A stretch of DNA of 64,000 bases from an uncultured delta proteobacterium (lineage in GTDB: Bacteria > Myxococcota > UBA727 > VGSZ01), in NCBI GenBank assembly GCA_963775425.1, contig CAVZJB010000009.1, positions 1-64,000 of the forward strand, in the 5' to 3' direction. The position numbers and the translations under genes were made by a program. Positions 1 through 64,000 of the stretch are shown one piece after another. A model generated the notes under the pieces. That model made no database searches. It saw only the letters and a list, made by a program, of their open reading frames with translations, and had not been told where the DNA came from. Every line of letters begins with the position of its first letter. Position 1 is the first letter of the stretch.

Positions 1-93
1 GCGTCACGGCCATCGTGAACGCCGAAATCGGGACGGCGTGAACGCTCGGATCGGCGATCGTGATCGGAGCGAAGCGACGCTTTCCGACGGTGT

Positions 94-834
94 TCAGTCC
101 TTGGTGGCCTTCTCCTTCCGCCGCGACGGGCCTTTGAGCTCGATGCGGTGGGCGTTGTGCACAACCCGGTCGCAGATCGAATCCGCGACGGTCGGGTCGT
201 TGATGTAGTCGTGCCAGGCCTTGGTGGGAAGCTGGGTCGTGATGATCGTCGATCGGTTGCCGTAGCGGTCCTCGAGTACGTCGAGGAGGCCCTGGCGGTC
301 TTGGTCTTTCATCGCAGCAAGGCCGAAGTCGTCGATGATGAGCACGTCGACGCGCGCAAGCCGCGTGAGCAGCTTCGCGTACGTTCCGTCGACGCGGGAG
401 AGCGCCAGCTCCTCGTAGAGCCTCGATGCGCGCCGGTAAACCGCGCTCCGGTTCTTCCGGATGGCGGCCTGAGCGAGCGCACAGCCCAGGTACGTCTTCC
501 CCGTTCCGGTGGGGCCGGTGATGATCACGTTCAGGTGTTCGTCGACGAAGGCGCACGTCGCCAAGCGCATGAGAACGCCTTTCTCGATGCCGCGAGCGGC
601 GCCGGTGTCGACGTCCTCGACGCAGGCCTGCGTGAGCCGCAGCTTCGCTTCCTTCATGCGCCGCTTCGTTCGCCGGTTCTGCCGAAGCAGCCATTCCGCG
701 TCGACGAGCAGGCCGAAGCGGTCGTCGAAGTCCATGCTCGCCACCTCTTTGCTCTTCTGCTGCTCGACGTACGCGTCTGCCATTCCGTAGAGCCAGATGT
801 TCCTCAGCTTGTCGATCGTTGGTTCGGTCAACAC
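94..834 (-). CDS. istB: IS21 helper ATPase IstB
   Basis: Walker A GPTGTGKT, Walker B LIIDDFG, DRVVHNAHRIEL. GTG start at 834 behind a GAAGGAG RBS (the ORF track over-extends it to 1053). Confidence 0.93.
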   Translation of the reverse strand: MLTEPTIDKLRNIWLYGMADAYVEQQKSKEVASMDFDDRFGLLVDAEWLLRQNRRTKRRMKEAKLRLTQACVEDVDTGAARGIEKGVLMRLATCAFVDEHLNVIITGPTGTGKTYLGCALAQAAIRKNRSAVYRRASRLYEELALSRVDGTYAKLLTRLARVDVLIIDDFGLAAMKDQDRQGLLDVLEDRYGNRSTIITTQLPTKAWHDYINDPTVADSICDRVVHNAHRIELKGPSRRKEKATKD

Positions 835-844
835 GGTCTCTCCT

Positions 845-2386
845 TCAGTTGTAGTAGCCAGGGCCGCGGATGTTCTCGTGGTCGACGGGCGGCCCGTTGT
901 CGTCGACGGCGTCGGGCATCGGTGCCTCATCGAGGCGGTTCTTGAGGATCGCGGCGACGTGCCGGTAGTTGCGCGCGCCGGCCAGGTGCGCGCGCTTGCA
1001 CGCCCTGTCGACGCGCTCGTTGCCGTACGTCTTCGCGAGTCGGATGATGCCAAGGCTCGGTCGGTAGCCCTGCTCGGGATGTTTCCGCTCAGCGATGAGC
1101 GCCTCGATCAGCGCCTTCACGTTCGGCCCGATCTTCCCGGCCCAATCGATCACGCGCGACGGTGGCCATTCGAGGTGCTCTTGGTGCGCCTTCGGCATGT
1201 GCGCCGTCGTCGTCACGAGCCGCGCCGTTCCGTAGCTGCGCACGTGCGACGCCACGCGCTGGCTCTTGAAGTACAGCTCGACCGTCGTCGCCGTCGCGCG
1301 CACCTCCAGGACTTCGTGCACGAGCGCGTACGGTGCCGAGTACGCGTTGCCGTCGAAGGACACGTGGTAGTCGATGTTGAGGCGCGCCTTGCCCCACTCC
1401 GAGTAGACGAAGCGCTCGACGGGCAGCGGCTTCAGCACCGGCTTGTCGAGAAGCTCGAAGAGCTCGCGACGGCTCTTCTTGTACGCCCGCATCGGCCAAT
1501 CGTTGAGCACCTCGAGCAGCTCGGCGATGCGCTCGTTGAGGGCTTCGAGTGAGAAGAACGCCTCGTTGCGAATGCGCGCGAGGATCCAGCGCTGCGCAAC
1601 CTGCACCGCCACCTCCACCTTCGCCTTGTCGCGAGGCTTCTTTGGCCGTGCCGGCAACACCGCCGTGGAGTAGTGCTCGGCGAGCTCCTCGTACGTGCGC
1701 TGGATCTCCGGGTCGTACCAAGACGACGTCGTCACGCCGCTCTTCAAGTTGTCCGGGACGACGAGCGCGGGGGCGCCGCCGAAGTACTCGAGCATGCGCA
1801 CGTGGCTCTGAATGAAGTCGACGCCCTGCTGCGACCGCGTGGCCTCAGCAAACGTGAAGCTCGACGCACCGAGAACGCCGACGAAGAGCTCGACCGGAAC
1901 GCGCTCGCCGGTCTTCTTGTCGATGATGGATGGCCGCTTGCCCGAGTAGTCGACGAAGGCGCGCTCGCCTGCCTTGTGGACCTGGCGCATCGTCAGCTTC
2001 CGTCGCGCGAGCCAGGCGCGGTACCGATCGCAGAACGCCGTGTAGCGGAGACCGTTCGGGTGCGACTCGAGGTACTCGATGTGCAGCAGCTCGAGCGTCA
2101 CGCCGGGCCGCATCTTCTCGACGTGGATCCACACCGGGTCCGGCTCGTCACGCGCGACACCAGGTTCGACGACGGGGCCGTTGAGCCGCATTTCGAGCGC
2201 GGCCTCGTCGAGCGGCGCGAGCTCCGCCCACGTCAGGCCCGCGGTCTTCGCGCGGTTGATGACCTTGCTGACGACGCCGACGGAGACGCCGGCGCTCAAC
2301 GCGACCTCGCGGCACGAGAGCTTCACCTCGTGCGTGAGCCGCAGAATTTCCCTGACCTTGCGCATAGACAGCCTCGTGTTCGACAT
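845..2386 (-). CDS. istA: IS21 DDE transposase IstA
   Basis: N-terminal HTH, VDYSG, VPDNLKS, KAKVE motifs and C-terminal HENIRGPGYY typical of IstA. Confidence 0.95.
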   Translation of the reverse strand: MSNTRLSMRKVREILRLTHEVKLSCREVALSAGVSVGVVSKVINRAKTAGLTWAELAPLDEAALEMRLNGPVVEPGVARDEPDPVWIHVEKMRPGVTLELLHIEYLESHPNGLRYTAFCDRYRAWLARRKLTMRQVHKAGERAFVDYSGKRPSIIDKKTGERVPVELFVGVLGASSFTFAEATRSQQGVDFIQSHVRMLEYFGGAPALVVPDNLKSGVTTSSWYDPEIQRTYEELAEHYSTAVLPARPKKPRDKAKVEVAVQVAQRWILARIRNEAFFSLEALNERIAELLEVLNDWPMRAYKKSRRELFELLDKPVLKPLPVERFVYSEWGKARLNIDYHVSFDGNAYSAPYALVHEVLEVRATATTVELYFKSQRVASHVRSYGTARLVTTTAHMPKAHQEHLEWPPSRVIDWAGKIGPNVKALIEALIAERKHPEQGYRPSLGIIRLAKTYGNERVDRACKRAHLAGARNYRHVAAILKNRLDEAPMPDAVDDNGPPVDHENIRGPGYYN

Positions 2387-2464
2387 CCGCCCTCCGCGGG
2401 CGGGTGTGGTTCGAGTCGTCCAGCGTCGCCTCGTAGAGCCCGGCCCAAGTGGCCCGAGCCTCGC

Positions 2465-2630
2465 CGTTCACGCCCGGCGGTCCAGGCGTTCACGGCCCCG
2501 ATCTCGGCGTTCACGATGCCGATTCCGGCGTTCACGATGGCCGATTTTCGCGTTCACGATGCCGATCTTGGCGTTCACACGCCGCCGATCCGGGTGTTCA
2601 CGCTCCGCCGATTTTCCCGTTCACGGTGGG
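2465..2630. repeat. IS21 subterminal repeats (about 8 x GTTCAC at 21-23 bp spacing)
   Basis: Directly visible; matches the inverted copies at window positions 1-60. Confidence 0.85.
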
Positions 2631-2909
2631 CCGTCGCACGCAGTTCCCCGTATGTGCGTTGAGCGGCCGCACGGGGTCTCGGTTACCAGAGGGGAGAGGG
2701 GGGGGGAGAGGGAGCGACGGGGGAGGGGTCGAAGGATCGATGAGCGAGCGGAATGACGGCGGTGTCTGATTCGGGTTCGAGCAGGTGGCCGGATCTCAGG
2801 AAGACGAGGGGTCCGTCGCGGATCAGCGCTTCGTGCGGAAGGTCCCGTCAGCAAGTCGGATGCATCATCACTCGTCGAGGCGCGCGACGGTTCGAGTATG
2901 CTGGCGTCG

Positions 2910-4391
2910 ATGCGGATTGTCGTTGGGACGCGGGCGTCGGAGTCGGTGGAGGCGGCGAAGCGGCTCGTCGACGATGTGGAGAGGAGCGGGATCTCGGCGC
3001 GGGTCTTCTTAGACGGGCCGCTCTCGACGAATCTCTGGAAGGGCCGCTACGAAGTTCGGGGGCTCTTGGCTACCGGCGGACAAGGCGCCGTGTTCGAGCT
3101 CGTTGATCTAATGACGATGTCCCACGTCGTTGGCAAGGTGTTCGACCGGAAGAGAGCGCGAGACTGGGACGGGGAGAAGCTCTTTCGGCGGGAGTGCGAG
3201 GCCCTGGCGAGGATCGCCCATCCCCTCGTGCCTCGCTTTGTTGACGCGATGTTCGACGACGACGTGGGTGTTGGCGTCCTCGTGATGGAGCGGTTCTTCG
3301 GAGAGACGCTAGAGGGCTATGTCGCGAGGCGCGGTGCCATCTCGGCGGACGATGTGCCGTGGATGTTGGCCGACGCGCTGAATGCACTCTCGGCCCTTCA
3401 TGCGGAGGGGCTCGTTCACCGCGACGTGAAGCCAGGCAACCTGATGCTCGTTCAGGACAACTCCGTGAGGCTTATCGACTTCGGTGCTGTCGGGGAGATG
3501 CGTATCGGGAGCGAGACACTTGGCGTGGGGACGCTCGCGTACATGGCTCCTGAGCAGCTCCACGGCGAGCGCTCGGTGCGCTCGGATCTCTACTCGCTCG
3601 CCATGACCATGGTCGCAGTCGGAGCCGGACCGGAGGCGTCTGCGCTTCCGCGGCGCGGCGAGACCGTCGACGTGAAGAGGGCGGTTCCAGGCTTTGCGCG
3701 CTCGCTTCAGAGGGTGCTTGTTCGCATGCTTGCGCCGCGGCCAAGCGATCGACCTGGCAGTACGCAAGAGGTTGCGCGAGCGCTTGGAGCGCTCGCGCTC
3801 CGGCGCCGCCCCGAGGTGCCGCTGGTTTTCATCGACGTCCCGAGCTTGATTCCCGAACCTCTGGCGGAACGCGCCGCCGCGCCCAGCGTTTCGATGGCAT
3901 CACAGGGGGCGCCCGAGGCGCCAACGTCCGCGGAGTGGAGCTCGAGTCGTGCGCCAGCGAGGCGGCGGTGCACCAGGTGCGACCGTCTCTGCTTCGTGTC
4001 GGAGCCGGTCTGTTCTCGTTGCGGCCACCTATTCGTGCCTTCGGGCCCGTCGATGACGGCTCCGCCCGCGTTGGGCGCGACGAGCTCAAGTTCCAGCCCT
4101 AGTCCACGGCGCAGCGACGTCGTCCAGTTCGTCGATCGCGGGAGCGGCAGAGATCTGCTCGCCGAGGTGCGGGGTGGCACGCCGAGAGGTAGCGATGATG
4201 GGCCGGCAGGGGCGATTGAGGCAGCGCAGGTGGCAGAGACGTGGGAGGAGGTGGCGAGGGTGTCGATGGAGGCAGCGCCGGGGTGGAACCCCGCGTTGCG
4301 CGTCTCCTACTTCACCGCGGACGGCAGCTGCATCGGAACCGAGAGTCTGGTGGTGGGAGACCGGGAGTCGTTCACGCGCTGGTGGACATGA
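2910..4391 (+). CDS. Hanks-type Ser/Thr protein kinase with a C-terminal Zn ribbon
   Basis: GGQGAV loop, HRDVKPGN, DFG, YMAPE; CTRC...CSRC. Start at 2898 or 2910. Confidence 0.88.
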   Translation: MRIVVGTRASESVEAAKRLVDDVERSGISARVFLDGPLSTNLWKGRYEVRGLLATGGQGAVFELVDLMTMSHVVGKVFDRKRARDWDGEKLFRRECEALARIAHPLVPRFVDAMFDDDVGVGVLVMERFFGETLEGYVARRGAISADDVPWMLADALNALSALHAEGLVHRDVKPGNLMLVQDNSVRLIDFGAVGEMRIGSETLGVGTLAYMAPEQLHGERSVRSDLYSLAMTMVAVGAGPEASALPRRGETVDVKRAVPGFARSLQRVLVRMLAPRPSDRPGSTQEVARALGALALRRRPEVPLVFIDVPSLIPEPLAERAAAPSVSMASQGAPEAPTSAEWSSSRAPARRRCTRCDRLCFVSEPVCSRCGHLFVPSGPSMTAPPALGATSSSSSPSPRRSDVVQFVDRGSGRDLLAEVRGGTPRGSDDGPAGAIEAAQVAETWEEVARVSMEAAPGWNPALRVSYFTADGSCIGTESLVVGDRESFTRWWT

Positions 4392-4881
4392 CGCGCCGGA
4401 GGGCGCCCGATACCGAACAGCGCCGAGCAGGCGTTGTTGCGACAGACGGAGCTTGTTCAACACGCGACGCGAGCGCTGGTCGAGCCCGCTCTATCGGAGG
4501 ACCGGCGGCTCGTGGTTCTCTTCGTGAACGACGTGGAGCTGAAGCCGGGTTTGGCGAGACGCGTCGTGCGCTGACGGGCGCTCGGCGAGACGGGCCGTGC
4601 GGTGAGGAGCGCATCGTCGGTGCTGCGATGTCATTGATGTGCGCCTTTAGAAGCGCGCCTCCGACTCGGCGGCGGTCGAAATCGGGTTGCCGGTGTTGAT
4701 TCCCCTGGCACCCTCGAGCCCAGCGCCGCGTCGGCGCCCGTGGTCTGGGAGCCGGGGACCGCGGCGGAGGCAGCTGCGTGTAGTGCCTCAGCCGGAACGT
4801 GACTCCCGATGCCTCCGCGGAACGGAGGCGCTAGGAGTCAGGGATGGTTGCGCTGGGTTTGCTCGGCACGCAACGTGCCGC

Positions 4882-4901
4882 TGCTGGGGTCGACCCCAGC
4901 A
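4882..4901. repeat. Perfect 20-bp palindrome TGCTGGGG-TCGA-CCCCAGCA
   Basis: Directly visible; sister copy at 5111-5130. Confidence 0.8.
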
Positions 4902-4961
4902 CTTCGGGGGAGAAGGGGCCGAACCCCAGCACCCCGGAGGTTCGTAACTAGGCGAGATATT

Positions 4962-5006
4962 TGGTCGGGGCGACACGATTCGAACGTGCGACTTCCAGTT
5001 CCCAAA
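4962..5006 (-). tRNA. 3' half of tRNA-Pro(TGG); att-site duplication, not a functional tRNA
   Basis: Minus strand TTTGGGA-ACTGG-AAGTC-GCACG-TTCGAAT-CGTGT-CGCCCCG-A-CCA gives anticodon loop, T-arm, acceptor 3' strand and CCA. The 5' half is absent. Confidence 0.88.
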
Positions 5007-5110
5007 TTCGTTCGGGGCCTCGACGACGGAAAACGTGGTGAGAAAGGCGGCGTTCGGACGCAACGGTGAGGGACAGGTCGCAGCCAAGTTTCACCGGAAA
5101 ACACCAGGTC

Positions 5111-5130
5111 TGCTGGGGTGCACCCCAGCA
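5111..5130. repeat. Perfect 20-bp palindrome TGCTGGGG-TGCA-CCCCAGCA
   Basis: Directly visible; further ACCCCAGCA half-sites near 4923, 7854, 8042 and 8120. Confidence 0.8.
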
Positions 5131-5216
5131 AACTGGGTGACCACCCGTATCCGGCCGGCCAAGTACGTCCTCGCGGCGCCACCTCGCCGCGGTAGTCGCG
5201 CGCGCGGAGGTGGTGC

Positions 5217-5540
5217 ATGGCGAGGGAGTCGAGGGCCTCGTGGGCGCGTCGCGTCGCGCGGTGGCAGAAGAGTGGGCTGTCCTGCGCGGAGTTCGCGTCG
5301 CGTGAGGGCGTGAAGGCGAGGACGCTGTCGTGGTGGCGCTGGTTCCTCGGACGCTCGGATGGGCCGACGCGAGCGCTCGCTCGAGCGGAGCCGGCGTTCG
5401 TCGAGATCGAGCCGGTCCTGGTCGAGGCCGCCGGCGAGCGCATCGAAGTGGCGCTGACCAACGGCCGCGTCGTGCGCGTGCCGATGTCGTTCTGCGAGGA
5501 CGCACTCATCCGCGTTCTCACCGCCGCGGAGCGCCGATGA
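5217..5540 (+). CDS. tnpA: IS66 accessory protein TnpA
   Basis: WQKSGLSCAEFASREGV HTH; PAFVEI...IEVALTNGRVVRV. Confidence 0.88.
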   Translation: MARESRASWARRVARWQKSGLSCAEFASREGVKARTLSWWRWFLGRSDGPTRALARAEPAFVEIEPVLVEAAGERIEVALTNGRVVRVPMSFCEDALIRVLTAAERR

Positions 5541-5929
5541 TCCCCGCCGGTCTTCGTATCGTCGTCGCGCTGGCGCCCATCGACATGCGCCGCTCGATTG
5601 ACGGCTTGGTCGCGGCCGTGGCGGACAGGTTCCAGCAGGACGCAGCCGTCGGGCGCGTCGTCTACGCCTTCGCCAACGCGCGCAAGGATCGCGCGAAGCT
5701 ACTCTGGCGCACAGAGCACCAGTGGTGCCTGCTCTACACGCGGCTCGACGCCGGCTATCGCGTGACGCTGCCCGTGGCGAAGGATGGGGTGGCGAGCGTG
5801 TCCGTCGACGCCCGCCAACTGGCGGCGATCCTCGACGGCGCGAAGAAGCGTGCGACGACGCGAGAGATCGTGCGCGAGGCGCGCGCGAAAGTGTCGATTT
5901 CTTCGCCAACCCCGACGCCACGGCGATAG
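5537..5929 (+). CDS. tnpB: IS66 accessory protein TnpB
   Basis: PIDMRRSIDGL, DRAKLLW; ATGA overlap with tnpA. Confidence 0.88.
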   Translation: MIPAGLRIVVALAPIDMRRSIDGLVAAVADRFQQDAAVGRVVYAFANARKDRAKLLWRTEHQWCLLYTRLDAGYRVTLPVAKDGVASVSVDARQLAAILDGAKKRATTREIVREARAKVSISSPTPTPRR

Positions 5930-5937
5930 ATCATGAC

Positions 5938-7674
5938 GTGGCCGAAGAGCTCGCCGTCGATCTCAACGCGTTGCGCGCACGCCACCTCGAAACGGTGGCG
6001 ATGCTCGAGGCGCTGAAGAAGGCGTACGACAAGCTCTTGTTCGAACACGAGCTGTTGAAGCGGCAGGTGTTCGGTCCGAAGGCCGAGCGCATGAAGAACG
6101 CGCAGGCCCAGGCGGAGCTGCCGCTCATCGAGTTCCTCGCGGCGATCGGCCGGCTTCAGGCCGGCGACGAGACCGCCGCCGACGAAGCGCAGAAGGCGCT
6201 CGACGAGGCGAAGGCCGCGCTTGCGAAGAACGACGACGCGGACAAACCGTCGAAGCCCGCGCGCCAGGGGCGGCGCAAGCTCGAGCTCGAGGATCTGCCG
6301 CTTCGCCGCCTCGTGCTGCTTCCGCCGGAGCGGCTCGCCCCCGGCGGCGAGAAGCTGGAGAAGATCGGTGAGGAGGTCACGCAGCTCGTCGAGCGGCAGC
6401 CGGCGTCGATCGTGCGCATCGAGGTTGTGCGTGAGAAGTACGCCGCGCCCGCCGGGGTGGAGCCCGCACCGCCGGCGCCTGCGCCCGTTGATGCGCCGCT
6501 GGCGACGATCGCCGGCGCTCCGCCGCTCGGGCGCGCGCCACTCGCGCGCCGAGTGTTCATCGCCGACGTGCCGGAGCGTACGATCCCGAAGGCGATGGTC
6601 GAGCCGGGGTTCCTCGCGCACGTGTTGGTGTCGAAGCACGCCGACCACATCCCGCTTCATCGTCAGGCGGTCATCTACAAGCGCGAGGGGTTCAAGGTCG
6701 CGCGCTCAACGCTCGGCGAGTGGGTGGACGCATCGACCAACCTGCTCGGCCACATCTTCGACGCGATGTGGAAAAACGCAAAGCACAACGCGTCGTACTC
6801 CATCGTCGACGCCACTGGCGTGCTCGTGCAGGCGAAGGGCGCGTGCAAACGCTGTCACTTCTACGTCGTCGTCGTGCCGAAGGAGCACGTGCTCTTTCGC
6901 TTCACCGAGAAAAACGACGGGCCGACGGTCGCGACGCTGCTCGAAGGCTTCAAGGGCTTCATCCACGCTGACGCGGCGACCGTGTACCACGAGCTTTATC
7001 GCCGCGAGCTCGAGCAGCTCACCGAGGTCGGCTGTTGGTGCCACACGCGGCGGAAGTTCTTCGATGCCCTGTCGTCCGACCGGGAGCGCGCGCTCGTCGG
7101 CATCGGATACATCAGCCATCTCTACGACGCCCACCGCGCGACGCTTGATGAGGACGGCGTCGCCGACACGGAGAAGCGCGCCAAGCTTGCTCGGCCGATC
7201 CTCGCGAAGCTGTTGTGGTGGGCGCGCCGTGAATTTCGCGCGGTCGACGACGGCACGCCGATCCACCTCGCCCTCGGCTATCTCGTGCGCCAGAGACGCG
7301 CGTTGCTTCGCTTCCTCGACGACGGGCGAATACGGCTCGACACCAACCCAGCCGAGCTCGCTCTGCGGCGCGAAGCCGTCGGCAGGAAGAACTGGCTCTT
7401 CCTCGGCAGCGACGACAGCGCAAAGTGGAACACGATCACGGTTTCGCTCATTGCGAGCTGTCAGATGCACGACATCGAGCCCTGGGCGTACCTGCGCGAC
7501 GTGCTGACGCTGCTGCCCTCATGGCCGCAGCAGCGCGTGCTCGAGCTCGCGCCGAAGAACTGGCGCGCCACGCTCGCCACGCTCGAAGTGCAGGAGCGCC
7601 TCGCCGAGCTCCGACTCATCGACCGCGCCACGCCGGTGCACCCGACCGACGCGATCGCTGCCGTCGACCTGTAG
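5938..7674 (+). CDS. tnpC: IS66 DDE transposase TnpC
   Basis: FGPKAER, DHIPLHRQ, GCWCHTRRKF, NPAELALR, GRKNWLFLGS, IEPWAYLRDVL. Start approximate. Confidence 0.93.
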   Translation: MAEELAVDLNALRARHLETVAMLEALKKAYDKLLFEHELLKRQVFGPKAERMKNAQAQAELPLIEFLAAIGRLQAGDETAADEAQKALDEAKAALAKNDDADKPSKPARQGRRKLELEDLPLRRLVLLPPERLAPGGEKLEKIGEEVTQLVERQPASIVRIEVVREKYAAPAGVEPAPPAPAPVDAPLATIAGAPPLGRAPLARRVFIADVPERTIPKAMVEPGFLAHVLVSKHADHIPLHRQAVIYKREGFKVARSTLGEWVDASTNLLGHIFDAMWKNAKHNASYSIVDATGVLVQAKGACKRCHFYVVVVPKEHVLFRFTEKNDGPTVATLLEGFKGFIHADAATVYHELYRRELEQLTEVGCWCHTRRKFFDALSSDRERALVGIGYISHLYDAHRATLDEDGVADTEKRAKLARPILAKLLWWARREFRAVDDGTPIHLALGYLVRQRRALLRFLDDGRIRLDTNPAELALRREAVGRKNWLFLGSDDSAKWNTITVSLIASCQMHDIEPWAYLRDVLTLLPSWPQQRVLELAPKNWRATLATLEVQERLAELRLIDRATPVHPTDAIAAVDL

Positions 7675-7907
7675 GATCTGCGTCGCGTTCGCCGACGCCG
7701 GCGGGGCCCCGCCCACCGGCCAAGTCGCGGTAGCCGCGGTGGGCGGCCCGCCGCCCCCGGGGCAGCGGCCCCGATACGCGCCCACGCCGCCCCCGCCCAC
7801 GCTGGCAGTCGCCGCAGCTCGCGTCCAGACGTGGTTCGCCGGCCGCATACACCACCCCAGCAAGACTTCCAGTTGCGTTGATCTGGGAGTCAAACCGCCA
7901 AATTCGC

Positions 7908-8011
7908 CGTCGACGATGCACAGACGGCACACGTGGAAGTCGCATCTGCGAATCCGTCATCGTCGACGATGAACGGACGGCGCACGTGGAAGTCGCATCT
8001 GCGAATCCGTC
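7908..8011. repeat. Tandem direct repeat, 2 x about 53 bp
   Basis: CGTCGACGATG...CACGTGGAAGTCGCATCTGCGAATCCGTC occurs twice. Confidence 0.8.
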
Positions 8012-8035
8012 GCTGGTCACCCGCCGGCAAACTCC

Positions 8036-8177
8036 GCGACCACCCCAGCAGAGCGCCGTTTGTCGACGGCGAAGCGCCCCAGCGAGACGCCGGCGTCCGG
8101 GCTGAAGGTGGCAGCGACCACCCCAGCAGAGCAGCGTTCGTCGACGACGAGGCGTCCCAGCGAGACGCCGGCGTCCC
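8036..8177. repeat. Direct repeat, 2 x about 64 bp (78-bp period)
   Basis: GCGACCACCCCAGCAGAGC...CCCAGCGAGACGCCGGCGTCC occurs twice. Confidence 0.8.
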
Positions 8178-8311
8178 GAGGCGCGAGCTGCTCACGAACC
8201 CTGCGTTCGCCCTGACGCGGCGTCTGCGCCTGTCTCGCAACGGGGAGGACAAGGGGCTGGCGATCGGAGGGCGCCGTTCGCGCGTGTAAGCTCGGGGGCA
8301 ATCGGGGACCT

Positions 8312-9667
8312 ATGCCACCTGAGCTCCTTGCGCGCCTCGCCGACGGACGCTTCCCGCTTTTCCACGCGATCAACCTTGGCGGCCTTCAATCCTACGTGGC
8401 GGCGCGCGCAGTGGTTTGTCGTGAGGACCTCCTCAAGGACGCTGCCACCGCGCCGTTCCGGTCAGATCCGCAAGACCGCAGTGTAGGTATTTTGGACCGG
8501 ACCTTCGGCAACATCTACGACTTTGGGGCGATCTATGCGCGCGCGCACGCGGCGGCGACACCGAACATCTACGGTGTAGTTCAGATTGTCCTGTCTCCCG
8601 AACTTTGGCGCATTATGACCGACGTAGTACTTACACCGCTCAGTGTCGTTAACTACGGCGCGGACTGGCGCAAATTCGCGATCAGCGACCATGAGATCGG
8701 TGTGATGATCGACCATGCACGGGTGAACGGCGGCGAAGTCCCGAGAAGGTTCACGTGCACCGAGATTTCCTGTAGTAACCGCGCGCTGTCGCTCGAAGCG
8801 TGTGTTGGGATAATCGTCGAGCCGCTGATTCTTGATGGGAAGCGCCTAGTCGACCGCGTCCGAGAGATAGTTGCGCCATTGCGCCTGGAGGCACTGGTAC
8901 AAGAACGAAACTACACGGGTCGGGACAAGGCTGCGCAAATCGCCGAGGCTGCTGATGCCGCAGCTCGTCTGGGCGCGACTCTCTCAACCAGGGATCTGAC
9001 GATCGCTCTTCCCGCCACGATCATCGGCTTCGACAAGATGCCCTCGGACAAGAGAGGCCGGTTCGATCAGTGGGCCGGCAACTTCTACCTCGACTGCGTC
9101 CGACCGATAGCTGAAGAGAAGGCGCCTCTCCCCGACCATGAGAGCGATGCCATCCTTGAGGAACTTGCGCTCCGTGATACGCAGCTGAGCGAACTGCGTT
9201 CGTGCCTGGCCTCGGAGCGCCCGACGGTTGAGGAGTTCCTTGTCGAGGAGATTTCTCGAATGCTGGCCGACAGAGAGGTCTTCTCGCCGCTCTTCTTGAG
9301 CGATGACGGTGACGGAACGATAGCGGACTACGGTACGCTCGACTCCTGCTACGTGAGCGTGAAGTCCGCGACTCCGAGCGGCGATTCTCTCGAGGACGTT
9401 GATGTTGAGGTTACGTTTGCTGATTCGACCTTCGACCTATTCGTCGACAAGCGAACATACTGGGCGGCCGGCGACGAGGACAATGAACCCGATGGGTATG
9501 AAGTTAATGATGGTGACTGGAGTGATCACTCGTTGTGGGCGATGTATCATGGAAGTCTGCGTGTCCACTTCAAGGCCAAGATCAACTTCTCCCGCGGCGA
9601 TGCTGATGACTTGAGGTTCGAGTCCGTTGAGGTGGAGGAACCCGACGAGCTCGAGCCGCTAGAGTAG
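8312..9667 (+). CDS. Hypothetical protein: putative ART/DarT-like N-terminal domain plus acidic C-terminal domain
   Basis: 451-aa ORF with protein-like composition. LFHA...PNIYG...TEIS pattern resembles ADP-ribosyltransferase-fold families (tentative). Confidence 0.6.
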   Translation: MPPELLARLADGRFPLFHAINLGGLQSYVAARAVVCREDLLKDAATAPFRSDPQDRSVGILDRTFGNIYDFGAIYARAHAAATPNIYGVVQIVLSPELWRIMTDVVLTPLSVVNYGADWRKFAISDHEIGVMIDHARVNGGEVPRRFTCTEISCSNRALSLEACVGIIVEPLILDGKRLVDRVREIVAPLRLEALVQERNYTGRDKAAQIAEAADAAARLGATLSTRDLTIALPATIIGFDKMPSDKRGRFDQWAGNFYLDCVRPIAEEKAPLPDHESDAILEELALRDTQLSELRSCLASERPTVEEFLVEEISRMLADREVFSPLFLSDDGDGTIADYGTLDSCYVSVKSATPSGDSLEDVDVEVTFADSTFDLFVDKRTYWAAGDEDNEPDGYEVNDGDWSDHSLWAMYHGSLRVHFKAKINFSRGDADDLRFESVEVEEPDELEPLE

Positions 9668-9830
9668 GCACCCCAACCGGCCGGGTGCGCCCGCGCTGTC
9701 CCCACCGTCGCCGTCGCGTCGCCCTCGCCGCAGGCGGGCGCGCGTACGGCGGCCACCGGAGCCGGAGCGAGCCCTCACATGTCACGGTTCTGCTGGCGAT
9801 CGCTCGCGAAGTTGAAGATGCTCGCACACG

Positions 9831-11201
9831 ATGAGTGCGGCCGGCGTGTTGAGAAAGAACCTCGAGCAGCTCGATGCGTGCAGCGCCGTCGAGATCGCTG
9901 GCGCTTTGCTCGCTTTCGGCCGCCATCGCACCAACCAATGGACTGCGGCGTTCACCACGGCTGGCGCCGAGCAGGCGTTCGACCAAGCGCGAGACGAAGC
10001 AGCGAAGTTCTTCTCGGAGTTCAGCGGTTCGCTGTTTTCGAAGGACGAGGTGAATGAGATCGCCGAGTTCGCGGAGAGCCTCGCACACGGGGCCAAGTCC
10101 GCGCTCCTTGCGGCACGAGCGATGGCTTTCGCGTTCGATGAGGTCTTCGGCGACAAGTTCGTGAATCCGTTTCAGGCGCGCGGGGCAACGGCGCTCACGG
10201 CCGACGCTCCCTTTCCGGTTCGGCACCACGATCCAGACTTCCTTGGACACGCGCCGGACGCGTCGCCGCGCCTGAAGCTGTTCCCGAGCGCGTCGCCGAC
10301 GGTGCCAGTCGTTCTGTCTTTCGAGCACGCATCCGCGCTGGCCAGTTTACCGGCGGACGCGTGTGTCGCTGCGATGCTGCCGAACGTCGCCGCGGCCGAA
10401 GTCCCGGCAGCGAAGGGCCTTGAGGACATCAAGAAACACTTCGAGGTTGACGCGACCGTCGAGGGCGAGCGGTTCTTCTGGGTGCGCACGACAAACCACG
10501 ATCAGGTCGAGCGGATCAAGCGCCTTGTCGCCGTAGCGGAGCAGCAAGGGGTTCACATCGCGTTGCTGCCGGAGCTGTGCGTCACGCACCAACAGCAGGT
10601 CGAGCTCGTCGCGTGGCTCTCAGAGCAGCGGAAATCGATGTTCTTGACGGTTGGGAGCGCTCACTTCGAAGAGGGCGGAAGGAGGATGAATCGCGCCAGG
10701 AGCTTCGTCTGCCCCGGCGTCGAGCTTGTCCATGAGAAGTTCAACCCGTACATCTTTGCCGGCGAGCTGCACGAAGACCTCCGTGAGACGAAGAGCGAGA
10801 TCCGGATCCATGCGCTTGGCGACCTGCGGACGCTCGTCGTGCTGGTTTGCAAAGACCTCCTGGCGCAGGAGGTGGCGAGGGTCATCGCGGACATGCGGTT
10901 GTGGCTCGTCCTCGTGCCCTCGCTCTCGCCGAAGGCCGACGACTTCCAGAACATCGCAGGGATCCTGGCCACAACAGCGCAGACGTCGCTGATTGCTGCG
11001 ATCGCATCCTTCGGAGATCCGACTGAAGCGGTCGTCGTGGCGGGGAGACCGCGGAAGGCAGCGAAATCGAACACGCCGGCGCACAGGACGCGTGCGGATC
11101 TGGGTGGCCCGGCGCTGGTCACGACTCGGCTGACGAAGGTCGAGAATAGCTCGGAAGATCAAGGGCTTACGCTGATCGTACACCGCCTCCAAATTGGTTG
11201 A
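9831..11201 (+). CDS. Carbon-nitrogen hydrolase (nitrilase superfamily) with N-terminal extension
   Basis: Glu-Lys-Cys triad motifs LLPELC, VHEKF, LVCKDLL. Confidence 0.85.
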   Translation: MSAAGVLRKNLEQLDACSAVEIAGALLAFGRHRTNQWTAAFTTAGAEQAFDQARDEAAKFFSEFSGSLFSKDEVNEIAEFAESLAHGAKSALLAARAMAFAFDEVFGDKFVNPFQARGATALTADAPFPVRHHDPDFLGHAPDASPRLKLFPSASPTVPVVLSFEHASALASLPADACVAAMLPNVAAAEVPAAKGLEDIKKHFEVDATVEGERFFWVRTTNHDQVERIKRLVAVAEQQGVHIALLPELCVTHQQQVELVAWLSEQRKSMFLTVGSAHFEEGGRRMNRARSFVCPGVELVHEKFNPYIFAGELHEDLRETKSEIRIHALGDLRTLVVLVCKDLLAQEVARVIADMRLWLVLVPSLSPKADDFQNIAGILATTAQTSLIAAIASFGDPTEAVVVAGRPRKAAKSNTPAHRTRADLGGPALVTTRLTKVENSSEDQGLTLIVHRLQIG

Positions 11202-11225
11202 CGAATGCTTGACAGCGGCTAGAAT
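11198..11225 (+). promoter_or_regulatory. Sigma70-like promoter, probably leaderless
   Basis: TTGACG-16 nt-TAGAAT; ATG 6 nt after the -10 box; no SD. Confidence 0.55.
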
Positions 11226-11231
11226 TACTTC

Positions 11232-12239
11232 ATGAAACCAGAGGCGCACCCTGGCCAGGCTCCTCGCGCGCGGCGGCGACGCTGGGCAGAGAAGGTCGTC
11301 GAGCTCATCAGCGCGAAACGTGATCAAGAGTCTCTGCGGATGGCAGCGTTGGAGATCGGCGACGCCGCACGGACTGAGGCTGATCCCGATGTGTTGCGCA
11401 GCCTTGAGAGCGAGCTCGCACGCCTCCCGTTCGAGTCCGATGTCCTGCGAGCCTATGCGCTCGCGCTGACGGACATGATCTCGGCGCTTGTGCGGCGTCT
11501 TGAGGGGGAGCTTGTTGACGAGCGCTCGTCGCAGCTCGCTATCCGTCGCGCGGAGTACTTGGAAGTGTTGCGCGAGGGGTCGCGCACACCTTCTCAGATC
11601 GCGACAGCCGTCAGCAAGGATCTCGGTCAAGTGTCGCGTGAGCTGGAGGGCTTGCGGCAAGCGGGCCTCGTGGAACTCTTCGCCGTCGACGACAAGCGAG
11701 AGCGGCCTCATCGGTTGACCCTTCGGGGCCGGCGCGCGTTGCCAGAAGCTCCGCCAACGAAGCGGGAATGGGAGATCGAGCACAGTGTTCCTGAGGCGAG
11801 CGCGGCCGTCTTCAGGCGGACGCTCTTCATTCACGCAACCGTGCGTGTCGACGTGACCATCGCGGAGCTGTTCACTGACTTGTGGCGCGAGAGCGAGGCG
11901 CCGCGTTTTCTCCTCGATCTCAAGATGCGCGCACCTCCCGATGAGACGTCGATCGTGATTCGATCCAATGCGACGCATGCGTGGCAGCAGCTGTTCTTTG
12001 CCTCGTCGTTCATGAAACGACGCTGGCGGGAGTGCTCGCTCATGCCAGACGCGATGGCGAACGACCACTTCGCGCAGGTGCCCGACGAGCGCTACGTCGT
12101 GATCTACGACGATCCGCGGCAAGAGCAGCTCGATCGCGCCAACGCTTTTGGCCGAAAGCTCCTGGGCAACGCGGACGGTCGCTTCTTGGTGAAGCCCGTT
12201 GGTGCCGAGCGAACTTTGGCGCTGGAGGCTCTGCCATGA
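11232..12239 (+). CDS. MarR/ArsR-type winged-helix protein with unassigned flanking domains
   Basis: TPSQIATAVSKDLGQVSRELEGLRQAGLV...RLTLRG wHTH. Confidence 0.78.
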   Translation: MKPEAHPGQAPRARRRRWAEKVVELISAKRDQESLRMAALEIGDAARTEADPDVLRSLESELARLPFESDVLRAYALALTDMISALVRRLEGELVDERSSQLAIRRAEYLEVLREGSRTPSQIATAVSKDLGQVSRELEGLRQAGLVELFAVDDKRERPHRLTLRGRRALPEAPPTKREWEIEHSVPEASAAVFRRTLFIHATVRVDVTIAELFTDLWRESEAPRFLLDLKMRAPPDETSIVIRSNATHAWQQLFFASSFMKRRWRECSLMPDAMANDHFAQVPDERYVVIYDDPRQEQLDRANAFGRKLLGNADGRFLVKPVGAERTLALEALP

Positions 12240-12883
12240 GCGCCCGCCGCGTGCTTGATCCCGACGTCATGCAGAAGCTGGTGACTGCCCGCGACGGCTT
12301 TCAGCAGCACGCCGATGCGTTGCGGCGGCTCTTGAGTCGCACCGGCTCGGTGCTCGATCATCACTTCGAGCTTCAGAGCGGCGCGCATGCGCAGTACTTC
12401 CTTCGCTTCGCGGATGCGGTGCGACGTCCCGAGGACGCATCAACTGTGGCGAAGGTCTTCTCCGGCTTGCTGCCGAAGGACTCTGTGCTGCTTTGCCCGG
12501 AGAGCTCCGGCGTCGCCCTCGCCGCCGCACTGCGAGATGAGCTCGGTGTCTCGCTTGCCGTCGTAGGGGTCGACCAACACCGCCGTCCGCTGAAGGAACT
12601 CCGAAGCGGAGATGTGAAGGGGCGTAAGACCTATGTCGTCAACGATGTCGTGACGACCGGATCCTCGCTCGAACAGCTTGCGATCGTCGCGCGCGAGCAT
12701 GGTGGCGAGCTCGCGGGAGCCATTGCATTCGCGGTACATGAGAAGGCGTCGCTTGAGACGCGTCCCGGGTTGGCTGGCCTCTCTATCCACATCCCGCTGA
12801 CCTTCCTGTGGAAGACCTATTCGGCACCTTGCCCGCTTTGCTCAACCGTCGGCCCAGCGATCCCCGCGTTGGAGCTCAACTGA
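12236..12883 (+). CDS. Type I phosphoribosyltransferase (PyrE-like)
   Basis: HFELQSG, PRPP loop VVNDVVTTGSS, C-terminal CPLC; ATGA overlap with the wHTH gene. Confidence 0.85.
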   Translation: MSARRVLDPDVMQKLVTARDGFQQHADALRRLLSRTGSVLDHHFELQSGAHAQYFLRFADAVRRPEDASTVAKVFSGLLPKDSVLLCPESSGVALAAALRDELGVSLAVVGVDQHRRPLKELRSGDVKGRKTYVVNDVVTTGSSLEQLAIVAREHGGELAGAIAFAVHEKASLETRPGLAGLSIHIPLTFLWKTYSAPCPLCSTVGPAIPALELN

Positions 12884-13068
12884 TGCGCCTGATGTCAAGG
12901 CCTCGCGTTTGCGACGGGCGCGGGTCCACGGATCTGCGGATCCGCGCGGGATCTAGCGTCCGCAGCGCTCTCGCCTTGCGTCGGCCGTTGTCGACGTCGA
13001 TCTAGTTTTGTTTCGCGGAGCGAAATCAAAAAAGATCCAACTCGATTAACGGTTGCCGTGTACCAAAC

Positions 13069-13097
13069 TTGCCGTGTGGTTGCGCGGTGGTTACGCT
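13069..13097 (+). promoter_or_regulatory. Sigma70-like promoter
   Basis: TTGCCG-17 nt-TACGCT; TTGCCGTGT direct repeat at 13053 and 13069; AAGGAGG RBS at 13131. Confidence 0.45.
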
Positions 13098-13141
13098 ATC
13101 CCTAGGCCGCGCCCCCTTCAGGTTCGGCTCAAGGAGGCGTC

Positions 13142-13438
13142 ATGAGCGTTCAGTCCATCAGTTACGACTTGCGCAAGCCCGGCCAGAACTATGCCGGGCT
13201 CATCCAGCAGTTGAAGTCGATCGGCGACTGGTGTCGCCCTACCGAGTCGCAGTGGCTCGTCGACACGTCGATGACGGCAGCGCAGTTGCGTGACCGACTG
13301 CTCCCCTTCATCGACGCGAACGACAAGCTGCTCGTCGCCGAGGTCACGGGCGTGATGGCGTGGCACGGCTTGGCGCCCGAGGTGGCGGAGTGGATCCGCA
13401 CCCACTTCCGCGGCGGTGCAGTCGGCCGGCGCTACTGA
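13142..13438 (+). CDS. Small Cas2/VapD-like ferredoxin-fold protein
   Basis: ISYDL...QNY...ESQWLV...DKLLV signature; strong RBS. Confidence 0.75.
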   Translation: MSVQSISYDLRKPGQNYAGLIQQLKSIGDWCRPTESQWLVDTSMTAAQLRDRLLPFIDANDKLLVAEVTGVMAWHGLAPEVAEWIRTHFRGGAVGRRY

Positions 13439-13446
13439 GGCACGTC

Positions 13447-13866
13447 ATGGCGTACAACGACGACGACCTCCGGCTCATCCACCAGAAGACCGACGGCCGC
13501 TGCCATCTGTGCAGGCGAGCGGTCCGCTACTCGCTCTACGGCGCGTACGAAGAGCCCGCGGGTTGGGCGGTCGACCACAGCAACCCGCGCGCGCGGGGCG
13601 GCACCGACCGCAAGAGCAACCTGTTGCCAGCGTGCTGTTCGTGCAATCGGACGAAGCGCGCTTCGTCGACGCGGAGCGCACGCAAGCGCAACGGGTTCAG
13701 CCGTCGCCCCAAGTCGCGCAGCGAGAAGACTGCGACGCGACAGAAGAACGCCGCGGTGGGCGGCGGCCTCGGTGCCGTCGCTGGTGGCCTGGTGTTCGGC
13801 CCCTTGGGTGTGCTTGCAGGTGCCCTCCTTGGCGGCGGCATCGGCCACGACCTTGATCCTGAGTAA
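13447..13866 (+). CDS. HNH endonuclease with C-terminal glycine-zipper/hydrophobic tail
   Basis: CHLC...VDHSNPRARGG...NLLPACCSCN; GGGLGAVAGGLVFGPLGVLAGALLGGGIG. Confidence 0.85.
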   Translation: MAYNDDDLRLIHQKTDGRCHLCRRAVRYSLYGAYEEPAGWAVDHSNPRARGGTDRKSNLLPACCSCNRTKRASSTRSARKRNGFSRRPKSRSEKTATRQKNAAVGGGLGAVAGGLVFGPLGVLAGALLGGGIGHDLDPE

Positions 13867-13880
13867 CGAAGAGGTGACCC

Positions 13881-15878
13881 ATGCCCGCGGACGGAGACAG
13901 TAGTCAGCCCAAGCTCAAAATTTCGCAGTGGTCGTTGTCGATCTGGCGGGTCGCCGCGTCGACCCTGGGGATCCCAGGCGACGCGCTTCGCACCGACGAA
14001 GAGCTCAGGGCATGGGTCTCGCGGCCGGGATTCGAGTCGCAGCCGCTCGTGAATGAGCTGCTCGAGCTCGAGGAAGAGTTTGGCATCGACGTGGGGCACG
14101 ACTTCCTCGACGAGGCCCTGCGGGAGCGCGCGGTAGATCCGGGCGCCTGGGGTCAGTTGTCCGCGCCCGACCTCGTCGCGCGCGCGTTCGTCGAGATGCA
14201 CGCCGAGGGCGCGCGCGGCGAGCAGCGTGTGCGAGACGCGTTCGTGAGCGCACGGTTTCGGACGGCGGCTGTCCACGGTCGAACGACCTTCGAGTTCGCG
14301 GGGGAAGCGGGACGTGCGTTGCCGCGTGACCTGCGCGCGTTGAAGGAGAGCTTGCGGCTGACGTTTTTCGGCGAGGGCTACGGGATGGACGTCGAGGCCG
14401 AGTACCTCGACGACGCGCTCTTCATCGGCCGCGGGGGCAAGTTGCGTGCGCCCGTGGTCGTCGAGAACGGGCAGCGCAAGGCGCTCCTGCATCGCCCGGC
14501 GGTCACCGACGTCTTGCGCTACAACTTGGTGACGGGGAAGCTGCGCATCACTGCGCGTTCGCGGCGCCTGGCTCGCATTTACGCTGACGCGCTTGGCGAG
14601 GTCTTCTTCGGGACGAAGGCACACTTCGCGGATGGTGTCGGGTTGACGCTTGAGCCGCTGAAGCGGGGACCGAGTGCGCTGGCGCCCCGGCCTGGCTCTC
14701 CGGTTGATCGGGTGACGCTGCTCAAGTTCACCGGATGCGAGGGTACCTTTCTCGGCGGCGGCGAAGCCGCGGACCTCGAGCGCTTCGTCGCGTCGTATCC
14801 GGAGATCGACCTCACCGAGGCTCGGCTCAAGATCGAGCTGAAGGACGGCACCCGCCTGATCGCGTACGTAAGGCCGCAGAAGGGTGTTGTCGTCGACAAG
14901 AAAGCGCATGAGGCGCTCGTTGAGGAGTACCTCACGCATGTCGGCGTGCGCGGCACAAAGGATGAGGCGCTGACGCTCTGGTCGGCCTTCCCGTGGGAGA
15001 TGAGGCAGGCGGACTGGCGCGATGTCTTCGGCAACGAGCTCGATGGGCTCGTCGCCGCTGGCGTGCTCGAGGGCATCAGGCTGCGCAGCGTGCAGAGCGC
15101 TGTCGGCGGGGACGAGCTCGTCGTTCATGCCGTGAGCGAAGCGGCGGGTGACTACTACGGCGTCGGACGTGAACCCGAGGACGGCGCGCGCGCGCTGACG
15201 GCGAGCGACATCGAGGGACTTCGGATGCTGCCGCGCGCGTTGGCCGAGCACATCGCCGGGCGCCTGCGCTGCGAGAAAAACATCGTTGAGCTCGATGACG
15301 GGCGGGTCTGGCGGCTTGGCCGCTGCGAGATCGGCGGCAAAGAGATCGAGCTCGTGCTCGTTGTCGCCGCGCCGTCGCGGCCGCTGCGCGAGATCACGGA
15401 GGTCGTGCTCGCCGAGACGAAGTTCATCGCGCTCGTCCCGAGCGGTGAGACTGTCGCTGGCCTGTGCACGGTGAGCGTGAAGTCGTGGTTGGACGCGAGC
15501 AGCACGAGGACGCGCCTCGCCGAGGCGCTCGGCGTAGCGGAAGCGTTGCCGCTCAACGAGCAACGGCCGGACGGAGTGGCGGTCGATCGTGCAAGCGGGT
15601 GCGTGGCGGTCTTCGGTTCGACGATCGAGCTCGGTGTGGACTCACCCCAGCTCAAGCTCATCGACGCGCTCGCAACGGCGTATCCAGCCGCAATGTCCAC
15701 GCATGAGCTGGACAAAATCGTCGGCGCTTGGGCGCGGCCCCTCGCAGCGATGAAGAGCGCGAAGTCCGATCTGAAGAAGGCGTTTGTCGCCGCCGGAGTC
15801 GACATCAACAAGGTCATGTCGAAGAAGGGCCAGGGGAACCTCCGGCTGATTGTGCCCGTGCCGGCAAAGGTTCCTTAA
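13881..15878 (+). CDS. Large hypothetical protein with C-terminal OmpR-like winged helix (putative regulator)
   Basis: 665-aa ORF with RBS. The last ~95 aa (VAVDRASGCV...QLKLIDALA...SDLKKAF...GQGNLRL) resemble a Trans_reg_C wHTH. Confidence 0.7.
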   Translation: MPADGDSSQPKLKISQWSLSIWRVAASTLGIPGDALRTDEELRAWVSRPGFESQPLVNELLELEEEFGIDVGHDFLDEALRERAVDPGAWGQLSAPDLVARAFVEMHAEGARGEQRVRDAFVSARFRTAAVHGRTTFEFAGEAGRALPRDLRALKESLRLTFFGEGYGMDVEAEYLDDALFIGRGGKLRAPVVVENGQRKALLHRPAVTDVLRYNLVTGKLRITARSRRLARIYADALGEVFFGTKAHFADGVGLTLEPLKRGPSALAPRPGSPVDRVTLLKFTGCEGTFLGGGEAADLERFVASYPEIDLTEARLKIELKDGTRLIAYVRPQKGVVVDKKAHEALVEEYLTHVGVRGTKDEALTLWSAFPWEMRQADWRDVFGNELDGLVAAGVLEGIRLRSVQSAVGGDELVVHAVSEAAGDYYGVGREPEDGARALTASDIEGLRMLPRALAEHIAGRLRCEKNIVELDDGRVWRLGRCEIGGKEIELVLVVAAPSRPLREITEVVLAETKFIALVPSGETVAGLCTVSVKSWLDASSTRTRLAEALGVAEALPLNEQRPDGVAVDRASGCVAVFGSTIELGVDSPQLKLIDALATAYPAAMSTHELDKIVGAWARPLAAMKSAKSDLKKAFVAAGVDINKVMSKKGQGNLRLIVPVPAKVP

Positions 15879-15886
15879 AGGTTCCT
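15866..15886 (+). promoter_or_regulatory. Direct repeat AAAGGTTCCT x2 (11-bp period) over the stop codon; candidate operator
   Basis: Copies at 15866-15875 and 15877-15886. Confidence 0.5.
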
Positions 15887-16030
15887 GTCCGAGCTCTTCG
15901 CGCGCCGCAGCAACCGACCTTTCTCCGACCCATCGACCTCCTCGCGGACGGCAATCTTTCTCGTGACGGCAGCGTGGTGCTGACGTCAACACGGACGGCA
16001 GCAAGGGCTGACGTCGAAACGAGAAAGAAA

Positions 16031-16666
16031 ATGACTGCGCTCGATAACAAGGACAACAAAGACGGCAACGACGAGCACAAGGACCGCTTGGTCCACGTGT
16101 TCATCAACCGCAAGCGCTTCGACGACCTGAAGCCGGTGCAGACCGGCAAGGCGTTGAAGGAACTCGCGGGCATCCCGCTGACGGACGTGCTCTTCCTCCG
16201 GCAGCCGGGGAAGGACGTGGTCGTCGGCAACGATGAGAAGGTGACGCTGAAGAACGGCGATCACCTCTACAGCCAACCGCCTGCGGACTACGGCAACGTG
16301 TCCCCGCAGGCCGCGAGCGTGCTCGACGGCCTCGAGGGGTTCACGCTGCAGCGGCAGCCGGATGGGTGGACGTTCGCGATCCACGACGCGTATGAGCTGC
16401 CGGACGCCTACGTGCCGCGTGTGGTGCGGTTGCTCGTCAAGTTGCCGCCGACGTTCCCGGATGCGGCGCCGGACATGTTCTTCGTCACGCCGATCTTGCG
16501 CGTGACGAACGGCGCGCCGCCCCGGGGCACGTCGACGACGACCATTCTCGGTCAAGGGTGGCAGCAGTTCAGCTGGCACCTGAAGCCGGGAGCGTGGATG
16601 CCGGGGGTGAGCACGTTCCGCGACTTCATGCGGTGTGTGCGGAGCCGCCTCGAGAAGCGCGACTAG
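16031..16666 (+). CDS. Ubiquitin-like (multi-ubiquitin type) domain fused to a prokaryotic E2 (family E type)
   Basis: Ubl VFINRK...TGKALKELAGI...HLYSQPPADYG, then E2 LPPTFPDAAPDMF...WQQFSWH...W.PG. Confidence 0.85.
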   Translation: MTALDNKDNKDGNDEHKDRLVHVFINRKRFDDLKPVQTGKALKELAGIPLTDVLFLRQPGKDVVVGNDEKVTLKNGDHLYSQPPADYGNVSPQAASVLDGLEGFTLQRQPDGWTFAIHDAYELPDAYVPRVVRLLVKLPPTFPDAAPDMFFVTPILRVTNGAPPRGTSTTTILGQGWQQFSWHLKPGAWMPGVSTFRDFMRCVRSRLEKRD

Positions 16667-16698
16667 GCCGACGAACAACAACAAAGAAGGAGGTGTGT

Positions 16699-18000
16699 AT
16701 GCGACTCAAGGTGAGCGAAGCGGCGTGGAACGCGTTCAGTGATCACCTGCTCGAGCGGACCGACGTCGAGAGCGCGGGCATTGTGCTCGCCCGCGCTCTC
16801 GACGCGGCCGACGGGCCTCTGCTGGTCGCGGACGAGCTGCTCGTCGTCCCCGACGATGGGTATCTCATCCGGCGGTTCGATCAGATTCGGATCGACCCGA
16901 TCGCGATGAACGGGATGACGCAGCGGGCGCGTGACGAGGGCTTGTCGATCTTTACGGTTCACACGCATCCGATGGCCAACGAGGCTTGGTTCTCGTGGGC
17001 CGACGACAACGGCGACAAGCGCTTGATGCCGAGCCTGCACGCGCAGGCGCCAGGTCCGCACGGCTCGATCGTGATCGTGCCCGGCGGCGGCGTGTTGGCG
17101 CGTGCGTTCAACGAGGAGGGGGTGGCGACGTCGGTCGACTTCGACGTCGTCGGGCGCCGTCTGGTTCGTCACCGGCAAGCGCGCGAGCGCGTCGAGGACG
17201 AGCGCTTCGCGCGGCAGGAGCTGGCGCTTGGGCCCGCGGGGCAAACGCGCCTGCGCAGTTTGCGGGTCGGTGTGATTGGGCTGGGCGGCGTCGGCTCGAT
17301 CGTCGCTGCACAGCTCGTGCACCTCGGCGTCGGCGAGCTCGTCTACGTCGACGGCGATGTGGTGTCCGAGTCGAACCTGTCGCGCGTATATGGCGCGCGG
17401 AGGGGCGACGTCGGCGCGAAGAAGGTGGTGGTGGCGGCGCGTTACGCGACGGAGAGCGGGCTACCGGTGGAGGTCGTGACGGTTGACGACCCGCTCGGCT
17501 CGCAGCACGCGGCGTTGCTGCGCTCGTGCGACGTGGTGTTCTCGTGCGTGGACACGCACACGCCGCGGTCGTTGTTGAACGCGCTCGCGTACGAGGCGTT
17601 GGTGCCCGTGATCGATATGGGGACCGCGTTTCGCATCGATGGTGCGAGCGGCGTTATCACGAGCAGCGGCGGTCGCGTCGTGGTGGTGGGGCCGGGTCGC
17701 CCGTGCCTGGGTTGTTGGGGTCACCTGAACGCCGACCGGCTCCGCGAGGAGGCGCTGTCGAGCGCCGAGCGCGCGGAGCTCGGGCGGCAGGGCTACCTCA
17801 GCGGCGCGGACGTGGCGCAGCCGAGCGTCGTGGCATTCAACACGTACGTTGCCGGGGCGGCGGTGATCGAGCTGTTGCGGTTGGTGACCGGGTTCGCCGG
17901 CGCCGACGACCCGCCGAACCGCCTCGGGTTCATGTTTGAGGACGGCAGCGTGACGCGCAACGAGGTGAACGCGCGGGCGTCGTGTCGATGCACGCGATGA
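16699..18000 (+). CDS. JAB/JAMM peptidase fused to ThiF/E1 adenylating domain
   Basis: VESAG...HTHP...FSWAD (E/HxH/S/D); GLGGVGS, DGDVVSESNLSR, CVD, PCLGC; AGGAGG RBS. Confidence 0.9.
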   Translation: MRLKVSEAAWNAFSDHLLERTDVESAGIVLARALDAADGPLLVADELLVVPDDGYLIRRFDQIRIDPIAMNGMTQRARDEGLSIFTVHTHPMANEAWFSWADDNGDKRLMPSLHAQAPGPHGSIVIVPGGGVLARAFNEEGVATSVDFDVVGRRLVRHRQARERVEDERFARQELALGPAGQTRLRSLRVGVIGLGGVGSIVAAQLVHLGVGELVYVDGDVVSESNLSRVYGARRGDVGAKKVVVAARYATESGLPVEVVTVDDPLGSQHAALLRSCDVVFSCVDTHTPRSLLNALAYEALVPVIDMGTAFRIDGASGVITSSGGRVVVVGPGRPCLGCWGHLNADRLREEALSSAERAELGRQGYLSGADVAQPSVVAFNTYVAGAAVIELLRLVTGFAGADDPPNRLGFMFEDGSVTRNEVNARASCRCTR

Positions 18001-18003
18001 CGG

Positions 18004-19122
18004 TCAGCCCTTGGCGTTCTTGCCGAGCTTCACCATGAGCTCGGCACCGAAGCCGGGGCTGACCATCTTTTCTCTGCGCAGGCGACCGACAACGACGCAA
18101 GGATCGACGCCGACGCTGCGCGCGAAGCGAACGACGTCGTCGATCGTCGGAGCCGTGCGTGCGAGAAACATGCGGAGCGCCTTCGGGTCGATCAGCGTGT
18201 CCGTGGCATAGCGGTCGGCTTCGGCTTCTTCGACAGCGACGTCCGGAGCAATATCTTGATCTTCGTCTTCGATGAAGATCGCGCGCTTCGCATGAAAGAG
18301 GATGTGAGCAGCTTCATGGAAGAAGTTGAACCAGAAGATGTCGAGACGGTCCCACAGGAATGTGTTTTGGATGAGCGCCTTGTCCTGTGAGAGCCAACGG
18401 GCCGCAGCCTTGATGCCCGCACCTGGGAATTCCTCGACCATCACGACGACGACGCCGGCCTCGGCGCAGAGACGCTGGATCTCCGGCATGATGTCGGCGA
18501 GCTTCTTCTTCGTGAGCAACGTCTCGCGGATGGTCTTCACTGCGGCGACAAAGCGGTCGCGGTCGTATGGAGCTGGCGCCACTTTCTGCGCCTCAAGCTC
18601 ACCGCTGCGTAGCCACGCGGCGATTTTCCCGTGCTTCTCAGAGACGCTTGGCGTGCGGCGCCACTTCGACTGGTGGTCGATGTACAGCGCCTTCCAATTC
18701 TCGGGGGTCGCCATCCCGAAGAACGACAAGACCTCACGAGCGCGTTCGGCGCGTGTGTGCGTGGGCCTCAGCCACTTTCGCTTGACCATCTCGTTGAGCG
18801 GCAAGCTCCACTTGGCGATTTCGGCGTCGTAGTCGAGGAGGCGCTTGTCTTCCTCTTGGCGCGCAAGCGACTCGCGGTAATTCTGTTCGCGGCTGAGCCA
18901 GAAGCCCGCAGAGGGCTCGCCGAGCACGCGTTCGAGCTCGAGCGCGGTGTCCGGCGTGATCGCTGTCTTGCCCTTGACGATCTCGTTGATGGTTTTCTTG
19001 GGCCGACCCATGCGCTGGGCGAGTTCCGACTGCGTCATGCCGCGTTGATCGAGCAACTCGACGAGCGTCTCGCCGGGGAGCGACACGACGGGCGGCTGGT
19101 ATTTGTTCTTCGTCTCAGTCAT
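18004..19122 (-). CDS. higA: HigA-type XRE antitoxin fused to an ImmA/IrrE Zn metallopeptidase
   Basis: PGETL...MTQSELAQRMGRPKKTINEIVKGK HTH; FWFNFFHEAAH...EAEAD. Confidence 0.88.
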   Translation of the reverse strand: MTETKNKYQPPVVSLPGETLVELLDQRGMTQSELAQRMGRPKKTINEIVKGKTAITPDTALELERVLGEPSAGFWLSREQNYRESLARQEEDKRLLDYDAEIAKWSLPLNEMVKRKWLRPTHTRAERAREVLSFFGMATPENWKALYIDHQSKWRRTPSVSEKHGKIAAWLRSGELEAQKVAPAPYDRDRFVAAVKTIRETLLTKKKLADIMPEIQRLCAEAGVVVVMVEEFPGAGIKAAARWLSQDKALIQNTFLWDRLDIFWFNFFHEAAHILFHAKRAIFIEDEDQDIAPDVAVEEAEADRYATDTLIDPKALRMFLARTAPTIDDVVRFARSVGVDPCVVVGRLRREKMVSPGFGAELMVKLGKNAKG

Positions 19123-19450
19123 CTGCGGTCCCGATTCCAAGCACGCGAACGGTGGTCACCTGGGTCCAGTCGGCGTTGCCGTGAGTCGCGGCCCGGTCGT
19201 CGACGGGCTCGAGGATGAGGCCGTGCGGTGGCTGAACAGCGATGTGGAGACGACCGAGCTTCTCAGCATCACCGGTCAGCGCGCCCGGAATGCCCCGAAC
19301 GTCGCGCAGCGTCGGCGCGGCGCGTAGGTCGTCGAGCCGCCTGCGGATGCATCGGGCCATGTCTTGGCCCCACTTCTTCTTGAGTGCCACGTCGTCGTGG
19401 AAGAGCTGCTCGACTTTGTCCGTCTTGAAGGTGATATCCACGGACATCAT
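19115..19450 (-). CDS. higB: HigB/RelE-family toxin
   Basis: DITFKTDKVEQL...KKWG...IRRRLDDLRAA; lies upstream of and overlaps higA. Confidence 0.78.
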   Translation of the reverse strand: MMSVDITFKTDKVEQLFHDDVALKKKWGQDMARCIRRRLDDLRAAPTLRDVRGIPGALTGDAEKLGRLHIAVQPPHGLILEPVDDRAATHGNADWTQVTTVRVLGIGTADD

Positions 19451-19464
19451 CCGTGTCCACTCTG

Positions 19465-19483
19465 GTTCACGGAAAAGGTGAAC
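19465..19483. promoter_or_regulatory. Palindrome GTTCAC-N7-GTGAAC; candidate HigA operator
   Basis: Directly upstream of higB. Confidence 0.5.
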
Positions 19484-19567
19484 AAGAGGATCGGCTGACG
19501 GCATGGTGGCATAGGGTGACTGATAGCGCACCCATGACCACGCGTCCAATCGCCTGCTGAAGAGCGA

Positions 19568-21484
19568 CTAGACCGCCTCCTCGAAGTGCAACTGCACGTC
19601 GCGATCGAGCCGCGAGCAGTGACGGAGGATCTGCAGCGAGTGCTTCAGCAACTCCGTGTCGCGAGCGACCTCGCTGATCGGTCCGTCCGCAAACTTGCCG
19701 CCGTGGAAGAGGTTGTTCCGCACGCGCCGCACCGCGAGCAGCACGGATACCGAGTCGCCGTCGATACCTCCATCCTTCCACCCGAGCGTGCCGTCGTCCT
19801 TTCTGATTTGCTTCTTCGGCGGGTGATCTCGGAGGTACCGCGCCGCTTCGCCAACGCGCGGGTCGACCGCCGTCGCCGTCGCAAAGTCGGCCTTGATCGC
19901 CTTCGCGAACGCATCCCAATTCGGAGACGCATCGGCAGTATCGTTCAGGTACGTCGCGCTCCTCTTCAGCGCGTACTCGAAGCGTGCAAACGTCGCGAGA
20001 AACTCCAGGACCAGCGCCGGCTCAGCGGTGAAGACGGAGACCACACTCGAAGCCATCGCAGTTCCTGCGACAGCTGCCCCGGTCGTCGGCACCGCGGGAG
20101 GCGCGACCGAGACCGTCGCCGTCACCGCGCCTTCAGTCCGCGTTGTGGCGTTGCCTGTCCCTTCGGCGGTGGTGTTCGGCTGCAGGCGTACGCGCGCGTC
20201 AATCCCGGGCGACGCCGCGTCGGCGGCGAACGGAGCGCCGTCCTCATCGCAGAGCGCGTAGCCCGCGGCATCGATGAGCAACCGCAGCTCGTGGAACCGG
20301 TCCGTCCTCAGCCGGCTGAACTCGCCGAGACCGGCCTTCTTGAGCAACGAACGAATCTCGATCGAGCGCCGGCCGGTGTACTGCGCGAGCTTGTCTTTGA
20401 GGACCGCGACGGGGTCATCCGCCGGATCGGCGGCAGCGGCTTCTTCGCCGCCTCCGTCAGCCGCGCATGCCGTCAGCATGCTCGTGTCCATTCGGCACCA
20501 CGCCGCCGTCGCCGTCGCGCGGAGCTCGTCCGACGACTTCGCCTTCGCGTCCGGCAATCGCCACCAGCCATCGCCGATCGGGAAACCCTCGGTCGAGCCC
20601 AACACATGCGTGAGGTCAGCTTGTCGCAGGTCAGCGATGAGAGCGGCACTGTCGCCGCGGTACGCGTCCGCGAGCTGCTCCTCCATTGCCGCCTTGCTCT
20701 TACGCCGCGCGAGACCACGCGCGTCGCAGAGGGCGACGAGTGAGTCGCGCCCTCCGTCGATCCCAATCCATTCGAGCAAGTCCGAGACGAGCGGCGCATC
20801 GTTGGGCAGACCATGCCGACGTTTCGCTGGGTAGCGAGACACGTCCCCGTTCTCGTCGACGAAGTACAGGTAGCCGGCCTCGCGCCTCGCGCCGGCGTCC
20901 GCGACGAACTCAGCCGGTGCGTCGGCATCGTCGACGGGCGCACGCATGACCTTCCCGTCGTCGAAGTAGTAGATGAACCCATCTTCGCGCTTCACGCCAA
21001 GTGCGCTGACGACCTCAAGCTTTTCGTGATCAACATCCCAGTCTTGAAAGTCGAGGTCGTCGCCCGCTCCTCCGTTGTCGACCAGCTCCGTTGCCTCGTC
21101 GGCTGGGTCATCCGCGAAGTCCTCATCGACCGCGCCACCGAGTGCATCGACCCAAGCCGCAAGACGCTGGCGCGTGGAGAGACCGGCCGCCTCCAACAGA
21201 GCTCTTCGCTCCGTGTCCTCGAGCGCCACTGCGACTGTGTTTAGCTTCCGGCGAAAGCTCTCGGCGAACTTTCCGCGCGCTGCCTCTTCGCCGTCCGGCA
21301 GCGCAACCTCGCCAAGCACCGCAACAAGCCGCCGGAGGGAGCTCACCGGAAGAACGCGCGCGATCTCGTCGATAGGAACCACACGATCGAACAGGTTCTC
21401 GACGTCAAACGGGCGTTCGTCACGACGGTGCTCTTGGCCAACCGCGCCCGGCGCCGGCGGCCACGGGATCTCGAAGAGCCCAAG
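19568..21484 (-). pseudogene. 3' part of an IS66-interrupted ASCH/Cc1-like/HEPN gene
   Basis: Open frame from LGLFEIPW to the stop at 19568; tandem KREDGFIYYFD / RREAGYLYFVDENGDVSR; C-terminal RVRNNLFHGGK. Confidence 0.8.
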
Positions 21485-21553
21485 GTATCCGGCCGGCGAA
21501 CTGCGTCGTGACACCGGGCCTCGCCGCGCGTACCGCGCGCGCGGAGGTGATGC

Positions 21554-21880
21554 ATGGCCAGGGAGTCGAGGGTGGTGTGGGCGCGGCGGGTGGCGCGGTG
21601 GGCGAAGAGCGGCCTGTCGCGCGAGGAGTTCGCGGCGCGTGAGGGCGTGAAGGCGACGACGCTGTCGTGGTGGCGCTGGTACCTGGGCCGCGACGGTGCG
21701 GCGCCAGCGCGGATGCTCGCGCGGCCCGAGCCAGCCTTCGTCGAGGTCGAGCCGGTCGTGGTCGAGGCCGTGAGCGAGCGCATCGAAGTGGCGCTCACCA
21801 ACGGCCGCGTGGTGCGCGTACCGATGACGTTCCGCGACGACGCTCTCGTGCGCGTGCTTGCCGCCGCGGAGTCCCGATGA
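21554..21880 (+). CDS. tnpA: IS66 TnpA
   Basis: Homologous to 5217-5540. Confidence 0.88.
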   Translation: MARESRVVWARRVARWAKSGLSREEFAAREGVKATTLSWWRWYLGRDGAAPARMLARPEPAFVEVEPVVVEAVSERIEVALTNGRVVRVPMTFRDDALVRVLAAAESR

Positions 21881-22269
21881 TCCCGGCCGGCCTGCGCATC
21901 GTCGTCGCGCTCGCGCCGATGGACATGCGGCGCTCGATAGACGGCCTTGTCGCCGCCGTCGCCGACCGGCTCCACCAGGACGCCGCAGTCGCGCGCGTGG
22001 TCTACGCCTTCGCCAACACGCGCAGGGATCGCGCAAAGCTGATCTGGCGCACCGAGCATCAATGGTGCCTGCTGTACACGCGGCTCGACGCCGGCTACCG
22101 CGTGACGCTGCCCGTCGCGCAGGATGGCGTGGCGAGCGTATCGGTCGATGCTCGCCAACTGGCGGCGATCCTCGACGGCGCGAAGAAGCGCGCGACGACG
22201 CGCGAGACCGTTCGCGAGGCGCGCGCGAAGGTGTCGATTTCTTCGCCAAGCTCGTCGACGAGGCGATAG
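21877..22269 (+). CDS. tnpB: IS66 TnpB
   Basis: PMDMRRSIDGL; homologous to 5537-5929. Confidence 0.88.
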   Translation: MIPAGLRIVVALAPMDMRRSIDGLVAAVADRLHQDAAVARVVYAFANTRRDRAKLIWRTEHQWCLLYTRLDAGYRVTLPVAQDGVASVSVDARQLAAILDGAKKRATTRETVREARAKVSISSPSSSTRR

Positions 22270-22277
22270 ATCATGGC

Positions 22278-24017
22278 GTGAACGAGGAGCTCACCGACGT
22301 CAACGTGCTGCGCGCGCGCCACCTCGAGACGGTGGCGATGCTCGAAGCGCTGAAGAAGGCGTACGACAAGCTCCTCTTCGAGCACGAGCTGCTGAAGCGG
22401 CAAGTGCTCGGTCCCAAGGCCGAGCGCGTCAAGAACGCGCAGGCGCAGGCTGAGCTGCCGCTCTTGGAGTTCGTCGCGGCGATCGGCAGGCTTCAGGCCG
22501 GTGACGAGAGCGCTCTCGACGACGCCCAGAGGGCCCTCGACGAGGCGACAGCGGCGCTCGGGGGCGGCGGCGACGACGCGCTAGAGAAGCCGTCGAGGCC
22601 TGGCGGCCATGGTCGCCGCAAGCTCCAGCTCGAGGATCTGCCGCTTCACCGCATCGTGCTGTTGCCGCCCGAGCGACTCGCTCCTGGCGGCGAGAAGCTG
22701 GTGAAGATTGGCGAGGAGGTGACGCAGCTTGTCGAGCGGCAGCCGGCCTCGATCGTGCGCATCGAGGTCGTGCGCGAGAAGTTCGCAGCGCCAGCGGACG
22801 CGGAGGCTACGTCTCCGCCGGCGAGCGCGCCGCCCGTAGCGCCGGAGAGCTCGACGATCGCCGGCGCGCCCCCGCTCGGGCGCGCGCCGCGCGCCGTCTT
22901 CATCGCCGACATGCCGGAGCGCGTGATCCCGAAGGCGATGGTCGAGCCGGGGTTCCTCGCGCACGTGTTGGTGTCGAAGCACTGCGACCACATCCCGCTG
23001 AACCGCCAGGAGGGCATCTTCAAGCGGGAGGGGTTCAAGGTGTCGAGCTCGACTCTCGGCGATTGGGTGGAGGCGTCGACGAACCTGCTTGCCCATGTCG
23101 TCGACGCGATGTGGAAGGACGCGAAGGAGAATGCGTCGTACTGCATCGTCGACGCGACCGGCGTCTTGGTGCAGGCGAAGGGCGAGTGCCAGCGCGCGCA
23201 CTTCTACGTCGCTGTCGTACCGCAAGAGCACGTGCTGTTCCGCTTCACTCGGAAGAACGACGGGCCGACCGTCGCGGCGCTGTTCGAAGGCTTCAAGGGC
23301 CACGTCCACGCCGACGCGGCGACCGTCTACCACGAGCTCTACCGGCGCGAGCTTCAGCACCTCACCGAAGTCGGATGTTGGGCCCACACGCGGCGGAAGT
23401 TCTTCGATGCGCTGTCGCGCGATCGGGAGCGCGCGCTCGTCGGCATCGGGTACATCAGCCACCTCTATGACGCCCACCGCGCAACGCTCGACAGCGACGG
23501 GGTCGCCGACACGAAGAGGCGCGCCGAGCTCGCTCGCCCCATCCTCGCGAAGCTCTTGTGGTGGGCGCGCCGCGAATTCCGCGCGGTCGCGCAAGGCACG
23601 CCGATCCATCTCGCCCTCGGCTACCTTGTCCGCCAAAGGCGCGCGTTGCTTCGCTTCCTCGACGACGGGCGCATACGCCTCGACACGAACCCCGCCGAGC
23701 TTGCGCTACGGCGCGAAGCCGTGGGACGGAAAAACTGGATCTTCGTCGGCAGCGACAACGGCGCGAAGTGGAACACGATCGCCGTGTCGCTCATCGCGAG
23801 CTGTCAGATGCATGGCATCGAGCCGTGGGCGTACCTGCGCGATGTCCTCACGCTGCTGCCCTCGTGGCCCCACCAGCGTGTGCTTGAGCTCGCACCGAAG
23901 AGCTGGCGGACGACGCTCGCGACGTCCGAGGTGCAGGAACGGCTCGCCACGCTCCGGCTGATCGACCGCGCCACGCCAGTGCGGCCGACTGACGCCATCG
24001 CCGCCGTCGACCTATAG
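22278..24017 (+). CDS. tnpC: IS66 transposase TnpC
   Basis: GCWAHTRRKF, GRKNWIFVGS; homologous to 5938-7674. Start approximate. Confidence 0.93.
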   Translation: MNEELTDVNVLRARHLETVAMLEALKKAYDKLLFEHELLKRQVLGPKAERVKNAQAQAELPLLEFVAAIGRLQAGDESALDDAQRALDEATAALGGGGDDALEKPSRPGGHGRRKLQLEDLPLHRIVLLPPERLAPGGEKLVKIGEEVTQLVERQPASIVRIEVVREKFAAPADAEATSPPASAPPVAPESSTIAGAPPLGRAPRAVFIADMPERVIPKAMVEPGFLAHVLVSKHCDHIPLNRQEGIFKREGFKVSSSTLGDWVEASTNLLAHVVDAMWKDAKENASYCIVDATGVLVQAKGECQRAHFYVAVVPQEHVLFRFTRKNDGPTVAALFEGFKGHVHADAATVYHELYRRELQHLTEVGCWAHTRRKFFDALSRDRERALVGIGYISHLYDAHRATLDSDGVADTKRRAELARPILAKLLWWARREFRAVAQGTPIHLALGYLVRQRRALLRFLDDGRIRLDTNPAELALRREAVGRKNWIFVGSDNGAKWNTIAVSLIASCQMHGIEPWAYLRDVLTLLPSWPHQRVLELAPKSWRTTLATSEVQERLATLRLIDRATPVRPTDAIAAVDL

Positions 24018-24122
24018 AGCCGTGCCGTGGCCGCCGGCGACCGCGGGGAGCCGGAGCCGCCCCCCGCCCATTGCTGGCGCTTTCTACGGCGCCCGTCACC
24101 ACGTGGTTCGCCGGCCGCATAC

Positions 24123-24444
24123 GCCCAAGCGTCCCCTTCCACGGAACGAAGGGAACCCGCCGCGGGTTCGCGACCACCCAGTGCCACACATCGTCGCCCT
24201 CGCCTGCCCAAGGGCTCCGGTAGCGCTGAACACAGTCGACGAGGTCGACGATGCCAACGACGCCGCCGAGCTCCCACTCGTGGTTCGGCCCGTAGGCTTT
24301 CCTCAGGAAGGGCCCATGCCGCAGCGTCACGCCTGCGTGGATGAGAAGGGGGCCGCGGTACTTGGTCGACCACGAGCGGTTCTCCACGTCCTTCCCGCGC
24401 ATGATGAAGTCCGCCCACGGCTGCTGAACAGAGAGTGCTTTCAT
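24123..24444 (-). pseudogene. 5' part (ASCH domain) of the IS66-interrupted gene
   Basis: MKALSVQQPWA...GKDVENRSW...RGPLLIHAG is an ASCH signature; rejoins in frame as PWKGTLG-LFEI once the IS is removed. Confidence 0.88.
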
Positions 24445-24459
24445 CCGATCCCCCAATAG

Positions 24460-24597
24460 TCACGAGTACCGCAGAAGTGCCGCTTCGTGCGCCGCCCGCA
24501 CAGCAGCCCGGAGCGACTTAGGCTTGACGACCTCGACGTTCGCCCCGAAGCCGAGAATCCATGCTCGTAGAACCTGCGTCTCGGGCACGCGCGCCTT
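24460..24597 (-). pseudogene. 3' remnant of a WYL-domain regulator (WCX tail)
   Basis: Manual translation KARVPETQVLRAWILGFGANVEVVKPKSLRAAVRAAHEAALLRYS*; cut by the adjacent element. Confidence 0.78.
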
Positions 24598-24661
24598 TGA
24601 GCGTGCTCTCGTTTTCTGAGGGGCCGCCGATCACGTTTTGAGCGGGGCGCGCCGCGTCACG

Positions 24662-24925
24662 TCAGAACGGGTCGCCCCACCCGATGGCGGTGGCGCGGTA
24701 GCGGCGGAGGAGCGCTTGGAGGGCCTCGGTCTGCCTGAGGATGGCCTCAGCGAGGATCTCGCGCCGGTCGAGGCTGTTCCTGAATTCGGCGTCGGCGGCC
24801 GCGGGGTTTGCGGCGAGGAGCGCGAAGGCGGCGGTGTGGAGGGCGTGGTCGAGCACGGAGAGGGCGGCGCACTCCGGTGCGCGAGCGATCTCCGGCGGGG
24901 TGGGCGCAGGATTGGGGCAGGTCAT
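24662..24925 (-). CDS. Small helical hypothetical protein of the element
   Basis: MTCPNPAPTP...LRRYRATAIGWGDPF; starts 2 nt after the ATPase stop. Confidence 0.6.
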   Translation of the reverse strand: MTCPNPAPTPPEIARAPECAALSVLDHALHTAAFALLAANPAAADAEFRNSLDRREILAEAILRQTEALQALLRRYRATAIGWGDPF

Positions 24926-24927
24926 GA

Positions 24928-25767
24928 TCACTTCCTCTTGTTGGCTGCGGTCTTCTTGGCGACGGGCTTCTCGAAGGCCTCGAGGAAGAGCTTCTCGTCG
25001 AGCCGCTGGGCGCCGGTGTCGGCGCCGATGGCCAGGAGCTCGTCGGCGAGGTTCATGAGGATGCGGTAGTTGCCGGCGGCGTGGTCGGCGAGGGTGGCCT
25101 TGAGCTCGGTGGTCATGAGCGTGGGGTTGCCCGCGGTCTCGAGGAGGTGGTCGAGGCAGGCGAGGAGCTCGTCTCGGGGTGCGTATTCGAGGACGAGGCG
25201 CCGGCGGATGCGGCTTCCAAGCGGGAGCAGCTCCGGGGAGCGGAAGCGCTCCGGCAGCCGCTGGTCGCCGGCGAAGACGACGCAGAGGAGCTGGCGGGAG
25301 TCGAGGTCCTTGCTGGCGAGGACGCGCAGCTCGTTGAAGACGGTGGTGAGGGTCTCCTGGGCCTCGTCGATGACGAGGACGGGACGCATGAGCGTGGTGG
25401 TGATGTGCTCGTGCCAGCGCGCGCGCAGCGCCTTGAAGCCCGCCCATCGGTTGTGGGACTGGAGCGGCACGCCGAAGAGGTCTCCAACTTCGCGGTAGAA
25501 GTCCATGGTCCGGGACTGCGGGTGCTCGACGATGCCGACGACGACGTCGCGGATCTCCTCGAGCCGCTTCTTCAACAGCCGCAGGGCGACGCTCTTCCCG
25601 GTCCCGGGCTCGCCGGTGATCATCACGTAGCCGCCGTCGGCGATGCCGAGCTCGACGCGTCGCAAGAACGCGTCGACGGCAGGCGTCGTGTAGAGCGCCT
25701 CGATGGGCACGTCGGGTCGAAAGGGGTGGAACTTCAGCCCGTAGGTCTGCAGGAGCTTGTTCTTCAT
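24928..25767 (-). CDS. ExeA-family AAA+ ATPase (transposition helper)
   Basis: YGLKFHPF, GEPGTGKS, LVIDEAQ. Confidence 0.88.
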   Translation of the reverse strand: MKNKLLQTYGLKFHPFRPDVPIEALYTTPAVDAFLRRVELGIADGGYVMITGEPGTGKSVALRLLKKRLEEIRDVVVGIVEHPQSRTMDFYREVGDLFGVPLQSHNRWAGFKALRARWHEHITTTLMRPVLVIDEAQETLTTVFNELRVLASKDLDSRQLLCVVFAGDQRLPERFRSPELLPLGSRIRRRLVLEYAPRDELLACLDHLLETAGNPTLMTTELKATLADHAAGNYRILMNLADELLAIGADTGAQRLDEKLFLEAFEKPVAKKTAANKRK

Positions 25768-27236
25768 TCGTGGTCCTCGTCGTTGTCGTCGTCGCTATCT
25801 TTGGGGATGTAGGCGGGCGGCAAACCGGTGGCGGCGTAGTCCGCCATGAGCCTCTTCAAGAGCGGCGCGATCCCGGCCGGCGCCGGCGGGAGCGATGGCG
25901 GATCGGCCGAGAGCGCCCGGCGCCCACCGGCAGCGTTCTTGTGTTTGTCGAGCGGCAGGAGTGTGGTGAGGTGCTTGCCGGTGCGGTGGTCGACGAGGTC
26001 GATGCTCGACAGGTCCCACCGAGCGACGCGCACGCTGGGGCGCAGCAGGGTGCGGTAGGTGGAGGGGATCTCGAAGCGGACGCCCTCCACGGTGATGGTG
26101 CCGTCGCTTCTGCGCTGCGTGCGCCGCACCTCCATGCGGAAGGCGCGGCGGAGCTCGTCACTCGAGGGGCACGGCCGCCCGAGGTCAGGGCCCCGCAAGA
26201 ACCGCTCGAGCGGCGTCTCGCCGATCTCGTCGTGCCTCTTCCGGTTGTACTCGCCCTCGACCCACGCCTGGGTGGCGCGGTTGAGGAGCTCGAGGGTGAG
26301 CTCCTTTTCGCCCTCGAGCATCGCCATGAGGCGGGCCTCGACCTGGCCCCAGAAGGACTCCTGCTTGCCGTTCTGCTCCGGCGTCTCGGGCAGCGTCGTG
26401 TGGTGCGTGATCGAGAGGCGCTCGAGCCCCTGCGCGCTCTCGGCGGCGAGGAACGCCTTGCCGTTGTCCGAGAGCAGCGCCCGCGGCAGCCCGCGCTTCA
26501 TGAGCGCCTGGCTGAAGCCGTGTACGAAGGACTCAGCCTTCTCCTCGCCGAGGTACCACTGCAGGTGGCAGCACAGCCGGGAGTGATCGTCGAGGACGCC
26601 GAACGCCACCGGCTTCTGCCACTCGCCGCTCGGCAAGAGCACCTTGCGCTTGCACTCGTGGAAGTCCGTGTGCCACAGCGCGTTCGTGTGCTCCACCTCG
26701 AACGAGCGGCGCTCCCTGGGAACGAAGGAGGGATCAGCCTCGTGTCGACGAGCCCGGCGGGCCTTCTGGAGGCCGTTGCGCTTCATGTACCGGCAGACGC
26801 TCGCGTAGCCCGGCAGGGGCACGAGCGTCGCGTCCTCCGCCGCGAGCGCCTTCAGGTTGTCGAAGACGAGCTGGAACGTCCAGCGTGGGTGCTGCTTGCG
26901 GAGGAGCCTGATCTTCGCGGCGACGGCCACGGAGATACTCGGCTGCGTACCCGCGTGCCTGGGCACCCTGCGCTCGAGCGCCTTGATCGGGTCCGGCTCG
27001 TCCTTGGCGGTGTAGTACCAGCGCTCGATCGTCTTCGGGCTGAAGCGGATGGTTTCGCCGGTCGTCGGGTGACGCCAAGGCTTGTTGGCGAGAGCCTCGA
27101 TGCGTGCCCAGAGCTCGCCGGCCTCCGCGGGCGCGCTCAGGAGCGGCCCGATGATCGCAAAGCGCAAGCGTGCCCAGCGCACGCGCGGCGGCGTGTCGTT
27201 GTCGTTGGCCATGGGGATCTCCGTCGGGCGCGACAT
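25764..27236 (-). CDS. DDE integrase/transposase (IS481/Mu-like)
   Basis: LWHTDF, LDDHSR, SDNG, NGKQES. The start may be 27213. Confidence 0.9.
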   Translation of the reverse strand: MSRPTEIPMANDNDTPPRVRWARLRFAIIGPLLSAPAEAGELWARIEALANKPWRHPTTGETIRFSPKTIERWYYTAKDEPDPIKALERRVPRHAGTQPSISVAVAAKIRLLRKQHPRWTFQLVFDNLKALAAEDATLVPLPGYASVCRYMKRNGLQKARRARRHEADPSFVPRERRSFEVEHTNALWHTDFHECKRKVLLPSGEWQKPVAFGVLDDHSRLCCHLQWYLGEEKAESFVHGFSQALMKRGLPRALLSDNGKAFLAAESAQGLERLSITHHTTLPETPEQNGKQESFWGQVEARLMAMLEGEKELTLELLNRATQAWVEGEYNRKRHDEIGETPLERFLRGPDLGRPCPSSDELRRAFRMEVRRTQRRSDGTITVEGVRFEIPSTYRTLLRPSVRVARWDLSSIDLVDHRTGKHLTTLLPLDKHKNAAGGRRALSADPPSLPPAPAGIAPLLKRLMADYAATGLPPAYIPKDSDDDNDEDHE

Positions 27237-27283
27237 CTACCCGACCGAGCACGCTCTCGAGAAATGCCAACTTCTGCGCGAGC

Positions 27284-27868
27284 TCAGCCGGCCCGCAGGA
27301 AACGTGGCGCATCGGGGCACGACTGCGTCGTCACCGGCGCCAGGAGCTGCGCCGCCGTCACCATCACCCGCTCGACGTCGAGAGGGCCCAGCGCCTGCGC
27401 GAGACGTTCGAGGAGCGACTTCGGCAGCTCAGCCCCGGCAGGCGGTGGCGGCGCGAACCGAGCCCGCAGCTCCGTCCACGTTGGCAGCGCCGGGAAGATC
27501 ACCTGCCACCAGCCGAGCCACCGCCGCACCGTCCGCACGGGCACCCCTGCCGCCGTCACGCTGCCGCAGAGCGCCCACAGGCTGGCCAGGAGCACCACGG
27601 CACCAAGGTAGACCCGCCGCCCCAGGAACCTCACCGACGGCGGCTGAGTACGTCGACGGCACGCACCGCAGCAGAGGCTGAACCGCACGTTGAACGCCTC
27701 GCCCGCGGCCGCCACCAGCGCACCCCGCGGCTTCCTCGGGTAGTCCCCCCGGTGCAGCGGCCCCTCGCACCGCCGGCATCCTGCTGCCGCAACGGCCTGG
27801 GTGATCTGTCTGTCCATCTCCACGAGCAAGGCGAAGAACTCGGCGCCGAACATCGCTCCGTGCCACAC
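27284..27868 (-). CDS. Zn-finger/HTH accessory protein of the element
   Basis: CRRC...YPRKPRG...CCGACRRR...RTVRRW. Confidence 0.7.
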   Translation of the reverse strand: MWHGAMFGAEFFALLVEMDRQITQAVAAAGCRRCEGPLHRGDYPRKPRGALVAAAGEAFNVRFSLCCGACRRRTQPPSVRFLGRRVYLGAVVLLASLWALCGSVTAAGVPVRTVRRWLGWWQVIFPALPTWTELRARFAPPPPAGAELPKSLLERLAQALGPLDVERVMVTAAQLLAPVTTQSCPDAPRFLRAG

Positions 27869-28158
27869 TGACCACCTCCGCTTCTCAGCAATTCGGAGAT
27901 GGGCCCCCGCAGGAGCTTTCTCAAGTTTTCTGCGGGGGCTTCTTGCTCTCCCCTCAAGAAACTTGATCAGGAAGGGGCATGCGGCCCGCGATCTTCGTGG
28001 TCGTGCTCAACCGTGCGACGGATCCTGTCGCGCAGACTATCCCTCAGGTCTACTCGGTGCTGCGACCGTTCTTGACGCACCCCTGCGACATGATCCCCCG
28101 ATGAGCGCTCGAATCCCAGGTTCAAGCGACGTCGGTCGACGTCGAAAGCGAGGGCGAG

Positions 28159-29124
28159 ATGAGTGACGTTCCCGGCACCGCGGTCGCAGTCTGGCACCCG
28201 TCAACCCGACCCGTGGGCGACCTCGCGCTCGACACGGCTGCTGACTGGCCGTGGCACGCCCAGAGTCTTTGCGAGGCGCGTCGCGCTCGGCTCCACGCCC
28301 GCGCCTTCGCGGTCGTCGTCGCTGCGCGCAGCACGGGTCGCGTGCGGCTTGAGTCGCGGCTCTGCTTCGCCGAGCGCACCGGGCCACCGGGAGCGATCGT
28401 CCTGGGTTCGCACCCCGCTTGTGACGTCACGAACCTGCACGGCACCTGCCTGCGGCACGCGCTCGTTCTGGGGTGGCCCGATGCTCGCATCGACGTCCTC
28501 GATCTGCGGACAGGCGTCGGTATCGGCGTCGATGACGCACGGTGCGCGCGCGTGTTCGGGAGCAAGGCGGTCCGGTTCAGCGTTGGTGACGCGGAAGTCT
28601 TCGTCGCCGAGGCCGCGCCGGGCGAAGAGCTTCGCCTCTCGTGGGGGGAGCTTGAGCGTCGGGTGAATGGCGCTCGCCCGACGTGGGCGCCCCGCGCCCA
28701 CGTCGCTCGCCAAAGATCGCACGAAGCGACGAGCGCGTTGCGGGAGTCCACGGCGACGCGCTACGGGCTCACGATCGCGCTTCGGGAGCAGCAGCGCGCC
28801 GTCCGCAGCGACGAGGGCGGCCGGCGAATCGTCGTCACGTCGACGATCGAGGAGCTCGAGCGCGGGGTTGTGATCGGGCGCTACGACCGCTGCGATGTCC
28901 AGGGGCCGCTTGCCGGGGACAACAACGTCTCGCGGGTCCACGCTGTCGTCGTCCTCAGGGACAACAAGCTCTTCATCGTCGATGCCGCCTCCACAAACGG
29001 CACTCAGGTGCGCGGGGCTGGCCTCCGAGAGGCCGCCGACCTCTTCGGCGCCGAGCGGGCCCATGAGCTCCGGGCCGAGGAGACCATCCACGTCTGCGGT
29101 CACCGGGTCGAGATTGTCGTGTGA
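28159..29124 (+). CDS. FHA-domain protein
   Basis: IGRYDRC...VSRVHA...DAASTNGT, plus a degenerate N-terminal FHA. Confidence 0.82.
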   Translation: MSDVPGTAVAVWHPSTRPVGDLALDTAADWPWHAQSLCEARRARLHARAFAVVVAARSTGRVRLESRLCFAERTGPPGAIVLGSHPACDVTNLHGTCLRHALVLGWPDARIDVLDLRTGVGIGVDDARCARVFGSKAVRFSVGDAEVFVAEAAPGEELRLSWGELERRVNGARPTWAPRAHVARQRSHEATSALRESTATRYGLTIALREQQRAVRSDEGGRRIVVTSTIEELERGVVIGRYDRCDVQGPLAGDNNVSRVHAVVVLRDNKLFIVDAASTNGTQVRGAGLREAADLFGAERAHELRAEETIHVCGHRVEIVV

Positions 29125-29390
29125 ACGGAGATGACCATCACCAGTTCGAGGAGGCCTGGGCGGGCGGCGTTTCGCGCCGGGGAACACCCCAACAAGATCG
29201 AACTGCTCGCAGAGGGAGCCCGCACGGGCGTTCAGGCGGCGTTTTTGTGCAACTCCCTCCTAGACCCACGAGATTTCAAGGAGTTACATCGTGACGCACG
29301 GACGTTCCCGGGTTGTCCCCAACAGGCTTTGCGGGCGACCTTCTTCCTGCGGTGTTTGCCGGCACCGCCCGGTGAAGCGGCACAAGATCC

Positions 29391-31979
29391 ATGCACGTCG
29401 TCTTTGATCTCGACTTTGATGAAGGCAGCTGGCCGGGGCCATCCGATCAGGGGGCGACCGTTGGCGAAGCTTGGCTTGGTCCGAACGGCTTGGTGTCCAG
29501 GCTCGAGCTCTCGCTCGGGCTCAACGGGATCTTCCCGACCAAAGCTCAGCGTGTAGCTTGTCTTGTTTCGCGTTTGGGGAAGCCCGGGTTTTGGTCCGGA
29601 TCGGCGTTGGTCGATCCGATCGGCACCGCAGTCCGTCTGCTCGACTGGCGCGACGACCTCTGGAGCCATGGCTGGCGAGGGCAAAAGACGGGCGCCCAAC
29701 GTCTCGATGCGATCGCTGAGCTAGCCGGCGATATCAACGGAGGAGCACCGGACCGACTCTCGTCGATCACGAACACGCTCGATCGACGCAGGACGGACGT
29801 CACGAAGATCGAGCTCGGAACCCCTCGGGAACATCTTCCTGCGATCTGGCGAGAAGTCCTGACGAAGCTCGCCGACCGTCGCGTCATGGTCCGCGATGCT
29901 GCGTTCCGGCCCGCGTCATCGACGGGCAACCTTGCAAACGCGCGTCGCGACGGCTTTCAACCGTCCTTCTCCGACCCAAGCCTTCAACTCCTTCGGCCGC
30001 CGGGTCCTCTCGCCGCCGCCGAGCTCGTCGCGGCCTACCTTGCCAGCGTCAACGACGCGTCGACCACGGTGGTCGTCGGTGGCGACCCGATTCTCGACGA
30101 GGCCATGCGACGGTTTGCCCGACCCACGGCGGGCGCCTGCTACCCGGCCCAAGAGAACGCTCTGACGCAGCTCCTCGGCAACGTGTTGGAACTGGCGTGG
30201 TCGCCCGTGCACCCCGATCGGGCCTTCGAGCTTCTTTCACATCCCGATGGACCGATCCCGGCGGTCTGTGCGCGGCCCCTTCGTCGCGCCCTTCAAGAGT
30301 GGCCGTCAACGACAGCGTCGACGTGGATGCAGGGCCTCGAGGACGCATTGGCCGCAATCGACGACCTGAAGCGCCGAGCCGATATCCGCCAACGCATTGA
30401 GACCTTCTTCACGCCGGCGAGCTCGGCGGAGGTGGGCCTCAACCAACTCGAGCCGCGCGTGGTGGCGCTTCAACATTGGCTTCGGGCGCGTGCCGCCACG
30501 TCGACGACACCCGACGACTACCTGGCTGCCGCAGCGCAATCGACTTCCTTCCTTGAGCTCGTTCGCGCGAGCGGCCTTGCTGTCCTCACCAAGACACAGG
30601 CGCGACAGATGGTGGCGCTCGCATCGCCGTCTAAGGGGACGAGTCGCTTTCCCGCTGAGGCTCATCTCCACTCTGTGGGACAGCCAGGCGGCGTCGCCGC
30701 ACCGGCTGACAGAATTGTCTGGTGGAACTTCACGGAGGTGGCCGGCGCTCGCCTGCCGACCGCGTCTCTCACAAACACAGAACGCGCCAGCCTCAAGAGC
30801 ATCGGCGTGAGCGTGCAGACGAGAGGTGATGCAGCGCAACGCGCCGCACATCGCTATAAGCGGCCGCTTTGGCGCGCGAACCGCACGCTCCTCCTCGTGT
30901 GCCCCGAGGTTGGGGTTGACGGGGAGCAGGTCCATCCGCATCCGCTCTGGGATGAAATCACGGCGCGGCTCGTGCGCAGCGACGACCGACGAGCGCTGCT
31001 CAGAACCGCTCCGGTTTTGGAGTCTGAGCTTTCTCAGTCGGCACGCCCGCGAGCAGCGGTGGTCGCCCCGCGACGAGCGTGGTCGGTGCCGGCAGGCACG
31101 GTTGGAGCGCGGCCCAAGGAGTCCCCGTCGAGCATCGGCACGCTTGTGGGGTGTCCCCTCCGTTGGGCGCTCACCTACCACGCGCGGCTGAGCAACGCTC
31201 CGGCGGCAGCTGCGAGAGTCGACGGACGGCTCTACGGCCTCATCGCGCACGAACTCCTTGCAGAGCTAGGGCGCAGCGGATCGTTCTCGTTGGCGAACAT
31301 CACTGACGTCGCACGGCAGCTTTTCGATAAACGCGTCGGCGACCTTGCGTCGGCGCTCTTCCTCCCAGGCGCACACCATGAACGAGCGCAACTGCGAGAG
31401 GTGATCGCTGCAGCAGCAACGCGGGTCGGCGCCCTCGTCCAGAAGCACGGATTCACCGTCGTCGAGGTCGAGACGGAGAGAAGCCGCACCATCGCGTCCA
31501 TTCCTCTTACCGGCACGCCTGATCTGGTGCTCCGCGCTCCAGGCGGAACTTCCGTCGTCGTCGACTTCAAGTGGGGTGGGGAGAGCGTCCATCGCGAAGC
31601 GCTGAAGAACGGTGCCGCTCACCAATTGGCCGCGTACGTCGAGCTCGTCGCCGACGGCGGTGGCCCACGACCAGCGGCGGCCTACTACGTGCTCCGTGCG
31701 CAGCGCATCATCGCGGACACGATCGGTTTGTTGCCCGACGCCGAAGAGCTCGCGTTCGTCAGCAGCGCTGATTGCTGGGACGCGACGGTGAAGGCGTACG
31801 ACGAGGCGATAGCTGGATTCTCAACCGGCGTCTGCGCGTCTGGGGTTGCAGACGAAGCGCACCAAGACCTCCCCGAACGCGGCGAGATCGTGGATGGGCG
31901 GCTGAGCCTGCCCGCGCCGTGCGGTTTCTGCGATTTCCATCATCTCTGCGGACACGCCCAGCAGCAGGGGCAACGCTGA
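29391..31979 (+). CDS. AddB-like protein: inactive helicase scaffold plus PD-(D/E)XK nuclease with Fe-S cysteines
   Basis: SPSS...GCP, GTPDLV...VDFK...QLAAY, PCGFCDFHHLC. Confidence 0.85.
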   Translation: MHVVFDLDFDEGSWPGPSDQGATVGEAWLGPNGLVSRLELSLGLNGIFPTKAQRVACLVSRLGKPGFWSGSALVDPIGTAVRLLDWRDDLWSHGWRGQKTGAQRLDAIAELAGDINGGAPDRLSSITNTLDRRRTDVTKIELGTPREHLPAIWREVLTKLADRRVMVRDAAFRPASSTGNLANARRDGFQPSFSDPSLQLLRPPGPLAAAELVAAYLASVNDASTTVVVGGDPILDEAMRRFARPTAGACYPAQENALTQLLGNVLELAWSPVHPDRAFELLSHPDGPIPAVCARPLRRALQEWPSTTASTWMQGLEDALAAIDDLKRRADIRQRIETFFTPASSAEVGLNQLEPRVVALQHWLRARAATSTTPDDYLAAAAQSTSFLELVRASGLAVLTKTQARQMVALASPSKGTSRFPAEAHLHSVGQPGGVAAPADRIVWWNFTEVAGARLPTASLTNTERASLKSIGVSVQTRGDAAQRAAHRYKRPLWRANRTLLLVCPEVGVDGEQVHPHPLWDEITARLVRSDDRRALLRTAPVLESELSQSARPRAAVVAPRRAWSVPAGTVGARPKESPSSIGTLVGCPLRWALTYHARLSNAPAAAARVDGRLYGLIAHELLAELGRSGSFSLANITDVARQLFDKRVGDLASALFLPGAHHERAQLREVIAAAATRVGALVQKHGFTVVEVETERSRTIASIPLTGTPDLVLRAPGGTSVVVDFKWGGESVHREALKNGAAHQLAAYVELVADGGGPRPAAAYYVLRAQRIIADTIGLLPDAEELAFVSSADCWDATVKAYDEAIAGFSTGVCASGVADEAHQDLPERGEIVDGRLSLPAPCGFCDFHHLCGHAQQQGQR

Positions 31980-31980
31980 G

Positions 31981-34900
31981 ATGAAGAACATCCAGATCAT
32001 CTCGGCGTCGGCCGGCAGCGGAAAGACGACGAGGCTCGCCCGCGAGCTTGAGAACGCCGTGTCCGTGGGAGGTGTTAGCCCCGATTCGATCCTTGCCACG
32101 ACGTTCACTCGCAAAGCTGCATCAGAGCTCTTGGAACGCGGCCGAACGGTGCTGCTTGCTGCCGGCCGCGTCGATGAAGCAGAGCGCTTCGGTGCGGCGC
32201 GAATCGGCACGGTCAACGCGGTCTGCGGCCGGTTGGTCGCCGACTTTGCCTTTGAGCTCGGCGTGTCACCGGACCTCGAGGTGCTCGACGAGAAGAGAGC
32301 TGGCGAGTCGTTCAAGCGCTGCCTCAGCGACGTCGTCACAAAGCAGGAGCTTGCGCGCCTTACGGAAATCGGAACGCGCTTTTACGAGTTCGATTGGCAG
32401 CACGCCGTGCAACGGCTCGTGGAGCTGGCGCGAACGAATGGGATCGCTGTCGAGGAGGTTCCTGTCTCGAAGGCGAGCTCGACTTCTCGGCTACCAAGCG
32501 CTGCTCGGTACAGCGGAGCCGGACGGCATCGCCATCGACGCAGCCCTTGTCGAGGCGCTTGAGGGCTTCATTGCGGGCGTGGAAGCGAACCAGGTATCCG
32601 GCGTCGACGCTACCAGCGGGACCGCCGAGGCTTTGGCGGAAGCCCGGCGCTCCCTGAACGACATGCGAGCCCTGGGCTGCCAGGAATGGCGCCGATGGGT
32701 GAAGCTCGCGAAGCTGCAGACGCGCAAAAAGTCGGAGCATCTCTTGCCCCCGCTGCACGAGGCTGCGCTGCGGGTGCACTCGCATCCGGCGCTGCATGCA
32801 GACGCGCGGGACGCCATCGAGATCGTGTTCGACGTCGCTGCGCGAAGTCTGGCTGCGTACAGCGCGTACAAGAACGAGCGACGCGCGATGGACTTCGTTG
32901 ACCAGGAAGCGCTCGCTCTTCGCCTTCTGCGATTGCCTCCAGTCGCAGAGCAGTTGCGCGAGGAGATCTCGCTCGTCTTGGTGGATGAGTTTCAGGACAC
33001 GAGCCCCATTCAGCTCGCGATCTTTCTCGAGCTCGCCGGCATCGCGAAGAAGAACATCTGGGTCGGCGATCAGAAGCAAGCCATCTACGGATTTCGCGGC
33101 ACCGATCCCGCCTTGATGGATGCCGTCGTCATCGAAATCCTCGGCGACGCCGAGCCCATCACGCTGTCGACGTCTTACCGAAGTCGGCCGGCGCTGGTGA
33201 AGCTGACCAGCGAGGTCTTCTCGAAAGCGTTCTCGCTGCAGGGCCTTCCCGAAAGCCGCGTGCGACTCACGCCGGGAAACCCGCAAGAGGCGGCAGGGCT
33301 CGGGCCTATCGTTGAGAGATGGACGCTGGGGAGCAAGAACCAGGAAGCCGATGCGCGCGCCCTTGCCGGCACCCTGCGATCGTTTCTCGCCGATGACGAT
33401 GTTCGTATCCGCGACCGTGGTTCGAACGCAGCCCGCAAGATCCGCCCGCTCGACACCGCCGTTCTCTGTCGGCGGCGAGCGATGTGCGCGCTGGTCGCTG
33501 CGGAGCTCGCAGCCGCTGGCGTTGCTGCGGTGTTGCCGCGGACCGGCTTGCTGCGTACGCCCGAAGGTCGGCTCCTGCTCGATGGCCTTCGCCTCTGGGC
33601 AGATCCTGACGATGCCCTCGCGGCTGCCGAGGTTGCCCGGTTCGTCTCCCTGGTGGACGACGCTGACGGTTGGCTCCTCACCGCATTGCAGAACCCCTAC
33701 GGCCAGAAGTTCCGGGAAGCGGAGCCCGTGGCCACGGTACTCGCTGTTCGCGCGGCAAAGCCCCACCTCGGTCCCCTGTCGGCTACGGACGAGGTCATGA
33801 CTGCGCTCGGGATTCGCGAGCTGTGCCTTCGCTGGGGGAATGCCGCCCAGCGGTTGGGCAACCTGGATGCCTTTCGTGCACACGTCGTCGCGTTTGCCGC
33901 GCGTGCGAGCGAAGACGGCATCGCGGCCACAGTCTCGAGTCTGGTGAACGACCTCGCCCGGCTCGAAGAGGAGGACGAGGACTCGCAAGCCGTCGTTGGC
34001 TCAGCGGACGCCGTCACGGTGACGACGTGGCACGCAGCCAAAGGCCTCGAGTGGCCGGTGACTGTTCTTTTTCAGCTCGAGAAGGATCCGATCGTCGCAT
34101 CTTTGGGTGTCCACGCCGACGCAACAACAGCGGCGGTCAACTTCACCGATCCGCTGGCCGGCCGACGTGTCCGATTCTGGCCGAACCCCTTCCATCCAAA
34201 CCAGACCGACACGCCGTTTCACGAGCGTCTCTCACAGACCGAGGAGCACCTGCGCGCGGAAGCGCGTGAGCAAAGCCAGGAGCTTCGGCTCTTGTACGTC
34301 GGGTGGACGCGAGCGAGAGACCGCGTGGTGCTGGCCGGCCGCGGGAGCCTGACCGCTGGCATCCTCGGGTTTCTTCGCGACGCGAACGGGCCGTTGCTGG
34401 TTGCTCCGAAGCCCACAGCAGACATTGGACCCGCGAGTGACGTCGTGTGGGCCGGGGAGGCAGTTGCGCTCCGTGAGCGTATGGCCGCCGTCGACTCTGC
34501 AGAGACAGCCGAGCTCGCGCTCGAAGTCGCGTTCGATGCGCCAGCTCCAAGGCTGTACGCGCCTGCTTTTCTCGCGCCGTCATCGATCGCAACCGAAGGC
34601 ACGAATTCGCCACCCATCGTCATCGGTCAGCCAGTGCCGCTCCCGGGCGACCTCGACATGGCGGCGCTGGGAAATGCGCTCCATGGCTTCTTTGCCGCCG
34701 ACCTGCCCGGCCTTACAGCCGAAGGACGCGTCGAGCTCGCTGCGGAGCTGCTGCGCAACTGGCGCGTCGGTGAAGCACTGGACCCCAACAGCGTCGTCAC
34801 CATGAGCGATCGCTTGCGGACGTTCGTGAACGGGCGTTGGCCCAATTGCGCTTGGCATCGAGAGTGGTCGGTCGAACGCGTCCTCGATGGCGGCACCCGA

Positions 34901-35140
34901 CTTCGCGGGGCGGCCGATCTGGTTCTTGAAACCACAGATGGCTTCGTCGTCATCGACCACAAGAGCTATCCGAACCCGGGCGGAGCTGAAGAGCACGCAC
35001 GAGCCTTTGCAGGGCAACTCCACGCTTACGCCGGTGGCATTGAAGCCGCGCGGAAGCGACCCACCCTCGCCACTCTCGTGCACTTCCCCGTCGCCGGTCT
35101 CATGGTGCCGGTCGGCCTCGCGGCCGTGGTGGCTCCATGA
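31981..35140 (+). CDS. AddA/UvrD-like SF1 helicase-nuclease (one frameshift near 32480)
   Basis: ASAGSGKT, TFTRKAA, VDEFQD, VGDQKQAIYGFRG, HAAKGLEW, LYVGWTRAR, ADLV...IDHK...QLHAY across two frames. Confidence 0.88.
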
Positions 35141-35772
35141 GGACCACTCCATCGACGTCGTCCAAGAAGGGGCCGGTCTACAGCGCCGACATCACCAAAG
35201 GCGCGTTGATGATCCCCGAGAGCCGCGTCGTCGCCAACGTCTTGCTGCAGTCGCCGCAGCTCTCGTCCGCAGAGTGGGAGGCGCAGGTTGTGCGGGAGAA
35301 CATGTTGCAGAAGCGAAGCCCGGTGACAGCGCGCAGCCGCGCACGCTACCTGCGCGCCCGACTCTCGGTGGGCCCCGCGACGTTGCTTCCGCTGTTGGCG
35401 CGGGGCGATACTGAGCTCGCTGCACAAGCCGCCATGGCGCTTGCCATCAAACACAGCCGCCTCCTCGGCGACTACCTCGACCAGGTCGTGAGGCTTCAGC
35501 GGCTTCGCCAGCAACCCTCGCTCGTCGCGAAGGATTGGGCCGCCTTCCTCGACAACGCGGAAGGCTACGCGCCCGAAGTGCATGCATGGAGCACCTCCAC
35601 CCGGCAGAAGCTGGGGCAGGTTGTACACCAGGCGATGAGCGAGGCGGGCTATCTCGCCGACACGAAGTCCAAGCGCCTGCAACCCGTTCGAGTGCGCGCC
35701 GAGATCAGGCGTGTGCTCGACGATGCGCGAGAGGAATACGTGCTGCGATGTCTGGGGGTTGCGGAAGCATGA
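35137..35772 (+). CDS. brxA: BREX protein BrxA (DUF1819)
   Basis: YSADITKGALMIPESR...ENMLQKRS...WSTSTRQKL...EAGYL; operon position. Confidence 0.9.
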   Translation: MRTTPSTSSKKGPVYSADITKGALMIPESRVVANVLLQSPQLSSAEWEAQVVRENMLQKRSPVTARSRARYLRARLSVGPATLLPLLARGDTELAAQAAMALAIKHSRLLGDYLDQVVRLQRLRQQPSLVAKDWAAFLDNAEGYAPEVHAWSTSTRQKLGQVVHQAMSEAGYLADTKSKRLQPVRVRAEIRRVLDDAREEYVLRCLGVAEA

Positions 35773-36350
35773 CGAACGACGACAACTTTCAGGAGCGACT
35801 GGACGCGGTGCTGCCACGACTCCGTTCCAAGGACTTTCTCGAGTCCACGGGCCTCGGGAACGAGATCGCGTTCTACGTCTTCGACTACCCGCCAGTTCAC
35901 GAGCTGAAGGTGCGAGATGAGATCGCTTCTGTTGTGAAGAAGCTCGCCGGAGACAAGCCGCCCATCAAAGTCCGCCACATCAACTTGTTCGATGTCCTCG
36001 TCGATCACCTCAAGGAGCGTGGTTTCCTCGACAAGGTGTTCGAGATGCAACGCACCAAAGGGGACGACGCGGTGCTGTCGCCCCTCAAGGGCCCGCTCGA
36101 TGCCAAACGCTTTGCCGACGTCGTCGTGGCGGCAGCGAAGCCGAGCGAAGTCGACCTTGTGCTCGTGTCAGGAGTTGGCGGGGTTTACCCGCTGATCCGC
36201 ACGCACCAACTCTTGAACAACCTTCATCCGCTGGTCCCGCACACGCCAATGGTCTTCTTTTATCCCGGCGACTACGACGGCAAGCACTTCCGGCTCTTCG
36301 GGAAGCTTCAAAACGACAACTACTACCGTGCCTTCAAGCTCGTGAGCTGA
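35769..36350 (+). CDS. brxB: BREX protein BrxB (DUF1788)
   Basis: GLGNEIAFYVFDYPP, YPLIRTH, FYPGDY, NYYRAF. Confidence 0.93.
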   Translation: MTNDDNFQERLDAVLPRLRSKDFLESTGLGNEIAFYVFDYPPVHELKVRDEIASVVKKLAGDKPPIKVRHINLFDVLVDHLKERGFLDKVFEMQRTKGDDAVLSPLKGPLDAKRFADVVVAAAKPSEVDLVLVSGVGGVYPLIRTHQLLNNLHPLVPHTPMVFFYPGDYDGKHFRLFGKLQNDNYYRAFKLVS

Positions 36351-36361
36351 GTGGGGAATTC

Positions 36362-39300
36362 GTGAAAATCCAGGCGCTATTTCTGAAACAACTCGACAGA
36401 CCCATCAACGGCGTCGTTAAGGCCGAGCAGGTCGCCAACGAAGTCGTCTGGAACGAGCTCGACGAGTACCACGTCACGAAGGAGCTCGACGGTCACCTGC
36501 GGAAGTTCCTCGAGGCGTACACCGCCTCGATCAACTCCCCGACCGACAACATGGGCGTCTGGATTTCGGGCTTCTTCGGATCCGGCAAGTCGCACTTCCT
36601 GAAGATCCTCTCGTACTTGCTTGCTCGGCGCTCGGCGACGCATCCGCAGTCAGGCATCGCCAGGGATGCTGTCGAGTTCTTCAACACGAAGATCGGGCCG
36701 AAGGCTGGCGCCAAAGGCGATCCGGCGCTCTTCTCCGATGTGCTCACTGCGACATCCAAGCCGACCGACGTGCTCCTCTTCAACATCGATGCGAAGGCTG
36801 ATGCGAAGTGGGGTCGCGACGCTGTGCTCCAGGTCTTCGTGCGTGTCTTGAACGAGCGCCAGGGTTTCTCCAGCGACCATCCGCACATCGCCTACATGGA
36901 GCGCTACCTGCAGAAGCAAGGGAAGCTCGACGCTTTCCACGCCGAGTTTCAAAAGCGCGCCGGTAGCGCATGGGTCGCAGAGCGCGATGCCTGGCACTTC
37001 CATGAGGACGCGCTGCGTGGGGCGCTCGCCCTTGCGCTTGGGAAGGACGAAGCGGCGACCAAGGCGTGGTTCGACAAGGCTGAGCAGGACTCGGTTGTCA
37101 CGGTGGAGAAGTTGGCGGCGCAGGTGAAGGAGTACCTGGCGACAAAGGGACCGGATCAGCGCGTCGTCTTCTGCGCCGACGAGGTCGGCCAGTTCATCGG
37201 CAACGACACACACCTGATGCTCAACCTGCAGACGGTCGCCGAGCACCTCGGCACCGCGTGCCAGGGGCGCGCCTGGGTCATCGTGACTTCTCAAGAGGAC
37301 ATTGACGCCGTGCTCGGGCAGTTCCGGGCGGTCAAAGAGAACGACTTCTCGAAGATCCAGGGCCGCTTCAAGACGCGCCTGTCGCTTTCAAGCTCCAACA
37401 CCGATGAGGTCATCGGTGCGCGTCTGCTCGAGAAGACAACCGACGCAGTCAAGGAGCTAACGAAGGTCTTCGCGGAGAAGGGCGACATCCTCAAGAACCA
37501 GGTGTCGTTCTCATCGACGAAGAAGAAGTTCCAGAACTACACCGACCCGCAGAGCTTCATCACCGCGTATCCGTTCGCCCCGTACCACTTCGAGCTGGTG
37601 CAGAAGATCTTCGAGTCGATCCGAAAAGCAGGCGCGACCGGCGTGCACCTCGCTCAGGGCGAGCGCTCGATGCTCGACGCCTTCCAATCCGCGGCGCTGG
37701 CCATCAAAGACCGTGAGGTGGGCGCTCTCGTCGCGATCCACCGCTTCTATCCTGCCATCGAGAGCTTCCTCGACACCACGGTCAAGCGGACCATCGACCA
37801 GGCCAAAGAAAACCCGGCGATCAAGGCGTTCCCCGAAGACGTCGAGCTTCTCCGTGCACTGTTTCTCATTCGCTACGTCGACGTGCTCAAGGGAACGGTC
37901 GATAACCTCGTCACGTTGAGTCTCGAGGAAATCGACCAAGACCGGATCGCCCTGAAGAAGAAGATCGAGGCGAGCCTCGAGCGACTTGAGGGCCAGAACC
38001 TCATCTCGCGGAGCGGTGATACGTACAGCTTCCTTACGAGCGAGGAGCAGGATGTCGGCCGCGAGATCAAGAACCAGGAGATTTCCCCAAGCGACGAACA
38101 GAGGAAGCTCGCTGAGCTCATCTACGCGGACGTCCTCAAGGGGCAGGTCAAGCACACGTTCAAGGACAACAAGGTCGACTATAAGCTCACCCGCTACTGC
38201 GACGGCCAGCTCACCGGAAACAAGAAGGACGAAGACCTTGCTGTTTCCGTCGTGACGCCGCTGCACGACACCTACGAAGCGTTCAACCCGGCGCTCTGTG
38301 TCACACAGTCGACCGAGCATGGGGGACAGCTGCTCGTAAAGCTCAGCGACAACCCCCAGTTGCTTCGCGAGTTGAAGCAGTACTTGAAGACCGACAAATA
38401 CGTCCGCTTCAAGACGGACGAGAGCAACCCGGAAACGCTCAAGCGCATTCTTCGCGACCGGGCCGATGAGAACCGCGAGCGTGACGCGCGTCTGCGCGAG
38501 ATGGTGGAGGTGTTGCTATCAACCGCGGACTTCTTCGCCGCCGGCAACTCGCTTAAGCCCAAGAGCACCAACGTCGCCGCACAGTTCGCCGAAGGCTTCG
38601 ACTACCTGGTCCGCAACACGTTCAACAAGATGGTGCTGCTCTCGCACCCAAGCAAGGACGCGAGTGCTGCGCAGGCGGAGACGGCGGCTGTTCTCGCAGC
38701 AAGCGACACGCACCAGCAGGCGCTCGGCCTTGGTCTCGAGGCGCCCAACGGCAAGGCGCTTCAAGACCTGCTGCAGTACGTGAAGCTCAGCTCGAGCAAC
38801 AACCACAAGGTGATCCTTGAGGACCTGGTCTCGCGTTACGAGCGTCGTCCGTATGGCTGGCCCACGTACGATGTCGTGCTGCTGCTGGCGCGGCTGTTCG
38901 TCGCTGGGGAAATCACCCTGCTTCTCGATGGGCAGGCGATGGCCCCGGCAGACGCCAAAGACCCGCTCGCCAAGCGCGCAAACTGGAGCAAGGTCACGGT
39001 GCGCAAGCGCGCGACCACCACCGGCGATGTGCTCAAGAAAGCCCGCGAGCTCGGCAAGAAGCTCTTCGACACCACGGGTCCCGACGGCGAGCAGGAGCTC
39101 TCAACGTTCTTGCACGAGCGCTTTGCCGACTGGCGATCGGACCTGCAGAAGATCGCGCCACTCTTCGCTGGCGGAAAGTACCCGGGCGAAACAGTCGTCG
39201 TTGACGGCCTGCACCGCATTGAAGCGTTGGTTCACCTGGTTGAGCCCACAGAGTTCCTTGGCACTCTCGTAGCAGACGGTGCTTCGTGGCTCGCCTTCAA

Positions 39301-39952
39301 CGACAAGCGCCAAGACCTTGAGCAGTTCTTCAAGACCCAGCGCCCCACCTGGGATGACCTGCGCCTTGCCGTCGACAGCACCTACAAAGCCAACCTGCAC
39401 GCGCTTCTCCACCGCGCTTCGGCGAAGGCGGCCTTCACTTCCATCGGCGAGCTGCTCGCGCTTGCCGAGCCCTACGGGAAGTTGCACACGGCCGCCGCCC
39501 TGCTCGCGACCCTGAAGACGGAGAACGAGGCGCTGCTCGCGGATGTGCGTCCGTCAGCTGTGGCGGCCATCGAGGGCTACGTCGGTCAGCTGAAGGCTGC
39601 CATCGAGCAGGCCGAGAAGACGCGCGGGACAAGCGCCACGGCCGAGCTGCAGAACGGCTGGCTTCATCCGCTGCAAGGTCACCTGAAGACCGCGCAGACC
39701 TCCAAAGAGCTGCCCACCATCGCCGATGCGCAGCAGCGTGCTGAGGAGGCGCGCAACGACGCCCTGGATGACATCGAGCAGTGGGCGAATCCAAAGGTCC
39801 CGAAGCCGCAGCGACCAATCCACACCGTGACGGTGTCTTCGCTCGTCAAGACGCCCTACCTCGAGAATGAGAGGGACGTCGACGCGTTTCTGAGCGCCTT
39901 GAAGGATGAGCTTCTCACCATGGTGGCAACGCACCGCATCCGCATCAAGTGA
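36362..39952 (+). CDS. brxC: BREX P-loop ATPase BrxC
   Basis: RPINGVVK, WISGFFGSGKSHFLK, DEVGQFI, FSKIQGRF, PYGW. Confidence 0.95.
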   Translation: MKIQALFLKQLDRPINGVVKAEQVANEVVWNELDEYHVTKELDGHLRKFLEAYTASINSPTDNMGVWISGFFGSGKSHFLKILSYLLARRSATHPQSGIARDAVEFFNTKIGPKAGAKGDPALFSDVLTATSKPTDVLLFNIDAKADAKWGRDAVLQVFVRVLNERQGFSSDHPHIAYMERYLQKQGKLDAFHAEFQKRAGSAWVAERDAWHFHEDALRGALALALGKDEAATKAWFDKAEQDSVVTVEKLAAQVKEYLATKGPDQRVVFCADEVGQFIGNDTHLMLNLQTVAEHLGTACQGRAWVIVTSQEDIDAVLGQFRAVKENDFSKIQGRFKTRLSLSSSNTDEVIGARLLEKTTDAVKELTKVFAEKGDILKNQVSFSSTKKKFQNYTDPQSFITAYPFAPYHFELVQKIFESIRKAGATGVHLAQGERSMLDAFQSAALAIKDREVGALVAIHRFYPAIESFLDTTVKRTIDQAKENPAIKAFPEDVELLRALFLIRYVDVLKGTVDNLVTLSLEEIDQDRIALKKKIEASLERLEGQNLISRSGDTYSFLTSEEQDVGREIKNQEISPSDEQRKLAELIYADVLKGQVKHTFKDNKVDYKLTRYCDGQLTGNKKDEDLAVSVVTPLHDTYEAFNPALCVTQSTEHGGQLLVKLSDNPQLLRELKQYLKTDKYVRFKTDESNPETLKRILRDRADENRERDARLREMVEVLLSTADFFAAGNSLKPKSTNVAAQFAEGFDYLVRNTFNKMVLLSHPSKDASAAQAETAAVLAASDTHQQALGLGLEAPNGKALQDLLQYVKLSSSNNHKVILEDLVSRYERRPYGWPTYDVVLLLARLFVAGEITLLLDGQAMAPADAKDPLAKRANWSKVTVRKRATTTGDVLKKARELGKKLFDTTGPDGEQELSTFLHERFADWRSDLQKIAPLFAGGKYPGETVVVDGLHRIEALVHLVEPTEFLGTLVADGASWLAFNDKRQDLEQFFKTQRPTWDDLRLAVDSTYKANLHALLHRASAKAAFTSIGELLALAEPYGKLHTAAALLATLKTENEALLADVRPSAVAAIEGYVGQLKAAIEQAEKTRGTSATAELQNGWLHPLQGHLKTAQTSKELPTIADAQQRAEEARNDALDDIEQWANPKVPKPQRPIHTVTVSSLVKTPYLENERDVDAFLSALKDELLTMVATHRIRIK

Positions 39953-40160
39953 ATGCCGCAACTTCAGCGAGTTCTAGGCGGAGCTCATCGACGAAATCTG
40001 GACCCACGGAAGGCTGCATGACCTCAGGCAACACCACCCACGAACCCTGCAATCGAATGGTCGGGTGCACGCTGCGCCGACACCACCCTGGAAACTGTCA
40101 GGTCGCGGCCGCGAATCCGGTCGGGCTACGCTCGGGGGCGGGGGACAGCGTGCGGAGTCC

Positions 40161-43100
40161 CTGAACAAGGCCAAGCTCAAAGCCTTCGCGCCCAAGGCGC
40201 GTCGAGACCTCATCCGGGCCGTCACCGACCGCGCCCAGAAGCTCGGCATCACGAAGGATGGTGCGTCCGACGTCGTCATCCAAGGCGACTCGGCGATCAT
40301 CATGGGTCAGCCGTACCCACGGAAGACGGGCGAGATGCGCGAGGCGCTCCGCCAGCGCATCGGACAGCAAGGCTTCTCGCAGGTCATCGAGGCGGCTGCA
40401 TACACGTGGTTCAATCGCTTCATGGCGCTGCGCTACATGGAAGTGCACGGCTACCTCGACCACGGCTTCCGCGTGCTGTCGGACCCCGAGTCCACAGACA
40501 CCGGCGCGCTGCCGCAGATTTTGGGCGAGGCTGAGAACGTCGAATTGCCTGGGCTCAATCGCGAGCTCGTCGTTGAGCTCAAGCTGGCGGGCAACAAGGA
40601 CGCGGAGCTGTACCGGAGGCTGGTGCTCGCGCAGTGCGAGGCGCTGCACGCGGCGATGCCATTCCTTTTTGAGCCCATCGACGACGACACCGAACTGTTG
40701 CTGCCCGACAACTTGTTGCACTCGGATTCGATCGTTCGTGGACTTGTGAACGACATCGACGAGGAGGATTGGCAGGAGGTCGAGGTCGTTGGCTGGCTCT
40801 ACCAGTTCTACATCGCGGAGAGGAAAGACGAGGTCATCGGCAGCGTGATCAAGAGCGAGGATATTCCCGCCGCGACGCAGCTCTTCACGCCCAACTGGAT
40901 CGTCCAGTATCCTCGTTCAGAACAGCGTGGGTCGGCTTTGGCGGCTGGCGAACCCATCGTCGACTCTGTCGCAACAATGGCCGTACTTCATCGACCTGCG
41001 AAGCAGACGCCCGAGGTGCAGGAGCGACTCGACGCCCTGATTAAGTCGCGCATCGTTCAAGACGGCGAAAGCTTGAACCCAGAATCGATCACCATCCTCG
41101 ATCCAGCGTGCGGCTCGGGCCACATACTCGTCGTCGCCTACGACGTCCTCAAGGCCATCTACCTCGAGCGTGGATATCAGCCCCGCGAAATTCCGCGCCT
41201 GATCCTCGAGAAGGAACCTCTTCGGACTCGACATCGACGACCGCGCCGCGCAACTTTCGTCTTTTGCGCTCTGCATGAAGGGCCGTGCGGATGATCGACA
41301 GCTCTTCAGCAAGCCGCCGATTCTAAATGTCCTGCCGATTGCGGACACCGAAGGGCTACGGCTCGACAACCTGGCAACCGACCTCGTGCCGCTCGGCGTT
41401 CCCTTTGCTCACCTGAGCGCTCTCCTCGAGGTGTTCAAACCCGCAAAGACGCGGGGATCGCTTATTCAGATCCCCGAGGAACTGCGCACCGCGTTGCCGT
41501 CGATCGCCGTCACGCTGGAGGCTGCCGGTGCGGCCATGGCCACCCCCGAGGCCCAACTTCAACGTGCGAAAGTCGCGCTACTTGTTCGGCAAGCAAGCAT
41601 CCTCTCGATGAAGGTAGACAACGTCATCGCGAACCCGCCGTACATGAACAGGAAGTACCTGAACAACGATCTCGATGCCTTTCTGAAGACGCAATATACC
41701 GCCACGCAAATCGACCTGTACGCGGCATTTATCATCCGTTCCACTGTATTTGCAAAGGCGACAGGTTTTGTGTCGATGATTGCAATGGATAGTTGGATGT
41801 TCGGGCAGGACTTCACGTCGACGCGAGCTTCCGTGAACGAGCGCCTCACCCCAATCACGGTGGCACATCTCGGAGCCAGGGCGTTCGAGGAAGTGCCTGG
41901 TGAGGTTGTGCAAACCGCGGCGTTCTCGTCATATCGGGGGCCGGTGGGCGACTTCATTGGCACCTACTACCGTCTAACAAAAGCGAGTTCGTCCGAGGAA
42001 AAGCGGGAGCTGCTACTGGCTCGCTCGAACTGCTATCGATCCCGGCTTACAGACTTTTCTCTCTTTCCGCGATGCGCCATGATCTACTACGCCAGTGAAC
42101 GCACGAAGGAAGCGTTTAGAAATGGCATTACGCTCGGTGATTTTGCCGACGTCGCGACTGGACTTCAGACCGGTAACAATCCTCGCTTTATCAAGTACTG
42201 GTTCGAGGTGAGCCGCGAGATGATCCAGCGGGAGGCGAAGTCTTGTGCGCACGCCGAGCAGATCGGCGGACGTTGGTTTCCCTATGTCAAAGGGAGTGAA
42301 TACCGGAAATGGTATGGCAGCCAGCTCTGCATTCTCGACTGGCGCGATGACGGACGAGAAATACGACATCACCCATCAAGTGCGGTGCGCAATCCAGACT
42401 TCTATTTTCGTCCAGGGATTGCATACAACAACATCTCAAAGGTCTTTTGTGCGCGTGCGGTCGATGCCGGGGCAATCTTCGATCAGAAGAATTCTATGAT
42501 TTTTCCTCGGAACGACGAGGACCGAGCCGGGATCCTTGGCTTCTTGCATAGTTCCGTCGTGTCCCCCCTCCTTGAGGTGGTCGCGCAAAAGGACTTCAAC
42601 CCGGGCGCGCTACGGGAGATCCCTCTCGACGGATCCCTCCTCTCCTCCAAGACGGTGGCCACGGCGGTGAACCGACTCGTTCAACTCGCACGGCAGAACT
42701 GGGATGCGTTCGAGCAGTCGTGGGACTTTTCTGGTCATCCAATAGCTTCGTTTCCGTCGACGCGTCTATCGGAAAGCTGGGCGGCATGGCGCGACGCCAA
42801 TGCCAATGACGCGGCGCACGCGAAGCAGACTGGAGGATGAAGTCGATCGCGCCTGCATCGAAGCCTACGGGCTCCAAGCGGAACTCTCTGCTGACGTCCC
42901 CGAGGAGCAGATTACGCTGGTTCGCGCCGATCGTGAAAGGACTGCCAACGCCTCATCTCCTACGCAGTCGGATGCATGATGGGGCGCTACTGTCTCGATG
43001 AGCTAGGGTTGATCTATGCAAATGCTAGCAACATTGGCTTCCAGCCAACCCGCTACAAGACCTTCCCGGCCGATACCGACGGCATCATTCCCATTACCGA

Positions 43101-43686
43101 TGCACTCTGGTTCGACGACGACGCCGCAAAACGGGTTCGCGAGTTCTTGCATGCCATCTGGGGCGCTGAAAACCTCGACGAAAACATGAAGTGGCTCGCC
43201 GAGAGTCTCGGCACCAAAGCCACTGAGCTTCCCGAGGAGACGATCCGTCGGTATTTGAGTGACAAGTTTTTCAAGGACCATCTGCAGACCTACAAAAAGC
43301 GTCCGATCTACTGGCTGTTTTCGAGCGGAAAGGAGAAGGCGTTCGAGTGCCTCGTCTACCTGCACCGCTACAACGAATCGACACTCTCCCGAATGCGCGC
43401 CGACTACGTCATCCCGCTGCAGGGAAAGCTCGCGTCCCGCGCCAAACTTCTTGAGACCGAGGAGAAGCAGGCGACGTCGACGGCCCAGAAGCGCAAGCTC
43501 CAGAAGGAGCTCGTGGACGTCGAGAAGAAGGTTGTCGAGATCCGAAAGTTCGACGAGCTGCTCAAGCATCATGCCGACCAACGCATCACGCTCGACCTCG
43601 ATGCCGGCGTGAACGTCAACTACGGCAAGTTCGGCGACCTGCTCGCGATGGTCGACAAGGTCTGCGGCGAGAAGGAAGAGGAGTAG
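40161..43686 (+). CDS. pglX: BREX-1 adenine methyltransferase PglX (about 5 frameshifts)
   Basis: AYTWFNR, ATQLFTPNWIV, LDPACGSGH, NPPY, YKKRPIYW, DLDAGVNVNYGKF over several frames. Start is CTG or uncertain. Confidence 0.92.
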
Positions 43687-43690
43687 CGGC

Positions 43691-46409
43691 GTGGACACCC
43701 AGCAGCTCGTCACCGGGCTCCGTCAGAAGTTTGAAACCGAGGGCCATCGCATTGTGTTCTGGCACGACGATGCGAAGGCGTTTGAGCTCGAGCTTGCCGA
43801 GTTGCCGCTCGCAAGCCTCGCCGGTGGCGTCACGCTGCTTCGCCTCAGCGACATCGGTGCGCTCGAGGCCAAGGTCCGACTCGAGCGTGCAGAGCCGCAA
43901 ACGCGCTTCCTCGTCTACTCCGGGTCCCGCCAGCCCGAGCCCGAACACGACTGGCTGCTCGACATCCGCCTCTACAGCGGCACGTTCAGCGCCAATCGCG
44001 CGGCGATGTTGTTGAGCGAGCTTGGCCTCATCACGCTCTCGCTCAAGGAGCATATCGAGAAGCGCATCGCGTTCTTCGGGAGCCCGCAGCGTGTGGTGGA
44101 GCTGAAGAAGCTCGTCGACCAGAGCGACACCGCAGACTCCCTCGACCTAAAGATGATCGCAGTGCTCGCCCGTGCGCAGAAGGCAGACATCGATCCGATT
44201 CTCATCGCGCTGCTCCATGCTGCCGTGTCCTCCGGCGGCAAGAAGGGCGCGCTCATCTCGAGCGAAGGCGCCGCTTCCGCGTCGGAGCTGGCGTTGGGCG
44301 CGGCGCCAGCTGTGGCCGACCCCGTCGTGGAGCTTGAGAAGCACGGCTTGAGTGCTGCCTTTTGGAGCCGAGTCAAGGCGCACACCGGGTTCGACGATCC
44401 ATCGCCGTCGCTGAAGAAGTTGGCGACGCGCATGATGGTGTCTGAGTTCGGGCGCTCGCTGAAGGGCGCGGACCTGCCATCGACGTTGAAGCCGCTGCTC
44501 TTGCCCGACGGCAACCACACCGCCGCCGTTCGCGTCTGCCTGTCGACGTGGCGTGACAGCGGAGCCTTTCATCAGAGCTACGACATCTGGAGCCGGCGCA
44601 TCGAGCGCGAGCAGGAGTTGCCGACCAAGTTGTCTGGGTTCACCCGCCAGCAGCTTGCGACCGCGGGGACCTTCGCCATCAGTGAGAAGCTCACCCTGGC
44701 GGCGCTGATGAACGAGCTCGTCGTGGCCTTCGACCCTGACCAGCCGTTTGACCTGCACGGCTACCAGAAGGCCATCAGCGACCGTCGAACCGGCCATTGG
44801 GTGACGGACAAGCTGCCCGACGCAGAGAAGGTGAAGCGCTCGGCCTTCGCCAATGCCTACCGCGCCCTCGAAGCCGTGGCCGACCTCGTGGGCCTCCGCC
44901 GGGCGCACGCAGACGGGTTCTCGTTCGCGACTGTCGAGGCCATGTGGTCCGCGTACACCACCGACCTCCATCGGTTTGACGGTGGCTACCGACGCTTTCA
45001 AGAGGCCGCCGCCGGCGTGGCGGACACCGGAGCCGATGTTTTGAAGCCGCTAGCGACCAAGGTGGAGGCGCTCTACACGGACTGGTTTCTCCCTGAGCTG
45101 GTGAAGGCTTGGATGCCGTTCGTCGAGGAATCGGCCGGACCTGGTCGCCCGAAGTTGCTCGGGACCTGGCAAATCAAAGACGTCCCAGTGCAGATCGATT
45201 TCTATGCGCGCAACGTCGCCCCGATCCTGCAGGACAAGACCGGACCCAAGCGCGTCTTTGTCATCATCAGCGACGCGCTTCGCTACGAAGTCGCGCAGGA
45301 AATCACGAAAGAGCTGAACGGCACGTACCGGTTCAAAGCTGCGCTGAGCTCTCAGCTCGGGGTTCTCCCCAGCTACACCGACCTCGGCATGGCCGCGCTG
45401 CTCCCTCACCAGAAGCTCGCGTTTGACGAGGGCGGCGACGTGCGGGTCGACGGCAAGCGCCGACAGTCGCTCGAGTTGCAGTCCACCATTCTCGAGACCG
45501 TTCACGGCGCGGCTTTCAACGCCGATGACCTGCTCAAGAAGTCGAAGGAAGATGCGCGCAAGGCCGTGAACGGGTTCCCAGTCGTCTACATCTACGACGG
45601 TGGCATCGACGCGGTCGGTGACAAAGCTGCGACCGAACACCTGACCTGCCTCACGGCACGCGACACCATCAACAAGATCGTGCGGCTGGTGGCCGACATC
45701 GTGAACAAGATGAACGGTAGCTACATCATCGTCACCGCCGACCACGGCTTTCTATTTCAGGCCGACAAACAAACCGACCTCGACAAGAGCGCGCTCGACG
45801 AGAAGTCGGCCGGCGCGTTCGATCGCGAAGAAGCGCTACGTCATCGGCAGCGACCTCAAGCCTTCAAGCGGGGCCCTCCATGGGAACACCCAGGCGACGG
45901 CGGGAATCGAGGGGGGACCCGAGTTTCTGGTCCCGTACGGCACGCAGCTCTTTCATCTCGCGGGCGGCGCACGCTTCGTCCACGGCGGCTCGATGCTCCA
46001 AGAGATCGTCGTTCCGGTCATCACCGTCAAAGAGCTCGAAGGCAAGAAGGCCAGCGAGGCCAGACCAGAGCCCGTCAAGATCCAGGTGCTCAAGGGACCC
46101 CACAGCTTCGTCATGAACACGCGGAAGTTCGAGCTTCTCCAGATGGAAGCGGTCGCGGGCAAGGTCGTCGCCGCGCGCATCAGCGTCGGCGTGTTCGATG
46201 ACCAGCAGCTCATCTCGGACTCCAAGGAGGTGCTCTTCGACAGCACCTCGCAGAGCCAGGAGGAGCGCACCAAAACGGTCGAGCTCACGGTCAAGGGCGA
46301 CACGTTCGCGAAGAAGGAATACCGCCTCGTCCTGAAGAACCTCGACACACTCCAGGTGCAGGACTACCCCGTCACCATCAACATCACGTTCTCGAAGATC
46401 GACTTCTGA
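43691..46409 (+). CDS. pglZ: BREX-1 phosphatase PglZ (frameshift near 45820)
   Basis: RIVFWHD, IISDALRYEVA, LPSYT.LGMAALLPH, TADHGF, FVHGGSMLQEIVVP. Confidence 0.92.
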
Positions 46410-46421
46410 GGTGGAGCGCAC

Positions 46422-48477
46422 ATGACAACCGGCAGCGTTCCCACCACCGCAGACACCGAGCTCGATGCGCTTCTGAAGGAGCACTTCGCAGGCAAGATCG
46501 TGCGCAAGGCTCTGACCAAGCTCGTGAAGGAGGGCGCAAACGTTCCGATCTACGTGCTCGAGTACCTCCTCGGCATGAACTGCTCGTCGAACGACGAGGC
46601 AGTCAACGACCTCGGGCTGAGCGTCGTCAAGGGCATCCTCTCAGACAACTACGTCCGGCCCGACGAGGCTGAGAAGATCAAGTCCAAGATCCGCGAGAAG
46701 GGCTCCTACAAGGTCATCGATCGCGTCACCGTCCGCCTCAACGAGAAACGCGACACCTACGAGGCCACGCTCTCGAACCTCGGCATCAAAGGCGTCGAGG
46801 TCCCGGCGAGCACGGTCAAGGAGTTCGAGAAGCTCCTCGCGGGCGGAATCTGGAGCGTCATCTCGCTCCAATACTTCTACGAGGAGGGCCAGAAGGGGTC
46901 ACCGTTCAGCATCTCTTCGCTCCGGCCCATCCAGACTGCCGAACATGGACATGGAGGGTCTGTTTGCCGGCCGTGGTCACTTCACGACGGCGCAGTGGAT
47001 CGACGCCTTGGTGCGGTCCTCAGGCATGGAGCCCTCCGTGCTCGATGAAAACGTCAAGTGGCACTTGCTCGCCCGCATGGTCCCGTTCGTCGAGAACAAC
47101 TACAACATGGTGGAGCTCGGCCCGCGCGGTACCGGCAAGAGCCACATCTACAAAGAGATCTCGCCGAACAGCATTCTCGTCTCGGGTGGCCAGACCACCG
47201 TCGCAAACCTGTTCTACAACATGGGCACGAGCACCATTGGCCTCGTCGGGCTCTGGGATGTCGTGGCATTCGACGAGGTCGCCGGGATCCACTTCAAGGA
47301 GAACGACGGCGTCCAGATCATGAAGGACTTCATGGCCTCAGGCTCGTTCAGCCGTGGTCGTGCACCCGTCGCCGCGTCGGCGTCGATGGTCTTCGTCGGC
47401 AACATCGACGGCAGCATCGAAACGCTCGTGAAGACGAGCCATCTGCTCGCCCCCTTCCCCGAGGAGATGATCGACTCAGCCTTCTTCGATCGCATGCACG
47501 CCTACCTGCCTGGCTGGGAAATTCCGAAGATGCGGCCGGAGTTCTTCACGAACCAATACGGTTTCATCGTCGACTACCTCGCCGAATTTATGCGCGAGAT
47601 GCGCAAGCGCAGTTTCGCTGACGCGATCGACAAGTACTTCCGCCTCGGCCGCGACTTGAACCAGCGGGACACGATTGCGGTTCGTCGCACTGTGTCGGGC
47701 CTGCTCAAGCTGGTGCATCCCAACGAGAAATACGACAAGGAAGACGTCCGCAAGGCTCTGGAGTACGCGCTGCAAGTCCGGCGTCGCGTCAAAGAGCAGC
47801 TCAAGAAGATCGGCGGGATGGAGTTCTACGACGTCCACTTCAGTTACCTCGACATCGAGAGCGGCGAGGAGCGATTCATCTCGGTGAACGAGCAGGGTGG
47901 CGGTTCCCTCATCCCTGAGAGCCCCGCGAAGCCGGGCGTGCTCTACACGGTCGCACGGGGTTCCGGCGGAATGCTCGGGCTCTACCGACTCGAGCTACAG
48001 GTCACAGCGGGGTCGGGAAAGCTGACGTTGTCCGGCTTCGGCTCGAACACGGCGTCGAAGGAATCAGTCAAGGTCGGCTTCGACTTTTTCAAGGCCAACG
48101 CGAGCCGTGTGAGCGCTTCGATGAAGCCCGGGGATCACGATTTTCACCTCCACATCGTCGAACTGCACAACACCGGTCCAACGACCTCGTTGACGTTGCC
48201 CGCGGTGCTCGCGTTTTCGAGCGCGATGCTTATGAAGCCGATCCTCGGCCAGATGGTTGTGCTCGGCGACATGAGCCTCGGTGGAAGCGTCAAGAAGGCC
48301 GAAGACCTTGCGAGCTCGCTCCAGGTCGCCTTCGATGCTGGCGCGAAGCGGGTCTTGATGCCGATGGCAAGCGTCGGGGACATCCCGACCGTGCCCGGTG
48401 AGCTATTCGCGAAGTTCCAGACGAGCTTCTATGCGGACGCCGTCGATGCGGCGTTCAAGGCTCTTGGCGTCGCGTGA
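46422..48477 (+). CDS. brxL: BREX Lon-like protein BrxL (frameshift near 46935)
   Basis: GANVPIYVLEYLLG, ELGPRGTGKSH, FDEVAG, PGWEIPK, Lon-like C-terminus. Confidence 0.94.
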
Positions 48478-48541
48478 CCTGGCACTCAGCGTTGTCACGC
48501 GCAGTTCGGGCTCATCGCGGCCACTACCTGGGGAGCGCACA

Positions 48542-50641
48542 ATGAAAGCGACCGAAGCGAAGCTTCTCGAGTTCCTCAAGAAGTCGCCACAGTTCCTGAT
48601 CCCGATCTACCAGCGCACCTACAGCTGGACGGAGAAGGAGTGCCGCCAGCTTTGGGATGACGTCCTGCGCGCGGGGCGGCGTGACGACGTGAACGCGCAC
48701 TTCGTCGGCTCCATCGTCTACGTCGAGAAAGGTCTCTACAACGTCTCGAGTCAATCGCCGTTGCTCGTCATCGACGGGCAACAGCGCCTGACCACGATCT
48801 CGGTGCTCATCGAGGCACTTGCGCGAACGCTGGGCAACACCGAACCTCTCGAGGGATTCTCGGCGAAGAAGCTGCGCAACTACTACCTCCTGAACCCGCT
48901 CGAGGAGGGCGAGCGTCGCTACAAGCTCGTGCTCTCCCAGACCGACAGGACCTCACTCATCGCGCTCCTCGATCAGGCGCCCGCGCCGAAAGAGGTGTCG
49001 GTCCGCATCGACGCGAACTTCAAGCTCTTCACCGAGTGGCTGGAAGGAGCAAAGGATGAGCTACCCGCGGTCTGCAAGGGGCTCGCGAAGCTGGTGGTCG
49101 TGGACATCAGTCTGAACCGGGACCACGACAACCCTCAGCTCATCTTCGAGAGCCTCAACTCCACCGGCAAGGAGCTGAGCCAAGCCGATCTCATCCGCAA
49201 CTTCATCCTCATGGGGCTCGAGCCTCAACTCCAGACCCGGCTCTACGAGCAGTACTGGCGGCCGATGGAGGTCGACTTCGGTCAGGAGGGTTACGCGACG
49301 CACTTCGACAGCTTCATGCGCCACTACTTGACGGTAAAGACCGGCGAGATCCCGAACGTCCGCGAGGTCTACGACGCGTTCAAGAGCTACGCGCGCGCGC
49401 CCGGCGCAGCAACAGTCGAAGCCATCGTCGCCGACATCCGCGCCTTTGCCCGGTACTACTGCGCCATGGCACTCGCGGGCGCGGAGCCCGATGCGGACCT
49501 CAAGGAGGTCTTCCACGACATCCGCGAGCTGAAGGTCGACGTCGCGTTTCCGTTCCTCCTCGACCTCTACAACGACTATTCGAAGCAGAGCCTCGCGAAG
49601 GCTGACTTGGTCAAGATCGGGCGCCTCATCGAGAGCTACGTGTTCCGTCGCGCAGTGTGCGCCATCCCGACGAACTCGATGAACAAGACCTTCGCGCAGT
49701 TCACGAAGACCGTGAAGAAGGACCGCTACCTCGAAAGTGTGCAGGCCGCGTTCCTGCTTCTCCCCTCGTACCGGCGGTTCCCGAACGACGATGAGTTCAA
49801 GCGGGATCTGCGAGCGAAGGATCTCTACAACTTCCGCAGCCGCAGCTACTGGCTCCGGCGGCTCGAGAACCACGACCGTAAAGAGCGAGTCCCGGTCGAT
49901 GAGTACACGATCGAGCACATCCTTCCGCAGAACCAGAACCTGTCTGACAAGTGGCGCGCCGACCTCGGTGCCGATTGGGCCGCCGTGCAGGAGAAGTACC
50001 TGCACACGCTCGGGAACCTCACGCTCACCGGCTACAACTCCGAGCTGAGCGACCGGCCTTTCCTCGAGAAACGCGACATGAAGGGCGGCTTCGCCGACAG
50101 CCCGCTCCGCGTGAACCAAGGACTCGGCAAGCTCGACTTCTGGAACGAAGTCACCATCCAGCAGCGCGCGGAAAAATTGGCCGCGACAGCAGCCACGGTG
50201 TGGGCGGCTCCCAAGCTCGAGGCGGCGGTCCTCGATGGTTACAAGCCAAAGCCCGTCGCCGCTGTCGGCTACACGATCGACGATCACCCGCAGCTGGCGC
50301 CTGGTCCGATGCGGACCCTCTTCGAGGCGTTCAGCAAGGAAGTGCTCGCACTCGATCCGTGCGTCAGGCTGGAGTTCCTGAAGCTGTACGTCGCGTTCAA
50401 GGCCGAGACGAACTTCGTGGACGTGATCCCGCAAGCGAAGCGGCTGCTCCTCTCGTTGAACGTGAGCATCGGCGACATCAACGACCCGAAGGGCGCTTGC
50501 AGGGACGTCTCAGGGCTCGGACGCTGGGGGAACGGTGACGTCGAGGCGGAGCTCAAGACGCCTGCCGAGTTGCCGTACATCATGGGCCTCGTGCGGCAGG
50601 CGCTCGAGAAGCAGCTTGGCGAGGGGAGCGACGGGGAGTGA
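48542..50641 (+). CDS. GmrSD-like type IV restriction protein (DUF262 + DUF1524 HNH + DUF5655-like tail)
   Basis: IPIYQRTYSW, IDGQQRLTT, IFESLN, IEHILPQ, LGNLTL. Confidence 0.9.
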   Translation: MKATEAKLLEFLKKSPQFLIPIYQRTYSWTEKECRQLWDDVLRAGRRDDVNAHFVGSIVYVEKGLYNVSSQSPLLVIDGQQRLTTISVLIEALARTLGNTEPLEGFSAKKLRNYYLLNPLEEGERRYKLVLSQTDRTSLIALLDQAPAPKEVSVRIDANFKLFTEWLEGAKDELPAVCKGLAKLVVVDISLNRDHDNPQLIFESLNSTGKELSQADLIRNFILMGLEPQLQTRLYEQYWRPMEVDFGQEGYATHFDSFMRHYLTVKTGEIPNVREVYDAFKSYARAPGAATVEAIVADIRAFARYYCAMALAGAEPDADLKEVFHDIRELKVDVAFPFLLDLYNDYSKQSLAKADLVKIGRLIESYVFRRAVCAIPTNSMNKTFAQFTKTVKKDRYLESVQAAFLLLPSYRRFPNDDEFKRDLRAKDLYNFRSRSYWLRRLENHDRKERVPVDEYTIEHILPQNQNLSDKWRADLGADWAAVQEKYLHTLGNLTLTGYNSELSDRPFLEKRDMKGGFADSPLRVNQGLGKLDFWNEVTIQQRAEKLAATAATVWAAPKLEAAVLDGYKPKPVAAVGYTIDDHPQLAPGPMRTLFEAFSKEVLALDPCVRLEFLKLYVAFKAETNFVDVIPQAKRLLLSLNVSIGDINDPKGACRDVSGLGRWGNGDVEAELKTPAELPYIMGLVRQALEKQLGEGSDGE

Positions 50642-51884
50642 CGAACGCCGGCGATTCGCCGAAGCAAGGCCCGCCGGTTGAGGCACTCGGTGCTCGCGGC
50701 ATGGTCCGCGCCCACAACCCCATCACGGTGTTCGCCGCACTGGGGCCCAACCCTGCTCCGCTTGCAGAGCTGATCTGGGGCCTCCACCGCCGTGGCCAGG
50801 TTGCCGGGGATCTCTTCTTGGTCGTGGACCCGCGAGGGCACGACTACTTGCATAGGGAGCTCTTGGGTTCGCATCTCGTCCTCGACGAGCTCCGGCAGTT
50901 GCTCAACATCGATCTTGGTCCGGAGAAGATCCACGAGCGCGTCGTTGAAGGTCCGGCAGGCACGGTCCTCGACGACGAAGACCCCACGCACGCCGAGCTC
51001 TACAACGCGGCGACCTGGGAGGTCGCGAGAGAGGCGACCGCGCACGCCGGGGCGCGCCCCGTCGTGTTCGGGCTCGCTGCTGGTCGCCGGCGCACGATGA
51101 CGGCGATGTCAACGATGGCGTTTCAGCTCCTCGCGCGGGAGCACGACACTTGCGTCGACGTCCGGGTCGACGACAAACGCGCCGAGGGCGGCTCCGGCTT
51201 CTACTTCCCTGACCAGCAACAGCAAACGCTGGTCTCAAAAGCCGGAGTCCCGTTCGTCGCCCGTGAGGTCGGCGTTCACCTTGTGGATGTCCACCTTCCC
51301 CGACTTCGATCGCTGCTACCGGATGAGGCCTTCGCGACGTACTCGTCCGCGCTCACCGCAGGGCAGAAGGCCGTCGACGCGGCCGTGCCGCCGAAGCTCG
51401 TCGTGGACCTCCCTCACGAAGTTGTGCTCATAGATGGCCTTCCCCTGAAGCTCTCTGCTGCGGAGCTGCATTTGGTACGCCACGCTGGCGCTTGCTCGAC
51501 GTCGAGGCGATGGATGGGTTGCAGGCAATGACATCATGGCGGTGAAGACGGTGGCGGCCGCGTGCGCGAAGGCGTTCGCTTGGCCTGAGCTCGCTGTGAA
51601 GAACGCGACCCTTGCGGCGTACATCAAGGGGACGGAGCCGAAGGGCAAGGGAAAGCACGGAAAGGGAGCGACGTCAGAAAAGGAGATCGCCACAGATTCT
51701 CAGCAAGCTCCGCTCGGACACGGCGAAGCACGTCAGGTCGTGGTGCGCGAAAGGCCACCCCGCCTGGAGCGCTTGGATCGTCCCGCAGGCCACGCGGCGA
51801 CACGTCGACGGGCCGCTCGTCCACTTCCAGCGCATTCCGCTCGAGTCGAGCCGCATCGAGGTGCTCGGCCTTCCTGGGCAGTAA
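50638..51884 (+). CDS. NE0113/Csm6-like CARF protein with C-terminal wHTH-like region (two frameshifts, near 51470 and 51695)
   Basis: LGPNPAPLAELIW...LAAGRRRTM...QLLARE..D...V...GFYFP...V.LVDV.LPRLR. The start may be 50701. Confidence 0.75.
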
Positions 51885-51954
51885 CCTTACGTTGGCCCTG
51901 GGTGCCGCCGCTTCCTGGTTTGCTGACCATCAACAGCAAACAAAGGAAGAACAG

Positions 51955-52216
51955 ATGACCATCAAGACCTCAGACAGCCACCCGCTCTACGCCACGACCA
52001 TCGACGACTCCCAGCCGGGGCACGTGCTCCTCACCATGGCCCCCGGAAAGCAGTGCGCCGGCGCCTATGCCGGCGGCTTCTGGAAGCGCGATGTGCAGAA
52101 GGACCTCGACCAGCTCGTCTCCGCGTACAACGCCGGGATGCTCGTGTGCCTCCTGGAGGACCACGAGCTGAGCTCGCTCAAGATTCCGACGCTCATCGCG
52201 GAGGCTAGCAAGCGGA
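51955..52216 (+). pseudogene. CDKN3-like dual-specificity phosphatase, 3'-truncated
   Basis: KTSDSHPL...TMAPGK...W.RD...DL...LVCLLEDHEL..L; ends at an IS66 terminus before the CX5R motif. Confidence 0.75.
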
Positions 52217-52284
52217 GTATGCGGCCGGCGAACCACGTCTGGACGCGAGCTGCGGCGACTGCCAGCGTGGGCGGGGGCGGCGTG
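52217..52284 (-). mobile_element. IS66 right-end remnant
   Basis: Reverse complement of 7784-7850, near identical. Confidence 0.88.
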
Positions 52285-52413
52285 TGAACGGCGTCAACTA
52301 CCTGTGCCGGGTGGCGACAACTACCTGTGCCGGTCGTTGCCAGGGTAAACGGCCTCCGCGGCGACCGCGCGGCAGCCAAGGTGAGCGCCTTCAGAACCGG
52401 TCGCGCGCCCATA

Positions 52414-53233
52414 TCAACCTCCGTCCGTAGCGCCGCCGGAGTTCTCGTCGCCAGCGCTCTTGCCCTTAGCTGCTGCCTTTCGTCGCTCGGCCACCTCGCC
52501 GCGGTACGTCTTGACCTCCGCGAACTCCAAGATCACCGAGTGGTGCACGACGCGGTCGATGGCTGCTGCCGTGGTCATCGGGTCCTTGAAGATCCTGTTC
52601 CACTCCGAGAACACCAAATTCGAGGTGATCAGCATCGAGCGCCGCTCGTACCTCTCGGCCATCAACGTGAAGAGCACGTCGACCTCGTCGGGGCTCTGCT
52701 GGACGTAGCCGATGTCGTCGAGGATAAGGAGCTCGAAGACGTCGAGCGCCCGGAGAGCCCTGCTGAGCTTCAGGTCCCGCTTGGCGGCGAGGAGCTCCTG
52801 CACCAACTTGAACGTCGGCGTGAAGAGCACCGAGTGGCCCTGGCTGACGAGCGCGTGCCCGAGTGCCGCAGCGGCATGACTCTTCCCGACGCCGGGCAGG
52901 CCGAAGCAGAGCGCGTTGTCACAGCGCTCGAGGAAGGCGCCCTTGGCGAGCTCTTTCACCTTGGCCGCGAGCTGCTTCGGGAACCGCGACAGATTCGAGC
53001 GTGTCGAGCGTCTTGCCCGGCGGCAGGCGCGACGCCCGTCGCAACCGGTCGACGCGCCGCTCACGCCGATCGCCGGCCTCAAGCTCGAACAGCTCAAGCA
53101 CGAGGCCGAGAACGTCGCCGTGACCCGCGTCGACGAAGCGGGGCCCGAGCTGCTCCGCGAGCGTCGGGAGCTTGAAGGTGATGCAGAGCTCGGCCAGGCG
53201 TTCGAGCACGTCGGTGGGCTTCTTCGTCGTCAT
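52414..53233 (-). CDS. istB: IstB ATPase (frameshift near 52990)
   Basis: GLPGVGKSH, LILDDIGY, AAAIDRVVHHS. Confidence 0.88.
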
Positions 53234-54726
53234 GCCGCACCTCCCGCCAGGAGCGCGTCGTACACGGCGAGGTCCGGCTTGAGCGGCGCCATCTCGGGAA
53301 TCGACGGCGTCTCCGGTTTCACGCGCGCCTTGACGGCGGCGTAGTCGAAGCGCTTGCCCTCCGCGAGCAACTCCACGAGGGCCGCCTCGACCGTGCACTC
53401 CATCGTGCTCGCCGCCAAGTGCAGCACGCGCACGTACTCGATGTCGGCGCGTTCGCCATGCGTCGACGTGAGCGCGTCGTAGGTGCGGCGGAACACCAAC
53501 GTCGGGAAGAGCTCCTCGCGATAGCGGTAGCGGGCGAACGCGCCGGGTTTCTTCACCAGCGACCAGATGACGTGGCGGTAGTCGATGCGGGCGGTCTTGT
53601 CTCCGCGCAGCCGCGGCATCGTCTGCACGAGCCGCCCCCGGTAATAGACCTCGACGACGTCGGCGTACTGCCGCGCTTCTACTTGGTGGCCGATCATCCT
53701 CGAAGGCACCGAGTAGATGCGTTTGTTGACGCTGATGGTGCTCCAGCAGCGAACCGCCGGCGTCCACGTCGTGTAGTCCGGCACCCTGGTCGACGGCAGC
53801 GGCAGGAGGTGCTCACGCTCCATCGCGAGCCGATCGGCGATCTTGTCGTTGTGCGTCTCGTCGACGACGCTGCGGGCGAACGACAGGTATGCGGCCGCGC
53901 TCTCGAAGTCGCGGCTTCCTCGCAACACAAGGGCCTGGGCGAGCGCCGACTTGGTGCGGTTGTGGCGCTGCTCGACGCCGCCGTTCTCGTTCGAGTTGCC
54001 GGGCGTGATGCGCGTCGATGTCATGCCCCAGTGGTCGAGGACCGCCTTCCAGCGCTCCGTCAGCTTGCGCCCTCCGCCCTTCAGCTCATGCGTCGCCGCT
54101 GACAAGTTGTCCGAGCGCGCGATCGCCGGCCGCGCCCCCAGCGCGCACAGCGCGTCCTGGAAGCCCTTCACCAGCGCCTCGAACGTCTCGCTGAACGCGA
54201 GCCCGATCGCCGTCCACGTCGAGAACGACAGCACGAGCTCGAACAGCAGGTGCGGGAACGGCTCCCCCTGGATCGTGACGCCGAGCTCGTTGCAGTTGGT
54301 GAAGTCGAGCGCCGCCTCGCGCCCCGGCGGGTGCTCCTGCTGGAAGAACACCTCCTGCTCGGGCCCATAGAGCGCCCGCCACTCCCGGATGCGGCGCTGC
54401 AGCGTGCGCACCTGGCCGTCGTCGAACTTCGCCTCGCCTTCCTTTCGCTCCTTGTTGAGCGCGTCGAGGAGCATTGTCGCCTCCAGCACGCGCTCCTTGT
54501 CGTCGACGAGGAGCGGCACGACCTTCGACTCCCACACCCCCTCGAATGGATCCTTCCGCGTCCGCCAAGCTCGGGGTCTCTTGCCCTCGGACGGCAACGG
54601 GCCCTCTTGCCAGTTGCGCGCCGAGCGCTCGCTCATCGCCGCCGCTGCCGCGGCCGCTTCCTGCGTCTTGCCTTCCATCAGTTTCCGCCTCAACAACCTG
54701 ACCTGCTCGTCCGTGATGGGCTTCAT
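53230..54726 (-). CDS. istA: IstA DDE transposase
   Basis: WRTRKDPF, RTLQRR, LDFT, SDNLSAA, NENGGVE, YSVPSR. Confidence 0.92.
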   Translation of the reverse strand: MKPITDEQVRLLRRKLMEGKTQEAAAAAAAMSERSARNWQEGPLPSEGKRPRAWRTRKDPFEGVWESKVVPLLVDDKERVLEATMLLDALNKERKEGEAKFDDGQVRTLQRRIREWRALYGPEQEVFFQQEHPPGREAALDFTNCNELGVTIQGEPFPHLLFELVLSFSTWTAIGLAFSETFEALVKGFQDALCALGARPAIARSDNLSAATHELKGGGRKLTERWKAVLDHWGMTSTRITPGNSNENGGVEQRHNRTKSALAQALVLRGSRDFESAAAYLSFARSVVDETHNDKIADRLAMEREHLLPLPSTRVPDYTTWTPAVRCWSTISVNKRIYSVPSRMIGHQVEARQYADVVEVYYRGRLVQTMPRLRGDKTARIDYRHVIWSLVKKPGAFARYRYREELFPTLVFRRTYDALTSTHGERADIEYVRVLHLAASTMECTVEAALVELLAEGKRFDYAAVKARVKPETPSIPEMAPLKPDLAVYDALLAGGAA

Positions 54727-54833
54727 GGGGCCGCCTCCGCGGCTCCTCAGCAGATCACGGGCTCACGCCGTCAGGGCGGCAAAACCGGCACCGGTAATTG
54801 TCGTCGAGCGGCACTGGTAGTTGTCGTTCATCA

Positions 54834-56518
54834 AGCGGTCCTTGTCCTTCGTCTTCTTGTCTGTGAGCGCGCTCCGCGCGTGCGCGAAGAGCGCCGCGTT
54901 CGGCGCGTCGAGGTAGAGGTTGCGGTTCTGCTTGCCCGCGGCGAGCCCGAGCTCTCTCCGAATGATGTCGGCCTCGTGGTAGTGGACGCCGTAGCGGCAC
55001 ACCATCAGCGTCATCGCGAGGACCAGCTCGCCGACGTCCAGACGCGCCGCCGCCACGAGGGCCGCTTCTCGCACGGCGCGCGCTTCGTAGATGCGCTGGT
55101 CACGCCGCTCCTGTTCCCGCTTCCACGCGCCGTCGTCGTTCTGGGCTCGACTGTGGGCGGGAGATCCGGGCAGTGGCGCCTCGCGCAGTGGACGCATCAC
55201 CTTGTGTGCATCCTTGTGGCCGAGGTCCCACAGCGCAGTCGCGAGGTCCGCTTGGGTGATCAGCCGGCGGGCGTGACCGTCCCTGTCGAGCGTGACGCGA
55301 ATGGAGGGGTGCCCGATGCCGATGACGTCGGCCCATGTCTTGGTCGGCTCTTCGGGTTCTGCTTCGAAGTCGTCCGGGAGCTCAGCGAGCTCGTGGTCTT
55401 CGAGGTATGCGCCGGCGCGGAGGTTCCACTGATCGAGCGCCGCCTTGTGCGCGGCCCGCTCGGGGAACACGGCGTCGATGGCGTGCTCGCGCTCAGCGGT
55501 CGTCGCGTGGTGCTGCCGCTTGATCGCCCACTCGAGGTGGTGCTCGACGTCGATCCACCCGTCGACGGGTTCGCCGCCGAAGCTCCAGAGCGTCTTCGCC
55601 TCTTTCGGGTCGATGACGTCCTGTCCCTTCTCGAAGGCGGCGGCGAGATTCTCTGTCGGCTTGCACGGTAACCTTGCCTTCCCAGCAGCCGGCGTCGAGG
55701 CACGCGTCATGCGAGTCGGTGTCGCCGATCTGGAACAGCTGCGCCTGCGCATGCGTGCGCTTCCCGCAGGAGAGGCAAGAGCCCGCTGACGAGACCAGGT
55801 CGGCGTCATCGAGCACCCACCGCGCGTGCATCAGCTTCCTCGATCCGAGCAGGATGAAGTGATCGACCTCGCGGTGGCTCAGCACGGCTCCCTCCTCGAT
55901 GAGGAACTCGTAGCGGGTTCGGATCGCCTTCAGCGCTTGATGCTGCGCCTTCTCGTCGACGCGGGCGAAGAGCAGGGCCGACCGGATCTGGAGGTTGCCG
56001 CGGCGTAGGAACTCCTGGACGTCGGCGATGAGCTCGGTGAGCTTGAGGCGCTGGTAGACGTGCGCTTCGGAGCGCCCGACGTCGCCGGCGATCTGGGCAG
56101 CGGAGAGGCCGTGCTCGTCGCGCAGCTGCCGGTAGCTCTCGGCCTCCTCCAGCGGCGGGACGTCCGCGCGCTGGCCGTTCTCGACGAGCATGACCTTGAG
56201 CGCCGTGGCGTCGTCCATCTCCTTCACCACGACCCGGAACGTGGACACCCCGGCGTTCGTGCACGCGCGGAAGCGCCGGTGCCCCGCGACGAGCTCCAGC
56301 GCTCCGGGCTCCGTCGGGTGCGGGCGCGCGAGGCCGGGCACGATCTGTCCCATCTGGGCAATCGACGCCGCGAGTTCTTCGAGCCCATCGAAGGTCTTGC
56401 GCGGGTTCCGCGGGTTCTCGCGCAGCACGGCGAGCGGAACGACGCGGTAGTCGGCCTGCGCATCATCTTTGCGCGGCTTGTGCTTGGTCCTCTTCTCGGC
56501 TCCGACGCTCGACATCAC
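54834..56518 (-). pseudogene. ParB/RepB/Spo0J-family protein with Cys-rich region; frameshift near 55670; 3' end cut by IS21
   Basis: NPRKTF, LAASI, VAGHRRFRA, ENGQRAD..PLEEA, CLSC...CLD..C. Confidence 0.85.
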
Positions 56519-56600
56519 GGCCTCCTTCGGTTCATGTGCGGAGGGATTCGGGTCCTCCGCTTCAACGGCTGAAGCGGGGACCCGATGAAACGGGCCAGGG

Positions 56601-57026
56601 TCACGGCCACTCGACGCCGCGGATGCAGCAGCGCAGGACGACGTCTCGCGCGGCGTCGGTGTCGTCGCGGACGGTGCGGCAGGTGTCGCAGCGCTCGATG
56701 TTGAAGCTGCCGTCGCTCTCCTCGTTCATCCACAACCAGCCTGGGCAGAAGCACTCCCGCTCGCCCGTCGCCTTCCAGTGCGCCTCGATTGCGCCGTAGT
56801 CGTGCGCCCACGACGCGCGGATCTCATGCGCGGCGTCGCAATCGGAGCAGATGGCGTAGGTACGGTCGTTGTCGACGGCGCGCTTGCACAGGAAGCACTT
56901 GGCGCGCGGCGGCGCTGTCGAAGTTCGGTCGCGCTCCGATGGCGGGTTCGCCGTCGGGAGACCGAACACCGTTCCGAAGAACTTGCCTCCGCGTGCAGGG
57001 CGAAGCCGAGTCTCACGTTTCACCAT
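56601..57026 (-). CDS. Cys-rich hypothetical protein
   Basis: CFLC, CSDC, CFC, CDTC; GGAGG RBS. Confidence 0.55.
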   Translation of the reverse strand: MVKRETRLRPARGGKFFGTVFGLPTANPPSERDRTSTAPPRAKCFLCKRAVDNDRTYAICSDCDAAHEIRASWAHDYGAIEAHWKATGERECFCPGWLWMNEESDGSFNIERCDTCRTVRDDTDAARDVVLRCCIRGVEWP

Positions 57027-57310
57027 GACCTCCGGCGGCTCTGTGCCGCGCTGGCGGAGCAGAGAGCCGCCGGCGGTGGCGTAGGACGCGCGGCGATGAC
57101 GTCCGCTGCAACGTCGACGAGCGCGGCCGCGAAGATAACTCCGTCGTCGGAGTAGAGATCGAAGGCGTCGGCGGCGCGTTTCGCGAGCGACACTGCGAAG
57201 ACGTAACCAGTGAGTGGGTCCCTCACGTCGGGGAGCACGCGCAGCATAAAGCTCCTCACGAGGGGGCTGCGCGCAAGCTCCTCCACGTCGATGTTGGTCC
57301 GGCGTTCCAT
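57020..57310 (-). CDS. Hypothetical protein
   Basis: MERRTNIDVEEL...; GAGGA RBS; overlaps the next gene. Confidence 0.5.
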   Translation of the reverse strand: MERRTNIDVEELARSPLVRSFMLRVLPDVRDPLTGYVFAVSLAKRAADAFDLYSDDGVIFAAALVDVAADVIAARPTPPPAALCSASAAQSRRRSW

Positions 57311-57411
57311 GGCTTCCTCCGCTCGCGCCGTCGTGGCGCTCACTTGCGGAGCGCCGACGGCGCGGCGGCGACGCCGCGCGGCCCGAATGGGCCGCGCGCG
57401 GCCGACGGGAG

Positions 57412-57663
57412 TCACGCGGCAAGCGGCGTGTGGTCGAGCTGATCGTCGAGGAGCTGGGCATGCATGCGGTAGTAGCTGCGCTCCTCCGCCGCCATCTCCT
57501 CGAAGAGCGCGACGACGTTCGGGAGCGGCATCACCTTGAGCGCGTCGCGCATGTAGCGCGCTGTGTCTTCGGCGCGCCAGCCGAAGAGCTCGAGCTCGTC
57601 CTTGATGTTCGCGAGCTTATACTTGAGCGCAATCGATTCGCTGTTCGTGGTCGAGGTCTTCAT
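57412..57663 (-). CDS. Small helical hypothetical protein
   Basis: MKTSTTNS...; AGGAG RBS. Confidence 0.55.
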   Translation of the reverse strand: MKTSTTNSESIALKYKLANIKDELELFGWRAEDTARYMRDALKVMPLPNVVALFEEMAAEERSYYRMHAQLLDDQLDHTPLAA

Positions 57664-58049
57664 GTTCTGTCTCCTCGAGGGGCGTTGTCCGTTGGGCCCC
57701 TCTCGAAGACCCGGTCGAGGGGCCCAGCGGCACAACGAGCGACGACGGCGAGACGGGCGCCGGCGTCGAGGCGACGGGCGTGACGGGCCTCGTCCGCGAG
57801 GAGCGCAGCGTCCCGGCGCGACCGTTGCCGCTGACGACCAGGCCGGCCGTCGGCGGCGTGGCCGTCGATGGAGACCAGAGGAGCGCTAGCGCTTCGGCAG
57901 TGGCTTAGACGACGATTGAGGGATGGGACGGCGTTCGGACGCGCTCTGGCGCCCTTGACGGAATTTCTGCGACCTCGGGCGTGCTCGGCAGTCGTCGCCC
58001 GCGGCGACACTCTCCGACGCGCCAACAGGGCGCAGAAGGAAGAAGGCAC

Positions 58050-58211
58050 ATGCCCCGCTCGAAGGACGATGACGATCATCGCGCGAACCAACTGAACCCG
58101 AACAACGACGCCTACTGGCAGTCGCGCGGCGAAGACGAGAAGCCAGACGACTGGGAGGAGCGCGTGGAGAGCCAGGAGAGCATCACCAACAACACGAGCA
58201 GCGAGAGCTGA
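58050..58211 (+). CDS. Small acidic protein with ANQLNPNNDAYWQSRG motif
   Basis: 53 aa, GAAGG RBS, composition unlike a shadow ORF. Confidence 0.6.
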   Translation: MPRSKDDDDHRANQLNPNNDAYWQSRGEDEKPDDWEERVESQESITNNTSSES

Positions 58212-58254
58212 GAGAAAGGAGGTCCCGCCGGCGGAGACGCCGGCGGGGTCTTCA

Positions 58255-59964
58255 ATGCCGACCACCTTCATTGCCCCAACGAGCGGCGTGCTGCTCGAGT
58301 TCATGAGCGACGCGCTGGACCTCGCCATTCCGCGAAAGGGATGGCGCACGCTGAACAAATTTCTCGATGGCGAGCGCGTGCTCGAGAAGGAGGCCTACGA
58401 CGTCTTGCGGGTAATCGCCGAGGAGCTCGTGAAGGAGACAGAAATCGTCCGCATTCCGGTGAAGCTCAACGCCGAGGCAGTGCATGGGCTCCTCATCGAG
58501 AACTCGCGTTTCTGGGACAGGTTTGTCGGCCAGTCGGACAAGGAGCTGTTGCGACTGCTCGAGAAGCACCCGTACGTGCGTCGTGCGTTTGCGCGGCTGC
58601 TGATGGTCGATGTCGCGCTACGCGTCGCGGGCTTTCGGTTCGCAGCCGGGCTCCCGACTGTCGAGGATTTCTACTTCGACAAGAAGCGCGGCGACTTGGT
58701 GGTCTCGGCCATCAAGGGCAGAGGCACGCGTGATCAGGTCGCCGGGGCGATCGACGTTCACCCGACGACCCTTGACGAGTGGTGCAGTGACGGGCTGCCG
58801 GACAAGGAGAGCATCAAGAAGCTCGCGCGGTTCCTCGCGAGGGAAGAGGAGGCAGGAGAGACGCCGAAGCAGCTCGAGTGGCGGGGGCGACTTCTGCGCC
58901 ACCGGGCAGCTTGGCGACTCTACGACCTCGTGCGGGACGTGTTCTCATCGTGCGAGGAGGACCAGCGGTTCTTCCAAGACCTCCCCCAGAACGTCGTGTA
59001 CCTCGTGAACTGCTTCACCAAGTGGTTCGAGGCGACCGCGAACGTCGACGTCCCCGGGGAGGCGAAAGACCCGGAGCGCTTCAAGTGGTTCGTTCTCGGC
59101 TACGGGCTCGAAGGACGCAACAAGCCGATGCTCGACGAGCCGCATGGCGAACATGCGACGGTCACGAGGCGAGGCGTCGCCAAGTACCTCGACGATGAGC
59201 ATCTCCGCGAGGCGTTGATGGCGGATGACATTGTGTACACGCAGAGCCACGCGGAGGCGCTTGCTGGCACTCTGGAGATGTTGCGGATGCACCGAGCCGT
59301 TGGCTTTCCAATCGCTCTGCTCGAGGTGATGTTCGGCTTTCATCAGGAGGCGGTCTGGGACGGGACCGGTGGCCTCGTTCCGGTCGGGACGCCGCCGGGA
59401 GAGCCGCGCCTCGCGATGTTGCTCGCCGACGCCCACGGGAAGAGAACGAACGGCGACGTCGAGGGTGCGCGCGCGCTGTACGAGTCGGCAGCGAAGGAGT
59501 TCCCTGAAAGCGGAGTCGCTCGCTTGCGGCTCGCAGCGCACCTTGGCGAGACTGGCCACATCGATGAGGCGCTGCGGCAGTGCAGCGAAGCCGTGGCGCT
59601 CGTGCCCGGGTACGTCGTCGCGCGCGAAGAGCTCGGGGCGCTTCTGTTACAAGCGGAGCGTCCACTTGAAGCGCGGGCGGTCCTCCTGGCGGCGCTCGAC
59701 CTCGTTGGCGGCGAAGCGACCGCGTCGGCGGAGCACCTCTATCAGCTTGGCGTGGCGCACTTGATGATTGACGAAGACGCGAATGCGAAGGAGGCGGATC
59801 GTGTTCTCTCGCTCGCGGTGGAGCGCGCCCCGCGCGACAGCATGTTGCTCGCGGCGGCGGCGACCGCCGCCGCTCTCGCTGGCGATCGATGGCGAGGAAT
59901 CGATAGCCAGCGAGAGGCCACGTTTCGTGGACTGAAGATCGAGCTGCCAAGGCGAAAGCGCTGA
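58255..59964 (+). CDS. HTH plus TPR-repeat protein
   Basis: TRDQVAGAIDVHPTTLDEW HTH; C-terminal TPRs (GDVEGARALYE, GHIDEALRQCSEAVALVP). Confidence 0.75.
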   Translation: MPTTFIAPTSGVLLEFMSDALDLAIPRKGWRTLNKFLDGERVLEKEAYDVLRVIAEELVKETEIVRIPVKLNAEAVHGLLIENSRFWDRFVGQSDKELLRLLEKHPYVRRAFARLLMVDVALRVAGFRFAAGLPTVEDFYFDKKRGDLVVSAIKGRGTRDQVAGAIDVHPTTLDEWCSDGLPDKESIKKLARFLAREEEAGETPKQLEWRGRLLRHRAAWRLYDLVRDVFSSCEEDQRFFQDLPQNVVYLVNCFTKWFEATANVDVPGEAKDPERFKWFVLGYGLEGRNKPMLDEPHGEHATVTRRGVAKYLDDEHLREALMADDIVYTQSHAEALAGTLEMLRMHRAVGFPIALLEVMFGFHQEAVWDGTGGLVPVGTPPGEPRLAMLLADAHGKRTNGDVEGARALYESAAKEFPESGVARLRLAAHLGETGHIDEALRQCSEAVALVPGYVVAREELGALLLQAERPLEARAVLLAALDLVGGEATASAEHLYQLGVAHLMIDEDANAKEADRVLSLAVERAPRDSMLLAAAATAAALAGDRWRGIDSQREATFRGLKIELPRRKR

Positions 59965-60011
59965 TGGACGTGATCCCACAGCGGTTTCGCTGGCGACCCA
60001 TTCCACGCTGT

Positions 60012-60515
60012 TCAGGCGGCAGCGTTGCGCTTGCGGACCACGGTGCGCGCGGTCGCGGCCGGTGCAGAGGCCGGGTTGTCCGCGGGCGACGGGTCGGTAC
60101 GGGGCGGGGCATCGCGTCGGGGGCGCATCTGGAATCGCGCCTTCGGCCCCTCTCGCACGCCGTCATCGACGATGAGGCTCAGCGAGGCGTCCTTGTTCGT
60201 GAAGCCGACGCCGACCCGCTTCCACTCGTTCGGCGCGCCGTTGACCTCCGCAACCAGGAAGAGCTCGTGCGTGGGGAACCTCTTCGGGTCGGCGCCCTCG
60301 TTCAGCGGGCGCTTGTCGCGGTCGATGCGGCGGAGCTGGAGCCGCTTCGGCTCGGGGAGCCCAGGTTGGTAGAGCAGCACCGAGTGGCTGCCGTCGCGGT
60401 TCTCGAACGCGGCACCCACCCGGTTCCAGAACGCCTTCTGTCCCTCACGTTGCTGCACATCGAACAGCTCGTGCGTAGGCAGCTTCTTGATCGTCATCGC
60501 TGTGGTCGTCGTCAT
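60012..60515 (-). CDS. Protein with two tandem DUF736-like repeats
   Basis: PTHELF...W.RVG..F.N.D.S.S occurs twice. Confidence 0.7.
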   Translation of the reverse strand: MTTTTAMTIKKLPTHELFDVQQREGQKAFWNRVGAAFENRDGSHSVLLYQPGLPEPKRLQLRRIDRDKRPLNEGADPKRFPTHELFLVAEVNGAPNEWKRVGVGFTNKDASLSLIVDDGVREGPKARFQMRPRRDAPPRTDPSPADNPASAPAATARTVVRKRNAAA

Positions 60516-60636
60516 CGGCTTCTCCTGCGGGACGTGTCTCGTCGTCCCTTCGCCGCAGAGAGGGGCGACGAGAACACGCTCACAGGTGCCGAAGGCGAGG
60601 TCGTAGGGAGCAGGTGCAGTGGCGGTCACCGGGCGG

Positions 60637-61252
60637 CTACTTGCGGCGTGCCTTCCACTTTCGCACCGCAAGGTTCGTCCGCCCGAAGCGCTCGAGTGCG
60701 TTCTTGGCCATGTCGGGCCTGAACCTGGACGACGCGGAGAGGTGCACTCCGTTCCGGAGTTTCCTGAGAATCGGTCAGCTCACGCGTCAGCGCACCGCTG
60801 AGGAGTTTTTCCTCCGACGCGACCGCGATCAACCACGCGAATGAGATTCGGTTCTTGACGAAGTCGTCGCGGGGCTTGGCGGACCACGCGATCTTCCTTT
60901 GAAGTCTCTTGTAGTCTGCAAACTGCCACATCTGACCGGTGAGATGCCCGTTGGCGATTCCCCAGGAGATCGCCTCGCCGAGCAGCCCCTCGGTCGCTGC
61001 CGCGTAGTCGATGACTTGGGTCCGAATGTGGGCGGCGCGTTCTTGGGGTTCCGCAAGCGCCGCGAGGCCGAGCTTGTACATCCATCGTGCACCATAGACG
61101 CACTCCGCGAGGACCCGCCGAAACTCGATGTCTATGATGTGGTCGAGGTCCTTCATCGTCTCATCGACGCTCGCGATGTCCTTGCGCGCAAACGCGCGGA
61201 GTCCGTCGACGAAGATCTGGCCAAACTGTTCCTGGATCATGCGGTCCGACAT
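60637..61252 (-). CDS. Putative HEPN-like protein (frameshift near 60770)
   Basis: Removing one base gives ...ELTD-LRKLRNGVHLS...KWKARRK*. Confidence 0.6.
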
Positions 61253-61333
61253 TGCGCCCCCTGGATTCATCGCAGCTGCGACCTTCGGATGCTGTGGTCG
61301 AATCTTGATGATCGTTCTTGTTCTTGCAGGATA

Positions 61334-61509
61334 GCCAGCGACCTCCGGCCGCCCGTCGCGAAGCGACACACGGCTCTGCCGTGTGCGGCCGGCGATGGCG
61401 AGGACGCTGTTGCGGACTTGCCTCGCGTGCCGGCCCGTCGCGTCAGCGACACCCGAAGGGTGCCGGCAGACGAAACCCCTTGTTGGGGGTGAGTCTGGAG
61501 GTCGCTGGC
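61334..61509. ncRNA. Candidate structured RNA or ssDNA element
   Basis: 13-bp closing IR GCCAGCGACCTCC / GGAGGTCGCTGGC encloses four hairpins, one with a cUUCGg loop on the minus strand. Confidence 0.4.
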
Positions 61510-61589
61510 ACCACGTCAGTACGTGTCACATGCTTTGGATGCGGTGGTTTAGCTCCTCGGAAAGTGTCGCATGTGCCTCCCCATTGTTC

Positions 61590-61613
61590 TGACAGCAATT
61601 GACACCAATTGAC
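61590..61613. promoter_or_regulatory. 10-bp-phased TGAC(A) repeats
   Basis: TGACAGCAAT-TGACACCAAT-TGAC. Confidence 0.45.
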
Positions 61614-61726
61614 GGGACGCTGGCGTCCGCCTCGATCGCCGTCGTCGATGGCCGGAAACGAGAAAAGGCGGCGCCCGATGGGTGCGCCGCCTCTTCTTCC
61701 GCGTTCACGATGCAGCGGAGCGCTCG

Positions 61727-62737
61727 CTACGGAGCGATCAGCAGGGTCTTGAACCCGAAGCCGGCGAGCGCGCGGGTGAGCTGCGCGGCGAGCTCGCCGC
61801 GCCCGGCGGTGGACAGCCTGCCGGCCTGGCGGAGGTCGACGACGCACCTGTCGGCGGTGACGACGACGGGTGGTTGCTCGCTTCGCGCCTCGTCGTTGCC
61901 GATGCTGCCGCGCGGGCGCGGGTCCTTCGCGCGGGCGATCTCCTCGCGGAGCCGGCGCTTGCTCCACCCCTCGGCCGCGCACGCGAAGGCGAGGCGCTTC
62001 GTCGTCTTCTCGGCCTGCGGCTTGAACTGCTCGCCGCCGAGCTCCTCGAGCTGGAGCGCGTCGCTCTCCCGCATCACGTTGTAGAGCGCGAGCAGCTCCG
62101 TGAGGTCGGTGAACTGGAGGCCGGGGTACTTGTGCACCTCGATCACGGGCTTCTTCGTCTTCGCATCGAGGACGACCTCTCCGGCGTCGTCAACCTTCTT
62201 GCGCGGCACCTTCACCTCCCTCGCGTAGTCGCGGAACCACTCCGGAGAATTGGCGAGCTGGAGGTAGCGGTTGAGGTTGCGCTTGGTCCAGCCGAGGCTC
62301 TCCGCGAGCTGCGCCGCCTTCACGCCCGAGGAAACCGCGCGCGCCACCGCATCGGCGATCTCGGCCGCGCTCAGGTCGCTGCGGTTGAGGTTCTCGGCGA
62401 GCTGGAGCACGGGGACGGCCGCGTCGTCGACGTCCACCGCGACAGCAGCGACGCGCGCGAAGCGTTTGTCCTTGGGGTGCTCCTGCGCGAGCTCGCTGAG
62501 CGCCTGGAAGCGGCGATGCCCGCCGATAATCTCGTAGACGTCGCCGCGCGGGCGCACGACAATCGGCTGCAAGAGACCGTTCGCCAGGATGCTCTTCTTG
62601 AGCTCGTCGAAGGGCTCCCTCTCGAGGTTCAGCCGCGGGTTCGTCTCCGAGGGTGCGACCTGCTCGAAGGGAAGGTGCAAGAGCTCACGGGGCAGCTCGG
62701 GGATGGTCGTCTTGCTCGTCGTCTGCTCTTCAATCAT
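61727..62737 (-). CDS. ParB/RepB/Spo0J-family protein
   Basis: NPR, SILANGLLQPIVV, IGGHRRFQA, ENLNRSDLS, HTH. Confidence 0.9.
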   Translation of the reverse strand: MIEEQTTSKTTIPELPRELLHLPFEQVAPSETNPRLNLEREPFDELKKSILANGLLQPIVVRPRGDVYEIIGGHRRFQALSELAQEHPKDKRFARVAAVAVDVDDAAVPVLQLAENLNRSDLSAAEIADAVARAVSSGVKAAQLAESLGWTKRNLNRYLQLANSPEWFRDYAREVKVPRKKVDDAGEVVLDAKTKKPVIEVHKYPGLQFTDLTELLALYNVMRESDALQLEELGGEQFKPQAEKTTKRLAFACAAEGWSKRRLREEIARAKDPRPRGSIGNDEARSEQPPVVVTADRCVVDLRQAGRLSTAGRGELAAQLTRALAGFGFKTLLIAP

Positions 62738-63731
62738 GCATTGCCTCCAGGTTCTTCAGGAACGCGAGGTGTTCACGCCTCGCGAGGGGACCGAGCACCA
62801 GCTTCGGCATCGGGAGCACGGCCAAGGGATCGACGGGGATGCCGGCGAGGTGGAGCTCGTAGTGGAGATGAGGGCCGGTCGACCGGCCCGTGTTGCCGCT
62901 GTCGGCGATGTGCTGACCCTGCTCGACGATGCTCCCGACGTGAAGCGCTTCGTCGCTGCGGTCGAGGTGGAGATAGAACGACTCGTAGCCGTCGGCGTGC
63001 GCGAGCTTGATGAAGTTGCCCGACTCCTTCGAGGAGCCGATGGCGGCGACGCGTCCGCGACCGACGGCGACAACGGACGTTCCGCGCGGCACGCCGTAGT
63101 CGATGCCGTGGTGGGTGTCGGCCTTGCCGTTGAACGCGTCGAAGCGGTCGCCGAAGCGTGAGGTGATGCGGCGCAAGCGCACTGGACGCGCGAGGAGGGT
63201 GCCGGTCATGAGCCGCCCATCGGCATCGTAGAAGCCGCGCGGTGCGCGTGTTCCGGCGTAGAGCGCGGCGAAGATCGACCGGTCCGCACCGAGCTCGAGC
63301 TTCGCGGCGACGAGCGTCTCATCGCGTATCCAGAGCGAGAGCCGCCGCCCGACTCGCGCATGGGCGAAGAGGTCGATGCGCCCCACGAAGGCGTCGTCGA
63401 TTGCGTCGGCGAGCGTCGTCGACTCGACGCCAGCACGGCGGAGCGCACCGTCGATGCCGTCGCCCGCGAGGACGAAGTCGCGGCGTGAGACGCCGGCGTC
63501 CCGCGAGTCGCGGCGCGAGACGCCGGCGTCCCGCACCTCCTCCGCCTGGTGCAACACGCCGGGCACCCACGCCACGAGAGGGTCGGGGGCGTGCGGCACG
63601 GAGTGCTCAGGAAGGTGCGCGCTCGCCGCACGCACATCGTCACGACACGCCGCGAGGAGGACGGCGGTCGCGATGGCGAGGAGGTTCTTCCTCGCCTTCG
63701 ACGTGCGGCGGCGAGCGCGCGGAGCGTTCAC
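62730..63731 (-). CDS. M23 metallopeptidase, probable lipoprotein
   Basis: HHGIDY, YLHL, GNTGRSTGPHLHYE; lipobox LLAAC; GTG start overlaps the upstream stop. Confidence 0.88.
   Translation of the reverse strand: MNAPRARRRTSKARKNLLAIATAVLLAACRDDVRAASAHLPEHSVPHAPDPLVAWVPGVLHQAEEVRDAGVSRRDSRDAGVSRRDFVLAGDGIDGALRRAGVESTTLADAIDDAFVGRIDLFAHARVGRRLSLWIRDETLVAAKLELGADRSIFAALYAGTRAPRGFYDADGRLMTGTLLARPVRLRRITSRFGDRFDAFNGKADTHHGIDYGVPRGTSVVAVGRGRVAAIGSSKESGNFIKLAHADGYESFYLHLDRSDEALHVGSIVEQGQHIADSGNTGRSTGPHLHYELHLAGIPVDPLAVLPMPKLVLGPLARREHLAFLKNLEAMHD
63487..63534. repeat. REP-like palindrome GAGACGCCGGCGTCCCGC x2 (30-bp period) inside the M23 gene
   Basis: Encodes RDAGVSRRD twice; the same core occurs at 8084 and 8162. 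Confidence 0.6.
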
Positions 63732-64000
63732 GCCAGATCTCGCGCGAGCTCGTCGGAGACGTTCTGCCACTGCGCGCGCTTCGGATCGGCGAGGCACTCG
63801 AGCTCCTCGCGCGCGTGCGCCAGCACGAGCGCCTCGCGCTGGTTCGGCGCGGACGGCGCCACCGCCACGCGCACGCTCGCCTCGATGGCGTCCTTGCGCA
63901 GGTCGGCGAGGCCCGTCTCGAGCGGCGGGTAGCGTTCGAGGCGGGAGCGGCCCTCGGCCTCGATCTCCTTCATCTGCTCGCGCGGCATGTCCCAGAGATC
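63728..64000 (-). CDS. Hypothetical protein, probably entering from beyond the window
   Basis: Frame open to the window edge; stop overlaps the M23 start. Confidence 0.55.
   Translation of the reverse strand, partial: DLWDMPREQMKEIEAEGRSRLERYPPLETGLADLRKDAIEASVRVAVAPSAPNQREALVLAHAREELECLADPKRAQWQNVSDELARDLA

Follow-up and report, generated by a model that had tools for sequence, protein, structure and literature searches.

Positions 13881 to 18000 of the window (the whole stretch of 64,000 nucleotides that was analysed) very likely encode, judging by homology and conserved gene neighbourhood, a three-gene Bub-type module for the cysteine-free conjugation of a ubiquitin-like protein (Ubl), which lacks BubE and is coupled to a protein of the type referred to here as X665. 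The chemistry of this BubE-less three-gene Bub variant is known, while the variant itself was not found described: neither a BubE-less nor a "Type III" Bub was found in a literature search that turned up the two Corbett-lab preprints (apart from their operon tables), the CapK/CapS paper and reviews. The original prediction had described a two-gene system, but the conserved unit consists of three genes, and both X665 (13881-15878), which lies 5' of the other two, and the missing BubE had been overlooked. The features of the locus are listed below.

13881-18000, + strand: module of three co-directional genes (X665, Ubl-E2, JAB-E1)
13881-15878, + strand: X665, 665 aa; in the predicted model a helical N-terminal part, an RdgC-like core (residues ~127-362), beta-rich domains and, at the C-terminus, a winged helix of the OmpR/PhoB type (residues ~560-660)
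16031-16666, + strand: ORF A, the Ubl-E2 fusion, 211 aa (Pfam Multi_ubiq and Prok-E2_E)
16031-16294, + strand: BubA-like ubiquitin-like beta-grasp domain, residues 1-88, ending ...PPADYG88 (Multi_ubiq 23.5 bits; Y87 and G88 invariant)
16292-16297, + strand: predicted JAB processing site between G88 and N89 (invariant Gly aligned with the published Citrobacter BubAB cleavage after Gly229)
16295-16666, + strand: BubB-like cysteine-free E2 domain, residues 89-211, with D148, S181 and H183 (Prok-E2_E 61.5 bits; Citrobacter BubB 9eae_C, E 2e-5)
16699-18000, + strand: ORF B, the JAB-E1 fusion, 433 aa (Pfam Prok-JAB and ThiF)
16699-17148, + strand: BubC-like JAB/JAMM metallopeptidase domain, residues ~1-150, with E24, H88, H90, S99 and D102 (Prok-JAB 26.9 bits; Citrobacter BubCD alignment)
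17192-18000, + strand: BubD-like E1 adenylation domain, residues ~165-433, with R229, Y366, C336, C339, C429 and C431 (ThiF 128.5 bits; Citrobacter BubCD 9ea4_A, E 7e-34)

The Ubl-E2 and JAB-E1 reading frames are both open across their whole lengths, and an AAGGAGG ribosome-binding site is located 7 nt 5' of the JAB-E1 ORF. A scan of positions 13000-19700 for promoters and terminators gave no signal over background.

Conjugation enzymes and their predicted chemistry

The initial reading of the two genes as a Ubl-E2 and a JAB-E1 fusion has been upheld by Pfam and by the nearest structures, which are Citrobacter BubB and BubCD. In Ubl-E2, Prok-E2_E matches residues 110-209 well above its cut-off (61.5 bits against 25), and Multi_ubiq matches residues 23-76 at 23.5 bits, 1 bit below its cut-off of 24.5. 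The Ubl part ends in ...PPADYG, as had been read, and continues in one open frame into the E2 part, where the codon for G88 (16292-16294) is followed by N89 with no stop in between. The WQQFSWH stretch, which had been taken as an E2 active-site region with Ser/His instead of Cys, is present as well, with S181 encoded at 16571-16573 and H183 at 16577-16579. The closest solved structure for the E2 is Citrobacter BubB (9eae_C, E 2e-5), where S181/H183 and D148 align with the "SRH" and "LDMF" motifs (SWH and PDMF in the window protein), and this alignment places Ser, not Cys, at the catalytic position. All 35 aligned Ubl-E2 homologues share Y87, G88, D148, S181, W182 and H183. The number of homologues keeping the fusion had been put forward as a check, and all 35 that were aligned retain it, as does the window, with its uninterrupted junction. 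The idea that polyubiquitin-like precursors with multiple cleavage sites are a general trait was rejected, since two ...ADYG-ended units occur in just two loci (L020 and L030), while the window has one.

In JAB-E1, Prok-JAB matches residues 7-128 (26.9 bits, cut-off 25) and ThiF matches residues 171-413 (128.5 bits), and the closest solved structure is Citrobacter BubCD (9ea4_A, E 7e-34, residues 11-395). The JAB metal motif is intact, as originally read, with E24, H88-T-H90, S99 and D102; E24, H88, H90 and D102 align with E28, H91, H93 and D104 of Citrobacter BubCD, where the last column is marked by the D104A chain. Residues 340-373, which align with the Citrobacter crossover loop, contain no Cys and carry ...RQGY366LSG, in agreement with the earlier description of a Cys-free loop containing QGYLSG. 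Y366 (codon 17794-17796) aligns with Citrobacter BubCD Y370, a column marked by the differing Y370F mutant chain. Among 39 JAB-E1 homologues, H88, H90, S99, D102, R229 and Y366 are found in all 39 and E24 in 38. Because the motif features of Ubl-E2 and JAB-E1 are invariant across relatives, they are not due to chance.

Just ahead of the crossover loop there is an invariant C336-x-x-C339 motif, and a C429-x-C431 motif is found at the C-terminus (alignment A1). The structure match with E. coli MoeB stops at JAB-E1 residue 339, equivalent to MoeB chain residue 175, and we take the MoeB position at C339 to be the CxxC of its structural zinc site. Read in this way, C336, C339, C429 and C431 would form a zinc site rather than provide a catalytic Cys. 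The CxxC...CxC pattern was also considered as a mark of the X665-linked branch and was rejected, because four of five BubE-linked JAB-E1 proteins carry it.

The original prediction had JAB cleaving between G and N, with Tyr (E1) and Ser (E2) as nucleophiles, and this scheme, which homology supports, matches experiments on the Type I Bub system of Citrobacter. In that work, the JAB of BubCD has been shown by Edman sequencing to cut BubAB just after the conserved Gly229, conjugation is abolished in BubCD Y370F and in the BubB S333A/H335A double mutant, and the oxyester chemistry of the pathway runs through Tyr in the E1 and Ser/His in the E2 (Ye et al., bioRxiv 10.1101/2024.11.21.623953). By homology with this system, the JAB domain of JAB-E1 would cut the Ubl-E2 precursor after G88, and the E1 domain would adenylate the freed Ubl C-terminus, which would move onto the crossover-loop Tyr366 as an oxyester. 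The Ubl would then be handed to Ser181 of the E2, aided by His183 and Asp148, and finally attached to a target lysine. As the module has no second peptidase, the JAB domain would also handle any deconjugation in addition to processing.

Novelty of the architecture had been left for a search to establish, with an already described Bub subtype named as the result that would count against it, and such a subtype was found: architecture and mechanism have already been published for Type I Bub (6E.1). Fused genes, proteolytic unmasking of the Ubl Gly and Tyr/Ser oxyester chemistry are all part of that published description, to which the window adds another member.

The X665 protein

Of 40 related loci, 36 have a homolog of X665 next to the JAB-E1 gene and in the same orientation; in the other four, the contig is cut (three loci) or the gene is a fragment (one locus). 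The gene abuts its neighbour either 5' of the Ubl-E2 gene or 3' of the JAB-E1 gene, always on the same strand, and the loci that carry it span at least five phyla. A profile of X665 matched none of 18 DUF6527 loci. At E <= 1e-30 the family comprises 378 representative clusters, most of about 690 aa, and among 40 relatives of the host it was seen in just two. A search with X665 alone returned no family in Pfam, PADLOC, NCBIfam or PHROGs, and a search of the protein atlas returned unnamed clusters only. Neither Trans_reg_C nor RdgC of Pfam gave a sequence match, whether to the single protein or to 27 aligned members; scattered single-member Pfam matches among those 27 (e.g., EAD2 and Pyr_redox_2) were disregarded.

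The predicted model of X665 (pLDDT 83.4) has been used for structural comparison. Its winged helix, which shows the OmpR-type fold of an N-terminal beta-sheet, three helices and a hairpin wing, aligns with 7lza at a VIA-align Z of 11.0 (rmsd 2.2, 88 aa). Over 20 chains of the OmpR family reach Z >= 8. The core aligns with RdgC 2owl_B at Z 9.3 (rmsd 4.5, 200 of 301 aa), where Z 7-8 is typical background, and phage RdgC-like models match it at Foldseek E values of 1.9e-4 and above. A Foldseek search of the PDB with the whole model gave nothing at E <= 0.001. Matches to CENP-N and CENP-L (Z 7-8) were taken to reflect the same RdgC-like arrangement and not kinship.

RdgC and the OmpR/PhoB winged helix are DNA-binding folds, and X665 is, judging from the predicted model, probably a large uncharacterised DNA-binding protein; this reading leans mainly on the winged helix, as the RdgC-like match is middling. 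A nearly invariant residue, Lys628, is located in helix 622-637, presumably the counterpart of the recognition helix in OmpR-type domains. The family alignment contains no conserved Ser, His or Cys column, which disfavours a role as a protease. A predicted complex of X665 with Ubl-E2, run with alignments A2 and A4 and without controls, scored 0.00 both times, and is uninformative either way. In the proposed pathway X665 would bind DNA, and could serve as a specificity or sensor subunit, or be a substrate of conjugation.

Absence of BubE and the alternative readings

It has been stated that all Bub operons possess bubE, the gene of a DUF6527 serine protease (Ye et al., bioRxiv 10.1101/2024.11.21.623953). 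Since the Bub catalogue was compiled from DUF6527-containing operons (Gong et al.), BubE as a feature of Bub membership is partly definitional, and a sizeable set of BubE-less BubAB/BubCD loci with X665, which form a phylogenetic branch of their own, would go unnoticed in such a catalogue. A quick tree of JAB-E1 proteins separated 34 sequences of X665 loci from five BubE-linked sequences by a branch with SH-aLRT 99; these five are the only Type I sequences of that kind in the tree, several of its sequences sit on long branches, and the 34 include L028, where the contig is cut and X665 is not visible.

If the module were an ordinary Type I Bub operon, BubE would have to be encoded elsewhere in the genome, be too divergent for detection or have escaped assembly, and X665 would be a mere frequent neighbour. 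The condition of the data leaves some room for this, as the host assembly has 18 contigs and a completeness of 94.55%, most of the related genomes are MAGs, and BubE was sought with a single Pfam model (PF20137, DUF6527/BubE) at E <= 0.001, so that a very divergent BubE would escape. That search, nevertheless, matched none of the 16 genomes carrying the module, which include the host genome and a record titled complete genome (L015), while the positive-control genome was matched each time and, among 401 genomes sampled from the phylum of G004, the same search found PF20137 in 17. None of the 129 ORFs flanking the module loci matched PF20137 either. BubE-type loci keep bubE directly beside the BubCD gene, whereas the flanks of loci with the window's gene triad vary from one locus to the next, and a chance neighbourhood does not explain why X665 adjoins in so many loci across phyla. 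This explanation is thus highly improbable. Still harder to credit is a sulfur-carrier/adenylyltransferase pair of the ThiS-ThiF or MoaD-MoeB type, serving the biosynthesis of a cofactor or natural product. The E1 does match ThiF/MoeB models in NCBIfam, all far below their cut-offs, as well as MoeB structures (E 2.3e-15), and it retains the MoeB-like CxxC...CxC, but the carrier shares a polypeptide with an E2-fold domain, the E1 shares one with a JAB peptidase, and the closest solved relatives are Bub conjugation enzymes. The neighbouring genes do not include a rhodanese, ThiG/MoaE or any further biosynthetic partner, and other ThiF-family matches are found elsewhere in the host genome.

A more serious alternative, though an unlikely one, is that X665 only regulates the transcription of a two-gene Bub pair, as an analogue of CapW/BrxR or of CapH+CapP, and stands outside conjugation itself. 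The winged-helix match and the nearly invariant Lys628 would suit such a role, and dedicated regulators are reported for many Bub operons, with CapW in 8% and CapH+CapP in 31% (Ye et al., bioRxiv 10.1101/2024.11.21.623953). The ~690-aa X665 proteins, however, have at least four further domains and are far larger than known operon regulators, the abutting, same-strand placement resembles that of a subunit gene, the presence of X665 in 36 of 40 loci contrasts with 8-31% for the described Bub regulators, and the X665-linked JAB-E1 proteins form a branch of their own.

Beyond the module reading itself, in which X665 is coupled to a BubE-less Bub pair, it is tentatively proposed that X665, Ubl-E2 and JAB-E1 might represent a third Bub type, where tagging is coupled to DNA recognition. 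X665 could bind invading DNA, damaged DNA or intermediates of recombination, and either recruit the Ser-E2~Ubl to DNA-bound proteins or itself be switched by Ubl, with JAB acting as both maturase and eraser. If true, bacteria would have a ubiquitin-like modification pathway that is targeted to DNA and does without a BubE-type protease. The DNA-pointing partner in this branch offers a testable handle on what cysteine-free conjugation systems act on, and the X665 branch also probes whether BubE is essential to the logic of the pathway.

Among the genes that flank the module, which vary between loci, are restriction-modification genes, GmrSD, integrases, deaminases and ArdC/relaxase, and these defence-island-like, mobile surroundings suggest a possible anti-phage or anti-mobile-element role. 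So far, none of the Bub operons has conferred phage protection on E. coli (Ye et al., bioRxiv 10.1101/2024.11.21.623953). Viral contigs scanned with the JAB-E1 alignment gave 10 distant loci (21-36% identity), none of which has X665, so that collection holds no sign of a phage-borne module.

Comparison with known systems

For X665, the closest folds are those of RdgC (E. coli, 2owl) and of the OmpR/PhoB-family winged helix, where the likeness is at the level of the fold, without a sequence-level family match; no receiver domain could be made out in X665, and the five-part architecture of X665 differs from that of either family. For the enzymes, several conjugation systems can be compared. Bil (BilABCD) and the Cap2/Cap3 proteins of Type II CBASS share with the window an E1/E2/JAB logic (plus a Ubl in the case of Bil) and a setting in defence islands. 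These systems, however, use catalytic cysteines, have genes that are separate or fused otherwise, and in CBASS conjugate the CD-NTase, in contrast to the Ser E2 and fused genes of the window. The module likewise does not fit the domain layout of Bil, which has a separate Ubl, a Cys-E2, a JAB and an E1 with IAD-AAD-CYS domains. PADLOC gave weak matches to JAB-E1 (E1-E2 1.9e-14, BilD 2.6e-7), which are confined to the Rossmann part of the E1.

Type II Bub (6E.2) resembles the window in its cysteine-free chemistry with Tyr and Ser and in having a related E1 domain; among the 18 DUF6527 loci, seven were matched in the E1 alone. Type II Bub is otherwise marked by an E2-E1 fusion (BubBD), a separate BubA, a Ser/Lys/His E2, BubE and the lack of a JAB, none of which applies to the window. 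An earlier description is that of operon type 6e, which has a polyUbl or solo Ubl, an "inactive" E2/RWD-like domain that is sometimes fused to the Ubl, and a JAB-E1 fusion (Iyer, Burroughs, Aravind 2006, Genome Biol 7:R60, PMC1779556). The window has in common with it the Ubl, the "inactive" E2/RWD-like domain and the JAB-E1 fusion; type 6e differs in having a small metal-binding protein "Y" (now DUF6527), and a large RdgC-like/winged-helix partner is not mentioned in the accessible portion of that paper (PMC1779556).

The closest known system is the Type I Bub of Citrobacter sp. RHBSTW-00271, which comprises BubAB, BubCD and BubE (PDB 9ea4, 9eae and 9eav) and was formerly classed among the 6E.1 or "DUF6527" operons (Ye, Gong, Chambers, Corbett). 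In both this system and the window, Ubl and E2 are fused across a junction that keeps a conserved Gly, and the E2 carries Ser, His and Asp (S333, H335 and D299 in Citrobacter) instead of Cys. Both also have a JAB domain N-terminal to the E1, with intact JAMM residues, an adenylation Arg, an invariant crossover-loop Tyr and no Cys in the loop. The match to Citrobacter BubCD is a distant one (E 7e-34), as opposed to the 51-92% identity of the window's own homologues, and Citrobacter BubA consists of three beta-grasp domains, while the Ubl of the window has a single one. Finally, where Type I Bub has BubE/DUF6527, the module in the window has no BubE, and in its place carries a gene of the ~690-aa family to which X665 belongs.

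The Ubl-E2 and JAB-E1 genes and published Bub chemistry

The interval 16031-18000 is occupied by two neighbouring plus-strand ORFs.

Genes of the Ubl-E2/JAB-E1 pair
16031-16666, +, ORF A, Ubl-E2 fusion, 211 aa, Multi_ubiq and Prok-E2_E (Pfam)
16699-18000, +, ORF B, JAB-E1 fusion, 433 aa, Prok-JAB and ThiF (Pfam)

ORF A runs from a short Asn/Lys/Asp-rich tail through a beta-grasp domain (residues 23-76, Multi_ubiq, 23.5 bits, one bit below the Pfam cut-off) to an E2-fold domain (residues 110-209, Prok-E2_E, 61.5 bits), and its frame is unbroken, with ...PPADYG88 leading directly into N89. ORF B follows after a gap of 32 bases, with AAGGAGG 7 nt 5' of its ATG, and joins Prok-JAB (residues 7-128, 26.9 bits) to ThiF (residues 171-413, 128.5 bits). 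With both ORFs open and these domains in place, the original description of a Ubl and an E2 in one frame beside a JAB-E1 fusion is correct.

In a search of all solved structures, ORF B came out closest to the three Citrobacter BubCD chains (E 7e-34 to 2.5e-32, residues 11-395), followed by MoeB (E 2.3e-15); the E2 part of ORF A has Citrobacter BubB as its sole match (E 2e-5). As set out in the preprint, the Type I Bub operon (formerly 6E.1) consists of BubAB (Ubl-E2), BubCD (JAB-E1) and BubE (DUF6527), where BubAB is cut just after conserved Gly229 by the JAB domain of BubCD, the E1 crossover loop is without Cys and has an invariant Tyr370, and the E2 has Ser333/His335/Asp299 in place of Cys; conjugation is abolished by Y370F and likewise by the S333A/H335A double mutant (Ye, Gong, Chambers, Corbett, bioRxiv 10.1101/2024.11.21.623953).

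In the alignments, D102 and Y366 of ORF B correspond to D104 and Y370 of Citrobacter BubCD, pairings that can be recognised from the deposited D104A and Y370F mutant chains, which diverge at precisely these positions, and E24, H88 and H90 correspond to E28, H91 and H93. In ORF A, S181-W-H183 aligns with S-R-H of BubB and PD148MF with LDMF. Y87, G88, D148, S181, W182 and H183 are kept in all 35 aligned Ubl-E2 homologues, and H88, H90, S99, D102, R229 and Y366 in all 39 JAB-E1 homologues (E24 in 38 of 39). Since these residues align to the Citrobacter sites and are invariant in relatives, the mechanism first proposed, with JAB cleavage after the Ubl glycine and Tyr (E1) and Ser (E2) as nucleophiles, is well supported by homology but not new, having been published for Type I Bub. 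The pair belongs to an already described Bub subtype, the outcome named beforehand as refuting its possible novelty; judged from sequence, the proposed Bub chemistry is right but already published.

Two cysteine pairs are also invariant in the JAB-E1 alignment, C336-x-x-C339, immediately ahead of the crossover loop, and the C-terminal C429-x-C431. The MoeB match stops exactly at C336-x-x-C339, the position of the structural zinc site of MoeB, and the CxxC...CxC motif is present in four of five BubE-linked JAB-E1 relatives. It is read here as a putative zinc site rather than a hidden catalytic cysteine.

Two related loci (L020, 7177-7992; L030, 4689-5654) encode a Ubl-E2 precursor with two beta-grasp units, each ending ...ADYG; such a precursor would be polyubiquitin-like, and JAB could potentially cleave it at two sites. 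In other relatives with several domains (e.g. L012, three units), YG is kept on the last unit only. In L040 (6658-10649) the Ubl, E2 and JAB-E1 pieces lie on separate short ORFs, and in L035 (8001-9408) JAB-E1 is in three pieces; these split copies are probably decaying, or assembly errors. In the acidobacterial locus L009, a small Ubl gene of a different bacterial family (6902-7138, -; Prok_Ub, PF14454, 3.6e-24) adjoins the Bub-like module.

X665, a third gene of the module

13881-15878, +, X665, 665-aa ORF just upstream of the Ubl-E2 gene, recurrent partner in related loci

When 40 related loci were gathered with the JAB-E1 alignment against genome contigs, an X665 homologue was found in 35 by blastp and in 36 by a profile built from 27 of these sequences. 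Where found, it always shares the strand of the module and abuts it, preceding the Ubl-E2 gene in about 20 loci and following the JAB-E1 gene in about 16. Of the four loci without it, three (L028, L031, L033) are contigs cut at the module and one (L037) has a gene fragment. The conserved unit comprises three genes, X665 included, rather than the two originally described. A reverse sample of 18 DUF6527 loci with 6-kb flanks, of which five have a full JAB-E1 and seven an E1-only match as in Type II, gave no match to the X665 profile. A quick maximum-likelihood tree was built from 43 sequences; its outgroup sample is small, and several of the outgroup rows have long branches. In this tree, a branch with SH-aLRT 99 separates the 34 JAB-E1 proteins from X665-type loci (including L028, whose cut contig cannot show X665) from the five Type I proteins linked to BubE and from the E1 domains of Type II.

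X665 has no match in Pfam, PADLOC, NCBIfam or PHROGs. Its 27-member profile matches 1,721 representative clusters at E <= 0.001 (1,215 at E <= 1e-10; 378 at E <= 1e-30), mostly of about 690 aa and end to end; this is a sizeable, unannotated family. AlphaFold2 models (pLDDT 83.4 for the full length; 82.8 for residues 1-555) have a helical N-terminal part, a core (about residues 127-362), beta-rich domains and a C-terminal winged helix of OmpR/PhoB type. Among solved structures the core is best matched by E. coli RdgC (Z 9.3, rmsd 4.5 over 200 aa), and in BFVD it matches RdgC-like phage proteins (Foldseek E 1.9e-4); the winged helix matches at Z 11.0 (rmsd 2.2 over 88 aa), and over 20 members of its family reach Z >= 8. 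X665 might bind DNA and, as a subunit, supply the conjugation machinery with a target or signal, or might itself be the substrate; the main rival is a purely regulatory role. The polar residues conserved in the alignment are D210, R205, R213, E308 and K628, of which K628 lies in the helix at 622-637. None of the Ser, His or Cys positions is conserved, so X665 is an unlikely substitute for BubE as protease.

Genomic surroundings

Other genes near the module
11232-12239, ArsR-type HTH protein, upstream of the 98-aa and HNH genes
within 11981-12883, PRTase-like gene, upstream of the same two genes
13142-13866, +, two small genes just upstream of X665: 98-aa ORF without family and 139-aa HNH protein
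18004-19140, -, 378-aa HTH_3 + Peptidase_M78 (ImmA/IrrE-like) protein, directly after the JAB-E1 gene, convergent
19115-19549, -, 144-aa ORF overlapping the preceding gene, weak match to phrog_3066 (phage 'toxin of TA system' family, 5.4e-4)
within 19568-22249, -, large ORF of at least 710 aa, no Pfam family, C-terminal ~150 aa match phrog_19013 (3.8e-31)

The flanks vary between loci (129 flanking ORFs scanned) and include Type I restriction-modification, GmrSD, integrases, deaminases, an ArdC/relaxase region and a PLD nuclease. The module occurs in Myxococcota, Acidobacteriota, Planctomycetota, Gemmatimonadota and Pseudomonadota without tracking taxonomy. Of 40 relatives of the host, only 2 were found to have X665; the host's own genome has one copy. 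The picture is that of an accessory module that is mobile and sits in defence islands; according to the preprint, though, no Bub operon had so far been shown to protect against phage (bioRxiv 10.1101/2024.11.21.623953).

Four further neighbours in the window, namely the PRTase-like, 98-aa and HNH/glycine-zipper genes and the convergent HigB-like/HTH-M78 pair, recur only in L001 and L002, the closest two loci, which come from a single MAG; none of these neighbours is counted as part of the system. L001 and L002, on two contigs, are diverged copies of most of the ~8-kb neighbourhood between the 98-aa and HigB-like genes, both included, with JAB-E1 87% and 83% identical to that of the window; both repeat the 98-aa and HNH genes, and a PRTase gene lies beside L001. 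The relative G421 has two X665 copies. The 139-aa protein carries an HNH nuclease motif (PF01844, 1.6e-8) and a glycine-zipper/2TM-like C-terminal tail. The 378-aa protein matches HigA TIGR02607 above cut-off (53.9 bits), PADLOC PD-Lambda-2_B (2.9e-32) and, weakly, capH and capP; the convergent pair at 18004-19549, which recurs in L001 and L002 alone, resembles a toxin-antitoxin of HigB/HigA-peptidase type or a CapH-CapP-like fused regulator. ORFs from about 21554 onward (21554-24017, +) appear transposase-like by eye.

Absence of BubE and relation to Type I Bub

The JAB-E1 gene ends at 18000 and the convergent gene at 18004, with no co-directional gene directly after JAB-E1. In six-frame PF20137 searches, DUF6527 was not found in the genome that the window comes from (8.26 Mb in 18 contigs, completeness 94.55%) or in 15 further genomes with close homologues of the pair, among them that of L015, a record titled complete genome; this gives 0 of 16 module-bearing genomes, with the positive control genome matched each time. 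When 401 genomes sampled from the phylum to which genome G004 belongs were searched in the same way, 17 had DUF6527. The preprint states that bubE is present in all Bub operons (bioRxiv 10.1101/2024.11.21.623953). The published catalogue was drawn from DUF6527-containing operons, so a BubE-less branch would not appear in it (Gong et al., Methods).

In the literature searched, a BubE-less Bub variant with such a partner was not found described. The locus is filed here as a putative three-gene, BubE-less Bub variant in which X665 would be a new obligatory partner; set against Type I Bub, it has all of the catalytic features and lacks one defining feature, BubE.

Follow-up and report, generated by a model that had tools for sequence, protein, structure and literature searches.

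Organization of the locus

The window, by which we mean the whole stretch of 64,000 nucleotides analysed here, carries on its forward strand a gene for an AddB-like protein (29391..31979, 862 amino acids), a gene for an AddA-like protein (31981..35140, about 1,050 amino acids if whole) and, directly downstream, the genes of a BREX system and its companions. The window is an IS-rich island with two IS66 and two IS21-type elements, one further integrase pair and two ParB genes. The sole gap upstream of the run of genes from addB to brxB is an intergenic region of 266 bp (29125..29390, same strand), located 3' of a gene encoding an FHA-domain protein (28159-29124), and it is therefore the likely promoter region. 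A scan of these 266 bp for sigma-70 promoters gave 0 sites with 0.5 expected, and a search for terminator-like sites gave 4 with 6.7 expected, both of which are uninformative. No 9-bp inverted repeat was found in the 266 bp, neither the region 5' of addB nor seven intergenic regions between WYL genes and addB showed a convincing operator palindrome, and there was no Rfam match.

The gene junctions are as tight as the preliminary description of this DNA had reported: the TGA stop of the addB-like gene at 31979 is followed after one base by the ATG at 31981, the stop of the addA-like gene (35138-35140) overlaps the start of brxA in an ATGA (35137-35140), and brxA overlaps brxB in the same form (ATGA, 35769-35772). 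However, that description had taken addA to be a single open reading frame and had missed a +1 frameshift in the assembled sequence, located at about 32460-32495, where the alignment with homologues moves from frame 1 into frame 2; the frame that opens at 31981 stops at 32562. There is no alternative in-frame start between 35137 and the conserved core of BrxA, whose homologues align from 35173-35179, and the pair is probably co-transcribed with the BREX operon. The missing intergenic gap 5' of brxA is not unusual, since brxR ends 10 bp ahead of brxA in a BREX-1 plasmid used for comparison, and the ATGA overlap is not specific to BREX, since an addA/cas6 overlap of the same form occurs at two other loci of the family (L072 and L074). 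In Acinetobacter BREX, the published account (PMC9122589) likewise describes a leader gene tight against brxA and a single transcript, but that leader is brxR, whereas here it is a 5.7-kb helicase-nuclease pair. The reported absence of a WYL gene also held, with no WYL match by Pfam among the 54 window ORFs scanned of 261 listed.

The operon had been assigned to type 1 BREX, and both the gene order brxA-brxB-brxC-pglX-pglZ-brxL and the type 1 models obtained as top matches agree with this. The genes, all on the forward strand, are brxA (35137..35772; PF08849; PADLOC BrxA, E=2e-55), brxB (35769..36350; PF08747), brxC (36362..39952; NF033441, 1160 bits against a cut-off of 400), pglX for the BREX-1 methyltransferase (40161..43686, approximate start; NF033452 best on all three pieces), pglZ of type A (43691..46409; TIGR02687, 564 bits against a cut-off of 270), and brxL (46422..48477; TIGR02653, 858 bits for the larger piece against a cut-off of 628). 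They are followed on the same strand by a gene for a GmrSD-family type IV restriction nuclease fused to DUF5655 (48542..50641, approximate start; PF03235, PF07510, PF18899), the stop of which is overlapped by a CARF gene of the NE0113/Csx1-like kind (50638..51958; PF09623 and PADLOC CARF models). This order and the GmrSD companion resemble type 1 BREX as presented in the main text of a BREX review (PMC12839542), where GmrSD/DUF5655-type nucleases are a known kind of BREX-1 companion, and in the Acinetobacter report (PMC9122589). UvrD, AddA, AddB and RecB are absent from the main text of that review, whose supplement of BREX neighbourhoods may hold such loci.

As assembled, pglX has five frame changes, and pglZ and brxL have one frameshift each (near 45820 and 46935, respectively), while brxC is intact in a single frame; an apparent frameshift was also read by eye in the CARF gene near 51470. 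It could be proposed that the locus belongs to a decaying island in which addA, pglX, pglZ, and brxL are truly broken and non-functional, which would be compatible with the readings given below for the family as a whole, and the nine frame changes found within 22 kb might be taken in this sense, as might the state of the transposases: the two of IS66 stay in a single frame, and each of the two IS21-type ones occupies one long ORF. We consider decay unlikely, because seven of the nine changes are +1, the aligned parts proved free of true in-frame stops, the second IS21 helper gene also appears by eye to be split, and every catalytic residue is retained. In pglX, all six frame-1 stops fall within two out-of-frame stretches. 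Changes that are dominated by +1 and lack true stops are typical of long-read error and not of decay, and the frameshifts in addA, pglX, pglZ, and brxL are probably sequencing errors.

The AddB-like and AddA-like subunits

The AddB-like subunit matches PF12705 (E=7e-23) and consists of an SF1 helicase body that is degenerate and has no Walker A motif at its N terminus, followed by a RecB-family nuclease with the residues H620, E694, D711, D725-K727, and Q745/Y749. Four cysteines (C588, C844, C847, and C853), each kept in 130 of 131 alignment rows, are arranged as what we take to be an Fe-S staple, and overall the listed catalytic and cysteine residues are conserved in 128-131 of the 131 rows. 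The predicted structure (pLDDT 95.7) has as its best fold match AddB of B. subtilis (3u4q_B; Z 19.7, rmsd 7.0, 777 residues aligned). A search of the PDB by sequence profile gave 0 matches, so the kinship to AddAB is visible through the fold only, and the ESM Atlas returned only unnamed PF12705 clusters. The protein thus has the inactive helicase-like body and the C-terminal nuclease with four cysteines of an AddB, but it is not of the B. subtilis type, in which AddB has an N-terminal Walker A: a Walker A pattern occurs in the first 80 amino acids of only 1 of the 131 rows, residue 1 of the model aligns to AddB residue 35, and the protein has about 860 amino acids, against some 1,150 residues for the chains of known structure.

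In the AddA-like subunit, which matches the Pfam families UvrD and PDDEXK_1, the SF1 helicase motifs and a C-terminal RecB-family nuclease were located, with the one frameshift in the window copy. For an intact relative (P0157), the closest fold is AddA of B. subtilis (4cej_A, E=1.5e-38). The statement that both subunits keep RecB-family nuclease motifs was therefore correct, and, with B. subtilis AddB and AddA as best folds and intact nuclease, helicase, and four-cysteine motifs, the modelled structures identify both proteins as true AddAB relatives. Like B. subtilis AddAB, they are encoded by an addB-addA gene pair and have two RecB-family nucleases and a four-cysteine arrangement around the AddB nuclease; in contrast to it, they share only 11-18% identity with it, and their family occurs on plasmids and in defence islands and scores below curated cut-offs. 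Thus, five intact AddA relatives scored 107-182 bits with the recB/addA models (TIGR02784, TIGR02785, and TIGR00609), whose cut-offs are 696-861, and five AddB relatives had no match to AddB models at E<=0.01. Judged by these scores, the family is distinct from the curated housekeeping AddAB.

The next-best folds were mycobacterial AdnAB (9np6; AdnA, Z 17.6) and RecBCD (RecC, Z 14.3). AdnAB has a helicase P-loop in both subunits, AdnA included, whereas the AddB-like protein is without one, and the nuclease of RecC is not intact, whereas that of the AddB-like protein is; no recD was found among the scanned window ORFs. Gabija also combines a UvrD-family helicase with a second gene in a defence unit, and weak GajB matches were obtained, but they were limited to the helicase motifs, and the partner is not the OLD nuclease GajA, as the AddB-like protein matches no PADLOC model and folds as AddB. 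The UvrD-Cas4-like fusions (PMC5704561) likewise join an SF1 helicase to a PF12705 nuclease and, in the available text of that study, are found beside type III RM, Dcm/Vsr, and WYL genes and proposed to serve several defence systems as an accessory component; they differ, on the description given there, in being a single fusion protein without an AddB-like partner.

Distribution and neighbourhoods of the pair

The AddAB-like family of the pair comprises 1,700 clusters and is widespread and little studied; our literature search, outside of which most subscription papers lay, found no paper on the addB-addA pair and no experiment on its family. The genomes were scanned with a 10-row alignment, the 131-row alignment being too diverse, and the 80 loci analysed (of 91 matches) are therefore skewed to closer, mostly Myxococcota-like relatives. 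The addA gene lies directly 3' of addB in 70 of the 72 genome loci with room downstream, and the pair is present in all 15 plasmids read among the 26 that carry full-length AddB-like genes, so that it is a self-contained two-gene unit. Two MAGs have two copies each (L052/L055 and L076/L081). A phage origin was considered and rejected, the pair being present in 1 of 50,697 phage records, and that one is an unverified scaffold.

Scoring of the homologues for adjacency, as had been proposed in the preliminary description, placed the pair next to other defence systems, but only rarely next to brxA or other BREX genes. Of the 57 genome loci that offered 6 kb or more of flank, 28 received a defence call by hand list, a raw rate without matched background that includes four single-gene or toxin-antitoxin calls and that derives from a scan of about 306 of 454 representative neighbours. 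A WYL gene was found in 15 of the 80 genome loci, and 12 of the 15 plasmids have defence-type neighbours by annotation. In ten of the 52 loci whose sequence extends 1.5 kb or more past the pair, a same-strand defence operon begins no more than 400 bp from the stop of addA, namely six Cas operons and one each of BREX-6, Azaca, Shango, and HsdM; operons led directly by the pair include those of CRISPR-Cas, Azaca, Shango, McrBC, and type I RM. The Cas loci are not independent, since five of the six share one clade of the AddA tree. With the family found beside so many different defence systems, the pair looks like a general plug-in for them, possibly with a BREX-linked branch.

Other branches have stable non-defence contexts, with no defence call in eight loci (L019, L026, L034, L039, L040, L053, L060, and L066) and with L070 and L085 as further examples, and this fits with a role in repair. 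It is conceivable that the pair serves in the resection of breaks for RecA-type recombination, that defence islands and plasmids carry it to repair self-inflicted cuts or to promote recombination of the element, and that it is the resident AddAB in some lineages. Its architecture is the same as that of repair AddAB, a short-branch clade keeps a fixed non-defence context across several MAGs, and SbcCD- or RecD-like genes are located near the pair in L047, L049, L058, L059, and L086. A further point in its favour is that DNA-damage genes are also under the control of WYL regulators (DriD). We nevertheless regard this role as doubtful for the family, given that the scores are far under those of housekeeping models, that the pair repeatedly heads defence operons, and that it is carried on rhizobial plasmids whose hosts presumably have chromosomal addAB.

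The composition of the window bears on the origin of the pair. Synonymous codon use differs between the pair and the brx core (G=86, df 40, p=3e-5), whereas it does not separate addB from addA (p=0.39) or brxC from pglZ and brxL (p=0.25), and synonymous GC3 is 0.72-0.74 for the pair compared with 0.80-0.92 in the other gene sets compared. If the pair were the housekeeping AddAB of this genome, against which a BREX cassette had merely landed, one would appeal to the highest-identity relatives among the fetched loci, which belong to the stable-context clade (L053, with 50% identity in AddA). This is highly improbable, however, since the pair lies outside that clade in the trees, its GC3 is below that of the other gene sets, and the window is an IS-rich island.

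Relationship of the pair to BREX

Two explanations had been offered for the arrangement, a BREX variant with a dedicated DNA-degrading machine and a module of separate origin that the operon had taken up. The first does not stand as a rule for the family, in which only 3 of the 80 genome loci and none of 15 plasmid loci have BREX genes near the pair, never of type BREX-1, while the pair is absent from at least 245 of 272 BrxC-bearing plasmids. The second is supported by the two-gene unit, the plasmids, the unrelated defence neighbours, and the codon use.

The window nevertheless has one counterpart. L024 is the only other locus in which the pair leads BREX genes (addB-addA, 87 bp, brxE-brxA-brxB-brxC-pglX), and it is the sister of the window among the loci of known context with moderate support, in the AddB tree (FastTree 97, IQ-TREE 90/89), the AddA tree (FastTree 98 and 88, IQ-TREE 83/94), and the concatenated tree (83/94, bootstrap not settled). 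In the 11-row clade of the window, where P0143 matches L024, BREX linkage is thus 2/2 among members with known context, and such a sisterhood would arise by chance about once in 52 (post hoc). The grouping speaks for more than capture by chance. Together with the overlap of the addA stop with the brxA start, and with the description of BREX types 5 and 6 as near type 1 in the main text of PMC12839542, this might indicate that one sub-lineage of the pair travels with type 1/type 6 BREX and supplies processive degradation after recognition of unmethylated DNA. We hold this with little confidence, because it concerns two loci on long branches (0.8-1.3) with no IQ-TREE value at the 95/80 mark, the BrxC proteins of the window and L024 are only 26% identical, codon use differs between the pair and the brx core in both, most BrxC plasmids are without the pair, and BREX-1 stands beside the pair in none of 96 loci.

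Possible action of the pair

We favour the explanation, at about an even chance, that the pair is a compact AddAB-type helicase-nuclease of a mobile accessory branch, captured as the leader of a type 1 BREX and GmrSD operon, and that it is a general plug-in and not part of core BREX. AddAB enzymes load on DNA ends, unwind the duplex, and degrade both strands. By analogy, the putative heterodimer would engage a free end of double-stranded DNA, which AddA would unwind and the two nucleases would digest on both strands. Within a defence island, any anti-phage effect might then lie in completing the destruction of invading DNA, either linear molecules or those already cleaved by an adjacent system. 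In the window, the substrate could be the cuts made by GmrSD, or nicks made by PglZ that have been turned into breaks, and where the neighbours are WYL sensors or Cas1-Cas4 adaptation genes, the pair could supply DNA fragments. In the main text of the BREX review (PMC12839542), PglZ is presented as a nuclease that nicks DNA, and auxiliary effectors are put forward as the agents that bring degradation to its end.

More speculatively, a mobile AddAB branch may have turned from repair to immunity as an end shredder heading DNA-cutting defence operons (CRISPR-Cas, RM, McrBC, Azaca, Shango, and BREX), often under a WYL sensor, with one sub-lineage wired to BREX for the processive degradation that PglZ nicking alone cannot give; we think this broader scheme improbable as a whole. 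Host RecBCD/AddAB is thought to aid restriction and CRISPR adaptation. If true, a mobile AddAB borne on defence islands would make both the question of how phage DNA is destroyed or blocked by BREX and that of host helpers testable with a two-gene cassette. The pair, which has intact copies on plasmids of culturable non-pathogens such as Sinorhizobium meliloti and Methylocystis (L003 and L002), is a candidate defence module that is absent from PADLOC 2.0.

Anatomy and identity of the pair

The AddB/AddA-like pair at the head of the type 1 BREX operon is AddAB-like in anatomy, with two nucleases and one motor. The predicted structure of the AddB-like protein (pLDDT 95.7) was closest to B. subtilis AddB (Foldseek E=4e-23; Z 19.7, rmsd 7.0, 777 aligned), whereas the scores were lower against AdnA (Z 17.6) and lower still against RecC (Z 14.3), and the protein begins at the level of residue 35 of B. 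subtilis AddB. Close to the N-terminus, only 1 of 131 AddB-like relatives shows a Walker A pattern; each nuclease residue and each of the four cysteines is kept in 128-131 of the 131 rows. For P0157, an intact AddA-like relative, the closest fold was B. subtilis AddA (E=1.5e-38). The RecB-family nuclease motifs ascribed to both subunits in the preliminary description are present in the AddB-like protein, and the window's AddA-like copy retains all helicase and nuclease motifs. Because none of five intact AddA relatives scored above 182 bits, where the curated housekeeping models have cut-offs of 696-861, and five AddB relatives gave no match to the AddB models, the pair falls outside curated housekeeping AddAB. 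That it is the host's own AddAB is highly improbable. None of the PADLOC models matched the AddB-like protein, and the family comprises 1,700 clusters (E<=1e-30).

BREX-1 with extra nucleases is already known, as is AddAB. For an accessory AddB/AddA-like pair, no description was found in the literature searched: UvrD, AddA, AddB and RecB are absent from the main text of a 2026 BREX survey (PMC12839542), and the consulted part of PMC12904381 lists no such accessory system. The nearest published idea, in the portion consulted, is the proposal of single-chain UvrD-Cas4-like fusions as ancillary defence parts (PMC5704561). The main interest of the pair is as a candidate defence accessory across the whole family.

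Integrity of the locus

The coordinates and junctions described previously were recovered, namely the addB-like gene at 29391-31979, a 1-base gap, the addA-like ATG at 31981, and ATGA overlaps at 35137-35140 and 35769-35772. Downstream (3') of the pair lie brxA, brxB, brxC, pglX, pglZ and brxL, for which type 1 models scored best, and 3' of brxL a GmrSD-DUF5655 nuclease gene and then a CARF gene. The reported absence of a WYL gene held as well (WYL domain in 0 of 54 scanned window ORFs). For the addA-like gene the start and stop junctions stand; it is not a single ORF, as homologue alignment places an overlooked frame switch at ~32460-32495, without a large deletion. Five frame changes were also found in pglX, and a single one in each of pglZ, brxL and the CARF gene. 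We infer that these frame changes probably reflect long-read error. A dead locus, which would be compatible with the other readings, is unlikely: seven of the nine frame changes counted were of the +1 type, and the long frame of pglX has six stops, each of them within an out-of-frame stretch. Decay nevertheless keeps some probability, because both IS66 transposases in the window are unbroken.

Several other features of the window were observed. The CARF gene, which is NE0113-like, overlaps gmrSD and is followed by a short ORF without Pfam match that ends beside an IS21-type element (50638-52287). Multi-ubiquitin/E2 and JAB-ThiF genes and an HTH-IrrE regulator lie at 15728-19140, ~10 kb upstream of the pair, and 4 of the 15 plasmids examined (L001, L087, L090, L092) have ubiquitin-like operons resembling this beside the pair. 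Within the island, three long ORFs (451, 456 and 665 aa) at 8312-15878 have no match in Pfam, PADLOC or NCBIfam, and an imperfect 17-bp inverted repeat (27921-27966) lies between divergent genes at 27868 and 28159.

Neighbourhoods and proposed function

The complete AddAB anatomy occurs in a mobile family that, on the counts made here, is enriched in defence surroundings. The AddB-like gene is present in 26 plasmid records; all 15 plasmids examined carried the pair, six a WYL gene, and 12 defence-type neighbours by annotation, the types being CBASS, McrBC, Azaca- and Druantia-like genes, ubiquitin-like operons, AbiE and SIR2. In the GTDB genome set (80 loci out of 91 matches), in which neighbour genes were called by a custom script and ~306 of 454 representative neighbours were scanned, addB was followed by addA in 70 of the 72 loci where the downstream sequence was long enough, and a WYL gene was found in 15 of 80. 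Among the 57 loci flanked by 6 kb or more, 28 had a defence call, a raw rate without a matched control, and 24 still did when single-gene and toxin-antitoxin calls were dropped. Of the 52 loci with 1.5 kb or more of downstream sequence, 10 had a same-strand defence operon that started no further than 400 bp from addA (Cas, six; BREX-6, Azaca, Shango and a type I RM gene, one each). A purely defensive reading is weakened because a short-branch group of eight loci, with fixed non-defence surroundings and defence calls in 0/8, sits outside defence context; the pair of this clade has possibly been domesticated as resident AddAB. That the pair is a repair module is considered unlikely.

AddAB loads on double-stranded ends and degrades DNA processively. 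By analogy, the pair would load on double-stranded DNA ends and degrade processively, and most likely it would finish off linear or pre-cut invading DNA for the adjoining system; in the window, the initial cuts might come from GmrSD, or from nicks by PglZ. In the parts of the sources consulted, PMC12839542 treats PglZ as an enzyme that nicks DNA and notes that BREX loci commonly carry auxiliary nucleases, and PMC6452273 presents RecBCD, presumably with AddAB, as guarding cells against mobile elements.

In the short-branch clade of eight loci, an FAD oxidoreductase gene lies upstream of the pair and DUF6600 downstream at L019, L026, L034, L039, L060 and L066 (also L040 and L053), with OmpA in three. 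RecD-like helicase or SbcCD-like genes occur near the pair at L049:7072-9003, L058:2-1309, L047:5131-9962 and L059:14067-17614. The sole phage-collection record with the pair (L098:9001-14783) is an unverified, unannotated scaffold.

Association with BREX

Homologues of the pair often lay near other defence systems; BREX genes were rare beside them (3 of 80 genome loci, type 6 in all three; 0 of 15 plasmids). At L024, BREX-6 lies 87 bp downstream of the pair on the same strand; at L063 it is divergent from the pair, whose addB is interrupted by an IS, and at L055 it is ~9 kb away. The AddA of L024 bears a ~160-aa C-terminal extension without Pfam match (15892-16377). BrxC was found on 272 plasmids and the AddA-like gene on only 27, so at least 245 of the 272 are without it; no genus is common to the ten named for BrxC (234 records) and the eight that have the pair. 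The lack of room between addA and brxA is not unusual for BREX: on one plasmid, only 10 bp separate brxR from the brxA that follows. In Acinetobacter, according to the text consulted, one transcript begins ahead of brxR, and a second promoter may lie within brxR (PMC9122589).

A captured pair is favoured over a native BREX part because codon use sets the pair apart from the brx core in the window (p=3e-5; null controls), and the two are likewise separated at L024. This difference argues against a dedicated BREX lineage, which we consider improbable, although the window and L024 pairs were sisters in AddB trees (support 97; 90/89), AddA trees (98; 88; 83/94) and the concatenated tree (83/94, bootstrap unsettled). 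Partial or broken rows were excluded from the trees, and each IQ-TREE run was restricted to a selection of 19-26 rows. The window and L024 also fell together, in a 218-row tree, inside an 11-row clade (support 99) that has eight further proteins and in which these two are the members of known context. Long branches, a single test and a chance of ~1 in 52 make this kinship a lead, rather than a result, towards a possible BREX-linked lineage.

Loci leading CRISPR-Cas operons

At L072 and L074, addA overlaps cas6 by ATGA, the same overlap as between addA and brxA in the window, and five of the six Cas-leading loci share one clade of the AddA tree. A positive association of AddAB with type I-B systems in Proteobacteria is given in the part consulted of PMC6452273. 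It is possible that the pair at Cas operons is an operon-encoded supplier for spacer acquisition. At L072:755-13941 and L074:411-13612, a divergent WYL gene is followed by addB-addA and then a type I-B Cas operon (cas6-cas3-cas8b-cas7); L084:3740-11677 has the WYL-addB-addA arrangement leading a type I-B operon of which only cas6 is visible, and at L057:7526-19996 addB-addA heads a type I-B operon, with WYL not within view. Among relatives of these loci, L065 heads type I-G and L082 heads cas4-cas1-cas2.
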